A DNA stretch of 64,000 nt. It comes from Clostridia bacterium DTU022 (GTDB taxonomy: Bacteria > Bacillota > Dethiobacteria > DTU022). A model generated the notes under the pieces. It ran no database searches. It saw nothing but the letters and a program-made list of their open reading frames with translations, and was not told the DNA's origin. Location: the NCBI GenBank assembly GCA_001512835.1, contig LFRQ01000063.1:25594-89593 (forward strand), written 5' to 3'. Positions 1-64,000 of this stretch are shown piece after piece (position 1 is the first letter of the stretch; each line of letters starts with the position of its first letter). The translations under genes were made by a program, and so were the position numbers.

Positions 1-443
1 ACTTCCTCATTTTCAAGGTCGGCCTGTTCCTGGTGGGGACCATCGCCGTAATCATCGCCTCCATCGGCATCTACAATACCATGACCATGGCGGTAACGGA
101 GCGCTTCCGGGAGATCGGGATCATGAAGGCGGTTGGCGCCCATCCCCGGGTAATTAAGCGCCTTTTCCTGCTGGAGAGCGGTTATATCGGCGTGGCCGGA
201 GCGCTGACGGGGGTGGCCTTGGCTTACCTGGTGGGCGGCGTCATTAACCTGGGACTTCCCCTTCTCTTTGACTGGGTCTTTGGTGAGACGGTTCCGGCCG
301 GCTTTCGCTTCTCCTTAATACCGGCCGACTTGTCGGCAATCAGCTTTCTCATTTGCACCGTTACGGCCGTGGCATCGGGCTTGCGTCCGGCGGCGAAAGC
401 CACCCAGGTAGACGTCCTGCAGGCGTTGCGCCGCGACCTCTAG
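1..443 (+). CDS. ABC transporter permease, FtsX/MacB-like; C-terminal part only, the 5' end lies outside the window
   Basis: The frame is open from the window start. The translation carries a FtsX-like C-terminal TM bundle (…ERFREIGIMKAVGA…LRPAAKA…). It lies upstream of a two-component pair, as in Bce-type modules. Confidence 0.7.
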   Translation, partial: FLIFKVGLFLVGTIAVIIASIGIYNTMTMAVTERFREIGIMKAVGAHPRVIKRLFLLESGYIGVAGALTGVALAYLVGGVINLGLPLLFDWVFGETVPAGFRFSLIPADLSAISFLICTVTAVASGLRPAAKATQVDVLQALRRDL

Positions 444-718
444 CATGTTATGCTGAAAAAAACTGGTGCGGGCAGCCGGACCCCGGCCTCGGGGGCCGGG
501 ATTGGCTGCAACGACGTGACGGGACGAGAAGGCGAACATGGACAAGACGTAAAGATTGGCCCCGGCGACCATGGCCGGGGCCGGCACCGGGAGACGAGCT
601 AGTTATCAGGGGTTCACAGAGCGGGCCTGACTCTCACGGGTGGAACAGGTCAAGCCGGCCCGGCTCGAAAGGGAGGGCCGGCTCCGCCGCCGGTTGGGCC
701 CAAAGGGGAACATGGATT

Positions 719-1444
719 ATGTCATATCTCACGCCTGACACCGCGGGGAGGCCGCATATTCTGGTGGTGGACGACGACCAGGAGATTGCCGGCCTGGTGG
801 AGATCTACCTCCTCAACGAGGGCTTCCGGGTGACCCGGGCCGCCGACGGCCGGGAAGCGCTGGAGGTGCTGCAGAAGGAGGAGGTGCAGCTGGTTATCCT
901 GGATATCATGATGCCCCGCATCGACGGCCTGGAGGTCTGCCGCCGGCTGCGCCGGGAGCAGAACATCCCCATCATCATGCTCAGCGCCAAGTCCGAGGAG
1001 ATGGACAAAGTCCTGGGCCTGGCCACGGGGGCGGACGACTACGTGACCAAACCCTTTCACCCTTTGGAGCTGGTAGCCCGGGTGAAATCCCAGCTGCGGC
1101 GCTACCTCTACCTGAATGCCCGGCCGGCGGAAAGCCCGGCGGGCAGGGAAGAGATCGGGGTGAAGGGGTTGACCATGAACCAGCTTACTAGGGAGGTAAA
1201 GGTCTACGACCAACCGGTCTCCCTGACCCCCACGGAGTTTGAGATCCTTTACCTGCTGGTCTCCCACCCGCGACGGGTATTCAGTGCCGAGGAGATCTTT
1301 GAGCGGGTCTGGAAGGAAAAAAGCTTCGAATCCCGGAACACGGTCATGGTCCATATCCGGAGAATTCGGGAGAAGCTGAAGCAAGCCGGGGGGGAGCAGT
1401 TCATCAAAACCGTATGGGGAGTAGGGTACAAAGTTGAAGATTAA
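719..1444 (+). CDS. OmpR/PhoB-family response regulator
   Basis: ATG at 719 is preceded by AAAGGGG. The receiver domain has the acidic pocket (VVDDD…LDIMMP) and a winged-helix C-terminus (LTPTEFEILYLL…VWGVGYK). The larger ORF from 353 is GC-rich upstream read-through. Confidence 0.85.
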   Translation: MSYLTPDTAGRPHILVVDDDQEIAGLVEIYLLNEGFRVTRAADGREALEVLQKEEVQLVILDIMMPRIDGLEVCRRLRREQNIPIIMLSAKSEEMDKVLGLATGADDYVTKPFHPLELVARVKSQLRRYLYLNARPAESPAGREEIGVKGLTMNQLTREVKVYDQPVSLTPTEFEILYLLVSHPRRVFSAEEIFERVWKEKSFESRNTVMVHIRRIREKLKQAGGEQFIKTVWGVGYKVED

Positions 1445-2582
1445 ATTTTTCTCCGGCCTCCGCTGGAAGATGATTAAATATTTTCTGCTCAGTATATTCT
1501 ACGCCGCGGCCATAGTGGGAGGCGCGGTCCTGCTGGCGGTGATGCTCTACCCGCTGGATCTTCCGGTTTTGGGGGATCTGCTGCGGTTTGTCGTTGACCT
1601 GCTCTCTGTCTACGAACCCATGGGGTTCTTCGTGGTTATCTTTTTGGCAACGGCAATCCTCTTCCTGCTCTTCTTCTTCCTGATGACCCGGGAAATTATC
1701 AGCGGCTTCGAGCAGATCGGCAACTCTCTGGAGGCCATCGCCGCCGGCAATCTGGAGCACCGGGTGCCGCCCCTGGGGCGGGACGAGCTGGGCCAGCTGG
1801 CGGAAAACGTGAACCGGATGGCGGAGCGCCTGCATCAATCTATTACCCGGGAGCGGCTCGCCAGGCAGGCCAAGGACGAGCTGGTGACCAGTGTCTCCCA
1901 CGATCTGCGTACTCCCCTAACTTCCATCCTGGGCTACCTGGACTTAATTGAGAGCGACCGCTACCGGGACGAGGTGGAGCTGCGCCACTATACCCAGATC
2001 GTCTATAGCAAGGCCCTGCGCCTGCAGAAGATGATCGAGGACCTCTTCGAATACACCCGGCTCTCCAGCGGGGGCATCCAGCTGAACCTGCACCTTCTTG
2101 ACCTGGGAGAGCTCCTGGAGCAGCTGGTGGTGGAGATGCAGCCGCTGCTGGAGCAGGCCGGAGTGGACTGCCGCACCTTCCCCCCCGCGGGGAGGGTCCT
2201 GGTTCGCGGCGACGGGGACCAGCTGGTCCGGGTTTTCGAGAACCTCCTGGCCAACGCCGCCCGCTACGGGCGGGAGGGGAAGTATATGGACCTGGCCTGG
2301 CGGGAGGAGGGGGACCGGGCGGTGGTGGAGGTAATCAATTACGGGCCGCCCATACCCGCCGGGGAACTGCCCCATATTTTTGAGCGCTTTTACCGGGTGG
2401 AGAAGTCCAGGGCCGAGTTTTCCGGAGGCACAGGCCTGGGCCTGGCCATCGCCAAGAATATCGTCGAACTGCACGGCGGCCGGATTGCCGCTTTCAGCGA
2501 TCCCCGCCGCACCCTATTTGAGGTCCGCCTACCCCTTCACGAGGATAAGGAAGCCATCCGCTGGTCCGGCCCTCCCGTTTAA
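1434..2582 (+). CDS. sensor histidine kinase (2 TM, HAMP, HisKA, HATPase_c)
   Basis: The TTG start overlaps the RR stop by 11 nt. It has an H-box (SHDLRTPLTSILGY) and N/G boxes (NLLANAARYG, GTGLGLAIAK). The extracellular loop is short, consistent with an intramembrane-sensing kinase. Confidence 0.85.
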   Translation: MKIKFFSGLRWKMIKYFLLSIFYAAAIVGGAVLLAVMLYPLDLPVLGDLLRFVVDLLSVYEPMGFFVVIFLATAILFLLFFFLMTREIISGFEQIGNSLEAIAAGNLEHRVPPLGRDELGQLAENVNRMAERLHQSITRERLARQAKDELVTSVSHDLRTPLTSILGYLDLIESDRYRDEVELRHYTQIVYSKALRLQKMIEDLFEYTRLSSGGIQLNLHLLDLGELLEQLVVEMQPLLEQAGVDCRTFPPAGRVLVRGDGDQLVRVFENLLANAARYGREGKYMDLAWREEGDRAVVEVINYGPPIPAGELPHIFERFYRVEKSRAEFSGGTGLGLAIAKNIVELHGGRIAAFSDPRRTLFEVRLPLHEDKEAIRWSGPPV

Positions 2583-2592
2583 ACAAAGGGGA

Positions 2593-3783
2593 TTAACGGG
2601 GGGTCTCTGCCGGCAGCCCTTGCGGCACGTAGCGCAAGTGTTCCCGCATCTCTTCCTGCAGCTGCTGCAGCTGCAGCAGATTCCCGGGGGTCAGGTAGGG
2701 GTCCTCCTCCAGCCGGCGCCAGTAGGACTCCTCCGGCAGCAGAGGCAGCACCCGGAAGTCCCGCCGTCCGTCGCGGTAGAAGCGATGAATCCAGGTGGGA
2801 ACATAGCTAACCTCCACGATCTCCACTTTCCGGGAGGGTTCTTCCATCCTCACCCGCACGAAAAGGAGAATTCCGCTGTCCGTGTACGGCTGGATCTGGT
2901 CGCCGGTGACATTTCCCAGGGCGTAGGCGACCACCCCTTCCTTAAGCTCTCTCCGGTAAGGAAACTTGATAAATTCGATGGGCTGGACCACGTGGGGATG
3001 GTTTCCCACGATGATGTCGGCCCCCTCCCGGAAGAGGAGGGAGGCCAGTTTCTGCTGTTCCGGGGAAGGCTCCCGGTGGTACTCCAGGCCCCAGTGAATA
3101 TAGAGGACTACAAGATCCGCCCGCCGGCGAACCCGGTGGATATCGGCGATGATCAGTTCAGGGTCCAGCATATTGACCAGGTATTCCTTGTTTTCCGGCA
3201 GGGGAATTCCGTTGGTGTCGTAGGTATAGGCCAGGAAGGCAATTTTGATCCCCTTTGTCTCCACGAGGAGGGGCTTCTCCCGGGCTTCCCGGGAGGAGTA
3301 GGTCCCAAAGGACTTCAGCCCGGCGGCTTCCAGGTGTTCCAGGGTCTTGAGCACCCCCGTTTCGCCCCGGTCCAGGGAATGATTGTTGGCGGTGCAAACC
3401 AGGTCGAAGCCGGCCTCTTTAAGGGCCCGGGCCAGGCTTTCGGGAGTATTAAAGGCCGGGTAGCCGGTATAGCCCAGCTCTTCACCGGCCAGAACGGTTT
3501 CCAGGTTGATCACGGCCAGGTCCGCCCTGGCGGTGATCTCTTTTAAAGGTTCGAAGCAGGAGTAGAAACTGTAACTGCCGTCTTCGGGCCGGTAGGCTGC
3601 TTCGATCTGGCTATCGTGGACCATCACGTCGCCGGCAAAGACCAGGGTGGCCAGGCTTTCTTTTTTTTCCCTCTCTCCGGCTCCCAGCATCCCGGAGGGA
3701 TGGGTACGGGCCAGGTACAGGGCCAAGACCAGGAATGTTAGGAAGAGACTCAGCAGAAGCTCCCGGCTTAAATAGCGCTTCAC
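2593..3783 (-). CDS. CapA/PGA-synthesis family metallophosphatase
   Basis: It has an N-terminal signal/TM, then metallophosphoesterase motifs (GDVM.HD, NLET, GNHPH). It is convergent with the kinase gene. Confidence 0.75.
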   Translation of the reverse strand: MKRYLSRELLLSLFLTFLVLALYLARTHPSGMLGAGEREKKESLATLVFAGDVMVHDSQIEAAYRPEDGSYSFYSCFEPLKEITARADLAVINLETVLAGEELGYTGYPAFNTPESLARALKEAGFDLVCTANNHSLDRGETGVLKTLEHLEAAGLKSFGTYSSREAREKPLLVETKGIKIAFLAYTYDTNGIPLPENKEYLVNMLDPELIIADIHRVRRRADLVVLYIHWGLEYHREPSPEQQKLASLLFREGADIIVGNHPHVVQPIEFIKFPYRRELKEGVVAYALGNVTGDQIQPYTDSGILLFVRVRMEEPSRKVEIVEVSYVPTWIHRFYRDGRRDFRVLPLLPEESYWRRLEEDPYLTPGNLLQLQQLQEEMREHLRYVPQGLPAETPR

Positions 3784-3853
3784 CCTTCTCTTTCCCTCCC
3801 GTCAGTTGTCCTATTTATAGATATGGTTGAGCTTGTCATTTTATTATTTATTA

Positions 3854-3881
3854 TTGACATATACCCATAATGAGCTATAAT
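3854..3881 (+). promoter_or_regulatory. near-consensus sigma-70 promoter (TTGACA-16-TATAAT) facing nrdJ, about 700 nt upstream of its start
   Basis: TTGACA is at 3854-3859 and TATAAT at 3876-3881. It sits in the AT-rich intergenic region between capA (minus) and nrdJ. Confidence 0.4.
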
Positions 3882-3906
3882 AGTTATAGGTATATACCCA
3901 TAATGA
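3861..3906. repeat. direct repeat ATACCCATAATGA x2 with 33 bp spacing, overlapping the promoter above
   Basis: Identical 13-mers lie at 3861-3873 and 3894-3906. The spacing of three helical turns suggests tandem operator sites. Confidence 0.5.
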
Positions 3907-4592
3907 AGTTGTCTTCCGATCTGGAGAGGATACCCGGTTAAGAAACGAGGGTGTGGGCCTGGGTTAATGCGCAGCCAGTGCGGGAAAAGAACGGATTATT
4001 GAGCTGAGGTGGCGGGTAACCGCCGGAAGGAACAAAACCCGGGCTGGATAGCGGTTTTCCGAAATGTTAAAGTAGGCGATTCCGTTGAAGTCCTGGAAAG
4101 CCGGCCTTAGCTTTGGCCCGGTGGCCTGCAAGTGAGGCCGATTATTATTGTTTTAAGAAGGAATTCTGATCTGATCATCGCCAAGGGTCAGGGGAATTTC
4201 GAATCCCTGGAGCAGGAACCGGGCAATATTTTTTTCCTGCTCCGGGCCAAGTGCCCGGTGGTAGCTGGGTTTCTCGGGGTCCGGTTGGGCGATTGTGTTC
4301 TTAAAAGCCAACAGAATTGGTGATGGGTTTTACTGTATACTACTGTTCATTGCCTGAGGTTTTCGTGGGCCAAGGTTGCCTGGGGAACGGTGACTTTGGC
4401 TCATTTTGGTGAGTGACATTAATCAATGGGAGGGTGTAACTTTGGTCATTAGGAAAAATATTTTTTGCCGAAGGAATTATAAAGAATAATAAACTAAAGT
4501 TCGGATTTGCTTGTAGGATTTGCATGTATGAAGGGCGAATTACTATAACATTGGGGAAAGCTGCCATATACTGTCAGTAAGGAGGCCTCGAC

Positions 4593-6806
4593 GTGGAGTT
4601 AAGCGAGAATGCCCGGATCACTTATGAAAAGCGCTACTTGATCAAAGACCAGCATGGCCACCCAGTGGAAACACCGGAAGACTTGCTCCGACGGGTGGCC
4701 AAAAATATTGCTGCCGTAGAAAAAGATTACAAAAAGGATCAGCAGCAAATTGAACAGATCGAAGAAGAATTCTTCCAGGTCATGGCCGACGCCTTGTTTA
4801 TGCCCAATTCTCCAACCCTGATGAATGCGGGAAGGGAGCTGCAGCAGTTAAGTGCCTGTTTTGTCCTGCCTATCGAAGACAGCATGGAGGGCATCTTTAC
4901 TTCCCTGAAGCAGATGGCCCTGGTGCAGAAAACAGGTGGGGGGACAGGCTTCGCCTTTGACCGGCTTCGACCCAGCGGGGATTTTGTCTGCTCTACCAAC
5001 GGGGTGGCCAGCGGGCCGATCTCGTTTCTAAAAATATTTGATGCGGCAACGGAAGCCGTAAAACAGGGCGGAACCCGGCGGGGCGCCAACATGGGCTCCT
5101 TGATTTACAACCATCCCAATATCCTGGATTTTATTTGCTGCAAGGAGAACGAGGACGAGATTACCAATTTTAATTTGTCGGTAACGGTATCCGATGAATT
5201 TATGCGCAAAGCCACGGGCGAAGATCCCGATCCCATGTATCCCCTGATTAATCCCCGCAACGGCCAGCCCCATGTTGATCCGGAGACGGGCCAGACAGTT
5301 AGTCTGAATGCCGTGGAGGTCTTCAACTTAATCGTCGATAAGGCCTGGAGCAAAGGTGATCCGGGAGTTATTTTCATCGATCAGATGAATCGCTTTAACC
5401 CCACTCCCCACCTGGGCAAGTATGAGACCACCAATCCCTGCGGAGAGCAGCCGCTCCTGCCTTATGAAGCCTGCTGCCTGGGTTCCATCAACCTGGGCAA
5501 ATTTGTAACCCCGGAGCGGCAAATCAATTGGGATGAGCTGCGCCGGGTGATAAAGATCGCCGTTCGCTTCCTGGACAATGTCATCGATGCCAGCAACTAC
5601 GTCATCGAGGAGATTGCCCAGATGCACAAGCACGGGAACCGGAAGATCGGGCTGGGGGTCATGGGCTGGCACGACATGCTGGTCAAGCTGGGGATCCCTT
5701 ACGATTCCGAAGAGGCCCTGGAGACGGCGGATCAGGTGATGAGCTTTATCAATGCAGAGGCCAAAAAGGTGTCGGTGGCGCTGGCGAAGGAGCGGGGTGT
5801 CTTCCCCAATTTTAAGGGCAGCATCTATGATACCGGCCGGAAGGAGGACCGGGTTCGCAATGCCACCCGCACCACCATTGCCCCCACGGGGACCATCTCC
5901 ATCCTGGCGGGGGCCAGCAGCGGTATTGAGCCCTACTTCAGCATTGCTTTCACTCGCAAAAATATCCTGGGGGGGCTGGACCTGCCCGAAGTCAACCCTC
6001 TCTTCCTGGAGATGGCGAAAGCAGGCGGCTTCTACAGCGAGGAACTGATGAAGCTTATCGCCCGGAACGGGACCATTCCCCCTGACGCCCCGGTTCCTGA
6101 AGAGGTCAGGCGCCTCTTTAAAACGGCCATGGAGATCGACGTGAGCTGGCATGTCCGGCACCAGGCGGCCTTCCAGAAGCATACCGACAATGCCGTCAGC
6201 AAGACGATAAACCTGCGCCGGGACGCTAGCCAGGAGGATGTTAAAAACGCTTATATCATGGCCTGGAAGCTGGGGTGCAAGGGGATTACCATCTACCGGG
6301 ACGGCTCTCGAGAGAAGCAGGTTTTAAACGCCGGGGCCGCCGACCAGGAGAAGCTGAAGCCGTCCAAGCGGCCGAAAACCCTGAAGGGCAGCACTACCTG
6401 CCTGCCCACTTCCCTGGGCAATCTTTTTGTAACGTTAAACACGGTAGACGGCAAGCCTTTCGAGCTGTTTGCCCAGATTGGAAAAGCGGGAAGCGATGTA
6501 GTCGCCTTTACGGAGGCTATTGCCCGCCTGATTTCCCTGGCCTTGCGCTGCGGGGTGGCCGTCGAAGAGATTGTGGCCCAGCTGGAAGGGATCGGCGGAG
6601 CCCGCTCCGTGGGCTTCGGCCCCAACCGGATTATGAGCGTTCCCGATGCCATCGGGAGAGCCATCCGGGAGCTGGCCAGCATTAGCTGGAACGGGAACGG
6701 AAACCACAACCACTGCCGGGAGCTATGCCCCGACTGTGGAACGGGCGCCCTGATTCGAGTGGAAGGCTGCGCCAAGTGCGAAGCGTGCGGCTACAGCGAG
6801 TGCTGA
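4593..6806 (+). CDS. nrdJ: class II adenosylcobalamin-dependent ribonucleotide reductase
   Basis: 737 aa. A GTG start follows AAGGAGG. Class II RNR signatures are present (NPCGEQPLLPYEACCLGSINL; C-terminal CxxC…CxxC tail). Confidence 0.9.
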   Translation: MELSENARITYEKRYLIKDQHGHPVETPEDLLRRVAKNIAAVEKDYKKDQQQIEQIEEEFFQVMADALFMPNSPTLMNAGRELQQLSACFVLPIEDSMEGIFTSLKQMALVQKTGGGTGFAFDRLRPSGDFVCSTNGVASGPISFLKIFDAATEAVKQGGTRRGANMGSLIYNHPNILDFICCKENEDEITNFNLSVTVSDEFMRKATGEDPDPMYPLINPRNGQPHVDPETGQTVSLNAVEVFNLIVDKAWSKGDPGVIFIDQMNRFNPTPHLGKYETTNPCGEQPLLPYEACCLGSINLGKFVTPERQINWDELRRVIKIAVRFLDNVIDASNYVIEEIAQMHKHGNRKIGLGVMGWHDMLVKLGIPYDSEEALETADQVMSFINAEAKKVSVALAKERGVFPNFKGSIYDTGRKEDRVRNATRTTIAPTGTISILAGASSGIEPYFSIAFTRKNILGGLDLPEVNPLFLEMAKAGGFYSEELMKLIARNGTIPPDAPVPEEVRRLFKTAMEIDVSWHVRHQAAFQKHTDNAVSKTINLRRDASQEDVKNAYIMAWKLGCKGITIYRDGSREKQVLNAGAADQEKLKPSKRPKTLKGSTTCLPTSLGNLFVTLNTVDGKPFELFAQIGKAGSDVVAFTEAIARLISLALRCGVAVEEIVAQLEGIGGARSVGFGPNRIMSVPDAIGRAIRELASISWNGNGNHNHCRELCPDCGTGALIRVEGCAKCEACGYSEC

Positions 6807-7199
6807 TGCGAGCCGGGTAAAAAAAGATCTACATATTCCTGTTTGACGGGGCCGGCAGCGCCGCCTAGACCGGACCGAGTTCGCGGCGGGTGTCCTTTCC
6901 GGCCCTTTATTATTTTGAATGGACGGGCATGGCCGGAAGCATCCTCTAGTGGTTCGAGGCGCAATATCCGGCCCTTTAGTCCTTTTTTTCTTGCAGAACA
7001 ATCGTGACGTGGCGACGGTTGTGCCGGAAACTTTTTGCAGAAGGGCAGGGCGGCTGCTCCGTCAGAGCAGCAGAAATTAGCCCCTGTCCTGGCGGCGTCT
7101 TCTCCCCTTTACATAAAAACATGCCGGCAGTTTAACGCCCAGTTCCCCAGGCACCCTTAAACCAACGAAAAATAAGTATAGCAAAGGCCAAACCATATG

Positions 7200-7258
7200 T
7201 TGACAGGGGTAAAAAAGTGGAGTAAAATTATCCTTGGAACAAGTTAGGCAAACCTAAC
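7200..7258 (+). promoter_or_regulatory. feoAB promoter (TTGACA-17-TAAAAT) followed by the 16-bp palindrome GTTAGGcaaaCCTAAC
   Basis: The -35 box is at 7200-7205 and the -10 box at 7223-7228. The palindrome lies at 7243-7258, about 15 bp after the -10 (≈+5 to +20). Its half-sites TTAGG/CCTAA resemble the DtxR/IdeR box core. Confidence 0.5.
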
Positions 7259-7276
7259 ACCTATTATTGTTCCGAG

Positions 7277-7543
7277 GTGAGGCGGATGACAGTATCGCTG
7301 GTGGAGATGAAAGAAGGCCAATCTGGGACGATAGTCCATATCCAGGGAGGTAGAGGCATTGCCGGAAAGCTTTACTCCCTGGGTCTCCGCCCCGGAAAGA
7401 AGGTTACCAAGGTGAGCGGGCTGTTCCATGGCGGCCCGGTAGTGGTCAAGGTTGACGGCTTTCAGTTGGCCATCGGCTACGGCAAAGCTTTGCAAATATT
7501 TGTTCAGGTGAATGGCAATGGGCAGGTGAATGCCAATGAGTAA
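7277..7543 (+). CDS. feoA: ferrous iron transport protein A (FeoA, SH3-like)
   Basis: It is a small protein with a FeoA-type motif (GQSGTIVHIQGG…KLYSLGLRPGKKV). The start is GTG 7277 or ATG 7286, after AGGTGA. Confidence 0.85.
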   Translation: MRRMTVSLVEMKEGQSGTIVHIQGGRGIAGKLYSLGLRPGKKVTKVSGLFHGGPVVVKVDGFQLAIGYGKALQIFVQVNGNGQVNANE

Positions 7544-9395
7544 GAACATAGTTATGGTTGGAAATCCCAACGTAGGCAAAAGCGTTATCTTTTCCCAGCT
7601 GACTGGGGCCCGGGTCATGATCTCCAATTACACCGGGACCACCGTCGAATATACCCAGGGTCAGCTGCATACGGGCGGGGAGACGTACCAGGTGATCGAT
7701 GCTCCGGGAACCTACAGCCTGGAACCCACCTGCCCGGCGGAAGAGGTTACGGCAAAGCTGGTGGAGAAGGCCCACCTGATTATTAACGTGGTGGACGCCA
7801 CCAACCTGGAGCGCAATCTCCTGCTGACCCGGCAGCTTCTGGAGCGCAACGTCCCCATGCTAGTGGCCCTGAATATGATCGATGATGCCCGGCGCAAGGG
7901 GATCCGCATCGATATCCCCCGCTTGGAAGAGCTCCTGGGCGTTCCCGTTGTTCCTACCGTGGCCATCAGCGGGGAAGGGATTAAAGAGCTGGTAGGCGCC
8001 TTGTCCCGCGCTCGCGCCGGCGGGGTGGAGCCTCTGACCACCGACGAACGGTGGGCCGAGGTAGGCCGCCTGGTGGAGGCGGTCCAGCAGGTAACCCACC
8101 GCCATCATACCTGGCTGGAGAGCCTGGAACTGGCCAGCTTAAAGCCCCTGACCGGGGTTCCCCTGGCTTTGCTGGTCATGTACCTTACCTTTAGAATAGT
8201 CATCGGCGTGGGCGAATACCTGGTGGGCTTTATGGAGGATGTTGTCTTTGCCCGGTTTTACGAGCCCTTGCTGGGGCAGCTGTCCCAGCTCCTGGGCGGC
8301 GGAGGCTTCTGGCACGAGATCTTAATCGGCCGGCTGGTGGGAGGGGAAATAAGCCTGGAAGAGTCCATGGGCCTGCTGAGCACGGGTATCTACGTGGCTT
8401 TCGGAGTCGTTCTGCCCTACCTGTTGATCTTTTACGTGGTCCTGGGCTTTCTGGAGGACTGCGGCTACCTGCCCCGGCTGGCGGTAATGGTTGACCGGAT
8501 CCTGCACCGGATCGGCCTGCACGGCTACGCCATTATTCCCACGGTGCTGGGCTTCGGCTGCAATGTCCCGGCGGTTTTGGCGGCCCGCAACCTGGAAAGC
8601 AGGCGGGAGCGCTTTATCGCTTTAACCCTTACGGCGGTGGCAGTGCCCTGCATCTCCCAGAACGCCATGATTTTTGGCCTGGTGGGACGCTATGGCGGAG
8701 CCTACTTAAGCGTGGTCTACGCCACCCTGTTCTTTATCTGGGTAGTGCTGGGGCTGATCCTGGACCGCAGTCTCAGCGGCTACACCCCCTCCATGGTGGT
8801 GGAGATCCCTCCTTACCGCCTGCCCCAATTCAAAGCCCAGGCCAAAAAGCTGGGGATGCGCATCAGCCACCTCGTCGTTCACGCCACGCCCTATATCTTT
8901 GGAGGCATCGTCTTTATAAACATCCTGTATATCAGCGGGGTTATCGATTACCTGGGGGGGATATTAAGCCCCCTGATGAGCACCCTCTACGGCCTTCCCG
9001 GGGAGTCGGTTACCACCTTCCTGGTCGGTTTTTTGCGCAAGGACGTGGCCGTGGCCATGCTGGTGCCGCTGGGCCTTACGGCGAAACAGTTCGTTATTGG
9101 CGCCACCGTCCTGGCCGCATACTTTCCCTGTGCGGCTACTTTTACCATCCTGATCCGGGAACTGGGGTTCAAAGACATGGCTGCCGCCGCGGCGATCATG
9201 ATCGTGACGGCGGGGGCGGCGGGGACCTTTTTGAACCTGGTGCTGGATACGATTCTGCCCCCCGCTTACCTGAGCCTGGCCCTGGTGGGGCTGGGAATTC
9301 TCCTGATTATTTTTGCCGGCGGAACCTCGGACCGGAGGGAGCTGTCCAAGCTAAAGAGCGCCGCCAAAAGCGAACACGCTTTCCAGAACCGTTAA
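7530..9395 (+). CDS. feoB: ferrous iron transporter B (FeoB), GTPase plus polytopic membrane domain
   Basis: G1 box GNPNVGKS and G3 DAPG are present, followed by a nucleoside-recognition-like membrane domain. It overlaps feoA by 14 nt. Confidence 0.9.
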   Translation: MPMSKNIVMVGNPNVGKSVIFSQLTGARVMISNYTGTTVEYTQGQLHTGGETYQVIDAPGTYSLEPTCPAEEVTAKLVEKAHLIINVVDATNLERNLLLTRQLLERNVPMLVALNMIDDARRKGIRIDIPRLEELLGVPVVPTVAISGEGIKELVGALSRARAGGVEPLTTDERWAEVGRLVEAVQQVTHRHHTWLESLELASLKPLTGVPLALLVMYLTFRIVIGVGEYLVGFMEDVVFARFYEPLLGQLSQLLGGGGFWHEILIGRLVGGEISLEESMGLLSTGIYVAFGVVLPYLLIFYVVLGFLEDCGYLPRLAVMVDRILHRIGLHGYAIIPTVLGFGCNVPAVLAARNLESRRERFIALTLTAVAVPCISQNAMIFGLVGRYGGAYLSVVYATLFFIWVVLGLILDRSLSGYTPSMVVEIPPYRLPQFKAQAKKLGMRISHLVVHATPYIFGGIVFINILYISGVIDYLGGILSPLMSTLYGLPGESVTTFLVGFLRKDVAVAMLVPLGLTAKQFVIGATVLAAYFPCAATFTILIRELGFKDMAAAAAIMIVTAGAAGTFLNLVLDTILPPAYLSLALVGLGILLIIFAGGTSDRRELSKLKSAAKSEHAFQNR

Positions 9396-9427
9396 GCGCT
9401 CTTGGCCCCGGAAAAGCCTTGCTTTTG

Positions 9428-9476
9428 GCGGGCCGCCTCGAAAAGGCAAAGGGAGGCGGCCCGCTTTCCTTTTTTA
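9428..9476 (+). terminator. rho-independent terminator after feoB
   Basis: The stem GCGGGCCGCCTC / GAGGCGGCCCGC is followed by TTTCCTTTTTT. Confidence 0.6.
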
Positions 9477-9684
9477 TGCCGCAAAGACGGGGGCCGCTTG
9501 TTTTATATACGTAAAAAAAATACCCAAAAAACCCTTTTCCCACCAATTTGCTTCCCCACAAAAGTGCTTTTTTTTATTTCCAAAGAAAAGCTCCTTTTTT
9601 TACTCCCACAAATTTTATATGGTAATATTATAGAGATAGTATTTAGATAGCGTTGGTTACCTTTTAGGGAAGGAGCGGGCCGGA

Positions 9685-10473
9685 TTGGATGAGATCCTCA
9701 TTAAAACGGATAAACTGACCAAGCGGTTTGGCAGGGTAACGGCGGTAGACAGCCTCGACCTGGAGGTTAAGGCCGGGGAGATTTACGGTTTCCTGGGGCC
9801 CAACGGCTCCGGTAAAACCACTACCATCAGGATGTTGACGGGATTGCTGGAACCCAGCTCCGGCCGGGCTTTTATATGCGGATATGACATTGCCCGGGAG
9901 CCCGCCAAGGCCAAGGCCCTGGCGGCCTATGTGCCGGACCAGCCCAGGCTTTACGGCAAACTGACGGCGCGGGAGTTTCTTTTTCTGATGGCGGACCTTT
10001 ACCGCATGCCTGTAGAAAGCTCCCGGGAGCGGGCCGGCGAGCTGCTGGCCATGTTCGGCCTGGAAGAGCGGGCCGACGAACTGCTGGAAGGCTTTTCCCA
10101 CGGCATGCGCCAGAAGGTAGTCCTGGCGGCGGCGCTGATTCACCGTCCGCGGGTGCTGCTTATGGACGAGCCTACCGTGGGCCTGGATCCCCGCAGCGCC
10201 CGCTTTCTGAAAGATGTCCTGCAGGAACTGGCCCGCCGGGGGGCGGCGGTATTTCTCTCCACCCACATCCTGGAGATTGCCGAGCGGATGTGCCACCGGG
10301 TGGGCATCCTCAGGGGGGGGCGCCTCATCGCCGAAGGGAGTCCTGAAGAGCTGCGGCAGCAGGTCGGCCACGGCGGAGAGAGCCTGGAGGATATCTTCCT
10401 GGAACTGACCGGAGGGCAGGAGGACGCCGAACTGATCCGCAGCCTGGAGGAGGGGAACAACGGTGAAAAATGA
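9685..10473 (+). CDS. ABC transporter ATP-binding protein
   Basis: Walker A GPNGSGKTT, the signature LSHGMRQKV and Walker B LLMDEPT are present. A TTG start follows GGAAGGAG. Confidence 0.85.
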   Translation: MDEILIKTDKLTKRFGRVTAVDSLDLEVKAGEIYGFLGPNGSGKTTTIRMLTGLLEPSSGRAFICGYDIAREPAKAKALAAYVPDQPRLYGKLTAREFLFLMADLYRMPVESSRERAGELLAMFGLEERADELLEGFSHGMRQKVVLAAALIHRPRVLLMDEPTVGLDPRSARFLKDVLQELARRGAAVFLSTHILEIAERMCHRVGILRGGRLIAEGSPEELRQQVGHGGESLEDIFLELTGGQEDAELIRSLEEGNNGEK

Positions 10474-12328
10474 CCTTCTCTCCCCGCTGGTCCAAGCCCC
10501 GCCGCCCCGCCCGGCCTGGATGGATTTTAAGCTGCTGATGGCTACCCAGCTGCGGGTGACCTGGAATAAGCTCCGCCATTGGTCGGCGGCCGTCTGGCTT
10601 GTTGTGGCCTGCATGCTCTTTGGCTTTCTTTCCCTGATGGTCTACCTGGGCGTGGAGGCTTACGGAGCCCTGGGGGCCATGGATCCCGGCATCGCCCGCG
10701 GCTTCCTCTCGCTGCTCTTCCTGGCCGGGATGGCGGCCCAAATATTTTTCGGAATCGCCACTGCTTTCTCCGTCCTCTACATGTCCGAGGATCTGGAGCT
10801 GCTGTTTGTGGCACCGGTATCCACCCGGGCCGTATTTGCCTCCAAGTCCCTGGTGGTAGCTTTCAGCAACTTCCTGCCGGTGGTCTTTTTGATCCTTTTG
10901 CCGGCCCTGTTTTACGGCCTCCTTTTCAGCGCCGGTCCTCTATACTATCTCTGGATCATACCGGTAGTGGGCGGGCTTTGGGCGGTGGGCACCGCCCTGG
11001 CGGAGCTGCTGAACCTGCTGGTGATGCGCATCGTGCCGCCCCACCGCAGCCGGGAAGCGGTGGGTGTTATCGGCGCCGTGGGCGGGATTTTTATTGCCCT
11101 GCTCTTTCAGTTGCCCAACCTGATCATCTCCCGCAGCGAAAGCTTTGATATCAGCGCCTGGATGGCCGGCCAGGGAGAACTGGTGCGGGTCATGGACTGG
11201 TTTCCCTGGGGTTGGAGTTCCCTGGTCCTGGAGGGGGCCGCCACGAGCAGCCACCTCTCCGCCCTGGGCTGGAGCCTGCTGCTGCTCCTTTTGGGTGCGC
11301 TGCTGGTCGGCATCTCTTTTCCGCTGGTGGAGCGCGGTTTTCGCCGGGGCTGGATCTCCCTGAGCGAGGGGGGAGGCGGGCCCAGAAGGAAGACCGCCCG
11401 CATCCCGAGCTCCCAGCGCCGGGGCTTGCGGCGCCGGGAAGACGCCCTTTCAGTGGTGGTTGACGGCGGGACGGCGGAGGCTAGCGGATCCTCCTGGCGG
11501 GGGATGTGGTCCGTGGCCCGCAAAGACCTGCTTTACCTGCGCCGCGATACCCGGGCGTGGTTCGGTTACCTGGTTCCCCTGGTATTTATGCTTTTCTTTA
11601 TTGGGCAGTATCTCTATCTCTCCGTGGAATCGGCGCAAAGCTCGCTATTCTCCGTGCTGCTGATCTATACCATCATGTTTAGCGGCAACATGGCCCTGCA
11701 GTCCTTCGGCCGCGAAGGGGAGGCGGACTGGATTCTGAACAGCGTGCCCCTGTCGGGGTGGCCCGTGGTCTGGGGGAAGCTGCTGGCGGTAATCCTGCCC
11801 ACCGTGCTTTTAATGGAGGCGCTGCTGGCGGGGACGGCGGCCTTGCTCCGCCTCTCATCTTCCATGATTCTGGCCATGGCGGTGGGCGCGGTGTTCCTCT
11901 CCCTGGGTGCCAGCGCCATGGGCTTGAACTTCTCCATCAGGAGCTGCCGCTTTAACCCGGGAAACCCCATGGGCAGCGTTTCAACGGGTGCGACCATGCT
12001 AATGTACCTGCTCAACTTGATTTTTATACTGCTGTTAAGCCTGGGGGTAGCCTACATCTTTCCCCCGGCGGAGCTGATGGCAGTCCTGCCGAAGATACCC
12101 GAAGTCTCCTTTGCCTGGGGCTTCCCCGAAACATTTCTTTACCTGGGCTACCTGCTGACCCGCCCCCTGCTCTGGCCGAAGGCGGCCCGAATCCTGTGGG
12201 GGGTCTTCTTCACCGGCGCCGTCTGGTCGGCGGTCTTCTTCGGCTTCATGGCCTCCACGGTATCCCGAAGCCGGAAAGGATTCCAGGTGGAGATCATCAC
12301 CCCCAAAAAACTCGGGGTCAGGTCTTGA
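10463..12328 (+). CDS. large ABC-2-type polytopic permease (621 aa)
   Basis: Its start overlaps the ATPase stop by 11 nt. It has more than 12 predicted TM helices. Its last four codons and stop (ggg gtc agg tct tga) lie inside a REP-like repeat. Confidence 0.7.
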   Translation: MKNDLLSPLVQAPPPRPAWMDFKLLMATQLRVTWNKLRHWSAAVWLVVACMLFGFLSLMVYLGVEAYGALGAMDPGIARGFLSLLFLAGMAAQIFFGIATAFSVLYMSEDLELLFVAPVSTRAVFASKSLVVAFSNFLPVVFLILLPALFYGLLFSAGPLYYLWIIPVVGGLWAVGTALAELLNLLVMRIVPPHRSREAVGVIGAVGGIFIALLFQLPNLIISRSESFDISAWMAGQGELVRVMDWFPWGWSSLVLEGAATSSHLSALGWSLLLLLLGALLVGISFPLVERGFRRGWISLSEGGGGPRRKTARIPSSQRRGLRRREDALSVVVDGGTAEASGSSWRGMWSVARKDLLYLRRDTRAWFGYLVPLVFMLFFIGQYLYLSVESAQSSLFSVLLIYTIMFSGNMALQSFGREGEADWILNSVPLSGWPVVWGKLLAVILPTVLLMEALLAGTAALLRLSSSMILAMAVGAVFLSLGASAMGLNFSIRSCRFNPGNPMGSVSTGATMLMYLLNLIFILLLSLGVAYIFPPAELMAVLPKIPEVSFAWGFPETFLYLGYLLTRPLLWPKAARILWGVFFTGAVWSAVFFGFMASTVSRSRKGFQVEIITPKKLGVRS

Positions 12329-13443
12329 ATTGTGAATTTTTAGGAAAAATATGTTATATGTTATGGAGTCAGGCCTTGAAATGTGGATTTTGGAAATTTA
12401 TAGTGCCCAATTCTTGGGCATGGGGGCCGATCTTGAAATGTGAATTTTTGCTGTGCTGGGAAAAACAGTAATTTCGATCTTGAAATATGGCTTTTTTGTA
12501 TGCTATGTTATATATGCCATGGCCAGACCGTTGCGTATCGAATACCCCGGGGCGGTCTATCACATAACAACCCGGGGAAATGCCCAGAATAACATATTCC
12601 GGGATGACCAGGATCGCGAAAACTTCCTCGATATCCTCAATGAAACTGTAAAAAGGCACAACTGGCTTTGTCATGCCTATTGCTTGATGAACAACCACTA
12701 TCATCTGCTCATTGAGACCCCCGAAGCCAACCTTTCCCTGGGCATGAGGCAAATCAACGGTGTCTATACCCAGCGTTACAATAAAAGACATAAGCAGGTA
12801 GGACATGTTTTCCAGGGCAGATACAAGGCGATTTTGGTGGATAAAGAAAACTATCTCCTTGAGTTGTGCCGATATGTAGTGCTCAACCCGGTCAGAGCGG
12901 GGCTCGTGGAATTGCCTGAGCACTGGCAATGGGGAAGCTACCTGCCAACAGCCGGATTCACCGAGGTTCCCGAGTTTCTGACGGTGGACTGGATTCTGGG
13001 CATGTTTGGAACCAACAGGCAGGATGCTCAAAGGCATTATCGAGAATTTGTCAGGGTTGGCCTAAGTAAAAAATCGCCTTGGGACAACCTTGACGGACAA
13101 GTTTTGCTAGGCAGCAAGAATTTTGTGGAACAGTTGAAGGATTTGCTTCAAGAAAAAGAGGGCATAAAAGAGATACCGCGGCATCAACGCTTCGCTAGTC
13201 GGCCCACTCTTGAAGAGATCTTTGCCGCCTGCTTAACCAAATACATTAGAAATGAAAGGATTTACGAGGCCCACGTTAAACATGGCTACTCGTTGATGGA
13301 GATTTCGGATTTTCTGGGCATTCACTACTCCACAATCAGCAAGATAGTCCGAAAAATGGTCCCCAAAAGCTAGCAATTCAAGACCTGACCCCATGCCTAA
13401 AATGACGCCCATAATAAAATTCACAATTCAAGACCTGACCCCC
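12314..13443. mobile_element. REP-RAYT unit: a Y1 (IS200-like) transposase gene flanked by inverted REP-like repeats
   Basis: Four reverse-orientation copies of GGGGTCAGGTCTTGAATTGTGAATTTTT lie upstream at 12314-12497. Two forward copies (AATTCACAATTCAAGACCTGACCCC) lie downstream at 13373-13443. Confidence 0.7.
12519..13373 (+). CDS. REP-associated tyrosine transposase (IS200/IS605 TnpA-like Y1 HUH enzyme) with a C-terminal HTH extension
   Basis: The HUH motif HYHLLIE and the catalytic Tyr region (RYVVLNPVRAGLV) are present. The C-terminal extension (EISDFLGIHYSTISKIV) is DnaA-domain-IV-like. ATG 12519 is the likely start, with an alternative GTG at 12453 inside a REP copy. Confidence 0.8.
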   Translation: MARPLRIEYPGAVYHITTRGNAQNNIFRDDQDRENFLDILNETVKRHNWLCHAYCLMNNHYHLLIETPEANLSLGMRQINGVYTQRYNKRHKQVGHVFQGRYKAILVDKENYLLELCRYVVLNPVRAGLVELPEHWQWGSYLPTAGFTEVPEFLTVDWILGMFGTNRQDAQRHYREFVRVGLSKKSPWDNLDGQVLLGSKNFVEQLKDLLQEKEGIKEIPRHQRFASRPTLEEIFAACLTKYIRNERIYEAHVKHGYSLMEISDFLGIHYSTISKIVRKMVPKS

Positions 13444-13791
13444 TTAAATTAAAAAAATATTTTAAATATTCTTATTTTAAAGCAGGAAAAAGAGTCGTTT
13501 TGCCGAATATTTTTTGAGCAGCCAGACCCTAACACCCCAGCATAAGTTCGAGCAGCAAACCTACTTTAAGTATTTTGTCCCCTTACCTCTTAAAACGCCT
13601 TAAATATTAATCTCAATCAAATTATTTGGGTCAAGCATTGAGTTTCGATAACGGTGCTGCTGGACCGGCTATTGTTCTGTACCGGCCCATTGGCGGCATA
13701 GAGTAACTTCAGGGGGTGATCCATGGTCGGCATTGCGAAAGAAAGATGACCGATACAATACCCACTTTATTATATGGAAAGGAGTTTGGAA

Positions 13792-14562
13792 ATGGTCGAT
13801 TGGCCAAAACCGGAAGATGATATTATCGCTATTCCGCTTCATGATCCCATTGTCAGCCGGGAGCAGCACATACAGCAGTACCGGGGGATGGAGGGGATTA
13901 TTTACAAAGAGGCCCGCCTTTTGATTCACCTGTTTACCATTTCGGAAGAGACGGTCAAGGAGCTGCTCCCGGCAGAGCTCTCCCCGGGCGCGCTGGGGAT
14001 GGCGATAGCCCTGGTGGCCGAGTACCCGAACACCTCCATCGGCAGTTACAAGGAGGCGGCCCTGTTCGTGGAATGCCAGTACGAAGACCTGGTGGGTATG
14101 CATACCGCCTACATGTATATCGATCAGATGTACGGCGACCATACCTTGGGCGCCGACCGGGCCCTAATCGCCGGGCGCGAGGTCCTGGGGTTTCCCAAAA
14201 CCCTGGCGGAGATCAACCTTTCCGTGGAAGGAGACCGCTGCCTGGGAACGGTCCGCCGCCGGGGCATGGAGATTATGCGCATCGAGGCCGAGATCAGCGA
14301 TCCGGCCGAGTGGCCCGACCTGGGGACGATGATCAACGTCAGGGCTCTTCCTTCTCCGGATACCAAGGGTTACAGCTACCGGGACATTTGCACCACCAAC
14401 CTGGAATACAAACCCATCTATTCCCTGGCCGGCAGCGGCAAAGTGTTCTTCCCGCCGTCTCACGATCGGATCCGGCGGGTTCAACCCGTGGACCATATTG
14501 CCACCTACTTTACAATAACCGATTTTGTGATCCCCCCGGGCAAAACCTTAAAAGTGCTTTAA
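13792..14562 (+). CDS. acetoacetate decarboxylase (ADC) family protein
   Basis: 256 aa. ATG 13792 follows GGAAAGGAG. The length and sequence pattern fit the ADC/MppR-like fold. Assigned by family-level recognition only. Confidence 0.65.
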   Translation: MVDWPKPEDDIIAIPLHDPIVSREQHIQQYRGMEGIIYKEARLLIHLFTISEETVKELLPAELSPGALGMAIALVAEYPNTSIGSYKEAALFVECQYEDLVGMHTAYMYIDQMYGDHTLGADRALIAGREVLGFPKTLAEINLSVEGDRCLGTVRRRGMEIMRIEAEISDPAEWPDLGTMINVRALPSPDTKGYSYRDICTTNLEYKPIYSLAGSGKVFFPPSHDRIRRVQPVDHIATYFTITDFVIPPGKTLKVL

Positions 14563-14618
14563 TCTTTCGGAAGACCGGTTAACTATGGGTAACCATAAGG
14601 AGCAAGGAGGCTGGTGAA

Positions 14619-15893
14619 ATGTACTATGAAATTGACTCTTCCATTCGGGAAAACGAAGCGCTGGTTATGCTCCGCAACGAGCTGCACCGCTTTGCCCGGG
14701 AGGTGATCCGGCCCGCGGCCCGGCAGCTGGATCAGATGCCGTACCGGGAGACGAACCAGGAAGGCTCCCCCTATTTTGAAGTAATGCGCAAGATGAAGCA
14801 GAACGGCTACCACCGGCTGCTGGTACCCGAAGAATTCGGGGGAAGCTACTCCGGTCCCGAAGCCTTTAATATCTTCTTCGAGGAGATTGCCTGGGGCAGC
14901 GTCGGTTTCGCCACCGCCATTGGGGTGGATATGATCCCTACGGCGATCATGAGCTTGATCGGCTCGCCGGAGCTAATTGATGAGGTGCTGCGGCCCTGGA
15001 TGGAGGACGAAGAAGACAAATACCGCGGCTGCTGGTCGGTAATGGACCCGGAACGTGGTTCCGACTATATCATGGCCATGTCCATGCCCGATCCCGAAAA
15101 GCTGGGGACAAAAGGCTTTTGCCGGGCCGAGCCGGAGGGGGACGGTTGGATAATCAATGGAGCCAAGTCCTATTGGACTTCCTCGGCTCCCTGCGCCACC
15201 TGGATCCTTACCCACCCGTTGATCCCGCCCCACGAAAGCCCCACCCATGTGGGCGCGGCGATTATCCCAGTAGATGCTCCCGGAGTAACCATCTCTCCGC
15301 CGATAGATAAACTGGGCACCCGGGATGATCCCCAGGGGGAAATTGTATTTGACAACGTGCGCATTCCCGGACATTACATGATTACTGCCAATGCCGCCCT
15401 GGCCAGGGATTTGATGAAGATGGTGATCAGCTGCACCAGCTGCGCCGTCGCCAGCATGTTTGTGGGAGTGGCCCGGGCTGCCTTCGAGGAGGCGCTGCGC
15501 TACACCAGGGAGCGGGTCCAGGGAGGGAAAGCGATTATCGATCACCAGCTTACCCGCTACCGCCTTTACAAGATGTTCGAGAAGATAGAGACTTCCCGCT
15601 ACTACACCCGGGTGGTGACCAGGCATGTCCTGGAGGAGATTTTTGAGAAGAGGGAATTCCTGCAGTCCACACCCCATGCTTTAACGGCTCAAGCCTACGC
15701 CAAAGCCAGTGCTTATGAAGTGGCCACTGACGCCCTGCAGCTCTTTGGTGCTGCCGGGATTACCAAGGATTACATCATTGAAAAGATCTTCCGGGACGCC
15801 CGCTGCGGTTTGATCGAGGACGGGACTGTGGAGGTGCTGGGGCTGGAAGCCATTGAGGACCTGCTCCAGGAGGAGTTTTATACCCTGGATTAA
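14619..15893 (+). CDS. acyl-CoA dehydrogenase family protein
   Basis: The ACAD N-terminal pattern is present (LLVPEEFGGSYSGPEAF…GSDY), and the C-terminus has an IEDGT motif resembling the catalytic YEGT. Confidence 0.8.
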   Translation: MYYEIDSSIRENEALVMLRNELHRFAREVIRPAARQLDQMPYRETNQEGSPYFEVMRKMKQNGYHRLLVPEEFGGSYSGPEAFNIFFEEIAWGSVGFATAIGVDMIPTAIMSLIGSPELIDEVLRPWMEDEEDKYRGCWSVMDPERGSDYIMAMSMPDPEKLGTKGFCRAEPEGDGWIINGAKSYWTSSAPCATWILTHPLIPPHESPTHVGAAIIPVDAPGVTISPPIDKLGTRDDPQGEIVFDNVRIPGHYMITANAALARDLMKMVISCTSCAVASMFVGVARAAFEEALRYTRERVQGGKAIIDHQLTRYRLYKMFEKIETSRYYTRVVTRHVLEEIFEKREFLQSTPHALTAQAYAKASAYEVATDALQLFGAAGITKDYIIEKIFRDARCGLIEDGTVEVLGLEAIEDLLQEEFYTLD

Positions 15894-15945
15894 ACGGGAG
15901 CCGATTAATAATCGATTAATAAATAAGAAAGCGGAGGTGCAGGCA

Positions 15946-16563
15946 ATGAGTGAAGCGGTAGTGTTGGGTTCAAGAGAGTGGTTTGAAACGGTCAAAAAGC
16001 GTTTGCAGGAAAGCGAACCTTTAAAGAAGGCTGCTGCCGACTGGGAAGGAGCCATGCGCTGCATCATTGAAGCTGATGATGACCAGGCTTTCCAGGACTA
16101 CACCACCGAAGACGGGGTCAAGGCCATCCTGGGGATGCTCAGCCTTTTGAGTCCCGAGGAACGCTTGAAATATAAGGATACCGGTCTGGGCCAGCTGGCC
16201 GAGAAGCTGGGCCTTTCCCTGGATATGGACCCGGAGGCCATTGACGCAACCTCGCTCAAGGATAAAGTAAAGCAGCTTACCCGGGAGGACTTCCAAGGAG
16301 TGACTATTTATGCCAGCTTCCAGCCGTACCGAGGGACCATCCGGGAGATGGACCCCATCGCTCCCGATTCCTACCTGGACGCGCCCTTTACTCTCTCGGG
16401 TAAGTATACTTTCTGGAAAATCCTTTGCACCGGCCAGCAGACCTCCGTTCAGCTGATCATGGGCGGGAAGATGAAGCTGGAGGGGGATCTCAAGTACATC
16501 ATGAAGCGCATGGCGGCGGTTAACGCCCTGATGGAGGTCTTCAAGTCCATCCCGGTGAAGTAA
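15946..16563 (+). CDS. SCP2 (sterol-carrier-like) domain protein
   Basis: The C-terminal SCP2 signature is present (IMGGKMKLEGDLKYIMKRM). ATG 15946 follows GGAGGTG. Confidence 0.65.
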   Translation: MSEAVVLGSREWFETVKKRLQESEPLKKAAADWEGAMRCIIEADDDQAFQDYTTEDGVKAILGMLSLLSPEERLKYKDTGLGQLAEKLGLSLDMDPEAIDATSLKDKVKQLTREDFQGVTIYASFQPYRGTIREMDPIAPDSYLDAPFTLSGKYTFWKILCTGQQTSVQLIMGGKMKLEGDLKYIMKRMAAVNALMEVFKSIPVK

Positions 16564-16799
16564 GGGGAGCAGAAAATAGTCGGGAAAAGGAAGCGCGCCA
16601 GAGGGGAAAAAAGCTGCAGCTTTAGTCTCGGTGAAGTATGTAAAGTGCTCCCTGCGCTTCAAAAAAACTTGGGATCCAACTTGGTGCCTCGGCGGCCCTG
16701 GTGGAGCACAGGGTGAAGAAAAGAAACTTGTCTGAGGGAAAAACCGGCTGCGGCTGCAATCCTGGTCCTGGCAAAGTAAGGGGGGAAGCAAAGGGGCAA

Positions 16800-16840
16800 G
16801 CGGCCACCTTCCGGAAGACGGGGAAGGTGGCCGCTTTATT
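16800..16840 (+). terminator. rho-independent terminator
   Basis: The 13-bp stem GCGGCCACCTTCC / GGAAGGTGGCCGC is followed by TTTATT. Confidence 0.55.
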
Positions 16841-16890
16841 GATAAAAACTCTCCGCCGAGGCCGGGACAGCCCGGCGCCGAGCTGGACAA

Positions 16891-17068
16891 GAAGCACGAA
16901 GAAGACAGCTTTTTTTTGAAAACATCTGCTGTAAAACGCCTGCTCTTTCCGCACTGCCGCCCGGTAAACCTGCAAGAAGAAGAGCTTTTTCTTAAAACAT
17001 CCGTTCATTATTTCCACCCGGAAAGCCCGCCAGTAGAAGGCAGCTTATTTTTAAATTTAAAACCCGTC
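16891..17068. repeat. three imperfect direct copies of a ~35-nt unit, AGAAGRCAGCTTTTTTTTRAAAACATC
   Basis: The copies are at about 16891-16931, 16971-17006 and 17031-17068. They lie in a 580-bp gene-free region upstream of the NERD-helicase gene. Confidence 0.5.
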
Positions 17069-17201
17069 TAACCCCCGTAATTTAATCTTTATCCCCGCAG
17101 TGCCATCGGCTAAAGGAAATTAGCAACTTTTATAGAAGATTATGTCATCAATTTTTGTTTGCATATTTATGGCCAAAACCAATACCCGAGGTGTTCCAGT
17201 C

Positions 17202-19026
17202 ATGGCCAGGATATTTCCCGAAACGCCGCCTGAGGATGGGGTTTCTGCCGAAATTAAGGTCTACAGAGCCCTGGAGAAGCTGACCGATGATTATATTGTC
17301 TTCTACAACCTGGAATGGCTCTGCCGGGGAGAGGCCGCCGCTCTGGAACTGCCCGATTTTATTGAGGGGCCGCCCCCCGTCAAGTACCCCCTGGGGGAAA
17401 TTGATTTTGTTGTGCTGGATCCTCAGTTTGGCTGCTTTGTCATCGAAGTCAAGGGCGGCCTAATTAAGCTGGAAGACGGCACCTGGTTCAGCGTCGACCG
17501 TCAAGGTGAATGGCACCGAATCGACAACCCCATCCTGCAAGCCAGGAAAAACATGTACGCCTTAATCGGCAAACTAAGAGAGATGCCCCGCTTCCGCAAC
17601 CGCTATCTTTATGCCGGCTACGGCGCCATCTTGCCCGATGTGGCCTCCCCCCACCGGGATTTTGGCCTCGGGGCGCCCATTGAACTTTTTGGCTTCGCCG
17701 GCGACCTGGACGATCCCCGGCTCTATTTATCCCGGCTGCGAAGCCAGTGGCTGCACCTCTGGCAGTCAAGGAGCTCGGACCCCGGCAAGAGATATGCCGC
17801 CACCGGGCTTTCCTCCGAGGATTGCGGCTATATCATCCGGGCTCTCGCTCCTTCCATGGAGCTGAGAAGACCGACCTCCGCTGGGGATAAACATCCGGGA
17901 AAGCCAGGAGCACATTGTCAAGCTGACCCGGGAGCAGTTCAAGCTGCTGCAGTACCTTTCCCAGACCAGGAAGGCACTGATCAGCGGCGGTGCAGGCACC
18001 GGCAAGACCATGCTGGCCTTTCAAAAGGCGCTCCTTCTGGCCCGCCAGGGCTTCGACACCTTGTTTACCTGCCCCAACAAGCTTTTGGCTGACTCCCTGG
18101 CTTTCCAGGCGGAAGGGGTGGAGAACCTCACCGTCCTGAACTTTCACCAGCTGTGCTACCGCTGGGGACGGCAGGCCGGCATACCGGACCTGGTGGACCC
18201 CGACGGCCCCGGTCGGGAGCGGATGCTCCAGGAATATTTCGACAAAACCTTGCCCGAAGCGCTGCTCCAGGCTCTGGACCTTATCCCCGCCCGGTTCGAT
18301 GCCATTATCGTGGACGAGGGCCAGGATATGAATGCGGAATGGTGGGATATTCTGAAACTCAGCATGAAGGATTACGATGCCGGCATCTTTTACATCTTCT
18401 ACGACCAGCATCAAACCATCTGGTACAAGGATAACCGGCTGCCCCTGGAGGTGGAGCCCGTTACCCTTGTGGAAAACTTGCGCAACAGCAAGGCCATTTA
18501 CCGCCTGCTGAGCAAATACTACAAAGGCAAAGGCGACTGCTACCAGGGATGCGGCCCCGAAGGCGGCGGCATCGAATACCTGGCCGTGGACGCCGCCGAT
18601 CCCGGCGCCTTGATAAGAGTGCTGAGCAGCCTGCTCCACCGCCTTATCGAGAAGGAAAAAGTCAAGCCGTGCCACATCGCCATTTTGACCGGCACCAGCA
18701 AGGGGAACAGCGCTCTGGCCGGCGCGGCCAAGATCGGCAGATATCCCCTGGTGGACCGCTGTCTCGACGGGGAGGAGCAAATTTTCTTCTCCAGCATCCG
18801 CCGCTTCCGGGGCATGGAAAGGCCCGTTGTCATCCTAATCGAGCTGGAAGAGCTGTTCTCCCCGGACAGGATGCGGGAAACCCTGGGGAAGAGGCTGCAG
18901 TGCAGGCCCGAAGACCTGCCCGGCATCGCCCGGGAAACTCTCTACATCGGCCTCAGCCGCGCCCAAACCCACCTCTACATCATTGGCACCCCCCAAACCA
19001 TCAAAGCCATCCAGGATCAGGCCTAA
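17202..19026 (+). pseudogene. NERD nuclease-related domain fused to a UvrD/Rep-like SF1 helicase, interrupted by one frameshift near 17865-17885
   Basis: In frame 0 the N-terminal NERD domain (EIDFVVLDPQFGCFVIEVKGG) dissolves into Arg/Pro-rich nonsense after ~17870. Frame +1 opens at 17866 and contains the Walker A GGAGTGKT, DEGQD and the helicase C-terminal motifs through 19026. Confidence 0.6.
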
Positions 19027-19274
19027 AATTATATCGCGGGAACGGCTTTCTTAATATATAGCGGGCATATCATAAGGGCATATGGGAGGTAGTATATATC
19101 GGAGGAACGATTAATTTATTGTGGTAATTATTCTTATACCCGAGGGATGGTTTTCATTCGTGGTTCTATGATAAGGGAGCGAGCGGGGGGATTTAAAAGT
19201 GCCCAATATTATACCAAGGGGATGCCAATAGCCGGAAATATTTGGCTCAAGCAGTCCAATTAATCTAATTATTT

Positions 19275-19303
19275 AAGGGGCTGCCCTAAAAGGGCAGCCC
19301 CTT
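19275..19303. terminator. 13-bp perfect hairpin (AAGGGGCTGCCCT aaa AGGGCAGCCCCTT), possibly a bidirectional terminator
   Basis: It lies directly 3' of the minus-strand heptad-repeat gene and lacks a clean U-tract. Confidence 0.45.
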
Positions 19304-19326
19304 TGAACTGTGTAGATAATGCGAGT

Positions 19327-21114
19327 TTACACCGAACTGCTGCTGCCGGCGGAGGATTTCGCCCAGCCGGCGCGGCCGATAAAGAAGCCCACCACCAGCA
19401 GAATGGCCATGGAAACCAGCCAGATAACCAGGAGCAGCAGGCTGACCTTGTTAAAGCCTGGCTGCAGCTCATCGCTGATCCCGGTCCCGATCTGCTCCAG
19501 CCCGGGCATGATCTTATCCACAATACCGCTCTTAAGCGATTCGATGCCGTCGAGCACACCGGTGTAGATGCCGTCAATAACCAAGCCGAGGCCGTCACTG
19601 ATGCCCGGGTCGCCGCCGGGGTTGGGGCTGAACTCGGGATTGGCCAGGCCGCGGCTGACTTTGCTCAGCCCTTCGACAATCCCTGATTCGCCGGTTGCCG
19701 CTTCGGTCTTGTTAAAACCGAAAAGCATGTTGTCCAGGCCCGGAATCATCTGGGTATCGATGCCTGTCTTCATCTCCTTGAGGCCGGGAACAACCTGAGT
19801 TTTAAGCCCGGCTACGATCTTGTCAAGGCCGGGGGTCATCTCCTGGTCGATGCCGGCATCCAGTTGCTCCAGACCGGGAATTACCTGGGTATTGAGGCCG
19901 CCAAGGATGTTGTTTAGTCCGGGAACCATCTGGGTATCCACGCCCGTCTTCATCGCCTGCAAGCCGGGTATCATATCCTTGTTGATTCCATCCAGCATCT
20001 TGTTTAGTCCGGGAACCATCTGGGTGTCCACGCCCGTCTGCATTAGGTTCAAGCCTGCGGCGATTTGTTCCAGCCCGTCTCGCAGCATCTCCGTAGCCTG
20101 GAGCAAGCCGGGATCCTCGCCCTCTAGCGGGGCGGGGTTGTTTAAAGATTTGTAGACTGTATCCAAAGCTAAAGTCGCAATTAAAATCTTCACCGCATCA
20201 GGCTGATCTGGATCTTTTACTATTCCGATAGCCGTTTCTAAAGCGGTGAGGTTATCTGCCGTCTTTTGATTAATTCTATGGATTCCGTTGATAATTGTAT
20301 CCAGCTCATCGCGAGAACCCAGCCTGGCCAGGACCTGTGCCAATCCCTGGCTAATGCCCGGCTTTTGGGGGTCGGCATTGTCCAGGCCGGCCTTAATTTT
20401 ATTCAGACCTTCCACGATGCCCGACTCCTTGTGCTCGGCTTCCGTCTTATTGAAGCCGTGCAGCACCGCGGCCAGCCCCTGGCTGATACCGGGCTTTTTG
20501 GGGTCGTCATTGTCCAGACCTTGCTTAATCAGGTTCAGACCTTCTACGATGCCCGACTCGCCATCCGTTGCCGCCTTCTTCTTAAAGCCATGGAGGATAT
20601 TGCTCAGCCCGCCGCTGACCGGGCCGGCCAGACCGTTGCGAATCGTGGAAAGACCTTCGATGATTCCAGAATCTTTGTGTTCAGCCTTTGTCTTGGTAAA
20701 GCCTAAGATCATATCTTCCATGCCGGGGCTCATCTTGTCGCTTAGGCCGGAGCGGATGTCGCCCAGCCCAGGGACAACCTGGCCGGCAAGGCCGTCGATG
20801 ATCTTGTTCAATCCCGGCAGCATTTCCGTGTCAATGCCGGTTTTCATGGTCTGCAGGTTCCCGGCGATATCTTCGTCCAGTGCGCTGCCCAGGGTGTCGA
20901 GCCCGCCCACCAGCTGCTCGTTGCCTTGCAGAAGTTCGCCTACCCCGTCCCGGATCTGCTCCGTTCCATCGTAGAGCCGACCCAAGCCGAAAAGAACAAA
21001 ACCCTTTTTATTGGCATCATCCGAAGCGGCGCCGGCAGCGGCAAAAAGAACCAGGCCAATAACCAAAGCGGCGGCAGCAGCTTTGCGGATAACCGCTTTG
21101 TTTGTGATTCTCAA
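19327..21114 (-). CDS. membrane-anchored xxxLxxG heptad-repeat protein (YhgE/Pip-like ectodomain repeats)
   Basis: A TTG start follows AAAGGAGGG. The N-terminal signal-anchor is followed by about 30 degenerate repeats of G(I/V)DTQM(V/I)PGLxx(M/I)(L/I)DG…, and there is a single C-terminal TM. Confidence 0.6.
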   Translation of the reverse strand: MRITNKAVIRKAAAAALVIGLVLFAAAGAASDDANKKGFVLFGLGRLYDGTEQIRDGVGELLQGNEQLVGGLDTLGSALDEDIAGNLQTMKTGIDTEMLPGLNKIIDGLAGQVVPGLGDIRSGLSDKMSPGMEDMILGFTKTKAEHKDSGIIEGLSTIRNGLAGPVSGGLSNILHGFKKKAATDGESGIVEGLNLIKQGLDNDDPKKPGISQGLAAVLHGFNKTEAEHKESGIVEGLNKIKAGLDNADPQKPGISQGLAQVLARLGSRDELDTIINGIHRINQKTADNLTALETAIGIVKDPDQPDAVKILIATLALDTVYKSLNNPAPLEGEDPGLLQATEMLRDGLEQIAAGLNLMQTGVDTQMVPGLNKMLDGINKDMIPGLQAMKTGVDTQMVPGLNNILGGLNTQVIPGLEQLDAGIDQEMTPGLDKIVAGLKTQVVPGLKEMKTGIDTQMIPGLDNMLFGFNKTEAATGESGIVEGLSKVSRGLANPEFSPNPGGDPGISDGLGLVIDGIYTGVLDGIESLKSGIVDKIMPGLEQIGTGISDELQPGFNKVSLLLLVIWLVSMAILLVVGFFIGRAGWAKSSAGSSSSV

Positions 21115-21616
21115 AGGTTTCCCTCCTTTCTCTTTTTATTAACAGAGGAGCATTAAAAGTCTAAGAGCAAAGTTCTAAAACTGCTTCCCCCCTTCTTGGT
21201 TTTATCATGACAATCAGGGATCTTCTGTTATATTTTTATTCGATGCTTTCATACAAATTCCTTCCAAATATTATTTATATTAAGACTATTAAAAATATAT
21301 ATTAATCTTAGCATTAATGGAAAAAGTTTGCAGGAGATTTTAGTAGGGGTGGAGATGGGGGGTAAGCCTGGCAACCGGCAATACGGCTGTACTTTGTGCC
21401 GATTTCTTGCCTTAAAGAAAACCATAAAAATCACTGGGCCTCAAGCGCGTCCAGCGTTATGAGCTTTTGCTGTGCCATTGTTATGTTGTTGGCGGCAGGG
21501 CTGGCGTTTCCTTTGCATGCGACTTTGTTAAGATTTTGCATTGGATTAAGTGGGGATGGTTATTTTACAAAGTAATTCTCCGGTATCGATTTTTCAAATT
21601 TGGCTCCTTGATGTCC

Positions 21617-21692
21617 AAAATTCAAAATTCAAGACCTGACCCTCTTGCCAGCCTAATTCAAAATTCAAGACCTGACCCCCTGCCTGACCCCC
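21617..21692. repeat. two and a half REP-like copies (AATTCAAAATTCAAGACCTGACCCCC)
   Basis: They are in forward orientation. Copy 2 and the partial copy 3 encode the last residues (QGVRQGVRS*) of the minus-strand membrane protein. Confidence 0.6.
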
Positions 21693-23140
21693 TGCCGGCG
21701 CAGCATTACTACCAGGAACCAGGCCAGGAGAAGGAGGCCTCCGTAAGCGGCGAAAAAGCCCAGGCTGGTCCACAGGTAGCGCAGGGGCTGCTGCAGCAGG
21801 TGGCCGGTGAGGGGGAAGTTGACAAATATAAATAGCGGCAGGCCGAGGAGCAGGGAAAGGGGGGCGGCAGCGGCTGCATCCACGGCGGCGGGGGTTTCCA
21901 GGCGCGGATCGACGGCGCGCACCAGGGCCAGGCTTGAGGCGATATTACCGGTTACCAGCCCGAATACGGCCGCGGTGCGCTCCGCGGCGAAGTCGCCGTG
22001 GAGGCGGGGGGAGATAAACCAGACCAGAGCCATGAGGCCTGCGCCGCAGAGCAGGGAGAGCACCAGGACCTCCACCCAGTATTCACGCACCAGAACCAGG
22101 GGAATGGAGGCCACGGCCCCGGCAACCAGGAAATCCACCATGGCCCCGGAGATGCGGGCGAACAGGCCGGTGTCAAAGAGGTGGCCGAGTTCCATCCAGT
22201 CTATTACCTTCCTGGCCAGGAAAGCAATCAGGAGAGCGACGGCAAAGCTGTAGCTCCACAGGATCCCGCTGGCCAGTTCCCCGCTCTCGCCCAAGCGGGC
22301 GAGTAGGAGCGAAAGCCGGTGAAGCAGTTCATAGGTGAGGAGGAAAACAATCCCGATCAGGGCCAGGTGAAGGGTAAAGGACTCGATTCCTTCCACGGCG
22401 GTAGTCAGGTGTCCGGCCACCGGCTTCTTCTCCTCGCGGGAAAGAAGGCCCAGCAGCACCGATCGGCTGGCCACCCTTTGGGACCCTTTTTTCCGGCGCA
22501 GCAGGAAGACCAGAACCGCTCCCCCGAGATAAGCCCAGAGAAAACCGGCAGTGCCGAAGGAAAAACCGGTCCAGCCGCCGGCTGTAAAGCCCAGCTGCTC
22601 CCACTGCAGGCCGAAATTGGCGGCGATGAGGTGATCCAGGCCGAAACCCAGCAGGGGCAGCATGGAGAAAGAAGGAAAGAAATCGGGCCGCAGTGCTGCT
22701 ATCCAGGCCAGGGTGAAGGCGATGCCGAGCAAGGCCAGCAGTGTGTAGCTTTTACAGACAGCCAGCAAGGTGGTGATGATCCCCTCGCCGTGCCGGTAGC
22801 GCGGTTTTTGCAGGCCGAAGACAATAAACACCCCCGTCAGCAAGTGGTGCACCACGGTGTTCAGATGGTCATGGGAGAGGGCGATGAGGCCGCAGACTTG
22901 CCGGTCCAGCAGAAGAAGGATTAGGCCGGCAATTAGCGCGTTGGGGAGAAACAAGCGCTGCAGAAAGGAGAGCTGCCGGCGCAGGAAGGTGGCGGCAGCC
23001 AGGCCGCAGCCGAGATAAGCAAATACCAAAACTGCATCCCAGGAGATAAAAGTGGACAGTTCCAAGGGAGCACCTCTCTTTTCCATGCCGCTCTGGTCCA
23101 AATGTTTACGGCTGTCCTTTTCCCTTGTTGTCTCCGCCAT
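21665..23140 (-). CDS. polytopic membrane protein, putative transporter; function unassigned
   Basis: About 12 hydrophobic helices. The start is uncertain: ATG 23140, or more plausibly TTG 23065 after AGAGAGGTG. The 3' end runs into the REP copies. Confidence 0.55.
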   Translation of the reverse strand: MAETTREKDSRKHLDQSGMEKRGAPLELSTFISWDAVLVFAYLGCGLAAATFLRRQLSFLQRLFLPNALIAGLILLLLDRQVCGLIALSHDHLNTVVHHLLTGVFIVFGLQKPRYRHGEGIITTLLAVCKSYTLLALLGIAFTLAWIAALRPDFFPSFSMLPLLGFGLDHLIAANFGLQWEQLGFTAGGWTGFSFGTAGFLWAYLGGAVLVFLLRRKKGSQRVASRSVLLGLLSREEKKPVAGHLTTAVEGIESFTLHLALIGIVFLLTYELLHRLSLLLARLGESGELASGILWSYSFAVALLIAFLARKVIDWMELGHLFDTGLFARISGAMVDFLVAGAVASIPLVLVREYWVEVLVLSLLCGAGLMALVWFISPRLHGDFAAERTAAVFGLVTGNIASSLALVRAVDPRLETPAAVDAAAAAPLSLLLGLPLFIFVNFPLTGHLLQQPLRYLWTSLGFFAAYGGLLLLAWFLVVMLRRQGVRQGVRS

Positions 23141-23395
23141 TGAAAAAGTTCCGCCGCTTTAGCTGCAAGGGGCAAGTTCCGGCGTGGCAAACCGACCCGG
23201 CAAGAAGGAACTTGCTTGCCCGGCTCCAGGGGATAGTACCGACGATCGTTGCCGACGCTGCAGCTTCTTCTGAGGAATGGACCCTTCTTCGTTCCGAGGG
23301 CATTTGGGCGGCGACTGGTGACTTTTCCTTGCACATATACTGTAATTGGTATGTCATTATTTGTCAATAAATAATTTTCTGATATTTCCGGTAAT

Positions 23396-23545
23396 GTGTG
23401 CCTGGAGCGGCGGCATGTGTACCTGGAGTGGTGGGATGTGAGCCAGGAGGGTAGCATGGGTACCTGGAGTGGCGGCATGGGTGCCTGGAGCGGTGACATG
23501 CGTGCCTGGAGTGGCGGCAATGCCTTGCCTGGAATGGCCATGGCA
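23396..23545. repeat. seven tandem copies of the 21-nt unit GTGTGCCTGGAGYGGCGGCAT
   Basis: The array is seen in sequence and lies in the divergent intergenic region between the membrane-protein gene and the phosphodiesterase-family gene. Nucleotide conservation exceeds amino-acid conservation of the overlapping ORF. Confidence 0.7.
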
Positions 23546-23670
23546 GCTTCTCCTATTTATGGGCTGCCGGTAGGGAAGAGGAGGCGGCAGGAAATGCGAT
23601 CTCCCCCGCGAATAGTTCTAGATAAATATCCAAATTTCATCCTGGAAGGCTATGAGGAGGCATAATCCAG

Positions 23671-25386
23671 GTGAGAAAAAAAAGATGGACCGTCTGGTTT
23701 TTGATCTGGGTCGCGGCCCTTGCCGCGGGCCTGGGAGCCCTGGCTTACACCCATTTTAAACTGGAGCGGGCGGGCTCCCCCTTCGGCCAGAACCCGGTCC
23801 TGGAAGAAGAGATCAGCCCATTTACGGAGCCCATGGCCCAGAATGTCTACCTAATTTTAATCGACGGCATGCGGGCGGACTCGCTGCCGGATATGCCCTT
23901 TGTGCAAAGCCTGGCGGACATGGGCAGCAGCGGGGTGATAGTGGTGGAGGAGCCCACCTTTTCCCGGCCGGCTTATGCCCGCATTATTACCGGGGCCAGT
24001 TCCTCCATCAGCAATATCAAAACCAACGATCAAGCCCGGAAATTAAACCTGCCCAACCTCTTCGACCTGGCCCGCTTCTCCGGCTTAAAAACGGGCGGCT
24101 CGCTATACTACTGGTTTTACGAGTTGGTAGTGGGCCCCCCGTACCGGACGGGGGACAGCCACGAGAACCGCTTTTTTCATGATGAAGAGATGCCCCTTCA
24201 ATCGGGCTATTTTTATGACGATTTCAATTACCAATATAATGACCGGGAGATTTTTGAATACGGAATCCGGATCATGCGCGACTACAACCCCAACTTCCTG
24301 GTGGTGCACACCATGGAGCTGGACATGGCCGGGCACAATTACGGGGGCGCCTCCCCGAAATACCGGGAGATCCTGCGCATGAACGACCGGCAGATTCAGG
24401 AGTTTGTCCAGGCGATCCCGGATCCGGAAAATAGCGTGGTCATCATCACCGGCGACCACGGCCATATCGATGCCGGGGGACACGGAGGTCCGGAAAAGGA
24501 GGCCTCCCGGGTCCCCCTGGTCATTTTCGGCAAAGGCGTAAAAAAGGGCGCCTTGCCCCAGTACTCCCAGCTGGACCTGGCTCCCACTATTGCCGCCATC
24601 CTGGGGATGCCCTTCAGCCGCTACATGGCCGGGAGCATCATGGAGGAGGCTTTTGACTGGACCGAAGCGGTGCTGGCTGAAAAGAGGGAACTGTTAAAGA
24701 CGACCCATGCCGGCTTTGTGCAGGAGCTTTATGCCCAATTGGGGCTGGAGGAAGCCGTTGACGGCGAAGCTACGGTGGCCGCCGCCCTGGATCGGGTGAG
24801 GGCGGAAACCATAAAGCGGCGGGTCCTGGTGGCCGTCATTCTGCTCCTCCTTCTGGGAGGGGCCCTGGTGTTCGGGCTTGGCCTGCACCGGAGGGAGCGG
24901 CGGGCGAAGCTTTTCCGGGGGTCGAGGGTCATGCCGGCCCAGGCCTTGCTCTCCACCGCCCTCTATGCCGCCGTTTTCCACCTGGTCTTCTACGGCATCG
25001 GGCTGGGCTACTCCTTCAGCAAGCTTAATACCGTTGCTCACCTGGCCGTCAAGATGCCCCTGGCCGTCCTGGCCAGCTACCTGGTTCTTCTGGCCCTGGT
25101 GCTGCTTCTCTCCAGGTTTAAGGCGAACTTCCGCATCTACGCCCGGCATACCGGCTTCATTATGGTCTTCCTGGCGGCCCTGATTTTGGGGGGCGCCCTG
25201 CTCCAGGGGGACAAAGGTTTCATCCTGCCGGATTACCGCTATTACATGTTGACCTTTTTCTCCTCTCTCCATTTGGCCCTTTTTGCCCTCTTTTCCCTGC
25301 TGGGAGGCGGAATCATGCTTCTGTTGAATAGATTTAAAGGCAAAGGGGCGGCGGAAGGGGAGGCGACCCCCACCCCTGAGGATTAG
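23671..25386 (+). CDS. alkaline-phosphatase-superfamily (type I phosphodiesterase/nucleotide pyrophosphatase-like) protein with N- and C-terminal membrane regions
   Basis: Metal-site motifs are present (LILIDGMRAD, ITGDHGHIDAGGHG). A GTG start follows GAGGAGG. The C-terminal ~200 aa are hydrophobic. Confidence 0.7.
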   Translation: MRKKRWTVWFLIWVAALAAGLGALAYTHFKLERAGSPFGQNPVLEEEISPFTEPMAQNVYLILIDGMRADSLPDMPFVQSLADMGSSGVIVVEEPTFSRPAYARIITGASSSISNIKTNDQARKLNLPNLFDLARFSGLKTGGSLYYWFYELVVGPPYRTGDSHENRFFHDEEMPLQSGYFYDDFNYQYNDREIFEYGIRIMRDYNPNFLVVHTMELDMAGHNYGGASPKYREILRMNDRQIQEFVQAIPDPENSVVIITGDHGHIDAGGHGGPEKEASRVPLVIFGKGVKKGALPQYSQLDLAPTIAAILGMPFSRYMAGSIMEEAFDWTEAVLAEKRELLKTTHAGFVQELYAQLGLEEAVDGEATVAAALDRVRAETIKRRVLVAVILLLLLGGALVFGLGLHRRERRAKLFRGSRVMPAQALLSTALYAAVFHLVFYGIGLGYSFSKLNTVAHLAVKMPLAVLASYLVLLALVLLLSRFKANFRIYARHTGFIMVFLAALILGGALLQGDKGFILPDYRYYMLTFFSSLHLALFALFSLLGGGIMLLLNRFKGKGAAEGEATPTPED

Positions 25387-25676
25387 GGCGGCCCGCTGCC
25401 GGAGCGCTATCCCCGCCTCCAAGGTAGACGGGAAACAACCGGGAAAATAATCGGTGGTTCGCATAACCGGGGGTTCGATGGATAAGCGGTCGGGAAAGCG
25501 GCGGGCGGACCTACGCAGCCGGAGGCGAAGAACCGGCCTGCCGCCGCCGGCACAGGCGGCGCCGGTCTCGGCCCGGGCGACTTCCCGCAGTCGGGGAAGA
25601 TGCTCCGGCCGGCCCGTTTATCTTGCTTGCTTTTCTTTAATGCTTAGGAGAGATAATTAGAGAGGGGAGTTGCTGC

Positions 25677-26762
25677 ATGGACCAGGTAAAGATCGGTTTC
25701 ATCGGGACCGGACTTATCGCCACCACCCACATGATTTTTATACGCCAGATCATGGAGACGCTGCCCGAGGGGAAGCGGATATCCCTGGGCAAGGTTTTTG
25801 ATCTGGACCGGGACAAGGCCGGCACCTTTGCTGAAATACATGGTTTTTCGGCCGCCGTTGAAGAGGTGGAGGAGCTGCTGGAGGATCCCGACATAAACAC
25901 CGTTTATATCTGCACTCCCACCGCATTTCACAAGGAATACTTTTTGCGGGCGGCGGCGGCGGGGAAGCACATTTTCATGGAGAAGCCGCTGGCCTTTTAT
26001 CCCGAGGATATCCGGGAGATGGAGGCCGCCCGGGAGAAAGCCGGAATCCAGGTGCAGGTGGGGCTGGTGCTCCGCTATGAACCTGTTTTCTGGTTTCTGC
26101 AGGAGTTGATGCAGAAGGAAAAAGAACGGCTCGGCTCCCTGCTGAGTTTTATTTTCCGCACCGATCAGGAGTGGCCCATTACCGGTTCGGCGCATGATTC
26201 CGCCTGGCGCTCCGACCGGAGCCTGGCCTACCGGGGATGCCTCTTCGAGCACTCCATCCACGACCTGGATCTATTGCTCAGCTTTTTTGGGGACTACAAG
26301 GGGGTAGCGGCCCGCATCGGCTACCGCTCCCGGCTGGCCCGGGAAAGCGGCATCGAAGACCTGGCGACGGTGTTGCTCAGCTTCGAAAACGGGGTCTCCG
26401 GCAACTTGACCAGCATCTTTCACCGCATCAAGGGGAGGGATGTGCGCCGCCTGGAGCTTATCTTCGAAGGGGGAGCCGTGGTTTTGGATGGATACGACCT
26501 GGTTTTGCCCGAGCGGTTCCGTTCCTTTACCGTGGAATTCTCCGAGGAGGAGAAGATGGAATTCTCCTTGGGCGAGATCGAGGAGCAATACCGGTGGCGC
26601 CACCCCCAGCTTCCAGAAAACACCTGGCTGTTTCCCTACCTTCTGCAATCCCTGGCTTTTTTCCGGAGCCTGCTGGAGGGCCGGGCTCCCCGCCCCGGCC
26701 TGGCCGAAGGCCGGAAAGTTCACGATCTTCTTGAAGCCATTTACCAATCGGCCCAGGAATAA
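25677..26762 (+). CDS. Gfo/Idh/MocA family NAD(P)-dependent oxidoreductase
   Basis: A Rossmann motif (IGFIGTGLIA) and the EKP motif (IFMEKPLAF) are present. Confidence 0.85.
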   Translation: MDQVKIGFIGTGLIATTHMIFIRQIMETLPEGKRISLGKVFDLDRDKAGTFAEIHGFSAAVEEVEELLEDPDINTVYICTPTAFHKEYFLRAAAAGKHIFMEKPLAFYPEDIREMEAAREKAGIQVQVGLVLRYEPVFWFLQELMQKEKERLGSLLSFIFRTDQEWPITGSAHDSAWRSDRSLAYRGCLFEHSIHDLDLLLSFFGDYKGVAARIGYRSRLARESGIEDLATVLLSFENGVSGNLTSIFHRIKGRDVRRLELIFEGGAVVLDGYDLVLPERFRSFTVEFSEEEKMEFSLGEIEEQYRWRHPQLPENTWLFPYLLQSLAFFRSLLEGRAPRPGLAEGRKVHDLLEAIYQSAQE

Positions 26763-27063
26763 CCCGCTTTCGCAGGGACGCTGCCGGAATAGGGCGGTTT
26801 TGTCCAGCTGGAATTAGCTGAAATGACAGGCCCGGACCTTCTTGGTCCGGGCTTATAGATCAGGATTAAAGCCTCGATAATTATCATAATATAATAATCA
26901 TGTAATAATCTGCAAAAATTTCATTGATATCCCAATAGGGCTGTGCTAAAATAAAAACGGTTGCCTACAAGAATTTACAATTTTCGCTGCAATGCCTCAA
27001 CCTTAGACCATCCCTAATTCTTAGTGCAACCGGAGCAACAAAATTTTTAAGGAGGTATGGCCA

Positions 27064-27384
27064 GTGTCGTACGATGTTATCGTGGGAAGGTTAAAGGAGA
27101 GCGTGGGGTCAATTGATCCGGCCAAGATCAGCGGGGCAAACGGAGTATTCCAGTTTAATCTCTCGGGCGACAACGGCGGCAGCTTCTATGTCAAGATTGC
27201 CGACGGGAAAGCCGAGCTGGGGGAGGGGACCTACGACAATCCTGATGTGACCATCTCGGTTTCCGCAGATAACCTTTTGAAAATGATGGAGGGTAAATTA
27301 AACGGGACGACCGCTTTTATGACCGGCAAGCTGAAGGTTAAGGGGAATATGGCCTTGGCCATGAAACTGCAGGCCTTGATGTAG
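27064..27384 (+). CDS. small SCP2 domain protein
   Basis: 106 aa, with an SCP2-type C-terminal motif (FMTGKLKVKGNMALAMKLQ). Confidence 0.65.
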   Translation: MSYDVIVGRLKESVGSIDPAKISGANGVFQFNLSGDNGGSFYVKIADGKAELGEGTYDNPDVTISVSADNLLKMMEGKLNGTTAFMTGKLKVKGNMALAMKLQALM

Positions 27385-27485
27385 CCGGTTTAGCCGGCCC
27401 CTATGGCGCGGGCCTGTATGGAGAGAGCGACGGGAAGTGATCGTTTTATGAATCGAGAATCCAGCAGAAGAAAGGAGACTTAAGG

Positions 27486-27872
27486 ATGGCCGGTTACCAG
27501 TCAGCAGAAGAGGCACGGAAGGTTCTCCAGAAGTTAATCGATCTGGCCAAGGAAGACCAGTCGATCAAGGAAGGGGCCGCGGGGACTGAATTGACGGTCT
27601 CTTTTGAATTGATGGACCTGGACCTGGTCTTCAACCTGAGTTTTATCGACGGCCAGGTGGACGGTTTTATCGGAGAACCGGAAGAGGAGCCGATGGTAAC
27701 CCTGAGCATGGACAGCGAAGTCCTGGACAGCATCTTCTCGGGAGAGATGGATGCTGCTTCGGCGGCCATGTCCGGCGACTTAAGCTTTAGCGGCGATGTA
27801 GGCAACGCCATGGGCTTGCAAATTCTGATGAACGACTTCGTCAGGCTTTACCAGGAGGCCCGTTCAGCCTAA
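27486..27872 (+). CDS. small SCP2-like domain protein
   Basis: 128 aa, with an acidic, SCP2-like tail (MSGDLSFSGDVGNAMGLQ). Confidence 0.55.
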   Translation: MAGYQSAEEARKVLQKLIDLAKEDQSIKEGAAGTELTVSFELMDLDLVFNLSFIDGQVDGFIGEPEEEPMVTLSMDSEVLDSIFSGEMDAASAAMSGDLSFSGDVGNAMGLQILMNDFVRLYQEARSA

Positions 27873-27878
27873 ACAGAT

Positions 27879-28078
27879 TGGTGCCTGGCACGTCAACTTT
27901 GTCAACTTGATCGAATATTCTGATAATATGTGCCTGGGCCGGCAACTTGGATAACTTTTTGTTTCCGCCACCGGGGGCCTTCTTGCGGCCCCCCTTTATT
28001 TTGGTGCCTGGCACGTCAACTTTGTCAACTTGGTAGAAAATTCTGAAAAATGGTGTCAGGACCGGCAACTTGGTCAAT
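27879..28078. repeat. two direct copies of a ~78-bp unit, each carrying three CAACTTG motifs, separated by a terminator
   Basis: The copies are at 27879-27957 and 28003-28078. Each contains GTCAACTTtGTCAACTTG…GGCAACTTGG. They lie upstream of iolB. Confidence 0.7.
27973..28002 (+). terminator. rho-independent terminator
   Basis: The hairpin GGGGGCC ttcttgc GGCCCCC is followed by CTTTATTTT. Confidence 0.6.
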
Positions 28079-28191
28079 CTTATTTTTAGGCCGGCTGCCG
28101 TTGTAGCATAGTGGAAGATATGCTAAGATTAACCTGAAATATTAAGGGATAGCGGGTCCGTTGCCGTCGTTTACCCACTGGAGGCTTCGAG

Positions 28192-29019
28192 ATGTCCAAT
28201 CTAAAGTATAGCCTCCCGGCACCCAGGGACGGCTTTCAGACTGTGGTCAAGCCCGGAGATTCGGGGTTGAAATATATCCATTTCGGGCTCCTTTACCTGA
28301 AAGGCGGGGGAGAGTGGTCGGCGGCTGCCGACGGCAAGGAAGCGGTCTTCCTGCTGCAGGGGGGAGGCGGCCGCGTCCGTGTGGAGGAGAACTCCGGGGC
28401 GGAGATGGTGTTCCTGCTTCTTCCCCGGAGAAGCCTTTTTCATGAGAAGCCCAGCCTGGTCTATTTTCCTCCGGACACTAAGTTTACGATTGCGGCGGGG
28501 CCGGAAGGGCTTTCTGGCGCCTATATTGAAGCCCCTGCCCGGCACCGCGGGGTTCCTTTTCACGTCACCCCGGACCTGCTTACGCAGCAGACGGTCGGGG
28601 AGGCCAATTGGCAGCGCTTCGTCACCCTGGCTACGATCCCGGAGTGCGGCGCCCGGAAGCTGATTGTCGGGGAGACCATCAACCCGCCGGGGAATTGGTC
28701 CAGCTACCCTCCCCACAAGCATGACACCCTGGTGCCGGAGGTGGAGGTGCCCATGGAGGAGGTATATCACTACCGCTTTTCACCCCCCGGGGGCTTTGCG
28801 ATTCAGCGGGTATACGATCCCCCCGGAGGCGGTGAGCGCCTGGAAGAGGTGGCGGTGGTTGAGGAGGGGGACAGCATGGTTCTGCCCCGAGGCTACCACC
28901 CGGTGGTAGCTGCGCCCGGCTACAGCCTCTACTATCTCTGGGTTTTGGCCGGGGAGGAGAATAGCTACGGGGCCTGGAGCGACGATCCCGCCCACAAGTG
29001 GATTCTTCAAAACAGATAA
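28192..29019 (+). CDS. iolB: 5-deoxy-glucuronate isomerase (IolB/KduI cupin family)
   Basis: 275 aa with the IolB-type motif GETINPPGNWSSYPPHKHD. No other iol genes are nearby. Confidence 0.65.
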   Translation: MSNLKYSLPAPRDGFQTVVKPGDSGLKYIHFGLLYLKGGGEWSAAADGKEAVFLLQGGGGRVRVEENSGAEMVFLLLPRRSLFHEKPSLVYFPPDTKFTIAAGPEGLSGAYIEAPARHRGVPFHVTPDLLTQQTVGEANWQRFVTLATIPECGARKLIVGETINPPGNWSSYPPHKHDTLVPEVEVPMEEVYHYRFSPPGGFAIQRVYDPPGGGERLEEVAVVEEGDSMVLPRGYHPVVAAPGYSLYYLWVLAGEENSYGAWSDDPAHKWILQNR

Positions 29020-29063
29020 TAGGGAACAGATAATGGGGAACAACTTAGCGGGAGGGTTTAGGC

Positions 29064-29897
29064 TTGGATAATCCCCTGGAAGCAATTAAAAAGCGAAGGT
29101 CGGTGCGCACCTTTCATCCCGGCCCCCTCGGCCCGGCGGAATTGGATCGGCTCCAGGAGCTCTGCCGGGAGAGAAGGACGGGGCCTTTCGGCAACCCGGT
29201 ACGCTTCCGGCTGCTGGACTTGAGCCTGGTTTCCGAGGAAGAGCGCCGCCGTCTGGGAACGTACGGGGTAATCCGGGGCGCCCGCTTCTATATCCTTGCT
29301 GCGGTCAAAGATCAGGAGCGGGCCATGGAGGACCTGGGCTACTGCATGGAAAAGTTGATCCTGGAGCTGGTCTCCATGGGGCTGGGCACTTGCTGGATGG
29401 CCGGCACTTTCCGCCGGAGCAGTTTTGCCGCCCAGATGGACCTGGAGGAGGGGGAGTTGCTGCCGGCCATTTCTCCCGTGGGCTACCCGGCAGATCGGGC
29501 CTCCCTTACCGAACGCGTGATGCGCTACGGGGTCAGGGCTGACCGGCGGAAGCCTTTCGAAGAACTGTTTCTGGAGGCTGACGGTTCGCCGCTGACCCGG
29601 GAAGCCGCCGGATTGTACCGGGACGCCCTGGAGGCGGTGCGCCTGGGCCCCTCCGCCTCTAATCGGCAGCCCTGGAGGATGCTGAGGGATGAAGGGGGGT
29701 GTTTCCATCTCTTTCTCAAGGAAGACCAGGGCTACAACCGGGCCCAGGGCCGAATTCGGATCCAGAATATTGATATGGGGATTGCCATGTGCCACTTTGA
29801 GCTGGCGGCGGGGCAGCTGGGCTTAAAGGGCCGCTGGCTGCACCAGGCGCCGGGTTTGGCCCTCCCCGGCCTGGAGTATATTGCCACCTGGGCATAA
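29064..29897 (+). CDS. nitroreductase-family flavoprotein
   Basis: A nitroreductase-type N-terminus (KRRSVRTF) is present. A TTG start follows GGGAGGG. Confidence 0.75.
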   Translation: MDNPLEAIKKRRSVRTFHPGPLGPAELDRLQELCRERRTGPFGNPVRFRLLDLSLVSEEERRRLGTYGVIRGARFYILAAVKDQERAMEDLGYCMEKLILELVSMGLGTCWMAGTFRRSSFAAQMDLEEGELLPAISPVGYPADRASLTERVMRYGVRADRRKPFEELFLEADGSPLTREAAGLYRDALEAVRLGPSASNRQPWRMLRDEGGCFHLFLKEDQGYNRAQGRIRIQNIDMGIAMCHFELAAGQLGLKGRWLHQAPGLALPGLEYIATWA

Positions 29898-30196
29898 TGG
29901 AACAGCCTGGAAATTGCCTGCCGGCACCCCTTTCTAGGCGAATGATTTGCGCCCCCCGAAAATTTTTCGCCATAATCTCTCTTTTTGAGGGAAGGAAAAG
30001 CGCAATAATTGTAGAATAATCTTACTTAGCGGAGGGGAGCGGGAGCGCTTTTCCAAACGTTGTCTTGGTTGAAGTATTTGCCTGTCCATAGTGGTTTTAG
30101 AGCCTTTTTCTTCAGTAGTTGTGCAAAGTTGGCAGTTGTGGCACAAAGCCCTTCAACGGGGCAGAGTGCAGTAGAAACAGAGTTCTAACGAGAGCA

Positions 30197-30283
30197 AGCG
30201 AAATTCACGACGTTGTCGTGAATTTCGCTTCTTTAATAATAAAAAAAGAAAAACTCTCCAGCACAAAATACTGTGCTGGAGAG
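30197..30283 (-). terminator. two hairpins 3' of the alcohol dehydrogenase gene
   Basis: The hairpin 30254-30283 (CTCTCCAGCACA/TGTGCTGGAGAG) is followed on the minus strand by a U-rich tract. A second, perfect 14-bp palindrome lies at 30197-30227. Confidence 0.6.
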
Positions 30284-30333
30284 CTGAGGAATAAAGTATC
30301 CGGGCCGCCTTAGTTCCCAGGCATTGCCTTAGT

Positions 30334-31449
30334 CTAGTCCAGGAGAACGACGGGTTTAATCAGGTCTCTGGGCTTGTCCACCATCAACTGGAAGGCTTTT
30401 TCGATGGATTCCAGCCCCCTGAACCGATGGGTAATCATCTTGGACGGGTCAACCCGTCCGGCCTGCACGACGGCGATGAGCCGCTCCATGCGTTTTCTGC
30501 CACCGGGGCAGAGCCCGCCTTTTATTGTTTTGTGCCCCACCAAGGCTGCGGCCGCGCTCATGGAGAGGTTTAAAGAATCAACCCCGGTGATTACGTTAAG
30601 GTTGACCAGGGTCCCCCCGTTTTTGGTGGCGGCCAAAGCCAGGTCGATAGTCCTGTCATTTCCCCCGCAGACGATAACGGCATCGGCGCCCTGATTGCCG
30701 GTCAGATCCATGATTTGCCGGAGCACATCGCCGTCCTTGTAGCTGACGATATCGGTAGCGCCGTACTCCCGGGCGAGTTTCACGCAATTGGGCCGTGTTC
30801 CCAGGGCGATAATTTTTCCCGCACCCATGAGGGCGGACCCGGCCACCGCCATCAAGCCCACGGGGCCGATGCCGAAGACCGCCACTGTGTCGCCGAATTT
30901 AACCCCCGCCAGTTCCGGCCCGTGAAATCCGGTGGTCATCATGTCGGTGATCATCACCGCCGTTTCGGGAGCCATGTCTTTTGGCAGCAAAGCCAGGTTC
31001 ATATCGGCGGACCGCACTTTTACCAGGTTGGCAAAGGTGCCGTCTTCATAAGTAGAAAAACAGATCCCGGTATTCAAGCCGCCGGCGTGCTGGTGATAGC
31101 TGTCCTGGATATCGGGGTGCTTCCAGGTCGGCGTGGTGCAGGGGATAACTACCCGATCTCCCACCTCAAAATCCTGCACCCGCTCCCCTTTTTCGATGAT
31201 TTCTCCCACGCACTCGTGCCCCAAGATCCTGTTCATCAGCCAGGGCGCCTGAAGCTCGAAGGCAGAATGCACATCGGAAGAGCAAGGTGCGATGGCGATG
31301 GGCCTGACAATCACATCATCGGCTCCGCACTGCGGGGCGGGCTTCTCCATCCAGCCTACTTTGCCTTGTTCCAAGACCCCAAACCCGCGGAGAACCTCTC
31401 CTTTAATTCTGTTTCTCGACTGCAGCACTTCTTGGTTAACTACACTCAC
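30334..31449 (-). CDS. zinc-dependent NAD(P)-alcohol dehydrogenase (secondary-ADH-like)
   Basis: MDR-family motifs are present (GHECVGEI, GIGPVGLMAVAGSALMGA). A GTG start follows AAGGGGG. Confidence 0.85.
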   Translation of the reverse strand: MSVVNQEVLQSRNRIKGEVLRGFGVLEQGKVGWMEKPAPQCGADDVIVRPIAIAPCSSDVHSAFELQAPWLMNRILGHECVGEIIEKGERVQDFEVGDRVVIPCTTPTWKHPDIQDSYHQHAGGLNTGICFSTYEDGTFANLVKVRSADMNLALLPKDMAPETAVMITDMMTTGFHGPELAGVKFGDTVAVFGIGPVGLMAVAGSALMGAGKIIALGTRPNCVKLAREYGATDIVSYKDGDVLRQIMDLTGNQGADAVIVCGGNDRTIDLALAATKNGGTLVNLNVITGVDSLNLSMSAAAALVGHKTIKGGLCPGGRKRMERLIAVVQAGRVDPSKMITHRFRGLESIEKAFQLMVDKPRDLIKPVVLLD

Positions 31450-31762
31450 TTCAATACCCCCTTGCTGTTATTATTGCGTGTTTTGTGGTGTGTTTTGCAG
31501 CGTTGCTTTGCGGCGCTTTATAGTGGAGCGGCCTTGTTACAAAATTCACAAGCTGCCCATAAAAAATACCCCTGCTCCTGCGTGCATAGCACTGAACGGG
31601 GTATTGATTCTCATCTTCTCTTACCCTATTCTTTTGGCCAAGCTTATTGTAGCATAATTATTCCATTCAGGCAAGAACACAATTCGACAAAAATTTCACT
31701 TTTCCAGACTTGACCCCTGCCATGTTTAACATTTCCAGAACTGCCCCCTAGTTGCTGCTTGC

Positions 31763-33472
31763 TTACCGAGCCTGTTCCTGCTCCATGATCTTTCTCAGGT
31801 CTTTTTTGAGCACTTTGCCCACGCTGCTCATGGGCAGCTGATCCATAAACCGGATTATCCTGGGCACCTTATAGGGGGCCAGCTTATTTTTCAGAAACGA
31901 AACAATCTCCTGGCGCATCGCCTCGTCGCCCCGCCGCCCCGGCTTGAGGACCACCCCGCAAGCCAGGATCTCCGATCCCGGCCTCTTCGGATCGGGCAGC
32001 CCCACCGCTGCGGCGATATGAACGTCGGGATGTTTCATCAGCGTTTCGTCAACCAGGCGCGTGAAAACTTTAAAGCCGGAGATATTAACCATATCCTTGA
32101 CCCGGTCCACGATATAAAAGTAGCCGTCTTCATCCATAACGGCGATATCCCCCGTATAGATCCAGCCGTCCCGGAGCGTTTTCGCCGTCTCTTCGGGCTT
32201 GTTGTGGTAGCCTTTGGTGAACACCTGGGGACCGCGGGCGACCAGCTCTCCCGGCTCTCCCGGGGGCACTTCCTCGCCGGTGGCGGGATCCACCAGGCGA
32301 ATTTCTGTATCGCTGATGGGGAGGCCTACGGAACCGGCTTTCTTAATCCCGTCCCGGGGCAGCGCGGTCAGGATGGGACTGGTTTCCGTCATCCCGTAAA
32401 CCTCGATGAGCTTGCCCCGGCCGATCAGCTTCTCCAGCTCTTCGATGCTGTCCGCGGGAAACGGCGAGGCACCGCTGGCTGCGTACTGCACGTCGGAAAA
32501 ATCCAGCGCCCGAAAACCGGGGTGTTTTAAAAGCTCCAGGAAGAGAGTCGGGACATTGATCATGGTGCTGGGCCGGTATTTTTTTATGGCTGCCACGATA
32601 TAGTCAAGGTCTCGCGGATCCGGAACCAGCACCTGAGTGCTGCCCAAAGAGAAGCTCCACAGGGCAACAAAATTTCCCGCCTGGTGAAACATGGGGAAGG
32701 CGGAGAGGATGGTGTGTTCGCCTATTTCGGGGCGCATCCAGGCGGTCATCTGCACCAGCTGGTGGATCATGTTGTTATGGGTAAGGATTGCCCCCTTGGG
32801 CGGGCCCGTCGTCCCGCCGGTGTACATCATCAGGGCAGGAGCCTCGGGATCCACCTCTACCTTTACCGGTTCCTCGGGCATGGAGGACAGGGCCCTTGTA
32901 AAGGAGATTACTTCGCTCCCCGGCAGGGAAGTTACAGGGCCCGCGGGTATTTTTTTCAACAGCTTGCCCAGCAGCCTTTTCAGGGCGGGCAGGTAGTCGG
33001 CGATGGAGGCTACGATTATTGTATTTAGGTCCGTTTGGGCTATGATTTGCCTAACCTTTTCGAAGAAGAGGTCCAGGGTAATCAAAATTTTGGCTCCGGA
33101 ATCCTTGAGCTGGTAGGCCAGCTCTTCCGGGGCCAGAAGGGGGCTGACCCCTGAAAAGACGCACCCGGCCTTTTGAATCGCCAAAGAGGCGATATAACAG
33201 GCGGGTATGTTGGGCAAGTGTACACCGACGGTGCTTCCGGGCTCCCCGCCGTGCTCTTGGAGAAAGCGGGCCAGGCGATTGGAGAGGGCATCCAGTTCCC
33301 GGTAGCTGATCAATTGGCCCATGTAAATGAGGGCTGTTTTGTCGGGCAGCTTTTCAAAGGCTCTCCGGGCATAATCCCAATAGGAGAGCCGGGGATACTC
33401 CAGGCGGGGAGGGACTTCGGGATCGTACCACCTGAGCCAGGGTTTTCCCGCATAAATATTGTTTCTGGCCAT
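31763..33472 (-). CDS. long-chain fatty acid-CoA ligase (AMP-binding)
   Basis: The AMP-binding motif YTGGTTGPPKG and the C-terminal lid lysine region are present. AAAGGAG precedes the start. Confidence 0.85.
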   Translation of the reverse strand: MARNNIYAGKPWLRWYDPEVPPRLEYPRLSYWDYARRAFEKLPDKTALIYMGQLISYRELDALSNRLARFLQEHGGEPGSTVGVHLPNIPACYIASLAIQKAGCVFSGVSPLLAPEELAYQLKDSGAKILITLDLFFEKVRQIIAQTDLNTIIVASIADYLPALKRLLGKLLKKIPAGPVTSLPGSEVISFTRALSSMPEEPVKVEVDPEAPALMMYTGGTTGPPKGAILTHNNMIHQLVQMTAWMRPEIGEHTILSAFPMFHQAGNFVALWSFSLGSTQVLVPDPRDLDYIVAAIKKYRPSTMINVPTLFLELLKHPGFRALDFSDVQYAASGASPFPADSIEELEKLIGRGKLIEVYGMTETSPILTALPRDGIKKAGSVGLPISDTEIRLVDPATGEEVPPGEPGELVARGPQVFTKGYHNKPEETAKTLRDGWIYTGDIAVMDEDGYFYIVDRVKDMVNISGFKVFTRLVDETLMKHPDVHIAAAVGLPDPKRPGSEILACGVVLKPGRRGDEAMRQEIVSFLKNKLAPYKVPRIIRFMDQLPMSSVGKVLKKDLRKIMEQEQAR

Positions 33473-33886
33473 CTGGTCGGCTCCTTTCTAAAGATGAGAT
33501 CATTCCATGGTGCTGTGCCGGCTACAGATTTGCTGCCGAGTTGAATGCGGAGGTGGAGGACATCTGAGACAGCAAGTGGCCTGCAGGTATTGTTGACTTG
33601 GATTTTCTTGTAGTTCTATCTTATTATATTAAAAATTTTTAATTTTGGTAATTATATATTAAAATTGATTTAATGATATTTATGCTCCAGAATTGTGGAA
33701 GGCTGCTCCCGGAACGAAGAGATTTTCCTAGCCCTATTAAGCACTACTAGCCCAAAAATCCAAAGCCGGCCGGCATGGCGGCCGGCCTGCTGCCGCTGCT
33801 GGCAAAAGCCTTGAACTCCGGCGTCCGGAAGGCAGGTTGCCGAAAGCCGAGGGTTCCGTCTTTTGCTCTTTCCCGGATCCTACACT

Positions 33887-34124
33887 AATTCACAATTCAA
33901 GACCTGACCCCTGACATCTGTGACCCCTGCCACCTGCTTTCAAATTGCAAGACCTGACCCCTGTCACATTTCACATTTCAAGACCTGATCCGCCACTGCA
34001 TATTTACATTTCATCAAGACCTGACCCCTTCTACCTCATTTCAAGACCTGACTCCACAAAAATTCACAATTCAAGACCTGACCCCAATAAACTGCTAAAA
34101 TTCACAATTCAAGACCTGACCCCC
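33887..34124. repeat. array of seven REP-like copies (AATTCACAATTCAAGACCTGACCCC) in direct orientation
   Basis: AAGACCTGAC cores lie at 33899, 33949, 33980, 34016, 34053, 34073 and 34111. Spacing is irregular (20-50 nt) and the copies are degenerate. Confidence 0.7.
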
Positions 34125-34249
34125 TCTATATTTTTTCCGGCAGGAAATACCGCCTGGCCAAGGAAATTTTTATATGGCCGGAGGTCCGGGCTGTTTTCTT
34201 TTCCTTAAACAAGACAAGAAACGCCATTTTATGAACAGGGGGCGCAGGC

Positions 34250-35434
34250 GTGAAAAACAATCTGGTGATTACCGGCAAGAGGATCGTAACCCCCGAGGGG
34301 GAGCTGGAGGGCTATATCCTGGTCCGGGAGGGAATAATAGCCGAACTGAGCCGGGGAGCCCCGCCCCCAAACTTCTCCGGCGAGCGGGTGGAGGCGGGGG
34401 AGGGGTACGTGCTTCCCGGCTTTATCGACCTGCACCTGCACGGCTTTGGGGGACTGGAGGTGGGGGCCGACGCCGGCGACCTGCTGCAGATCGCCCGGGA
34501 ACTGGCCCGCCGGGGGATAACCGCCTTCCTGCCCACGCTGGTGCCTTTACCCCTGGAGCAGATGGCGGCGGTGGTGGAGGCTGTGGACCGGGCCATGGAG
34601 GAGCAGTCCCGGGCCCGGGAGGAGGGAAGGCCGGCCGGCGCGGAGATCCTGGGGATCCACCTGGAGGGGCCTTTTCTTAACCCCGCCAAAAAGGGGGTCC
34701 TGCGCAGCGAGTATTTTCTGCTTCCCTCGGAGTCGGCGATGGAGGCCCTCCGCTGGGGCGGTTCCGGAAAGGTCCGCCGGATTACCCTGGCCCCGGAACT
34801 GCCCGGCGCCCTGGAACTGATCAGGCGGCTGAGGGAAAAGGGCTTCCTGGTCACCGGCGGGCATACGGCGGCCACCATGGAGGAGACTCTGGCCGGGATC
34901 GAAGCCGGAATCAGCAGCGCCACGCACCTGTTCAACGGCATGGCCCCCTTTCACCACCGGCAGCCGGGCCCTGCCGGGGCCTATCTCAGCCAGCGGCGGG
35001 TTGGCTGCGAGCTGATTGCCGACGGAATTCATCTCCACCCCCTGGTGCTCCGCCTCGTATTGAAGTGCAAGGGGATGGAGGGCGCCTTTGCCGTCTCCGA
35101 TGCCACTCCCGCCGCCGGGCTGCCGCCGGGGAGATACCGCTTCGATGAAAGGTGGATCTCCGTGGACGAAGCGGGGGCCTGCCGACTGCCTGACGGAACC
35201 CTGGCCGGAGGCAGCTTTTCCATGGCCGAAATATGCGCCTTTTTGAACCGGGAGCTGGGCTTGACGGCCAGGGAGACCGCCTTGCTGGTCTCCACCAATC
35301 CGGCGCGCTGGGCTGGCCTGGCGAAGAGGAAAGGGGTTTTGGCACAGGGCCGGGAGGCGGATATAGTTATTGCCGACGGGCAGTACCGGATCCTGGGCTG
35401 CTGGATAAAGGGTATTCGCCAGCTGCCCTTTTGA
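34250..35434 (+). CDS. nagA: N-acetylglucosamine-6-phosphate deacetylase
   Basis: Amidohydrolase-type metal-ligand motifs are present (GFIDLHLHG, HLEGPF, HLFN). A GTG start follows AGGGGG. Confidence 0.85.
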   Translation: MKNNLVITGKRIVTPEGELEGYILVREGIIAELSRGAPPPNFSGERVEAGEGYVLPGFIDLHLHGFGGLEVGADAGDLLQIARELARRGITAFLPTLVPLPLEQMAAVVEAVDRAMEEQSRAREEGRPAGAEILGIHLEGPFLNPAKKGVLRSEYFLLPSESAMEALRWGGSGKVRRITLAPELPGALELIRRLREKGFLVTGGHTAATMEETLAGIEAGISSATHLFNGMAPFHHRQPGPAGAYLSQRRVGCELIADGIHLHPLVLRLVLKCKGMEGAFAVSDATPAAGLPPGRYRFDERWISVDEAGACRLPDGTLAGGSFSMAEICAFLNRELGLTARETALLVSTNPARWAGLAKRKGVLAQGREADIVIADGQYRILGCWIKGIRQLPF

Positions 35435-36091
35435 AGCACCCGGGCCGGCAGAAGGGTGGGAGGGAAGCGCCGAGGCAGCAAAGTCTCCCGGGCGCAGCGG
35501 CCGGCGGCCCTCTTTGGCCGGGTGTGCCGGATACAGAAACCCGTTGCCATAAAGGGAAGTCCTTTGGAGAAAAATCCTTTTGCTGCGGGAAAAGAAAGGC
35601 TCGCCAAATTAAAACCGCGGCGGCGACAAGGCAAGAGGCAGGGCAAATTCTCATATCTTGACAGTTAAACAAATTTAAATGTAAAATGTACAAAAATGTA
35701 ATATTAAAAATGTTATAGCCATAAATAGTAAAAATTCTATTTATTTTTCAATGGCTATTATTTGCGTACAAAAAGATAAATATTTCTTTCCTGCTCCTAC
35801 AAGAGAAGCCCACAGCTGGTATAAACACTTGCCTTGCGATCAACACGGTTAAACGGGCCCGATTTTTCCAGGTTTAAAACCTGCCTCAAGGGGGCAGTGA
35901 CAGGCTATTTTCTTGGCCAGAACATGGGTGGTTGAAGCTGTTGAAGAATTCAGAAGCGGGTTCAATACCCGCTAATATTTAATATTTATAGAATCCTGGT
36001 GGCAACAGGCTGTTTTCGATGAGGAAGCATCGGGAGATTAGCGATTTCTTTGCCAGGTATACTGAACTTTTCGGGGGGGGGTGGACTTAGG

Positions 36092-36448
36092 GTGAGAAGA
36101 GCGGTTCTGATCATCGGATTGCTTTTTCTGGTCATAATCTGGATCCAGTCGTTCCTGTTTGGGGCCAGCGGGGAAATAATTGATGACCACACTTTTGTTT
36201 GGGGCGGCATCCTGGGCCGGTTCGTGGCCATATTGTTTGGACTGGGAGCAGCGCTGGTTATGGTTAGACCTTTGTTCTCCGTGGTCATCCTGGGCTCGGC
36301 GGGAGCCCTGGCCATAGTGGTGGCCGCCTTCACCGGATTTTCCGATCTCTTCCTGTGGGGAATTATGGGGGCGGTGCTGGCCTGTATCAGCTATTTTGCC
36401 GAGAAGGAGAAGCGGGACAGAGACAAACAACAGGGCTACCCGCTATAA
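36092..36448 (+). CDS. small hypothetical membrane protein
   Basis: It has 3-4 hydrophobic helices. GTG 36092 is the likely start, with an alternative at 36050. No family was recognised. Confidence 0.4.
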   Translation: MRRAVLIIGLLFLVIIWIQSFLFGASGEIIDDHTFVWGGILGRFVAILFGLGAALVMVRPLFSVVILGSAGALAIVVAAFTGFSDLFLWGIMGAVLACISYFAEKEKRDRDKQQGYPL

Positions 36449-36797
36449 TCGTTTCCTGCTTCCTGGCCAACAACTGCTTGGCCTTTTTTCTTGCCAGGAC
36501 GAAGCCTCCTTGCCGGTCCTTGTCGGCGGCTGGTTGTCCGGCGACCCAACTACGTCGGCGCCGGGGAGCTATTTCCCGGCGGCGCTGCCTCGGCTCCGCA
36601 GAAATCCGCTCCGCTGGAGCCGGCAAGCCACCGCGCTGCCGGTGTGCCTGCGCAAGCCGCCGCCTCCCGCCGCAATCTTAATCTTGGCTTTTGGCGAACC
36701 CCCGCCCCGGAGCTCCCTTTAACGGTCTCCAGCGCCATCGCCGCGCAAGTCATCCACCGGCGCCATTCCCGGGGGTAATTTGACCTTGAACTTCAAG

Positions 36798-36830
36798 GCC
36801 CCTGCACCCGGCAGGGGCTTAAGTATTTTT
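36798..36830 (+). terminator. hairpin GCCCCTGC acccg GCAGGGGC followed by TTAAGTATTTTT
   Basis: Seen in sequence. It is immediately preceded by the palindrome CCTTGAAcTTCAAGG. Confidence 0.45.
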
Positions 36831-36960
36831 CATGCCGGACTTCATGGCCCGGAAAGCCCCGAAAGGAAGGCGAGAAAGGCTGCTTATCTAGATGGAGTTG
36901 CAGCAGATGCCGGCTAAGGGTGCGGCAGGCCGCGCTGCCGGTAAAGAGCGGAGCGCTTTT

Positions 36961-37728
36961 CTATACTTGCTCTTTGACGGGCACTCCCTGGGCCGCCAGG
37001 TACTTTTTCAGCTCGGGAATGGTGATCCGGCCGAAGTGGAAAACCGAAGCCGCCAGCAGGATATCGGCTCCCGCCTTGGCCGCCTCCAGGAAGTGCTCCC
37101 GGGTGCCGGCTCCCCCGGAGGCAACTACGGGGACCGCCACCACTTTCTTGATCCGGCGAATCAGGGGCAGGTCGTAGCCGGCTCTGGTCCCGTCGCAGGC
37201 TTTGCTGGTGGGGAGAATAATCCCCGCTCCCCTGGCGGCGGCTTCCCTGGCCCAGTCCACGGCATCTTTCCCCGTGGGGGTGCTGCCGCCGTCCACGTAG
37301 ACTTCGTAGCCCGAGGGAAGTTCTGGGTTCCGGTCAACATCCACCGCCACCACCACCCTTTCGCTGCCGAAACGTCGGGCGGCCTCGTCGATGAGTTGGG
37401 GGCGGCGGAAAGCGGCGCTGCTCATGGAGATGCGGTCGGCTCCCGCGGCCAGGACCGCTTCGGCATCAGCGATGCTGCCGATGCCCCCGCCCACGGTAAA
37501 GGGGACGGTGGTAACGGCAGCCACGCTGCGGACCGTCTGCAGCATCGTTTTTCGTCCCTGGATGGTGGCTGTTATATCCAGAAAAGCCAGCTCATCGGCC
37601 CCGGCGGCACAGTAGGCGCGGGCGCAAGCCACCGGGTCCCCGGCATCCTGCAGTTCAACGAATTGGACTCCTTTTACCACTCGCCCGTCCTTGATATCGA
37701 GACAGGGCATGATCAGTACATGTTCCAT
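36961..37728 (-). CDS. hisF: imidazole glycerol phosphate synthase cyclase subunit
   Basis: It is a (beta/alpha)8 HisF-type protein with the phosphate-binding motifs (GGGI, ASGGAG). AGGAGG precedes the ATG. No other his genes are in the window. Confidence 0.85.
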   Translation of the reverse strand: MEHVLIMPCLDIKDGRVVKGVQFVELQDAGDPVACARAYCAAGADELAFLDITATIQGRKTMLQTVRSVAAVTTVPFTVGGGIGSIADAEAVLAAGADRISMSSAAFRRPQLIDEAARRFGSERVVVAVDVDRNPELPSGYEVYVDGGSTPTGKDAVDWAREAAARGAGIILPTSKACDGTRAGYDLPLIRRIKKVVAVPVVASGGAGTREHFLEAAKAGADILLAASVFHFGRITIPELKKYLAAQGVPVKEQV

Positions 37729-37802
37729 GGTACGCCTCCTTGCTTGGGCCGGAGATGCGGCCGGGATAAGATGAGCCTGTCCAAGCGGCCGGCCATAAAC
37801 GG

Positions 37803-38450
37803 CTAAAGCAGGTGCCGGGCGAAAAAAGCGGATACCAGGCCGGCCATCTCTTCCTCGTAGCCTCCCCAGAAATGGTCGGCTCCTTTCACGATCTCCACGG
37901 TCCCGCCGCCGCTCCTCTCGTTTTCGGCCAGAATTCTATCTGTGGGGGCCAGGGGGTCCCGGGTGCCGCATACTATCAGGCGAGGAATGGAAACGGAGGT
38001 GGCGGGAATTTCCGGAGGAGAGACGGCGGCCACCGCTTTGACCCCTTCCCCTTTTTGCGCAGCGGCCAGGGCCACGGTCCCGCCGAAGGAATAGCCCATC
38101 AGGCCCATCCTGAAACCGTCAACGCCTTCCTGGCCGGCCAGGAAAGCCAGGGCGGCCCGGGCGTCTTCCACTTCACCCCGGCCATGGTCGTGGGAGCCTT
38201 CGCTGCGCCCCACGCCGCGAAAATTAAAGCGCAGGGCGGCCATCCCTTTTTCCACCAGGGCCTTGCTCACGGCGTAGATGACGTTGTTATCCATGCTGCC
38301 CCCGTACAGGGGGTGGGGATGGCAGAGGACTACCCCCGCCACGGGAGACCGAGGCCCCGGGGAGGGGGTGGGCGTAAGGAGAACCCCTTCCAGGTGCAGG
38401 CGGCCGCTATTTATGGTTACCTTTGTCCTGTTCATCGGAAACCTCTTCAC
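37803..38450 (-). CDS. alpha/beta hydrolase (dienelactone-hydrolase-like)
   Basis: It has a nucleophile elbow GYSFGG and a HCHPHPLYGG region. Confidence 0.65.
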   Translation of the reverse strand: MKRFPMNRTKVTINSGRLHLEGVLLTPTPSPGPRSPVAGVVLCHPHPLYGGSMDNNVIYAVSKALVEKGMAALRFNFRGVGRSEGSHDHGRGEVEDARAALAFLAGQEGVDGFRMGLMGYSFGGTVALAAAQKGEGVKAVAAVSPPEIPATSVSIPRLIVCGTRDPLAPTDRILAENERSGGGTVEIVKGADHFWGGYEEEMAGLVSAFFARHLL

Positions 38451-38544
38451 CTTCCATGATACTAACTAAGGGGTTATACTTTTCCCCGCCAATTCCTGCC
38501 CCGGCATAAAATAAATAGTGAACCGGAGGAGCGGCGACTTTGGC

Positions 38545-39489
38545 TCATCGGATTGTATGCTTGCGGGTTACTTTGCGGTAGTATCTTCTTCCATGCAGGT
38601 TTTGGTAGCTCCAGAAAAGCTTGAACATGGGGTGAAGGTCGGGAATCCAGAACCGTTCAGGAGCTGTTTCCGAAGGTTCAACCCGGCCCGGTTTTATTTT
38701 GGCCGTGACTATGCCCTCTCCTTCAGACTGTTTTCGCCGGGCCAGGATCTTTCCCCGCCCGTCGACAATCTGAGTTTCTCCCAAGTAATAGGAACGGTAG
38801 GTCAAACCCGGAAGCCAGGGGGTATGGCATTCGAAGCTTCCGGCATGGGCGGCATGGACAAAGGGGACGCCCAGGATGCGGGCCATGCGGGCCGGGGCTT
38901 CCTCCATTAGCTCCCGGTTGATCCGGATCAACTTTTTTTTCAGGGGCAGCGGGATCTTCTCCGGCAAGGTCCACCAGCAAGAACCTCCTACCAGCAAGTC
39001 AATTTTGGAACGAAGCCTTCGGGCCGTTTGGGTACGGATAAGCTCCCAGCACAAGGCTACTCCCCAAGGGCCCAGGGGAGTCTCAAGGATTCCGGGGTCG
39101 CTGCCGCCCCGGTAATAGCAATTTTCCCACATGGTGGGCAGGTCCTTGTCGTGGGAATAATAACTACCGTCGGGAAAAGCCAGGACAAAAGTGTTGTAGC
39201 GTTCGCGGTCCTGCTTGATGGCTATGAAAGAGCCGCCCACCGGCCGGTTGTAACGCCTGGCTTTGTCGCAGAGCAGCTGCAGCGCTCTCCCCTCCAGGGG
39301 TAGGGCGGCATTCAGAAGAGAGGGGTGAAAAGCGATTCCCGTGGTAAAAAACTCGGGAACTATTACTAAATCCGCTCCCCGGCGAAAAGCATCATCGATT
39401 AAATTATTGGTTTTGGCCAAATTATAATTCACATCTCCCAGGCGAGCCTCCAACTGAACCGCCGCCGCGGTAAATTCAACGCCGGACAT
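38545..39489 (-). CDS. carbon-nitrogen hydrolase family protein
   Basis: The EK…C triad context is present (VIVPEFF…, ALCWE). ATG 39489 follows GGGGGGA. The stop codon lies inside a copy of the second dispersed repeat. Confidence 0.75.
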   Translation of the reverse strand: MSGVEFTAAAVQLEARLGDVNYNLAKTNNLIDDAFRRGADLVIVPEFFTTGIAFHPSLLNAALPLEGRALQLLCDKARRYNRPVGGSFIAIKQDRERYNTFVLAFPDGSYYSHDKDLPTMWENCYYRGGSDPGILETPLGPWGVALCWELIRTQTARRLRSKIDLLVGGSCWWTLPEKIPLPLKKKLIRINRELMEEAPARMARILGVPFVHAAHAGSFECHTPWLPGLTYRSYYLGETQIVDGRGKILARRKQSEGEGIVTAKIKPGRVEPSETAPERFWIPDLHPMFKLFWSYQNLHGRRYYRKVTRKHTIR

Positions 39490-39604
39490 AGAATCCCCCC
39501 GCCCAATGAAAATAAAATAAAAATTCATTTATTTTAGAATTGTAGCACATAGACCCGGTCAAGACAAAAACAAAATCTCGGGAGGGAAAAGGATAAATTC
39601 CTCA

Positions 39605-40068
39605 GACGAAGGGACGGGGAGACGAGTGAGTCGGAGGACGTGAGACGGGGGGACGTGACTTTATCTCATCGTGAGACGGAGGGACGGAGGCTTTGACTCG
39701 CCGGGGACGACGACTTTTGAGACGGAGAAGCAAAGGCTTTGACTTACCGGAAATCAGGCTTTGACGGAGGGACGAGACGGAGGGACGGTAACTTTGACTC
39801 ATCGGAATTCAACTTTGAAAATTACACTTTAAACCTCTTTTTTTATTCCTATGATGTTTGAAACCGCTGTGGCAGCCGGCATCCCCGTATTTGCCGCTGA
39901 CTGATGCCTGGCATGAATTTCGTGCGAGAGCAACCTTGCAAGAGATGTCCTATCTGCCCGGACTTTCAGCGGAAGCTTATTAAATTGTGAGTCAAAGTCA
40001 CCGTCCCCTTGGCTCACCCTAAAGTAAAAAAAGTGAGCCAAGGTCACCTTCCCCTTGACTCACCGTTC
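39605..40068. repeat. cluster of the GGAGGGACGGTGACTTTG(G/A)CTCATCGG repeat family
   Basis: A degenerate direct array (about 5 units, 39605-39815) is followed by a ~170-bp spacer and then two reverse-orientation copies (39987-40008, 40033-40065). Confidence 0.55.
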
Positions 40069-40109
40069 AATTTTAAAGATATGCCGGCCTGCCGGCGGAC
40101 CGGCTGCGG

Positions 40110-40937
40110 TTATTTTAAGGGAACAGCCCGCGTTACGGTGTACTCGATTATGTCTTCCATTTTATCATAGATATAGACGAACATATATTTATCCCCAATT
40201 TTCGCTATATCGTTGATAAAACTATACGACGAATCCGTAAAGGCATAATCATAGTGAATAACTGTTACTTTTCCTGCGCCGAAATCTCTTTTTTGGGAAC
40301 TGATTTCATTGATCACATACGCACCATCAGCAACTTTATTGGCGTAAAACTCGGGGTCGTTAAAGTAAGCGTCATACCCTTTTCCATGTTCCTCGTCAAA
40401 CAGACCGTGATACATAAAGAAGATATCGAGATTGAAGTCATCGACAATATCCTCTGCCCTGTCATTTATCGTATAGGGGTAGTTTTCGATGACCATCTCT
40501 CCCTCTTTCGCTCCCGGCATCGCCATTTGCATAAGCTCGCCTGTTTCTGTGTACCACAGCTCCACATACCCTTCTAACGTCTTCTGTCCATCTTCCTCTT
40601 TCGACACTGTTATGGCAAAATGCCCGGTCTTTGTGTCATGAACTGTGTCATCCCCAAGGTACTTGGAATGAAGGTAACAGGTTTCTGAAAAAAAATCATC
40701 ATAAAGGGTTATTTCGAATTCTTTAAAGTAGGCGATAAAGCTTAGATCAGTAAATTTATGAAACTCACCGTCAACGAAATACCATTCCCCCTCGGTAATC
40801 ACCGGCTCTTTGCCGGAATCACCTGTTTCCTCTTCCAAATTGCCGGGTTCGGCGCCGCCGTTTTCTTCGTCCCCGCTGCATGCCGTTAAGGTCAAGGCCA
40901 TGACCACGGCCAGCAACAATACCAAGAAGGATCTCAT
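40110..40937 (-). CDS. hypothetical lipoprotein with about 42% GC, much lower than the ~60% surroundings
   Basis: A signal peptide with lipobox LTAC is present. The mature protein is Asp/Glu/Tyr/Phe-rich with no recognised domain. AAAGGAGGAG precedes the ATG. Confidence 0.7.
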   Translation of the reverse strand: MRSFLVLLLAVVMALTLTACSGDEENGGAEPGNLEEETGDSGKEPVITEGEWYFVDGEFHKFTDLSFIAYFKEFEITLYDDFFSETCYLHSKYLGDDTVHDTKTGHFAITVSKEEDGQKTLEGYVELWYTETGELMQMAMPGAKEGEMVIENYPYTINDRAEDIVDDFNLDIFFMYHGLFDEEHGKGYDAYFNDPEFYANKVADGAYVINEISSQKRDFGAGKVTVIHYDYAFTDSSYSFINDIAKIGDKYMFVYIYDKMEDIIEYTVTRAVPLK

Positions 40938-41250
40938 TTTACTCCTCCTTTAAACTGGGCCCCAAAAAGCCCGTATTCTTTTTTTGCTAAATTGTATAAT
41001 AATTTTTTTGCACCGGAATGGCAATCACCCGGGGGGTGATTTTTGCTGTTTCTCGGCAAAGGCACCGGAAAAAAGTGAACCCGAGGGACGGTGACCGTCC
41101 CCCTGGTTCGTGCTTGGCCTGCTGGAAGGAAAAGGGAAATCACTGGAGAATTAAGTAAGGGACGGAAAAGTATTCTTTAGGAATTGCCGGCAATGGCGCG
41201 TAAACGGGGAGTTTGCCAGGAAGCCCGGCTATCGCGGGCTGGAAGCAGCC

Positions 41251-41472
41251 TTAGTCCAGCACTTTGTAACCGGCACCGGTGATGGCCTTTTCCAGCTCTT
41301 CACGCCGCAGGCGGCCCGAATCAAAAAAGACTTCCACCTCTTTTTTGTCCAGGCTGGTGCGGGCTTCCTTAACTCCCGGCAAGGCGTTTACGGCCATTTC
41401 AATCTTTTTCCGGCATTGTTCGCAGCTCATGCCTTCGACCCGGAAAAGGAGCCTTTCTGTGCTGCGGGTCAC
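41251..41472 (-). CDS. copZ: heavy-metal-associated (CopZ-like) metallochaperone
   Basis: 73 aa with the metal-binding motif GMSCEQC and a ferredoxin-like fold. GTG 41472 follows GGGGTGA. The longer listed ORF has a nonsensical N-terminal extension. Confidence 0.7.
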   Translation of the reverse strand: MTRSTERLLFRVEGMSCEQCRKKIEMAVNALPGVKEARTSLDKKEVEVFFDSGRLRREELEKAITGAGYKVLD

Positions 41473-41571
41473 GGTTATCACCCCGGCTTTTATTCTGCCC
41501 GCTGGGTTTAAAAAAATTGCGGTGCCAAATTTACAGCCTAACGGGGTCCTTGCTTGAAGGGAGGAGAATAG

Positions 41572-42465
41572 ATGCCCCTGGTCGAGATTGACGAAAATAT
41601 ATACCTGGTTCAAGGCATGAACCGGGGGAGGTATCCTTACGCCAACGGGATGCTCATCCAGGATCGCTTTACCGCCCTGGTGGATACAGGGATGGGCCCG
41701 GAGGCAATGGCAGAAGTCGCTGACAATTACCGGGTGGACCTGTTGATTATATCCCACGGTCACGAGGATCATTATGCGGCCAATCACCTGTTTCCCCAAG
41801 CCCGGGTTGCGGTACATCGCCTGGATGCCCCGGCGCTACGCTCCGTGGAGCGGCTGGTGGAGCTTTACGGCGCCGCGGGGACAGAGACGGAGGAGCCGCT
41901 GCTCCGCTTTCTAAAGGATTTTTTTAATCTAAAGGCTTCCCCGGTGGACCTGGAATTTGAAGACGGCCACATCTTTGATCTGGGCACGGTCAAACTAAAG
42001 GCGATCCATACCCCCGGCCACTCGGCGGGACACTGCTGTTTTTCCGTGGAAAACCGGGGGCTGGTTTTTCTAGGGGATATAGACCTCTCTTCTTTCGGTC
42101 CTTTCTACGGCTGCCTGGATTCGGATATTGATTCCTTCCTGGCTTCCATTGCCAGGATTCAGGAGCAGGGATTTGAAACGGCCCTCTCCGGCCACAAGGA
42201 ACCGGTTTTCGGCAGGGAAACCCTTTGGCGCTGCTTGGAAGAGTACGGGCAGATCATATTTGAACGGGAAGAGAAGCTGCTCAATTTTTTGCAGCGGGAG
42301 CGCAGCCTGGAGGAAATCGTAGAGGCCGCTTTGATATACCGCCGTTTTCCCGAGCCGGCAGACCTTTACGCCTTGCTGGAGCGAAACATGATCTCCAAGC
42401 ACCTGGAGCGACTTCTTGCGACAGGAAAAATTGTCTCATTTGGGAACAATTTTATGGCGATTTAA
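41572..42465 (+). CDS. MBL-fold metallo-hydrolase
   Basis: The HxHxDH motif (SHGHEDH) and downstream His/Asp ligands are present. GGGAGGAG precedes the start. Confidence 0.8.
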   Translation: MPLVEIDENIYLVQGMNRGRYPYANGMLIQDRFTALVDTGMGPEAMAEVADNYRVDLLIISHGHEDHYAANHLFPQARVAVHRLDAPALRSVERLVELYGAAGTETEEPLLRFLKDFFNLKASPVDLEFEDGHIFDLGTVKLKAIHTPGHSAGHCCFSVENRGLVFLGDIDLSSFGPFYGCLDSDIDSFLASIARIQEQGFETALSGHKEPVFGRETLWRCLEEYGQIIFEREEKLLNFLQRERSLEEIVEAALIYRRFPEPADLYALLERNMISKHLERLLATGKIVSFGNNFMAI

Positions 42466-42865
42466 TCAGTTAAAAAGAATAATGCCGGAATCCAAAAAAG
42501 AGTTTTTCTTTAGTAATATTGGTTGATTATAGGACTATAACTAATTTGTAACTATATTGTGACTGAGATGTAATTATGGGGTGTTATAGTAAGAGCGCCA
42601 ATAATTAGAAAGTTTTGAATAAACAATAAAGCGTTGAACATGCCCTAAAATGAAATAATCCTTGATTTAATGACTCATTTAGTTAATTTGCGCTATTGCA
42701 ATGAATTCGTAATTGCAATGTGATCAAAATGTAATTATAGGATGATATTATTGATCTCACCAAAAGTTCGAAAGTTTTGAAATAATACCAGAGAATAACA
42801 TTAGCGGTAGATATAGGAAACCGGAGGGGGTTGCTACAAAAAAGAGGCAAAGGAGGCTGAGAGAG

Positions 42866-43780
42866 ATGATATTAAGGACTTACCCAAACGAAGAAACGGA
42901 ACAGCATGAAATAAAGCAAATAGAATATCTGCAGGCATCGTTTAATTTGCCCGGGACGATGGTTGACCATTATCCTTACTCCCTGGGTAAAGTGGGCGGA
43001 AATTTATTTGAAGAAAAGTTCAGGCTGGAACTTACTGCTGTGAAAGAGCTTGATTCCGCGGATAGCAGCACATCCGGCAGCGGGAAAAGGCTGATCCGGG
43101 TCGAAAAGGGCATCCAGAGAATACAGGCCATCGTACCTGAAAGCAGCAGCCTGGAAGAAGCGGTTATAAAATTTAAAAAAGCTCTGGAATGGACGATCAG
43201 GGCCTTGAACAGTCTCATGGAATACCGGGACCCTTATACGGCCGATCACCAGAGAAGAGTTGCCTGCCTGGCGGCGGCCATCGCCCGGGAAATGGGCTTG
43301 GGCGAGGAGCAGGTGGAAGTTGTCCGCCTGGCGTCCACTATTCATGACATCGGGAAAATTTCTGTTCCTGCGGAAATATTGACCCGGCCCGGGCAGATTA
43401 GCGAGATCGAGTTTAATATGATCAAGTGCCACCCGCAAATCGGCAGCGATATTCTCAGGTCCATTGAATTTCCTTTTGCCATTGAGAAGATTATTTGCCA
43501 GCACCATGAAAAGTTTGACGGCTCCGGGTATCCCATTGGCTTGATGAGCGAGGAGATACTCCTGGAAGCCCGCATCCTGGCCGTGGCTGATGTGGTGGAG
43601 GCCATCTCTTCTCACCGCCCGTATCGGCCGGCCCTGGGAGTTGATGCCGCCCTGGCGGAGATCTCCAAGGGTAAAGGAACTCTGTATGATGCTGAAGTGG
43701 TAAATGCCTGCTTGCGGGTGTTTTCCAACAGCAATTTTGATTTTAGCGACCCGGATTGTTTGACGATTTCTTATGCTTAG
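42866..43780 (+). CDS. HD-GYP domain phosphodiesterase with an unassigned ~120-aa N-terminal domain
   Basis: HD (IHDIGK) and HD-GYP (HHEKFDGSGYP) motifs are present. The gene is about 50% GC and has an AT-rich upstream region. Confidence 0.8.
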   Translation: MILRTYPNEETEQHEIKQIEYLQASFNLPGTMVDHYPYSLGKVGGNLFEEKFRLELTAVKELDSADSSTSGSGKRLIRVEKGIQRIQAIVPESSSLEEAVIKFKKALEWTIRALNSLMEYRDPYTADHQRRVACLAAAIAREMGLGEEQVEVVRLASTIHDIGKISVPAEILTRPGQISEIEFNMIKCHPQIGSDILRSIEFPFAIEKIICQHHEKFDGSGYPIGLMSEEILLEARILAVADVVEAISSHRPYRPALGVDAALAEISKGKGTLYDAEVVNACLRVFSNSNFDFSDPDCLTISYA

Positions 43781-44455
43781 TGCTTAATCCGGTGGGGAGC
43801 CATAATGGCGGTGAGCTTTGATTGCCCAACCGGAGAAGGAATGGGTGAGAGGGACGAAGTTTTTGTACTTCCAGGCAAGTTATGTTTTATGCCAACCTGC
43901 TCGCTATGCGGAAGCAGCGCAGCAGCCTCCTTTGCCATTTCTGTACTTTTTATCCTTCGACGCATGCCGTGAAGCATGCTTTTTTTGTTTTTGGGCTGAT
44001 TGCCCAAAGGAGGTCCGGTTTTAGCCCCGAAATTGGTGCCCGCCGCAGGATTTCTCGCCACCGGATCCACCCGGAACCGATTTAAAAAAATTCCCCTTAA
44101 ACCGAAACAAGATTTATGCTGATGGCGCCTGCCGGAAAGCTTTTGTGCTCTGCTGCCGTTTTTGATTTCCTTGCTTTGATACCGATTATGCCGCCGGGAG
44201 CCCCGTTTCCCGGAGTTTTACCGTTATCGGATAGCCCGGCCGACAGTTAAACCCCGGCCGGTGGCAGCCTCCGCCGGTACAGAGGGCCAGAAAATCCCCG
44301 GGGTTTCCCGCAGGGGCTTGTCCAGGAAGCCATTAATTCCCACAGTTTTTCAGAGAAAGGAGCTCCGGGCCGGGATGGACCCCCTTTTGCGGGGAAGCGG
44401 CGGCCCGCCATAGCCGGCTATCAAGCCCTTTTTGCAGGGATAAAAGGCTTTGCGA

Positions 44456-44540
44456 GGGCAGCCGAGGGCAGCCAGGGGCAGCCGGGGGTATCCGGGAGCG
44501 TGGGCAGCCAAGGGCAGCCGGGGGTATTTGGGGGCGGGGG
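44456..44540. repeat. G-rich degenerate tandem repeat of GGGCAGCCRRG units (about 2 copies of a 44-nt super-unit)
   Basis: Seen in sequence. It is followed by a T-tract and lies upstream of the GntR regulator gene. Confidence 0.5.
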
Positions 44541-44663
44541 CAAGCCGGCGGCAGGCCGGTTTTTTTATTTTCAGGCAGGAATATCCAGACGGGAGATAGA
44601 AATTGAAGCATTAATAAATATGTCTATACATATAGACATGACACCCATGGAGATGAAGGCGCC

Positions 44664-45404
44664 ATGAAGCTGCACATCCAAAAAGGGAGCGCTGTTCCCA
44701 TCTATCATCAAATCAAGGAGCAGCTGCGGCAGGAAATCGCCCGGGGAGCGCTCAAAGAAGGCGATATGCTGCCCAATGAGGAGGTCTGGGCGCGGGAGCT
44801 GGGAATCTCCCGGATGACCCTGCGGCACGCCTTGTCTCAGCTGGTCAGCGAAGGGGTGCTGGAGCGGCGGCGGGGGCGGGGCACCATCGTGGCCAGGGCC
44901 AAAACCAGCATCAGCCCCTTCCAGTATTCCCTCTTCAGCTTCACCGAAATGTTTAGCCGGGAAGGGCTGACTGTAGGCAACCGGATCCTGGAGCAGCGGC
45001 TGGTCCCGGTGCCCGCCTGGGTGGCTCCGGAGCTGAAGCTGGAGGAAGGGGAGCAGGTGGTCTACATTAAAAACCTGCGCTTCCTCAACAATGAGCCCGC
45101 CTCCCTGGAGCACAGCTATTACCCTGCGGACCGCTTCCACTGGCTGCTTCAAGAAAACCTGGAAAACCGCTCCCTGTACAATCTTTTAAAGGAAAGAGGG
45201 GACTACCCCTTTGAAGCGAGAGATGTCCTGGTCCTGGGCGTGATCACCAGCTATGAGTCCCGGCTGCTGAAGGCTCCCCCCCGGACACCGGTTTTGCACG
45301 GTTACCGAACCGCTTTCGACCGCAATGGAGTGCCCATGGAGTACTATCATGTTATTATTCGTGGCGACCGCTACCGGCTGGTAGCCCGACCGCAACGGCT
45401 GTAG
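44664..45404 (+). CDS. GntR-family transcriptional regulator (HutC/UTRA subfamily)
   Basis: The N-terminal wHTH (ELGISRMTLRHALSQLVSEGVL) is followed by a UTRA-like effector domain. Confidence 0.85.
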   Translation: MKLHIQKGSAVPIYHQIKEQLRQEIARGALKEGDMLPNEEVWARELGISRMTLRHALSQLVSEGVLERRRGRGTIVARAKTSISPFQYSLFSFTEMFSREGLTVGNRILEQRLVPVPAWVAPELKLEEGEQVVYIKNLRFLNNEPASLEHSYYPADRFHWLLQENLENRSLYNLLKERGDYPFEARDVLVLGVITSYESRLLKAPPRTPVLHGYRTAFDRNGVPMEYYHVIIRGDRYRLVARPQRL

Positions 45405-45440
45405 CTGTTTCAATCCAACCAAAAAGGAGGAGGAAGAAGC

Positions 45441-46910
45441 TTGTCCGGATCCGTTGAAGCAATTATTCAGGAAAGCAGCATGTCTCCGGAGGAGAGTGCC
45501 GCCCTGGCCCGCGATCTGGCCAAGATCGTAGGCGAAGAGGGGGTCTCCACCAAGATGGTGGACCGCTTGGCCACCTGCCGCGACTTTTGGCCCCTTATGG
45601 GGGTCTGGTTTGTGGAAGGGAAGGTGCCCGCCCTGCCGGATGTAATCGTCTGGCCCAAGAGTACCGCCGAGGTGGCGGCGGTCCTCTCTCTGGCCAATGA
45701 ACGGGGCATTCCGGTGACTCCCTTCGGGAAGGGGTCTGGGGTTCTGGGGGGCGCCATCCCCTTGCGGGGGGGAATCGTCCTGGATACCAAGCTGATGAAG
45801 CGAGTTAAGGAGCTGGATCGGGAGAACCTCATGATTACCGTGGAACCCGGGCTGAACGGGGCCCTTTATGAGGAGTACCTCAACCGGCACGGCTTTACCG
45901 GGGGGCACTTTCCCCAGTCGGTGCGCTGCTCCAGCGTGGGAGGGTGGCTGGCCTGTCGCGCTGCCGGCCAGCTTTCCAACCGCTACGGCAAGATTGAAGA
46001 TATCGTGGTAGCCCTGGAGGCGGTGCTTCCCGACGGCACCGTTATCAGGGGGCCCAAAAAGCCCAGGACTTCTACCGGTCCCCGGATAGACCTTCTTTTC
46101 CTGGGTTCGGAAGGGACCCTGGGGGTTATCACCGAGGCCACCTTGAGCATCTGGCCCTACCCGGAGCAGAAGGCAAAGCTCTCCTATGCCTTTGACAGCC
46201 TGGAACAGGGCTTAACGGTGATTCGCAAAATCATGCAAGCCGGCGGCCGCCCGGCGGTGGTCCGGCTTTACGATTTGGACGAAACAGCCGGCCATTTCCC
46301 GGAAACCAGGGAGGCAGAGGGGCGCTGCATGCTGGTGCTCCTCATCGAGGGCGATTCAACCCTGGTCTCCGCCGAAGTAAAGCTGGCGCAGGAGTTGGCT
46401 CTGGAGGAGAAGGGGTTGGACTGCGGGGAAGCCCCCGTGGATCACTGGGATGAGCGCCGCTACAACGTAAGCCTCTCCTCCAAAATGATCCGGCAGGGCG
46501 CTGTCCTGGATACCATCGAGGTGACCGCCAACTGGGACAATGCCTTCACGGTATACAAGAACATGCGGGAAGCGCTGCTTAACGTTGAAGGAACCGCCCT
46601 GGCCTCCGGCCACTACTCCCATGTCTACCCCGAGGGAGCCTGCCTCTACATGACCATATGCGGCTTTGCTCCCGGAGACAAAACGGAGTATTACAAGCGC
46701 TTTTGGAGCGCCGCCATGGAGGCATGCCTGGCTTCCGGTGCTTCCATCGGTCACCATCACGGCTTGGGTTTGCACCGGGGATTGTGGATGGAAGAGGAGC
46801 AAGGAGAGAACCTGAAGATATTGCGCCGCATTAAGCAGGCCTTGGATCCCAAGGGAATCATGAACCCCGGCAAATTAAGTTTGGAGGTGGCCGAGAAATG
46901 GCAGAAATAG
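45441..46910 (+). CDS. FAD-linked oxidase (GlcD / D-lactate dehydrogenase-like)
   Basis: An FAD-binding PCMH domain is followed by a C-terminal oxidase domain. A TTG start follows AGGAGGAGG. Confidence 0.8.
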   Translation: MSGSVEAIIQESSMSPEESAALARDLAKIVGEEGVSTKMVDRLATCRDFWPLMGVWFVEGKVPALPDVIVWPKSTAEVAAVLSLANERGIPVTPFGKGSGVLGGAIPLRGGIVLDTKLMKRVKELDRENLMITVEPGLNGALYEEYLNRHGFTGGHFPQSVRCSSVGGWLACRAAGQLSNRYGKIEDIVVALEAVLPDGTVIRGPKKPRTSTGPRIDLLFLGSEGTLGVITEATLSIWPYPEQKAKLSYAFDSLEQGLTVIRKIMQAGGRPAVVRLYDLDETAGHFPETREAEGRCMLVLLIEGDSTLVSAEVKLAQELALEEKGLDCGEAPVDHWDERRYNVSLSSKMIRQGAVLDTIEVTANWDNAFTVYKNMREALLNVEGTALASGHYSHVYPEGACLYMTICGFAPGDKTEYYKRFWSAAMEACLASGASIGHHHGLGLHRGLWMEEEQGENLKILRRIKQALDPKGIMNPGKLSLEVAEKWQK

Positions 46911-47998
46911 ATCGCAAACTACTCTTGGACTGCGCTCTTTGTCCCAACATGTGCCGCTGCGAATGCCCTGTTGACCAGGCCCTGGGGAAGGAAGCGGTCT
47001 CCCCGACGGGCAAGGCCCGCTTTGCCCATATGATGCTGGAGGGGCAGCTGCCCTGGAGCGAAGAGTTCGTGGAGGCGGTTTACTCCTGCGTGGGCTGCAA
47101 GGGCTGCGAAACCCTCTGCCCCTTCGAGGGGCTGGAGCTGGCGGAAGAGCTGCGGCTGGTTCGCCTGGAGGCGGCCCGCCAGGGAGTCACCTTGAACTCC
47201 GTGCAGCCTTACCTGAGCAACCTGAAAAAATACGGCAGCCCCTACGGTTCCCGCGCGCCCCTAAGCGAAGAGGCCCGGGGGAGCAAGGGGGCGGAGGTTC
47301 TGGTTTTTGCCGGCTGCACCACGGTGGCCAACAACCCCGCCTCCCTGGAGGCCATCCTGGCCTTGCTGGATCGGGCCGGGGTCTCCTACCAGATGGTGGA
47401 GGAGTATTGCTGCGGCTATCCGGCGGACCTGTGGGGAGATCCGGAGCTTGCCCGCCAGCTGGCGAAAGAGAACGTCCGACTTTTTGCCGACAGCGGGGCC
47501 CGCAAGCTGATCACCAACTGCCCCGAATGTTGGCTCACCTTTAAGCGCCGCTATCCCGAGTGGGAGCAGGAACTCCCCCTGGAGGTAGTGGACGGCACCG
47601 CCTTTTTGCTGGAGCTAGTGCGGGAGGGACGCCTTAAGCCGGCAAAAGTGGAGGGGTTGGAGAAGGTTGCTTACCACGACCCCTGTGTTTGGGCTCGCTA
47701 TGAGGAGAGGACGGAGGTCCCGCGGGAGCTGCTGGCGTCTATTCCCGGCTTGAAGCTGGAAGAAGCGGCCGCCGCAGGGAAGGCCACCCGCTGCTGCGGC
47801 GGGGGTCAAATGTTCCAGCTGGCTTCTCCCGCCGGCTCCGAGGCCATAGCCCGGCGCCGCCTGGCGGAGTTCCCCGCCGGCATGCCCATAGTTACCGATT
47901 GCCCCTTCTGCCGGGAGGGGCTTAAGGTGGAAGGAGCAGAGGTGTTGGAACTGGTAGAACTGCTGCAGCGCGCCTGCTGCGGAGGAAGCGGCCGTTGA
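46898..47998 (+). CDS. Fe-S cluster/CCG-domain protein (GlcF- / HdrD-like)
   Basis: It has a CxxC…CP 4Fe-4S motif (CPNMCRCECP) and two CCG-type cysteine-rich repeats. It overlaps the upstream gene by 13 nt. Confidence 0.75.
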   Translation: MAEIDRKLLLDCALCPNMCRCECPVDQALGKEAVSPTGKARFAHMMLEGQLPWSEEFVEAVYSCVGCKGCETLCPFEGLELAEELRLVRLEAARQGVTLNSVQPYLSNLKKYGSPYGSRAPLSEEARGSKGAEVLVFAGCTTVANNPASLEAILALLDRAGVSYQMVEEYCCGYPADLWGDPELARQLAKENVRLFADSGARKLITNCPECWLTFKRRYPEWEQELPLEVVDGTAFLLELVREGRLKPAKVEGLEKVAYHDPCVWARYEERTEVPRELLASIPGLKLEEAAAAGKATRCCGGGQMFQLASPAGSEAIARRRLAEFPAGMPIVTDCPFCREGLKVEGAEVLELVELLQRACCGGSGR

Positions 47999-48046
47999 TT
48001 GTCGCTGCCGGTTGACGGGATAAAAGCAATCAGCATTTGGCGCAAA

Positions 48047-48077
48047 GGGGCTGTCTCCTGAGACAGCCCCTTTTATT
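48047..48077 (+). terminator. rho-independent terminator
   Basis: The stem GGGGCTGTCTC / GAGACAGCCCC is followed by TTTTATT. Confidence 0.7.
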
Positions 48078-48391
48078 GCCCTCACCGGGGCGCGCCGAAT
48101 TCCTGGATTCCATAATGGAACCCAGCTCAGGCGGCACGGTATCGGCCCGGCGCCGGCGGGCGTCGGGAGCGCCCGCAAGGGCTGCTGCGCGGCCGCGGCC
48201 ACGGGGCTCTTGCCGAGAGAGCGCCGGGGAGGCAAGCCTGCGGGAAAACGCCGTCCGTATTGGCCGCGGACCCGTAATTTTTTGGCAGGGACGGAAAGGG
48301 CCTTAAAATTGTCCTCTAGGAGTAAAAAAGGTGTAAAGTTCTTGCTTTTCCACTGCATAAAGGCATACAATAAAGGACAGGAGGGATGATA

Positions 48392-48766
48392 ATGCCCAGG
48401 CCGCATAAGCCGAGACGCGTCCAGGCGCTGCCCCGCGTGACGTATTTCAAGCCCGCCGGCATCCCTGTGAGACGGCTGGAAGAAGTGATCTTGACGGTGG
48501 ATGAACTGGAAGCCATCCGCTTGAAGGACCTGGAAGGCTTGGAGCAGAGCCAGTGCGCGGAGAAGATGGGAGTGGCGCAAAGCACCCTGCAGCGCATCCT
48601 GGCAACGGGTCGCAGGAAGTTGGCCCGGGCGATTGTTGAAGGCAAGGCGCTGCGCATCCAGGGAGGCGCTATCTGCTTAAGCGAAGAGTTTTGCCCCCGC
48701 TGCCACCGCCCCAGGGGAAGAAGGGGCGGCGGAGATTTCTGCCCCGAATGCCGGAAAACCGATTAA
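48392..48766 (+). CDS. DUF134/UPF0251-family putative DNA-binding protein with a C-terminal CxxC…CxxC zinc ribbon
   Basis: The N-terminus MPRPHKPRRV…FKPAGIP is the DUF134 signature, and a sigma-70 region-4-like HTH follows. ATG 48392 follows AGGAGGGA. Confidence 0.65.
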   Translation: MPRPHKPRRVQALPRVTYFKPAGIPVRRLEEVILTVDELEAIRLKDLEGLEQSQCAEKMGVAQSTLQRILATGRRKLARAIVEGKALRIQGGAICLSEEFCPRCHRPRGRRGGGDFCPECRKTD

Positions 48767-48970
48767 TCTACCCTTTCGACTCCTTTCGAACCTCCATCAA
48801 AAAGGCCTCTCAACAAGGCGATCATCCAGCTTGTTTATTCAACAGCCAGGAACCCGCCCGGCCAGCCGGCGTTCATTAACTGCTTTTTAACTGCTTCACT
48901 TTTTTCTTATTTCCTCCATAAAAGTAAGACTGTTCCAAGTAGGCTTAATAAGCTAAATTTGGACAATTGA

Positions 48971-48999
48971 TTGAAATATCTGTCACCGGATGTTATAAT
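48971..48999 (+). promoter_or_regulatory. sigma-70 promoter TTGAAA-17-TATAAT, giving a ~240-nt leader ahead of the hydrolase gene
   Basis: TTGAAA is at 48971-48976 and TATAAT at 48994-48999. Confidence 0.45.
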
Positions 49000-49243
49000 G
49001 GCATAAAACAAATTCCATGGCAGCCTGAAAGCAATCCCGCGTTTTTCTTTATCCGCCTCGACGTTCCGGAAGGGCCCTGGGCCGGGTCAGCGCCTTGGCA
49101 TCCTGGACGACCAATCTTTGTTCATTAGGAGTTGAGACCCCGGTTTGCCCGGGTGATCCGGGGTAACGGGCTTATGGAGGATTTGATGAACGGGAAGAGG
49201 GGCCGCCGGCAAATAAACCGGCTGTGGTGAATGAGGTGATTTA

Positions 49244-50026
49244 TTGAGCGGCTATGCGCTAATTGACCGTTCCCCTTTGCTCAAATTTATTTTCTATCCC
49301 CGCAAGTTTTACCTGCCGCCGCCTGCTTACGCTTTTGATATGGCTTTCCCGGTGGAGGAGGGAGTCTCCATCTCCTGCCGTTTTTTTGACGGTGGGGGCG
49401 ACCTCCCCTGGATCTTGTACTTTCACGGCAACGGGGAGATCGTCAGCGATTACAACTCTATCTCCGAGTTATACCGGCAATATGGACTGAGCCTGGTGGT
49501 CGCCGACTACCGCGGCTACGGAACCAGCGGCGGCCGCCCCACCTTAACCAGCCTGGTGCAGGACGCCCGGATCCTTTACCGGGGCGTCCGCCGGGAGCTA
49601 ACCGGGCGCGGCTTCCCCGGGGACCTGGTGGTGATGGGGCGCTCCCTGGGCAGCGTTTCCGCCCTGGAACTGGCTCACGACCGCCCCGAAGGCCTGCGGG
49701 GCTTGATCCTGGAGAGCGGCTTTATCAGCGTGGTTAAGCTTCTGGAACACCTGGGGCTGCCCCTGCCGGCCGACCTGCGCTCTTTTGACCAGGAGAGTTG
49801 TCGCAAAGTGAAGGAGATTAAGCTGCCCGCCCTGGTGATTCACGGTACTCGCGACCGCCTGGTTCCTTTCAGCCAGGGGCGGGAGCTTTACCATTGTCTC
49901 GGCTCTTCCCGGAAAGAGCTGGTGGATATACCCGGCGCCGACCACAATGACATTATCTTCCGGGATACCGAGCGCTACTTCCAGGCTGTGCATCGCTTTG
50001 TTCATAGTTTGGGTAAAAATTCTTAG
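49244..50026 (+). CDS. alpha/beta hydrolase (prolyl-oligopeptidase/BAAT-like fold)
   Basis: It has a nucleophile elbow GRSLGS, an Asp (GTRD) and a His (GADHND). A TTG start follows GAGGTGA. Confidence 0.7.
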   Translation: MSGYALIDRSPLLKFIFYPRKFYLPPPAYAFDMAFPVEEGVSISCRFFDGGGDLPWILYFHGNGEIVSDYNSISELYRQYGLSLVVADYRGYGTSGGRPTLTSLVQDARILYRGVRRELTGRGFPGDLVVMGRSLGSVSALELAHDRPEGLRGLILESGFISVVKLLEHLGLPLPADLRSFDQESCRKVKEIKLPALVIHGTRDRLVPFSQGRELYHCLGSSRKELVDIPGADHNDIIFRDTERYFQAVHRFVHSLGKNS

Positions 50027-50044
50027 CCCAAGGAATGGAGAGGG

Positions 50045-50803
50045 ATGGGAATGGAAATGAATTATCGAAGCAGCATTGAAAGGGTGGCCAAACTTATCAA
50101 GGAAAGCCCGCTCTTCTATGCCTTGACAGGAGCGGGAATTAGCACGGAAAGCGGCATTCCCGATTTCCGGAGCCCGGGAACGGGGATTTGGGAGAAGGTG
50201 GATCCCTTTGCCACCTCTACGGTCCATGTCCTGCATGAAAACCCGGCGCTATTTTACGAGGCGGGCTTCTCCCGTTTTGCGGAAATGATCCAGGCCGAGC
50301 CAAATCGGGCGCACCACGCCTTGAAGCAGATGGAAGACCACGGCTACTTGAAAGGGATCATCACCCAGAACATCGACAGCCTCCACTGGAAAGCCGGTTC
50401 CCGGCGGGTCTGGGAGGTGCACGGGCACCTGCGGACCTGCCACTGCCAGGGCTGCTGCCAGCGGTTCTCCTTTGAAGTGCTGGTGGAGAAGGTAGCCGGC
50501 GGGCAGATTCCTCCTCCCTGTCCCCGCTGCTCCGGCATACTGCGACCCGACGTGGTCCTGTTCGGAGACACCATGTCGCCTGCTTTTTTCGAAGCGGAAG
50601 AGGTGCTTCGGAAGGGCTGCGACCTGATGATGGTTATCGGCAGCAGCCTGGTGGTTTACCCGGTGGCCGATCTGGTCCGCTTTGCCCGCAAGCTGGTGAT
50701 CATCAACGCCCAGGAGACCAATTACGACTACCGAGCCGAGGTGGTGATCCGAGAAAAGTGCGGCCAGGTTTTAACGGATATTGTCAAGGCCCTGGAAGAA
50801 TAA
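50045..50803 (+). CDS. cobB: Sir2-family NAD-dependent protein deacylase
   Basis: GAGIS…GIPDFR, the Zn ribbon CxxC…CxxC (CHCQGC…CPRCSG) and GSSLVVYP are present. The start is ATG 50045, 50051 or 50057. Confidence 0.85.
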   Translation: MGMEMNYRSSIERVAKLIKESPLFYALTGAGISTESGIPDFRSPGTGIWEKVDPFATSTVHVLHENPALFYEAGFSRFAEMIQAEPNRAHHALKQMEDHGYLKGIITQNIDSLHWKAGSRRVWEVHGHLRTCHCQGCCQRFSFEVLVEKVAGGQIPPPCPRCSGILRPDVVLFGDTMSPAFFEAEEVLRKGCDLMMVIGSSLVVYPVADLVRFARKLVIINAQETNYDYRAEVVIREKCGQVLTDIVKALEE

Positions 50804-50820
50804 ATCAGGGCCTTTTTTTT
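50788..50820 (+). terminator. rho-independent terminator
   Basis: The hairpin GGCCCTG…CAGGGCC is followed by TTTTTTTT. Confidence 0.7.
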
Positions 50821-51086
50821 GGGAGATCCGTCATTAGGGAGGGTGATAATATCGCAGAACAAAGATAGAAGGTCCGTCATTGGGCAGAACAAACAATGTA
50901 AAATATGTTATAATATTGTCGAATATATCTGTCTTTAACAGCAAAAAGCGACAAGTATCCAATTTTTACCTTGGCAACGGTCACCCTAGCGTCGGGTGGT
51001 GGAATATTATGTTGGTGGAATAGCGGGCTCGCGGCGGGAATAATATTTTAAGCCTCATCCGTGAAAAGAAGGGAGGGTTGAAGGAG

Positions 51087-51758
51087 ATGAAATTTGTAGA
51101 GCGGGTAACGGACCTGGAAGAGGATTATCGCGACCGTGCCCTGGGCTCCTGGCTAAACCAGATAATGCCTTCCTGGGTCCATCCCAACCATATCAGTATC
51201 CTCCGCCTGGTCCTGTTAAGTGTGGCTATTCTTCTATTCTTTTATAGGCGACCCCTGATGCACCAGGTCTGGATACTGGTGGCGGCGGCGCTAACGGATG
51301 CCCTGGACGGCCCTATTGCCCGGGCCAGAAACCTGCAGAGCAGGATCGGGGCCTACCTGGATCACGGAATTGACTGGGCGCTGGGAGCCTGGGCCGGGAT
51401 CCTGGCCCTGGTAAACGGGCTGCTCTCCCTGGGCCTGATTGCCAACCTGGTGGCACCCCAGGCGGTGCTTACGGTCCTGGACCGGATCCGGGCTTCCCGC
51501 ATCGCCGGCCGCCAGGGAAAGGACCGGGCGCTGACCATTGCCATGGGGGCGGCCAATTTTCGGCCCACCGCCTTTGCCCGGATCCAATTCGTGGCCGTCC
51601 TCCTGGGCTTCCTGCTGCTGCTCTACAGCAAGTCCGGCGGCTCGCCTTTTTTCCGGAGCCTGGGCCTGTTTTGCCTTTACCTGGAGATTGCCCTGGCCTG
51701 GTTCCTGGTAGTGGAAGGGCTGTACCGGCTGGTGGGAAATGAGCCGGAGGGACGGTGA
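51087..51758 (+). CDS. CDP-alcohol phosphatidyltransferase family membrane protein
   Basis: The signature D(x)2DG(x)2AR…G(x)3D(x)3D is present (DALDGPIARAR…GAYLDHGIDW). The stop codon lies inside a copy of the second dispersed repeat. Confidence 0.75.
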   Translation: MKFVERVTDLEEDYRDRALGSWLNQIMPSWVHPNHISILRLVLLSVAILLFFYRRPLMHQVWILVAAALTDALDGPIARARNLQSRIGAYLDHGIDWALGAWAGILALVNGLLSLGLIANLVAPQAVLTVLDRIRASRIAGRQGKDRALTIAMGAANFRPTAFARIQFVAVLLGFLLLLYSKSGGSPFFRSLGLFCLYLEIALAWFLVVEGLYRLVGNEPEGR

Positions 51759-51820
51759 CTTTGGCTGGTCATTGAGGAAGGAAAGGGGCGCTGCATGCCG
51801 GGGAGCGGCCGCAGTTTTAT

Positions 51821-52618
51821 ATGGAGAGGGGCGGACAAGGCGTGCTGGGGGCCATAGCCGGCGATGTAATCGGCTCCGTATACGAATTTAACAATATTAA
51901 AACTACCCAATTTGAGCTGTTTAGCCCCGGCTCCACCTTTACCGACGATACGGTCCTGACCATAGCTGTGGCCGATTGCATCATGCACCGGGGAGATTAT
52001 GCCGCCTATTTAAAAGAATACGGCCTCCAGTACCCGGGAGCCGGCTACGGGGGACGCTTTTTGAACTGGCTGCACTCCCCTTCCGCCGAGCCCTACAACA
52101 GCTGGGGCAACGGTTCGGCCATGCGGGTAAGCCCGGTGGGCTTTGCTTTTTCAAGCCTGGAGGAGGTCCTCTTCGAGGCGCGGCGCAGCGCCCTGCCAAC
52201 CCATAACCACCCGGAAGGGATCAAGGGCGCCCAGGCCACCGCTGCCGCCATTTTCTTGGCCCGCCGGGGGGAGAGCAAGGAAGAGATCAAGAAATATCTG
52301 ACCCGGACCTTCGGGTACAACTTGGAGCGGACCCTGGAAGAGATACGGCCGCACTACCGGTTTGACGTGAGCTGCGCCGGAACTCTCCCGCCGGCCTTCA
52401 CCGCCTTTCTGGAATCGGAGGACTTTGAGGATGCTATCCGGAAGGCGGTATCCCTGGGCGGGGACAGCGACACCATAGCCTGCATTGTGGGGGGCATAGC
52501 CCAGGCCTACTACGGCCAAGTACCGGACTGGATCGCCGAAAAGGTAATCTCCTTGCTCCCCCGGGAATTTCAGGAAGTGGTGAGCAAGTTTAACCGCTGG
52601 GCGGGGATAGAAAAATAG
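51821..52618 (+). CDS. ADP-ribosylglycohydrolase (DraG/ARH family)
   Basis: The N-terminal metal-site pattern is present (AGDVIGSVYEF…TDDTV), and the C-terminus has GGDSDTIACIVGG. Confidence 0.8.
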   Translation: MERGGQGVLGAIAGDVIGSVYEFNNIKTTQFELFSPGSTFTDDTVLTIAVADCIMHRGDYAAYLKEYGLQYPGAGYGGRFLNWLHSPSAEPYNSWGNGSAMRVSPVGFAFSSLEEVLFEARRSALPTHNHPEGIKGAQATAAAIFLARRGESKEEIKKYLTRTFGYNLERTLEEIRPHYRFDVSCAGTLPPAFTAFLESEDFEDAIRKAVSLGGDSDTIACIVGGIAQAYYGQVPDWIAEKVISLLPREFQEVVSKFNRWAGIEK

Positions 52619-52657
52619 TAATAAAAAATTGCTTTGCCGCTTATAGATTTAATCTTT

Positions 52658-52692
52658 GGAAGACGGCCATCTTCCCGGCCGTCTTCCTTTTT
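52658..52692 (+). terminator. rho-independent terminator
   Basis: The stem GGAAGACGGCC / GGCCGTCTTCC is followed by TTTTT. Confidence 0.7.
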
Positions 52693-52965
52693 GGGGCCGG
52701 CTTCCGCTTCTTGCGCTTGCCCCTGGAAGCAGCGGGGAATATAATGGTATCACTTCTTATGTAAACCAAAATTGTAAACCGGACAAACTTGCTCCAATTT
52801 GTGACAAAAAGATTTATATTATAACAGGATTTTTTATTTTATATAGCCAATTCTTTCTTGATTCACATTACTCCTGGCATGGACCGGTTTTCTCCGCGGT
52901 AGAGCAACACTCACCTATTCCCGCCTGTTGCCCCGTGGCGGCTGTCGGTTTTGAGGAGGAAGGCC

Positions 52966-55368
52966 ATGAAATATTTATTTGCCGATTTAATTGAGTTTTC
53001 GGTCATAGAAGAGTTGATGGAATACTTTCACCAGGTAACGGGAGTAGCCCTGGCCCTGATTGATATCCAGGGGGAGGTCCTGCTCAAGGCAGGGTGGCAG
53101 GAGATCTGCACCGATTTTCATCGTGTTCATCCCCGCACTCTTAAGCGCTGCCTGGACAGCGATGTCGCGATAGCCGCCCGGCTGGGCTCGGGCCTGGAAC
53201 AGGTCTGCCATAAGTGCCTCAACGGGCTTATGGATATGGCTGCTCCGGTAATCGTGAACGGGGAGCACGTGGCCTCGGTTTTCATCGGCCAGTTCTTCAG
53301 CGAAGAACCCGACGAGGATTTTTTCCGGGCCCAGGCCCGGAAATACGGTTTTGACGAAGAGGCGTATTTAAAAGCCTTGTCCAAGGTTCCGGTGCTGGAA
53401 GAGAAAAAGGTGAAGTCGATTATATCTTTCCTGGCCCGCTTTGCCGAAGTGCTGACCATGATGGGCCGCAATCGCCAGCAGCTGCTGGAGGCCCAGAAGA
53501 AGCAGCAGGAAAGCGAAGCTCAGCTCAGGCAGATTGCGGAAAGCATGCTGGACATGGTGTTGCAGACGGATATCAGGGGGAAGATCCTCTATGTCAGCCC
53601 ATCCCAGAAGGGGGTTCTGGGTTACGATCCGGGGCAGCTGCTGGGGGGGAGCCTATTTGATTACGTCCCCTCTAAAGAACGTTCCCGGATCGAGAAAAGG
53701 TTTCTAAAGAAGTTGAAGGCCGGGGAGAACGATCTCCAGATTTTCCGCTGCCGGCATGCTGACGGCAGGCATGTCTGGCTGGAAGCGGTAAGCAGCCCTT
53801 TCCGGAACCCGGAAGGGGCCATCTCCGGAAGCATAATCAGTTGCCGGGACGTTACCGATCGCCTCACGGCGGAAGAGAAGTTGAAGGAGTCCGAAGAAAG
53901 GTACCGGGAGATCTTGGCCTCCATCGAGGAAGGCTACTACGAGGTGGATTTGAAAGGCAATCTTACCTTCTTCAACGAGGCTACCTGCCGGATGGTAGGG
54001 TACAGCAGCGAGGAGCTGCTGGGGATGAACTACCGGCAGATATTCGACGAGCCGGAGAAGGTTTACCATACCTTCCACCAGGTTTATCTAACGGGAAAGC
54101 CCGAGGGCCGGTTTACCATGATGGGGCGGCGCAAAAACGGCACCTCCTTTTACGTCGAGCTTTCCATTTCGCTCCTTAAGGACAAAGAGGGGCGGAGCAT
54201 CGGCTTCCGGGGGGTGGCCAGGGATATCACGGAGCGAATCAGTTTTGAAAAACAACTGCGCTTTCTAAGCTTCCACGATCAGTTGACCGCCCTTTACAAC
54301 CGGAACTTTTTTGAGGAAGAGATGAGGCGCCTGGAGGGCAGCAGGGAGTACCCCATTACTATCATCTCCGCCGACCTGGACGGCTTGAAGATCATCAACG
54401 ACACCATGGGTCACAGCCGCGGCGATCAACTGCTCCAGGCCTGCGCCGATTTGCTGAAAAGAAATCTGCGCAAGGAGGACGTCCTGGCCCGGGTTGGCGG
54501 CGACGAATTTGCCATTATCCTGCCCCGCACCAGCGAAGAGGCCGGGGACGCCATTATCCGGAGAATGCAGGCCGCCATAGAGAATTATAACCGGGTCCAC
54601 ACCGACCTTCCCCTAAGCGTTTCTTTTGGGGTGGCCACCACCACGGGCCGGGAAACCCTGGAGGAGACCTTTATCAGGGCGGACGACCTTATGTACCGGG
54701 ATAAATTATACCGGGGCGCCAGCGTCCGCGGCCAGATTGTCAACTCCCTGCTTACCGCCTTGGCGGAGCGGGATTTTATCAACCAGGGGCATACGGTCAG
54801 GCTCCAGGAACTCTGCCAGAAAATGGGGGAGAAGCTGGGGCTCTCCTCCCGGAAGATGAGCGATCTCCTCCTTTTAGCCCAGGTTCACGACCTGGGCAAG
54901 GTGGGGATCCCGGACCGCATTCTTTACAAAAAAGGAGAGCTCACCGAGGAGGAATGGGAGATCATGCGCCAGCACCCGGAGAAGGGGTACAGGATTGCCC
55001 TGGCCTCCCAGGACCTGGCTCCCATTGCCGATCTTATCCTGCGCCATCACGAGAACTGGGACGGCACCGGCTATCCCCTGGGCATTGCCGGCAACGATAT
55101 CCCCATTGAATGCCGCATCCTGGCCGTGGTGGATGCTTTTGACGCCATGACCAGCGAGCGCCATTACCGGCCGGCGATGTCCGTGGAAAAAGCGGTGGAG
55201 GAGCTCAAGAAGGTCTCCGGCACCAAGTACGATCCGGATATATTAAAGGTATTTCTCGAAATTATTGAAAGCGGCGATTACAGCCGGCGGAACGATGAAT
55301 TCGTCTCCATGGCCGATGTATGGAACAAGCCCCGCAGGCCCGACAGCGCATCCCGGTACCAGCACTGA
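52966..55368 (+). CDS. multidomain c-di-GMP enzyme: PocR sensor, 2x PAS, GGDEF, HD-GYP
   Basis: The PocR N-terminus (…ALIDIQGEVL…CHKCLNGLMDMAAPV…) is followed by two PAS regions and the GGDEF motif RVGGDEFAIIL. The HD-GYP domain carries HD and HHENWDGTGYP. ATG 52966 follows GAGGAGGAAGG. Confidence 0.85.
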   Translation: MKYLFADLIEFSVIEELMEYFHQVTGVALALIDIQGEVLLKAGWQEICTDFHRVHPRTLKRCLDSDVAIAARLGSGLEQVCHKCLNGLMDMAAPVIVNGEHVASVFIGQFFSEEPDEDFFRAQARKYGFDEEAYLKALSKVPVLEEKKVKSIISFLARFAEVLTMMGRNRQQLLEAQKKQQESEAQLRQIAESMLDMVLQTDIRGKILYVSPSQKGVLGYDPGQLLGGSLFDYVPSKERSRIEKRFLKKLKAGENDLQIFRCRHADGRHVWLEAVSSPFRNPEGAISGSIISCRDVTDRLTAEEKLKESEERYREILASIEEGYYEVDLKGNLTFFNEATCRMVGYSSEELLGMNYRQIFDEPEKVYHTFHQVYLTGKPEGRFTMMGRRKNGTSFYVELSISLLKDKEGRSIGFRGVARDITERISFEKQLRFLSFHDQLTALYNRNFFEEEMRRLEGSREYPITIISADLDGLKIINDTMGHSRGDQLLQACADLLKRNLRKEDVLARVGGDEFAIILPRTSEEAGDAIIRRMQAAIENYNRVHTDLPLSVSFGVATTTGRETLEETFIRADDLMYRDKLYRGASVRGQIVNSLLTALAERDFINQGHTVRLQELCQKMGEKLGLSSRKMSDLLLLAQVHDLGKVGIPDRILYKKGELTEEEWEIMRQHPEKGYRIALASQDLAPIADLILRHHENWDGTGYPLGIAGNDIPIECRILAVVDAFDAMTSERHYRPAMSVEKAVEELKKVSGTKYDPDILKVFLEIIESGDYSRRNDEFVSMADVWNKPRRPDSASRYQH

Positions 55369-55821
55369 CGGCCGCGCCTGCCGGCGCCTGAGTATTTTGG
55401 CCAAGTTTTCTTCAAAAAAAATCAAGAGATCCCGCAGGCTGCCGGAGTATTTTTAAGGCAGCATTTTTCTGCCGCCCCGCGGCTGTTCCCCCCCGTGCCC
55501 CTGTTCATTGCTCAGGAGTACTTTTGACGCCGGGCGGCAGCACTGCTGTTTCCTTCGTGCCCCTGTCCATCCCTATTCCCCTTAGTAAAGAATTTGGCCT
55601 GTTTCCGGTGGGAGGATATTTCTTTCCCGCATAATATAGTAGCAATAGGTATCCCAATGGTCCTTTTCCAGCCCGGGGAGCAGCACAGATAATGGCTTTA
55701 TAATTGAACCGGCTAAAATTGAATTTGCTTAAAGGAACCGGGTGGCCAAGATAGAATTATAGTAGTTATCTGTACCATAGCGGCCTTTTCCGGTACGGAA
55801 TTAATCGAGGTGGATTGGGAG

Positions 55822-56475
55822 ATGAAGGTAGCGGTTATTTTTTCCACGGCCTTTGTCGTGGGCCTCTCCGGGTCAATGATGCCCGGGCCGGTTACTGCCG
55901 TCATTATTGAGCAGGCCCTGAAAAGAGGCTTCCGGGCCGGCCCCCTGGTTACCCTGGGCCATGGAATCATGGAGGCGATAATGCTGGGACTGCTGGTTGC
56001 CGGAGCCGGCCGTTTTCTTGAAGGAGAGGGCGTGGTGGCCGGTGTTATCGGCCTGGTGGGAGGAGCCTTCCTGGCCTGGATGGGCTACGGCATGGTGAAG
56101 GGGGGCTGGAAGGGGACTCTTTCCCTGAGGGGAGAAGGGGAGGGAGCGGAGCGCAGCCGGAATCCCGTGTGGGCCGGCGCCTTGACCACTGTCTCCAACC
56201 CGTACTGGTTTATCTGGTGGGTCACCGTGGGAGCAGGCTACGTGGCCCTTTCTCAGCCTCACGGGGCCGGCGGCATCCTGGCTTTTTTCGGCGGGCACAT
56301 CCTCTCGGATCTGGTCTGGTTTTCCCTGGTGGCCCTGGCCCTGGTAACGGGGAAAAATTTTTTCAGCGACCGGATCTACAATGGGATTATCCTAGTTTTG
56401 GGTTTCTTTCTTTTGGCTTTGGCCGCCTATTTTTGCTGGACGGGTCTTAAATTCCTGGCCGTCCTGGTCCGCTAG
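55822..56475 (+). CDS. LysE/RhtB-family amino-acid exporter
   Basis: About 6 TM helices, with LysE-type N-terminal motifs (GLSGSMMPGPV, GAGYVAL). ATG 55822 follows GAGGTGGA. Confidence 0.7.
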   Translation: MKVAVIFSTAFVVGLSGSMMPGPVTAVIIEQALKRGFRAGPLVTLGHGIMEAIMLGLLVAGAGRFLEGEGVVAGVIGLVGGAFLAWMGYGMVKGGWKGTLSLRGEGEGAERSRNPVWAGALTTVSNPYWFIWWVTVGAGYVALSQPHGAGGILAFFGGHILSDLVWFSLVALALVTGKNFFSDRIYNGIILVLGFFLLALAAYFCWTGLKFLAVLVR

Positions 56476-56543
56476 CAGCCCGGTGCCTTTTTCCAGGAGG
56501 CTAAAATTTAAAGGGAGGGCACCGGCAGGAGGTATTTAATTAC

Positions 56544-57428
56544 ATGATCAGGGTGGATTCGGATTTTTTTAGCGAAGGGACCCGCTGCGCCGGGAGGCTT
56601 TACCTGCCCGAAGGGGTCCACAAGCCCCCGGTGGTAATCATGGCCCACGGTTTTGCCGCCCAGTGCGATTTTGGCCTGCCGGCTTTTGCCGAGCGCTTTA
56701 CCGGCCAGGGACTGGCCGTATACATGTTTGACTACCGGAATTTCGGCGCCAGCGGGGGCGAACCGCGCAACCTGGTTAATCCCGGGCGCCAGGTCCAGGA
56801 TTGGAAGGCGGCCCTGGCGCACGTGCGCCGCCTGGCCGGACTCAACACGGAAAAAATAGCTCTCTGGGGAACCTCCTTCAGCGGGGGGCATGTCCTGGCC
56901 GTGGCGGCGAAAACGCCGGGAATTTCCGCGCTGGTGGCCCAGGTTCCCTTTGTGGACGGCCTCGCCGTGGCCAGGAAAGCCGGCCTGAAATATGTCCTTC
57001 AAGGATTTTGGCACGGGCTGCGGGATCTGCTTAGAGCGGCCACTTTTCGCCGGCCCTACTGCGTGCCGGTAGTGGCGGATCCCGATACCTTTGCCGTCAT
57101 GAATACCCCAGAATCGAAGCCGGGCTACCTCTCCCTTCTCCCCGCGGAGGGTGCCGGCTGGGAAAACCGCTGCCCGGCCCGGATCCTCTGGCGCATACCC
57201 TTTTACCGCCCCGGGGCGGCAGCGGCCAGGATTAATTGCCCCGTCCTCATCGTCGCAGCAGAGAACGACTCTCTTATCCCGGTGGAGGCGGTGGAGCGAA
57301 CCGCCCGCAAGATCAAGAAGGTCAAGTACGTTTCTCTTCCCGTGGGGCATTTCGATGTCTATACCGGCGACGTCTTCGATTATGTTTCCCGCCTGCAGGG
57401 AGATTTCTTGCGGCAGCACCTTGCTTGA
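56544..57428 (+). CDS. alpha/beta hydrolase
   Basis: A nucleophile elbow GTSFSGG, an Asp and a C-terminal His (GHFD) are present. GGCAGGAGG precedes the ATG. Confidence 0.75.
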   Translation: MIRVDSDFFSEGTRCAGRLYLPEGVHKPPVVIMAHGFAAQCDFGLPAFAERFTGQGLAVYMFDYRNFGASGGEPRNLVNPGRQVQDWKAALAHVRRLAGLNTEKIALWGTSFSGGHVLAVAAKTPGISALVAQVPFVDGLAVARKAGLKYVLQGFWHGLRDLLRAATFRRPYCVPVVADPDTFAVMNTPESKPGYLSLLPAEGAGWENRCPARILWRIPFYRPGAAAARINCPVLIVAAENDSLIPVEAVERTARKIKKVKYVSLPVGHFDVYTGDVFDYVSRLQGDFLRQHLA

Positions 57429-57450
57429 ACAGGCGAAGATTGGACTTGAC

Positions 57451-57475
57451 GCCACCTCTGACGGTGGCTTTTTTT
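57451..57475 (+). terminator. rho-independent terminator
   Basis: The hairpin GCCACC tctgac GGTGGC is followed by TTTTTTT. Confidence 0.7.
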
Positions 57476-57718
57476 ATGCCCCGGCTTCGTCAACCGTCCG
57501 GCAAGGCCGGGCGGTGAAAACGTTCCCGGGCCGGGTGGCGGCCGGGCGCCCGTGACCGGCCAAATTTGCCGTACCGATAATGACCGGACCCCGGTTTTTT
57601 TTATATCCCAGGTTCATTAACCGTTACTTTATCCCTGCATATAATGTAGTGAAGCCGGAGAAAAAATTATTTTTCCAGCTTAGTGCATTGATGCCGGTAA
57701 GGAAAGGAGTGAATACTG

Positions 57719-59488
57719 TTGTATAGAAGAGGTAAAACCGGGAAAAATCCCAGGGCTTTCGGTTCCTGTGGCGGTTATAAACAGCGGTCGCTGCAAGCCG
57801 ACTCCGGCCAGTTCGCGGCCAGGGGGATCGGCCGGGTTCCCGCCAGCTGCCCGCCGGGCTTTCAAGGGCGCTACACGGTTCAGTCCGGCGATACGATGTT
57901 CTTTATTGCGCAGCGGTTCGGGGTCTCCCTGCAGGCGCTGATCAATGCCAACCCGCAGATACCCGATCCCAGCGTTCTCTTCCCGGGCGACGTGCTCTGT
58001 GTTCCCGGGGCTGGGGCTCCGCCTGGCGGCCGGGTTCCCGCCAGCTGCCCGCCTGGTTTTCAAGGGCGCTACACGGTTCAGCCCGGCGATACGATGTTCT
58101 TTATTGCGCAGCGGTTCGGAGTTTCCCTGCAGGCGCTGATCAATGCCAACCCGCAGATACCCGATCCCAACGTCCTCTTCCCTGGGGATGTCCTCTGCGT
58201 TCCCGGGGGACCGCCGGCCGGCCGGGTTCCCGCCAGCTGTCCGCCGGGCTTTGGCGGCCGTTACACGGTGCAGTCGGGCGACAGCATGTTCAGCATCGCT
58301 CAGCAGTGCGGGGTCTCTCTGCAGGCGCTGATCAACGCCAACCCGCACATTACCGACCCGAACCAGCTCTTCCCCTGCGATGTGCTCTGCGTCCCCTGCC
58401 CGCAGCCGGGCCGGGTGCCCACCAGTTGCCCGCCGGGCTTCCAGGCCCAGTATACGGTGCGTCCCGGCGACAGCATGTTCAGCATCGCCCAGCTTTTCGG
58501 GGTGAGCTTGCAGGCGCTGATCAACGCCAACCCGCACATTACGGACCCGAATCAGATCAACCCCTGCGACGTGCTCTGCGTTCCCTGCGTGCCGGTGAGG
58601 GTATCCCCCTGCTTTCCGGTGCCTGAAGAAGGCGGTCGGGTCCCTAAAGACTGCCCCAAGGGTTTCGGGGGGCGCTACACGGTGCAGGCCGGTGACAGCA
58701 TCTTCAGCATCGCCCAGCAGTGCGGGGTCTCCCCGCAGGCGCTGATTAAGGCCAACCCGCACATTCATGATCCGAAAAAGCTCCAGCCGTGCGACGTCCT
58801 TTGCGTTCCCTGCCCGCAGCGGGGCCGGGACCCCAAGGACTGCCCCAAGGGTTTTGAGGCCCAGTATACGGTGCGTCCCGGCGACAGCATTTTCAGCATT
58901 GCCCAGCTTTTCGGGGTAAGCGTGCAGGACTTGATCAAGGCCAACCCGCACATTCATGATCCGAAAAAGCTCAACCCCTGCGACGTGCTCTGCGTCCCCT
59001 GCGTACCGGTGAAGGTTTCTCCCTGCTTCCGAGAGCCGCTCCTGGAAGGCCGGGTTCCTACCAGCTGTCCCCAGGGCTTCCAGGGCCGCTATACCGTGGA
59101 GGCGGGAGATACCATGTCTGCTATAGCGCAGCGGTTTGGGGTTTCTTTGCAGGCGCTGATTAACGCCAACCCGCAGATCACCAATCCGGACGAACTTTTC
59201 CCGTGCGACGTGCTCTGCGTCCCCTGCCCGCAGCCGGGCCGGGTTCCCGCCGGCTGCCCGCCGGGCTTCCAAGGCCAGTACACCGTGGCTCCCGGCGACA
59301 GCATGTTTACCATAGCGCAGCGGTTCGGGGTTTCCCTGCAGGAGCTGATTAATGCCAACCCGCAGATTCCCGATCCCAACCAGCTCTTCCCCTGTGACGT
59401 CCTCTGCGTCCCGTGCCCCGCTTCCCTGACGGCGGTGGAAGTGGAAGAGATGGAAGAGGAGGGGGAAAAGAAGGAGATCGATCTCTAA
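57719..59488 (+). CDS. protein with eight tandem LysM domains separated by Cys/Pro-rich linkers and an acidic C-terminal tail
   Basis: The unit YTV(Q/R)(S/P)GD(T/S)MF.IAQ.FGVSLQALINANP…DVLCVPC recurs eight times at about 55 aa. The tail is EVEEMEEEGEKKEIDL. A TTG start follows GGAAAGGAG. Confidence 0.8.
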   Translation: MYRRGKTGKNPRAFGSCGGYKQRSLQADSGQFAARGIGRVPASCPPGFQGRYTVQSGDTMFFIAQRFGVSLQALINANPQIPDPSVLFPGDVLCVPGAGAPPGGRVPASCPPGFQGRYTVQPGDTMFFIAQRFGVSLQALINANPQIPDPNVLFPGDVLCVPGGPPAGRVPASCPPGFGGRYTVQSGDSMFSIAQQCGVSLQALINANPHITDPNQLFPCDVLCVPCPQPGRVPTSCPPGFQAQYTVRPGDSMFSIAQLFGVSLQALINANPHITDPNQINPCDVLCVPCVPVRVSPCFPVPEEGGRVPKDCPKGFGGRYTVQAGDSIFSIAQQCGVSPQALIKANPHIHDPKKLQPCDVLCVPCPQRGRDPKDCPKGFEAQYTVRPGDSIFSIAQLFGVSVQDLIKANPHIHDPKKLNPCDVLCVPCVPVKVSPCFREPLLEGRVPTSCPQGFQGRYTVEAGDTMSAIAQRFGVSLQALINANPQITNPDELFPCDVLCVPCPQPGRVPAGCPPGFQGQYTVAPGDSMFTIAQRFGVSLQELINANPQIPDPNQLFPCDVLCVPCPASLTAVEVEEMEEEGEKKEIDL

Positions 59489-59550
59489 ACCCCTTTTAGG
59501 GAAAACCCGCTTGCCCTGGGCTTTCCCCCAGCTTATGATGAAACTTGACA

Positions 59551-59582
59551 GGATCTCTTATAAAAAGAGATCCTCTTTTTTT
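59551..59582 (+). terminator. rho-independent terminator
   Basis: The hairpin GGATCTCTT ataaa AAGAGATCC is followed by TCTTTTTTT. Confidence 0.7.
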
Positions 59583-59737
59583 CGGGGCGTATACTTTTGG
59601 GCGGCCGTTAATATTATTTTCTATGCCGGGCGCGGACCGAAACCAATTTTTGTGCTCGGCCCAAAAGGGTTATGGACATCTTTGGGGAAACAATAAGGAT
59701 AGCCTAGGGGATCAAAAGCGAGGGGAGAGGTAAAGGC

Positions 59738-61003
59738 ATGGGAAAGAGGATGATCTGGTTCCTGCTCCTCCTGGTGCTGGCGGCTCTTCCTGTCGACGCC
59801 CGGGAAGAGGTGAGCTGGCGCGGCATCTACAAGGGAGCCGGGTACCTGGAGATCCCCCGGGGGACAACGGTGAACGGCGATGTCCGGGTGCCGGCGGGGG
59901 AGATCGTCGTTGACGGCGTGGTTAACGGCAGCGTCACCAGCTCCATGGGCCAGTTGACGGTGCGGGGAGAGGTGAACGGAGATGCCCGGGTCCGGATGGG
60001 CAGGGCGGAGATTTCCGGCACCGTCAGGGGCGATCTGCGGGCCGACATGGGGGAGATCCGGGTAGAGGGCCTGGTGACGGGCGATGTCCGGGGAGATCTG
60101 GGTTCCATCAGGATAGACGGCACCGTGGGCGGAGATGTCAACTCTTCCCTGGGTGAGGTAATCATAAACGGGACCGTGGAGGGCAGCGTCTTCAGCGAAG
60201 GCAAGCGGGTGATCATCGCCGGCACCGTGGGCGGAGATGTCAACGTGACCCGGGGAATAGTGGAATTAAAAAAGGGCGCCCGGGTGGAGGGAGAAGTGGC
60301 TGTCGAGCGCGGCCTGGTCAGGCAGGGCGAAGGGGCGGAAGCGGGCTCCATCCGCGTGGAGGAGGAACTCTCCGAGGAAGAGATTGACACCCTTTTCCGG
60401 TCGAAGGGCTATTTTCCCTGGGGCCTGGATAAATTCATGGACCTGCCGGTAGGGCCCAACCTGCTGGAGGGGCTGGCGGATCTTCCCCGCTTTCTGCCCC
60501 GCATGGGCTTCTACTGGTCCGGCTGGAGGGGCGCCACGGCTTACCGCATTGTGCGCATCGCATTCTTCTTTGCCCTCTCCGCCCTGGTTTATGCTCTCTT
60601 CCCCCGGCAGGTGGAGACGGCAGCCCGGGCCCTGGAGACCAAAACGGGTGCCGCCGCCCTGGCGGGGATCCTGGCGGCGCTCCTTATTTTGCCGGTCCTT
60701 TTGATCCTGTTGCTGACCATCATCGGCATACCCCTGATCCCCGTCGCTCTCCTACTCCTGGCTGCGGCCTGGTTTCTGGGCTTTACCGGCATCGCCCTCT
60801 GGCTGGGGGAGAGACTGGCCCGGGCCATGGGGCTCCACTGGCCGCCGCTGGCTCACATCGCCGCAGGGGTCTTGGTAGTGGGCTTAGTGGGCCTTCTTCC
60901 GGTGCTGGGGACGCTCCTGGGGATCGCCCTTTTTGTGTTTGCCGTGGGTTCCGCCCTGGTGACCCGGCTGGGGACGTCTTCGGGGGAGGCCCTCCTGGAT
61001 TAG
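59738..61003 (+). CDS. secreted, membrane-anchored protein with a bactofilin-like beta-helical repeat region
   Basis: A signal peptide is followed by about 10 repeats of G(D/E)V…G(S/T)V.G(D/S)V (polymer-forming cytoskeletal-like), then an acidic linker and about 4 C-terminal TM helices. Confidence 0.45.
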   Translation: MGKRMIWFLLLLVLAALPVDAREEVSWRGIYKGAGYLEIPRGTTVNGDVRVPAGEIVVDGVVNGSVTSSMGQLTVRGEVNGDARVRMGRAEISGTVRGDLRADMGEIRVEGLVTGDVRGDLGSIRIDGTVGGDVNSSLGEVIINGTVEGSVFSEGKRVIIAGTVGGDVNVTRGIVELKKGARVEGEVAVERGLVRQGEGAEAGSIRVEEELSEEEIDTLFRSKGYFPWGLDKFMDLPVGPNLLEGLADLPRFLPRMGFYWSGWRGATAYRIVRIAFFFALSALVYALFPRQVETAARALETKTGAAALAGILAALLILPVLLILLLTIIGIPLIPVALLLLAAAWFLGFTGIALWLGERLARAMGLHWPPLAHIAAGVLVVGLVGLLPVLGTLLGIALFVFAVGSALVTRLGTSSGEALLD

Positions 61004-61092
61004 CGGGTGTCCGGCAAATGCACCTTCAGCTTAGACACAAAATATGTTAAGATCTTCAAAGCAGGAGTAATCCCTTGGACAGGTGTTGATGG

Positions 61093-62166
61093 ATGAAGAT
61101 CGGTCTGGTTGGCTTCCCACAATCGGGCAAGACTACCCTCTTTAATCTCCTTACCGGCTCCGGGCATGAAGATATGCCCGGCGCTGCCGAGGTGCACCTG
61201 GGCAGCGCCGTTGTCCCCGACAAAAGATTGGACTTTCTGGCGGATCTGTACAAGCCCCGCCGGTCGGTGCCCGCCCAGATTCAATTCAAAGATATTCCCG
61301 GCGTCTCCGCCGAGGCTTCCGCCGCCTTTGCCGCCCGCATGCTGGAGGAGGTGCGCAGCTCCGATCTGCTGGTGCAGGTAGTGCGGGCCTTCCGGGAGGA
61401 GGAAGTGGAAGCCGCCCTGGGGGAGCCGGATCCGTACCGGGACCTGGTGGAATTTCGCAACGAGCTGCTGCTGGCGGATATGGATTTCGTGGAGAAGCGG
61501 TTGACCCGCCTCCGGGAGGCCCGCAAGATTAAGGGGGAGACAGCCCGGCAGATTGCCCTCCTGGAACGGATCCTGGAGGGGCTGGAAGAGGAAAAATCCC
61601 CTGGCAGCCTGGGCTTCTCGGATGAGGAGGCGGCCCTCCTGGCCGGACAGAGTTTTTTGAGCGACAAGCCCTGGCTCGCGGTCCTGAATGTGGGCGAAGA
61701 GTTTTTGGGGGGAGAGGAGTACCCGGGCCGGGACCGGGCCATCGCCTATGCCCGGGAGCAGCAGATCCCCCTTTTGGAAATCTGCGCCCGGATCGAGAGG
61801 GAGATTAGCCTGCTACCCCCGGAGGAACAGGCCGCCTTTATGGCCGACTACGGCTTGACAGAACGGGGGATCGACCGCCTGGCCCGGAAAGCTTATCAAT
61901 GCCTGGGCCTGATCTCTTTCTTTACCGTCGGGGAGGACGAGGTCAGGGCCTGGACCGTCTCCCAGGGCACCCCCGTTCGCAAGGCGGCGGGCAAGATCCA
62001 TTCGGATATGGAGCGCGGCTTTATCCGGGCCGAGGTTTTCCCCTTCCATGACCTGGAGCGCCTGGGAACCCCCTTGAAGGTGAAGGAAGCGGGCCTGATG
62101 CGCCTGGAGGGGAAGGATTATATCGTCCAGGACGGGGATATCATCCATATCCGCTTTAATGTTTAA
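61093..62166 (+). CDS. ychF: ribosome-binding ATPase YchF (Obg-family)
   Basis: G1 GFPQSGKTTLFN is present. The C-terminal TGS domain ends DGDIIHIRFNV. Confidence 0.85.
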   Translation: MKIGLVGFPQSGKTTLFNLLTGSGHEDMPGAAEVHLGSAVVPDKRLDFLADLYKPRRSVPAQIQFKDIPGVSAEASAAFAARMLEEVRSSDLLVQVVRAFREEEVEAALGEPDPYRDLVEFRNELLLADMDFVEKRLTRLREARKIKGETARQIALLERILEGLEEEKSPGSLGFSDEEAALLAGQSFLSDKPWLAVLNVGEEFLGGEEYPGRDRAIAYAREQQIPLLEICARIEREISLLPPEEQAAFMADYGLTERGIDRLARKAYQCLGLISFFTVGEDEVRAWTVSQGTPVRKAAGKIHSDMERGFIRAEVFPFHDLERLGTPLKVKEAGLMRLEGKDYIVQDGDIIHIRFNV

Positions 62167-62360
62167 GGCCGTTTTTCCTTGGGAGGCGGCCTATAATCCC
62201 GGCGGCAAGGATGCCCATATTGTGCCGCCATAAGGTTTTTGCCCGGGCTTCTCTCGGGAGGCGGCCAATTTAAGCAGGTAAAACTCCAGCGGGGTTGAAT
62301 TAGTAAATACTGCCGGTATTAAGCCGGCTAATATAATCCCATAGTTTTGGAGGTATGGCG

Positions 62361-63086
62361 GTGAATATTAAGAATCCGGCGGTGCTTCCCATCTCCCTGG
62401 GCAGGTCAACCGCTTATTTAATCCGGGGGAAAAACGGACACATCCTGGTGGATTCCGGCCCGCCCGGGAGCGGGAAAAAGCTTTTGAAGAAGTTGTCCCA
62501 GGAAGGGATAAGCCCGGAACAGATTTCCCTGGTAGTCCTGACTCATGCTCATCTCGATCATTCCGGAGCGCTGGAAGATATACTCAAGGCCGGCGGGGCC
62601 AAGCTGGCCGTTCATAAAGACGAAGCACCTGCCCTGGAGCAGGAGGAAGAACTGCACCTTAACCCGGTGCGCCCCCTGGGGCGCCTGGTGAAGGCTTTCA
62701 TCGGCAAAAAGAGAAAAAAAGGAAGCTCGGAAATCAAGCCGGACCTGGTGATCAACAAGGAGCTGGACCTTAAGCCTTTCGGCATCAAGGGGAAGGTGGT
62801 GGCCACCCCCGGTCATACTCCCGGGTCGGTGACGGTGTTCTTGCAGACCGGCGAAGCCATCGTGGGGGACCTGTTGATGGGGGGCATGCTTTTCCGCCGC
62901 CGCCGGCCTTTCTACCCCCTGTTTGCCTCGGATGTCAAGCAGCTGGAGCGGAGCATCCGGCTGGTGCTCAAGCTCAAACCCAAGCTTATACTGCCCGCTC
63001 ACGGGGGGCCTTTTACCCCCGCTCAGGTGGAAACCAAGCTGCTGCAGCCCCGGCGGATTAAGCGCAAAAAAGCCCGCCGCGGTTAA
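62361..63086 (+). CDS. MBL-fold metallo-hydrolase
   Basis: The HxHxDH motif (THAHLDHSG) and TPGHTPGS are present. The start is GTG 62361 after GGAGG, or ATG 62355. Confidence 0.75.
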   Translation: MNIKNPAVLPISLGRSTAYLIRGKNGHILVDSGPPGSGKKLLKKLSQEGISPEQISLVVLTHAHLDHSGALEDILKAGGAKLAVHKDEAPALEQEEELHLNPVRPLGRLVKAFIGKKRKKGSSEIKPDLVINKELDLKPFGIKGKVVATPGHTPGSVTVFLQTGEAIVGDLLMGGMLFRRRRPFYPLFASDVKQLERSIRLVLKLKPKLILPAHGGPFTPAQVETKLLQPRRIKRKKARRG

Positions 63087-63270
63087 GGGGCGCCCGGCGG
63101 CCTTGCTGGACGGCAGCGCTCTTGCTTAAAGGCACGGCGCCTCCTTTCCAGGCGGTTCCAGGCAGCATCATCCCTGCTGCTGGAGAGGGCTTTCTTGCCC
63201 CGCTGTTGCCTAAATCCAAACAGCCTTTCCGGCTTGCTTCGCCGGTTCTATTCCTGATTGACGGACTTGC

Positions 63271-64000
63271 TTAGGGGCGGAACGACAGCAGCATGAGGAG
63301 CATCTTTTTCATCATCTCCCCGTCGGCGGCCGTCAACCGGTGCCGGACCGGTTTTTTATCCAGCTGGTTCAGCCCCTCCGGTATGGGGAGTCCCGTCTCC
63401 CGGGACAGGAATTCCAGCAGTTCAAATTCCGACTTGCCCCTCACGGCGTCGGCGCCGAAGAGGGCCCGGCAGACGCTCCCGTTGAATTTAAAGGGGCTGG
63501 CGGTGGAGAGGATTACCGCCTTGCGGCAGTCTCCTGTAGCCTCCCGGTACTGGTCCAGGACCGCCTTCCCCACGGCGGTGTGGGGGTCCACCAGGTAGCC
63601 GTAATCCCGGTAGGTGTCGCGGATGGCCGCCGCCGTCTTCTCCTCGTCGGCGAAGCCGCCCCAGAACAGCTTGCGTATGGCCGCGGCGGTTTTAAGATCG
63701 ATCCGATAGCGCCCCTCCCGGGCCAGCTGCTCCATCCAGCGCTGCACCTTTTTGGGCTGCCGGCCGGAGAGCTCGAAGAGGAGCCGCTCCAGGTTGCTGG
63801 AGATCAGGATATCCATGGAGGGAGAACTGGTCCGGTAAAAAGGCCTTCTCCGGTCGTAAACACCGGTTTTGAAAAAGTCGGTGAGCACGTGGTTCCGGTT
63901 GGAGGCGCAGATCAGCCGGCCCAGGGGCAGCCCCTGGCGGTAGGCGTAGTAGCCGGCCAGGATGTTGCCGAAGTTGCCCGTGGGCACCACGAAGTTCAGC
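63271..64000 (-). CDS. thrC: threonine synthase, 3' part; the N-terminus lies beyond the window end
   Basis: The conserved PLP-region motif VPTGNFGNI is present, and the ORF is open to the window edge. Confidence 0.8.
   Translation of the reverse strand, partial: LNFVVPTGNFGNILAGYYAYRQGLPLGRLICASNRNHVLTDFFKTGVYDRRRPFYRTSSPSMDILISSNLERLLFELSGRQPKKVQRWMEQLAREGRYRIDLKTAAAIRKLFWGGFADEEKTAAAIRDTYRDYGYLVDPHTAVGKAVLDQYREATGDCRKAVILSTASPFKFNGSVCRALFGADAVRGKSEFELLEFLSRETGLPIPEGLNQLDKKPVRHRLTAADGEMMKKMLLMLLSFRP

Follow-up and report, generated by a model that had tools for sequence, protein, structure and literature searches.

The gene at positions 52966 to 55368 on the plus strand of the window, a 64-kb stretch of DNA from an uncultured member of the Dethiobacteria (Bacillota), probably encodes a cytoplasmic one-component sensor enzyme of the architecture PocR-PAS-PAS-GGDEF-HD-GYP, which would turn over c-di-GMP in both directions. 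We infer the enzymatic activity and its gating from the sequence. The catalytic residues of both output domains are about invariant in 100 homologues of 53-63% identity, which indicates that both active sites are under selection. The initial annotation proposed that this single polypeptide could both make and break c-di-GMP, and this reading is supported.

Gene, transcript signals and domain order

The coding sequence forms one open reading frame of 800 codons followed by a TGA stop codon (55366-55368). Two candidate start codons are present, a TTG at 52951 and an ATG at 52966. The ATG is the likely start, since a Shine-Dalgarno sequence (GAGGAGG, 52953-52959, plus strand) is located 6 nt upstream of it and the public databases carry the 800-aa form. 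A terminator scan revealed an intrinsic-terminator-like hairpin at 52658-52697 on the plus strand, which consists of an 11-bp stem with eight G-C pairs and a T-run. It is predicted to end the upstream ADP-ribosylglycohydrolase gene and to insulate the target from upstream transcription. A sigma-70-like promoter candidate (TTGCCC-17-TATAAT, plus strand, 52717-52745), which is a consensus match only (10 of 12 positions), precedes the start codon by about 220 nt. Frequently c-di-GMP riboswitches are found upstream of such genes. Here a riboswitch or leader RNA upstream of the gene was ruled out, as no match to an Rfam family passed the threshold anywhere in the window and the leader (52600-53000) gave chance-level matches only.

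The Pfam domains follow each other in the order PocR, PAS, PAS_9, GGDEF and HD_5/HD-GYP, all of them far above threshold and in agreement with the NCBIfam domain calls, so that the order previously read from motifs within one polypeptide is confirmed. The PocR sensory domain comprises residues 7-166 (52984-53463; E 1.4e-49). It is followed by PAS domain 1 (residues 186-296, 53521-53853), assigned by Pfam and alignment, and PAS domain 2 (residues 322-423, 53929-54234), assigned by Pfam, NCBIfam, alignment and model; the E-values of both are about 1e-33 to 1e-35. Pfam, alignment to PDB structures and conservation define the GGDEF diguanylate cyclase domain (residues 436-580, 54271-54705; E 3e-36), and Pfam, alignment to PmGH and conservation the HD-GYP phosphodiesterase domain (residues 598-759, 54757-55242; E 4e-40). 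All these features are on the plus strand, as is the C-terminal tail (residues 765-800, 55258-55365), which is absent from homologues in the alignment and predicted to be disordered (pLDDT < 50). E-values this low rule out chance matches. The same protein is also encoded on 15 contigs of differing origin. No transmembrane segment is predicted, the maximal Kyte-Doolittle hydropathy over 19 residues being 1.38, and the protein is therefore expected to be soluble.

The structure was predicted as two separate AF2 models; a composite full-length alignment misaligned the PocR region. Predicted helices lead from PocR into PAS domain 1 and from PAS domain 2 into GGDEF, the latter including the helical linker DITER...FLSFHDQLT. 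The linker between GGDEF and HD-GYP is modelled at low confidence (pLDDT 53-67, pTM of the model 0.52), so that no coupling geometry of these two domains can be claimed.

The two catalytic domains

Both sequence motifs quoted in the initial annotation are present, RVGGDEFAIIL as residues 509-519 and HHENWDGTGYP as residues 694-704 (55045-55077), and a check for degeneracy found the A-site, the I-site and the binuclear ligands of the HD-GYP domain present and conserved, as had been expected from the motifs.

In the GGDEF domain the A-site motif GGDEF is formed by residues 511-515 (54496-54510), and the I-site motif RKED (residues 502-505, 54469-54480) provides an RxxD five residues upstream. 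The residues for binding of Mg2+, guanine and phosphate (D470, K475, N478, D487, R509 and K580) are present and align, together with A-site and I-site, with active cyclases of the PDB. D470 corresponds to the metal-binding D327 of PleD and D487 to the guanine-specifying D344. The contacts made in PleD by N335, D344, K332, R366 and K442 have invariant counterparts in N478, D487, K475, R509 and K580. Among the 100 homologues the catalytic and I-site residues are 99-100% conserved; residues 511-515 and D470 are identical in all 101 sequences, and both R and D of the RxxD motif are kept in 100 of them. The C-terminal end of the domain deviates from the canonical form. The Pfam match ends at profile position 155 of 161, the terminal beta-strand is absent from the AF2 model and with it the canonical "GRN" strand, and the sequence reads KLYR instead of AKxxGRN, so that the equivalent of PleD R446 is unaligned; its counterpart R583 is R, K, S or H across the family. 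The slight trimming of the domain, the loss of the terminal strand and the variation at the R446 position make the efficiency of the cyclase uncertain.

These deviations bear on a reading in which the protein is in effect only a phosphodiesterase and GGDEF a nucleotide-sensing module that tunes HD-GYP upon binding of GTP (A-site) or c-di-GMP (I-site). PdeA (CC3396), a GTP-activated GGDEF-EAL phosphodiesterase, is an analogue for such an arrangement. The missing strand and the variable R446 equivalent fit to it, the conserved I-site could act as a substrate sensor, and one dominant activity is described in a review as usual for tandem proteins. However, regulatory GGDEF domains described to date have a degenerate A-site, while here GGDEF, both metal-binding Asp residues, N478, D487 and K475 do not vary among the 100 diverged homologues, a pattern expected from selection for catalysis. 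We regard this reading as rather unlikely, though it deserves to be kept in mind.

Among proteins of solved structure, the HD-GYP domain is closest to PmGH, a GAF-HD-GYP phosphodiesterase from Persephonella marina (PDB 4mcw/4mdz; E 2e-38). Aligned with it are H609, H641/D642 (the HD motif, 54886-54891), K645, H670, H694/H695/E696, D699, G702-Y703-P704 and D723; the counterparts in 4mcw are H189, H221/D222, K225, H250, H276/H277, the GYP motif and D305. Seven of the eight metal ligands of PmGH are kept in addition to the GYP motif, and the motif residues are 96-100% conserved in the 100 homologues. The position of E185, the Glu that binds the third metal in PmGH, is occupied by Ile605 (I, L or V in 96 of 101 homologues). 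The trinuclear subclass represented by PmGH and TM0186 was thus rejected for want of an acidic residue at this position, and the replacement by Ile605 places the domain in the binuclear subclass. While PmGH contains a trinuclear iron site formed via E185 and no GGDEF domain, the target combines the binuclear type with GGDEF. The binuclear class was described by Galperin & Chou, who linked it to pGpG as product and regard its members as active enzymes. Lacking this third-metal Glu, the target would probably likewise hydrolyse c-di-GMP mainly to pGpG.

The absent third-metal ligand could also be taken to indicate the opposite case, a protein acting in effect only as diguanylate cyclase, whose HD-GYP domain binds c-di-GMP or pGpG or interacts with proteins like the catalytically silent HD-GYPs. 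Inactive HD-GYPs which work via protein-protein interaction are documented in the literature, but these carry altered HD or HHE motifs, whereas the target has a complete, conserved set of binuclear-site ligands together with an intact, conserved GYP motif, and binuclear HD-GYPs are active. This makes the loss of hydrolysis improbable.

Next after PmGH among the solved structures comes the Vibrio cGAMP phosphodiesterase V-cGAP3 (5z7c; E 1e-32), which would be in line with 3'3'-cGAMP as substrate and product, with a Hypr-type synthase in GGDEF and a V-cGAP-like hydrolase in HD-GYP. Hypr GGDEFs contain a Ser at the position of PleD D344. In the target the guanine-specifying D487 is invariant and no Ser is found there, so that the Hypr type was rejected, and the best match of HD-GYP is the c-di-GMP enzyme PmGH. 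A role in cGAMP turnover is hence very improbable, and c-di-GMP remains the preferred substrate and product.

The sensory part and a possible switch

The PocR domain (PF10114) matches positions 1-160 of the 162 positions of the profile with 168.4 bits (cut-off 23.9). The AF2 model of this region has a pLDDT of 94.9, and its nearest folds are IclR effector and GAF small-molecule-binding domains; the model confidently predicts a GAF/IclR-effector-like fold. Near-invariant are C48, H52, R53, C62, S65, D66, C84, G108 and Q109. The PocR domain of Salmonella enterica PocR, an AraC-type activator of cob and pdu which senses 1,2-propanediol, is 26% identical (hhalign probability 97.7%), and R51, D64, Q107, C47, C60, C82 and H53 of that protein correspond to R53, D66, Q109, C48, C62, C84 and H55 of the target. 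In Salmonella R51 and D64 were reported to be needed for the response to 1,2-propanediol, with Q107 being auxiliary. The N-terminus is a genuine PocR domain, in accordance with its earlier assignment, and retains these inducer-response residues. The specificity-altering F46 of Salmonella is replaced by Ile47. R53, D66 and Q109 are invariant in 164-170 of 171 PocR domains, and since they are shared by thousands of PocR proteins with differing outputs, they do not point to a specific ligand. About 7,700 cluster representatives (50% identity) match the PocR domain of the target at E ≤ 0.001; most members of a small sample of the nearest matches, checked with Pfam, contain histidine-kinase domains. 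These relatives were taken from profile and exhaustive searches; a word-indexed search for the isolated PocR domain gave five matches.

PAS domain 1 is missing from some orthologues. We also looked for the signatures of a haem (FixL) or flavin (LOV) cofactor in the PAS domains, and rejected both as the signature residues are not conserved. With regard to the proximal His of FixL, orthologues carry R and N in place of the His residues of EKVYHTFHQ. In the segment GMNYRQIF of PAS domain 2 a Tyr is found at the position of the adduct-forming LOV Cys (LOV motif NCRFLQ).

Our proposal for the mechanism is that the protein would form a parallel homodimer, in which PocR and the two PAS domains serve as input and the GGDEF cyclase, followed directly by the binuclear-type HD-GYP domain, as output. 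Occupancy of the PocR pocket, lined by R53, D66, Q109 and the conserved cluster Cys48/Cys62/Cys84/His52, would shift the register of the helical linkers, and the PAS inputs may add to this. One state would allow the GGDEF domains of the dimer to pair and convert GTP to c-di-GMP, limited by the product at the RxxD I-site; in the other the pairing of the cyclase would be blocked and HD-GYP would hydrolyse c-di-GMP. In this way a small-molecule or redox cue would set the local c-di-GMP up or down. The register switch is proposed because cyclases of the sensor-coiled-coil-GGDEF type such as the phytochrome PadC have a helical linker between sensor and GGDEF. PadC (PDB 5llw) and PAS/GAF-GGDEF cyclases share a homologous GGDEF domain with the target (E 1.6e-18), but contain another sensor and no C-terminal phosphodiesterase.

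A more specific version, which we consider speculative and doubtful, assumes that PocR is a metal-centred or thiol-based sensor that switches a truly bifunctional enzyme between synthesis and hydrolysis. Here Cys48, Cys62 and Cys84, and in addition His52, would share the pocket with R53, D66 and Q109, and the cluster could hold Zn or Fe coordinated by the hydroxyl of an alcohol or diol, or could sense redox.

Gene neighbourhood and relation to known proteins

The gene is surrounded by genes for Sir2, a CDP-alcohol phosphatidyltransferase, ADP-ribosylglycohydrolase, LysE and an alpha/beta hydrolase. Operon partners were ruled out based on the terminator upstream, a spacer of about 440 nt downstream and the functionally unrelated neighbours, and the gene is predicted to be monocistronic. 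Conserved synteny was ruled out as well, as the gene contexts of orthologues differ; one (L001) is located next to a tandem PAS-GGDEF-HD-GYP paralogue, another (L002) next to radical-SAM genes. While Salmonella PocR is tied to cob/pdu operons, the 64-kb window contains no pdu, cob/B12, microcompartment or methyltransferase genes, so that the gene context gives no clue to the ligand and lends no support to one of the propanediol type. The initial annotation pointed to a stand-alone HD-GYP protein with an unassigned N-terminal part, encoded 9 kb upstream (42866-43780). This protein of 304 aa indeed comprises HD_5 at residues 114-278, and its N-terminal part of about 110 aa has no match in Pfam. 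Proximity is its sole link to the target.

The novelty of the protein had been overestimated. An identical protein from Dethiobacteria/Bacillota MAGs is already present in NCBI nr, the domains and their combination are catalogued in databases and literature, and the novelty is low. PAS-GGDEF-HD-GYP proteins are abundant across phyla. Those from Bacillota and other anaerobes (for example P0016, P0080 "diguanylate cyclase [Dethiobacter sp.]") show 53-63% identity to the target in its C-terminal 345 aa and share with it the trimmed C-terminus of GGDEF, the short linker, the binuclear-type HD-GYP domain and all catalytic residues. Most of them have an N-terminal GAF or an extra PAS domain where the target has PocR; among the best 120 matches only four others (P0007, P0021, P0026 and P0027) contain PocR. 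Bifunctional GGDEF-EAL enzymes (for example BphG1, ScrC, Lpl0329 and CdgB from Azospirillum) likewise carry a cyclase and a phosphodiesterase on one sensor-controlled polypeptide, but their phosphodiesterase is an EAL domain (TIM barrel) instead of HD-GYP. Reciprocal regulation is known for these enzymes. The domain types of the target including PocR, GGDEF and HD-GYP are also found in RCIX2274 (CAJ37382) from Methanocella arvoryzae, judged by its published description; Galperin & Chou cite it as REC-PAS-PocR-GGDEF-HD-GYP. It differs from the target by the extra REC, the domain order and the archaeal host.

Our literature search revealed no GGDEF-HD-GYP hybrid that has been studied biochemically. 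The target is a clean, soluble, single-gene representative with which both the bifunctionality and direction of GGDEF-HD-GYP proteins and the ligand of PocR can be addressed, and a construct of it would offer a direct enzymatic read-out for the screening of PocR ligands. If true, the metal- or thiol-based PocR switch would provide both PocR sensing and GGDEF-HD-GYP hybrids with their first mechanistic model.

Gene, domain order and surroundings

The protein is encoded by a single open reading frame on the + strand, which begins with TTG at 52951 or ATG at 52966 and ends with the TGA at 55366-55368. The ATG is the probable start; a GAGGAGG (52953-52959) is located just 5' of it, and the form found in the public databases is the 800-aa product. 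The domain order PocR-PAS-PAS-GGDEF-HD-GYP claimed in the initial annotation is borne out by Pfam, which assigns PocR to residues 7-166 (E 1.4e-49), PAS to 186-296 and PAS_9 to 322-423 (E 2.3e-33 for the PAS family and 3.5e-35 for the PAS_9 family, each over both stretches), GGDEF to 436-580 (E 3.1e-36) and HD_5, the HD-GYP model, to 598-759 (E 4.1e-40). NCBIfam domain calls agree, and the motifs RVGGDEFAIIL and HHENWDGTGYP quoted before are found at residues 509-519 and 694-704. The observation is confirmed in all particulars. The protein is soluble, with no hydrophobic stretch of sufficient length for a membrane-spanning segment. Its last 36 residues (SGDYSRRNDEFVSMADVWNKPRRPDSASRYQH; 55258-55365, + strand) are without counterpart in the homologues and are predicted to be disordered.

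A strong terminator-like hairpin (52658-52687) closes the upstream ADP-ribosylglycohydrolase gene, and a sigma-70-like site (52717-52745) lies between it and the gene discussed here, which therefore looks monocistronic. No Rfam family, c-di-GMP riboswitches included, was matched in the leader or in the whole window. The genes beside it are functionally unrelated, and the gene contexts of two orthologues resemble neither this one nor each other.

The region directly upstream (50045-52618, +) encodes a Sir2-family deacylase (50045-50803), a CDP-alcohol phosphatidyltransferase (51078-51758, +) and the ADP-ribosylglycohydrolase (51821-52618, +); the first and the last may form a reversible ADP-ribosylation pair. 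Further downstream, a gene whose 589-aa product has eight LysM repeats (57719-59488, +) is followed by one for a bactofilin-domain protein of unusual length (421 aa; 59738-61003, +). An IS200/Y1-type transposase (12453-13373, +) is located within a low-GC stretch (0.47 at 12-14 kb versus about 0.57 elsewhere in the window). Four putative long ORFs of 275-595 aa (21665-23140, -; 19327-21114, -; 36892-37806, +; 40110-40937, -) have no Pfam family above threshold, one of them showing a sub-threshold beta-roll match.

The stand-alone HD-GYP gene at 42866-43780 (+) is real, and the N-terminal ~110 residues of its 304-aa product are without Pfam match. Its HD, HHEKFDGSGYP and D motifs are intact, and Tyr occupies the position of E185 in PmGH, the GAF-HD-GYP phosphodiesterase of Persephonella marina. 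Its database entries, named 'HD-GYP domain-containing protein', come from the MAGs that also contain the PocR protein. No link to the PocR protein was found; eight genes lie between the two.

The two enzyme domains

The GGDEF residues were read from the alignment to solved cyclases and orthologues. The metal-binding D470, K475, the guanine contacts N478 and D487, R509, the A-site (511-515) and K580, which corresponds to K442 of the reference cyclase PleD, are present, and the RxxD I-site (RKED, 502-505) has the canonical five-residue spacing. Each of these positions, A-site and I-site included, is kept in 99-100% of 100 homologues whose GGDEF-HD-GYP region is 53-63% identical. A Hypr (cGAMP-forming) GGDEF is excluded by D487. 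The domain ends early: the Pfam match reaches profile position 155 of 161, DKLYRG is found where the canonical C-terminus reads AKxxGRN, the PleD R446-equivalent position is R, K, S or H among the 100 homologues, and in the AF2 model a helix heads straight for HD-GYP where the terminal strand is expected. Next to the conserved A-site, a phosphodiesterase with a regulatory GGDEF domain seems rather unlikely.

The closest solved relative of the HD-GYP domain is PmGH (PDB 4mcw, E 2e-38), to which it aligns without gaps. PmGH H189, H221/D222, K225, H250, H276/H277 and D305 correspond to H609, H641/D642, K645, H670, H694/H695 and D723, the HHExxDGxGYP signature is retained, and the aligned residues are 96-100% conserved in the same homologues. 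With these ligands in place we give very little credit to a cyclase with a regulatory HD-GYP domain. The third-iron ligand E185 of PmGH is, in contrast, Ile605, a position which is hydrophobic throughout the homologue family. In the HD-GYP census by Galperin and Chou, a missing third-metal ligand defines the binuclear class, whose members are active on c-di-GMP and tend to stop at pGpG, although this rule is not absolute. That the protein acts on a different dinucleotide is hardly to be expected.

Both catalytic motifs had been described as intact, and apart from Ile605, the sole departure in HD-GYP, and the variable R446-equivalent position in GGDEF, no degenerate catalytic residue turned up. 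The alignments show catalytic and allosteric sites that appear intact and under selection in both enzyme domains. We lean towards a truly bifunctional protein, cyclase as well as phosphodiesterase; as far as sequence analysis reaches, it supports the interpretation put forward in the initial annotation. Such a protein would be a homodimeric switch, in which occupancy of PocR and PAS would pick one of two states. In the first the GGDEF domains would pair and make c-di-GMP, which would in turn inhibit its own synthesis through RxxD; in the second the binuclear HD-GYP site would degrade c-di-GMP, probably to pGpG.

The sensory half

Salmonella PocR, the AraC-type cob/pdu activator (query 100% identical to annotated pocR genes), was aligned to the PocR domain by BLASTP and hhalign (probability 97.7%). 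Its R51, D64 and Q107 correspond to R53, D66 and Q109, and its C47, H53, C60 and C82 to C48, H55, C62 and C84. In Salmonella the response to 1,2-propanediol is abolished by R51A and D64A and weakened by Q107A, and specificity is tuned by F46 and G105/G106 (Teng et al. 2024); F46 is replaced by Ile47 here. The N-terminus is a ligand-binding fold that keeps functionally validated pocket residues.

Counted over 171 domains from the 150 best-matching representatives, C62 and G108 are invariant, C48, R53 and Q109 are each kept in 170, D66 in 164, C84 in 162 and H52 in 157; S65 is likewise nearly invariant, whatever the output domain. Because this core stays invariant across many different outputs, a cofactor, metal or class of ligand common to PocR domains seems likelier than contacts specific to one ligand. 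Intermixed with the Arg/Asp/Gln pocket is a Cys3/His cluster, a hint of a metal- or thiol-based centre; the three Cys and a nearby His are also found in Salmonella PocR, and no description of such a centre in a PocR domain was found in the literature searched.

An exhaustive HMMER search revealed the PocR domain in 7,730 cluster representatives (3,428 at E < 1e-30). Among the best 150 of these, GGDEF was also matched in two and HD-GYP in one, both together in none, while histidine-kinase domains occur in five of ten Pfam-checked PocR proteins (picked to include the three GGDEF/HD-GYP matches). These counts indicate a promiscuous N-terminal sensor that is seldom fused to GGDEF plus HD-GYP.

The PAS domains weakly resemble FixL, NifL and LOV-type PAS. 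The cofactor residues of these are absent: the LOV Cys position is Tyr, and candidate His residues are not conserved among orthologues. PAS1 is missing from two PocR-containing orthologues. Predicted helices join PocR to PAS1 (residues 146-174) and, in the AF2 model, PAS2 to GGDEF. PadC-type sensor cyclases, where shifts in helical register govern whether the GGDEF domains pair, have the same linker arrangement, and PadC is among the PDB matches of the GGDEF domain. Between GGDEF and HD-GYP the connection is short, and confidence in the model is low there (pLDDT 53-67, pTM 0.52).

Relatives of the protein

The exact 800-aa sequence is found in NCBI nr (HOB86811.1, HPZ64449.1, HQD05414.1, MFY9446652.1) under the name 'PAS domain S-box protein [Bacillota bacterium]', and 'Dethiobacteria bacterium' MAGs contain near-identical copies; the genes around it lead to the same assignment. 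The PAS-GGDEF-HD-GYP architecture is very common, with more than 1,600 matches at E < 1e-10 in the protein collection and at least 559 related stretches in species-representative genomes, including Bacillota, Desulfohalobiaceae, Gastranaerophilales, Thermotogae, Actinomycetota and one Methanosarcinales MAG. A short contig that was assigned by binning to an uncultured Methanosarcinales archaeon (L004, 140-1555) encodes a PAS-GGDEF-HD-GYP fragment with 48% identity to residues 301-767; the fragment may belong to an archaeal c-di-GMP enzyme or reflect an error in binning. On the contig of the closest full-length orthologue, which is 50% identical (L001, 73-4404), the PocR-PAS-GGDEF-HD-GYP gene is immediately followed by one for a 619-aa PAS-GGDEF-HD-GYP paralogue.

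GGDEF-HD-GYP tandems are on record since the domain's first description and also appear in reviews; the searchable literature yielded no biochemical study of such a hybrid. A REC-PAS-PocR-GGDEF-HD-GYP ORF of Methanocella arvoryzae is cited explicitly (Galperin and Chou), and we found four more PocR-(PAS)n-GGDEF-HD-GYP proteins with 44-52% identity. Given the common relatives, the cited Methanocella ORF and these four homologues, the novelty is modest, and the protein adds a member to an already known architecture.
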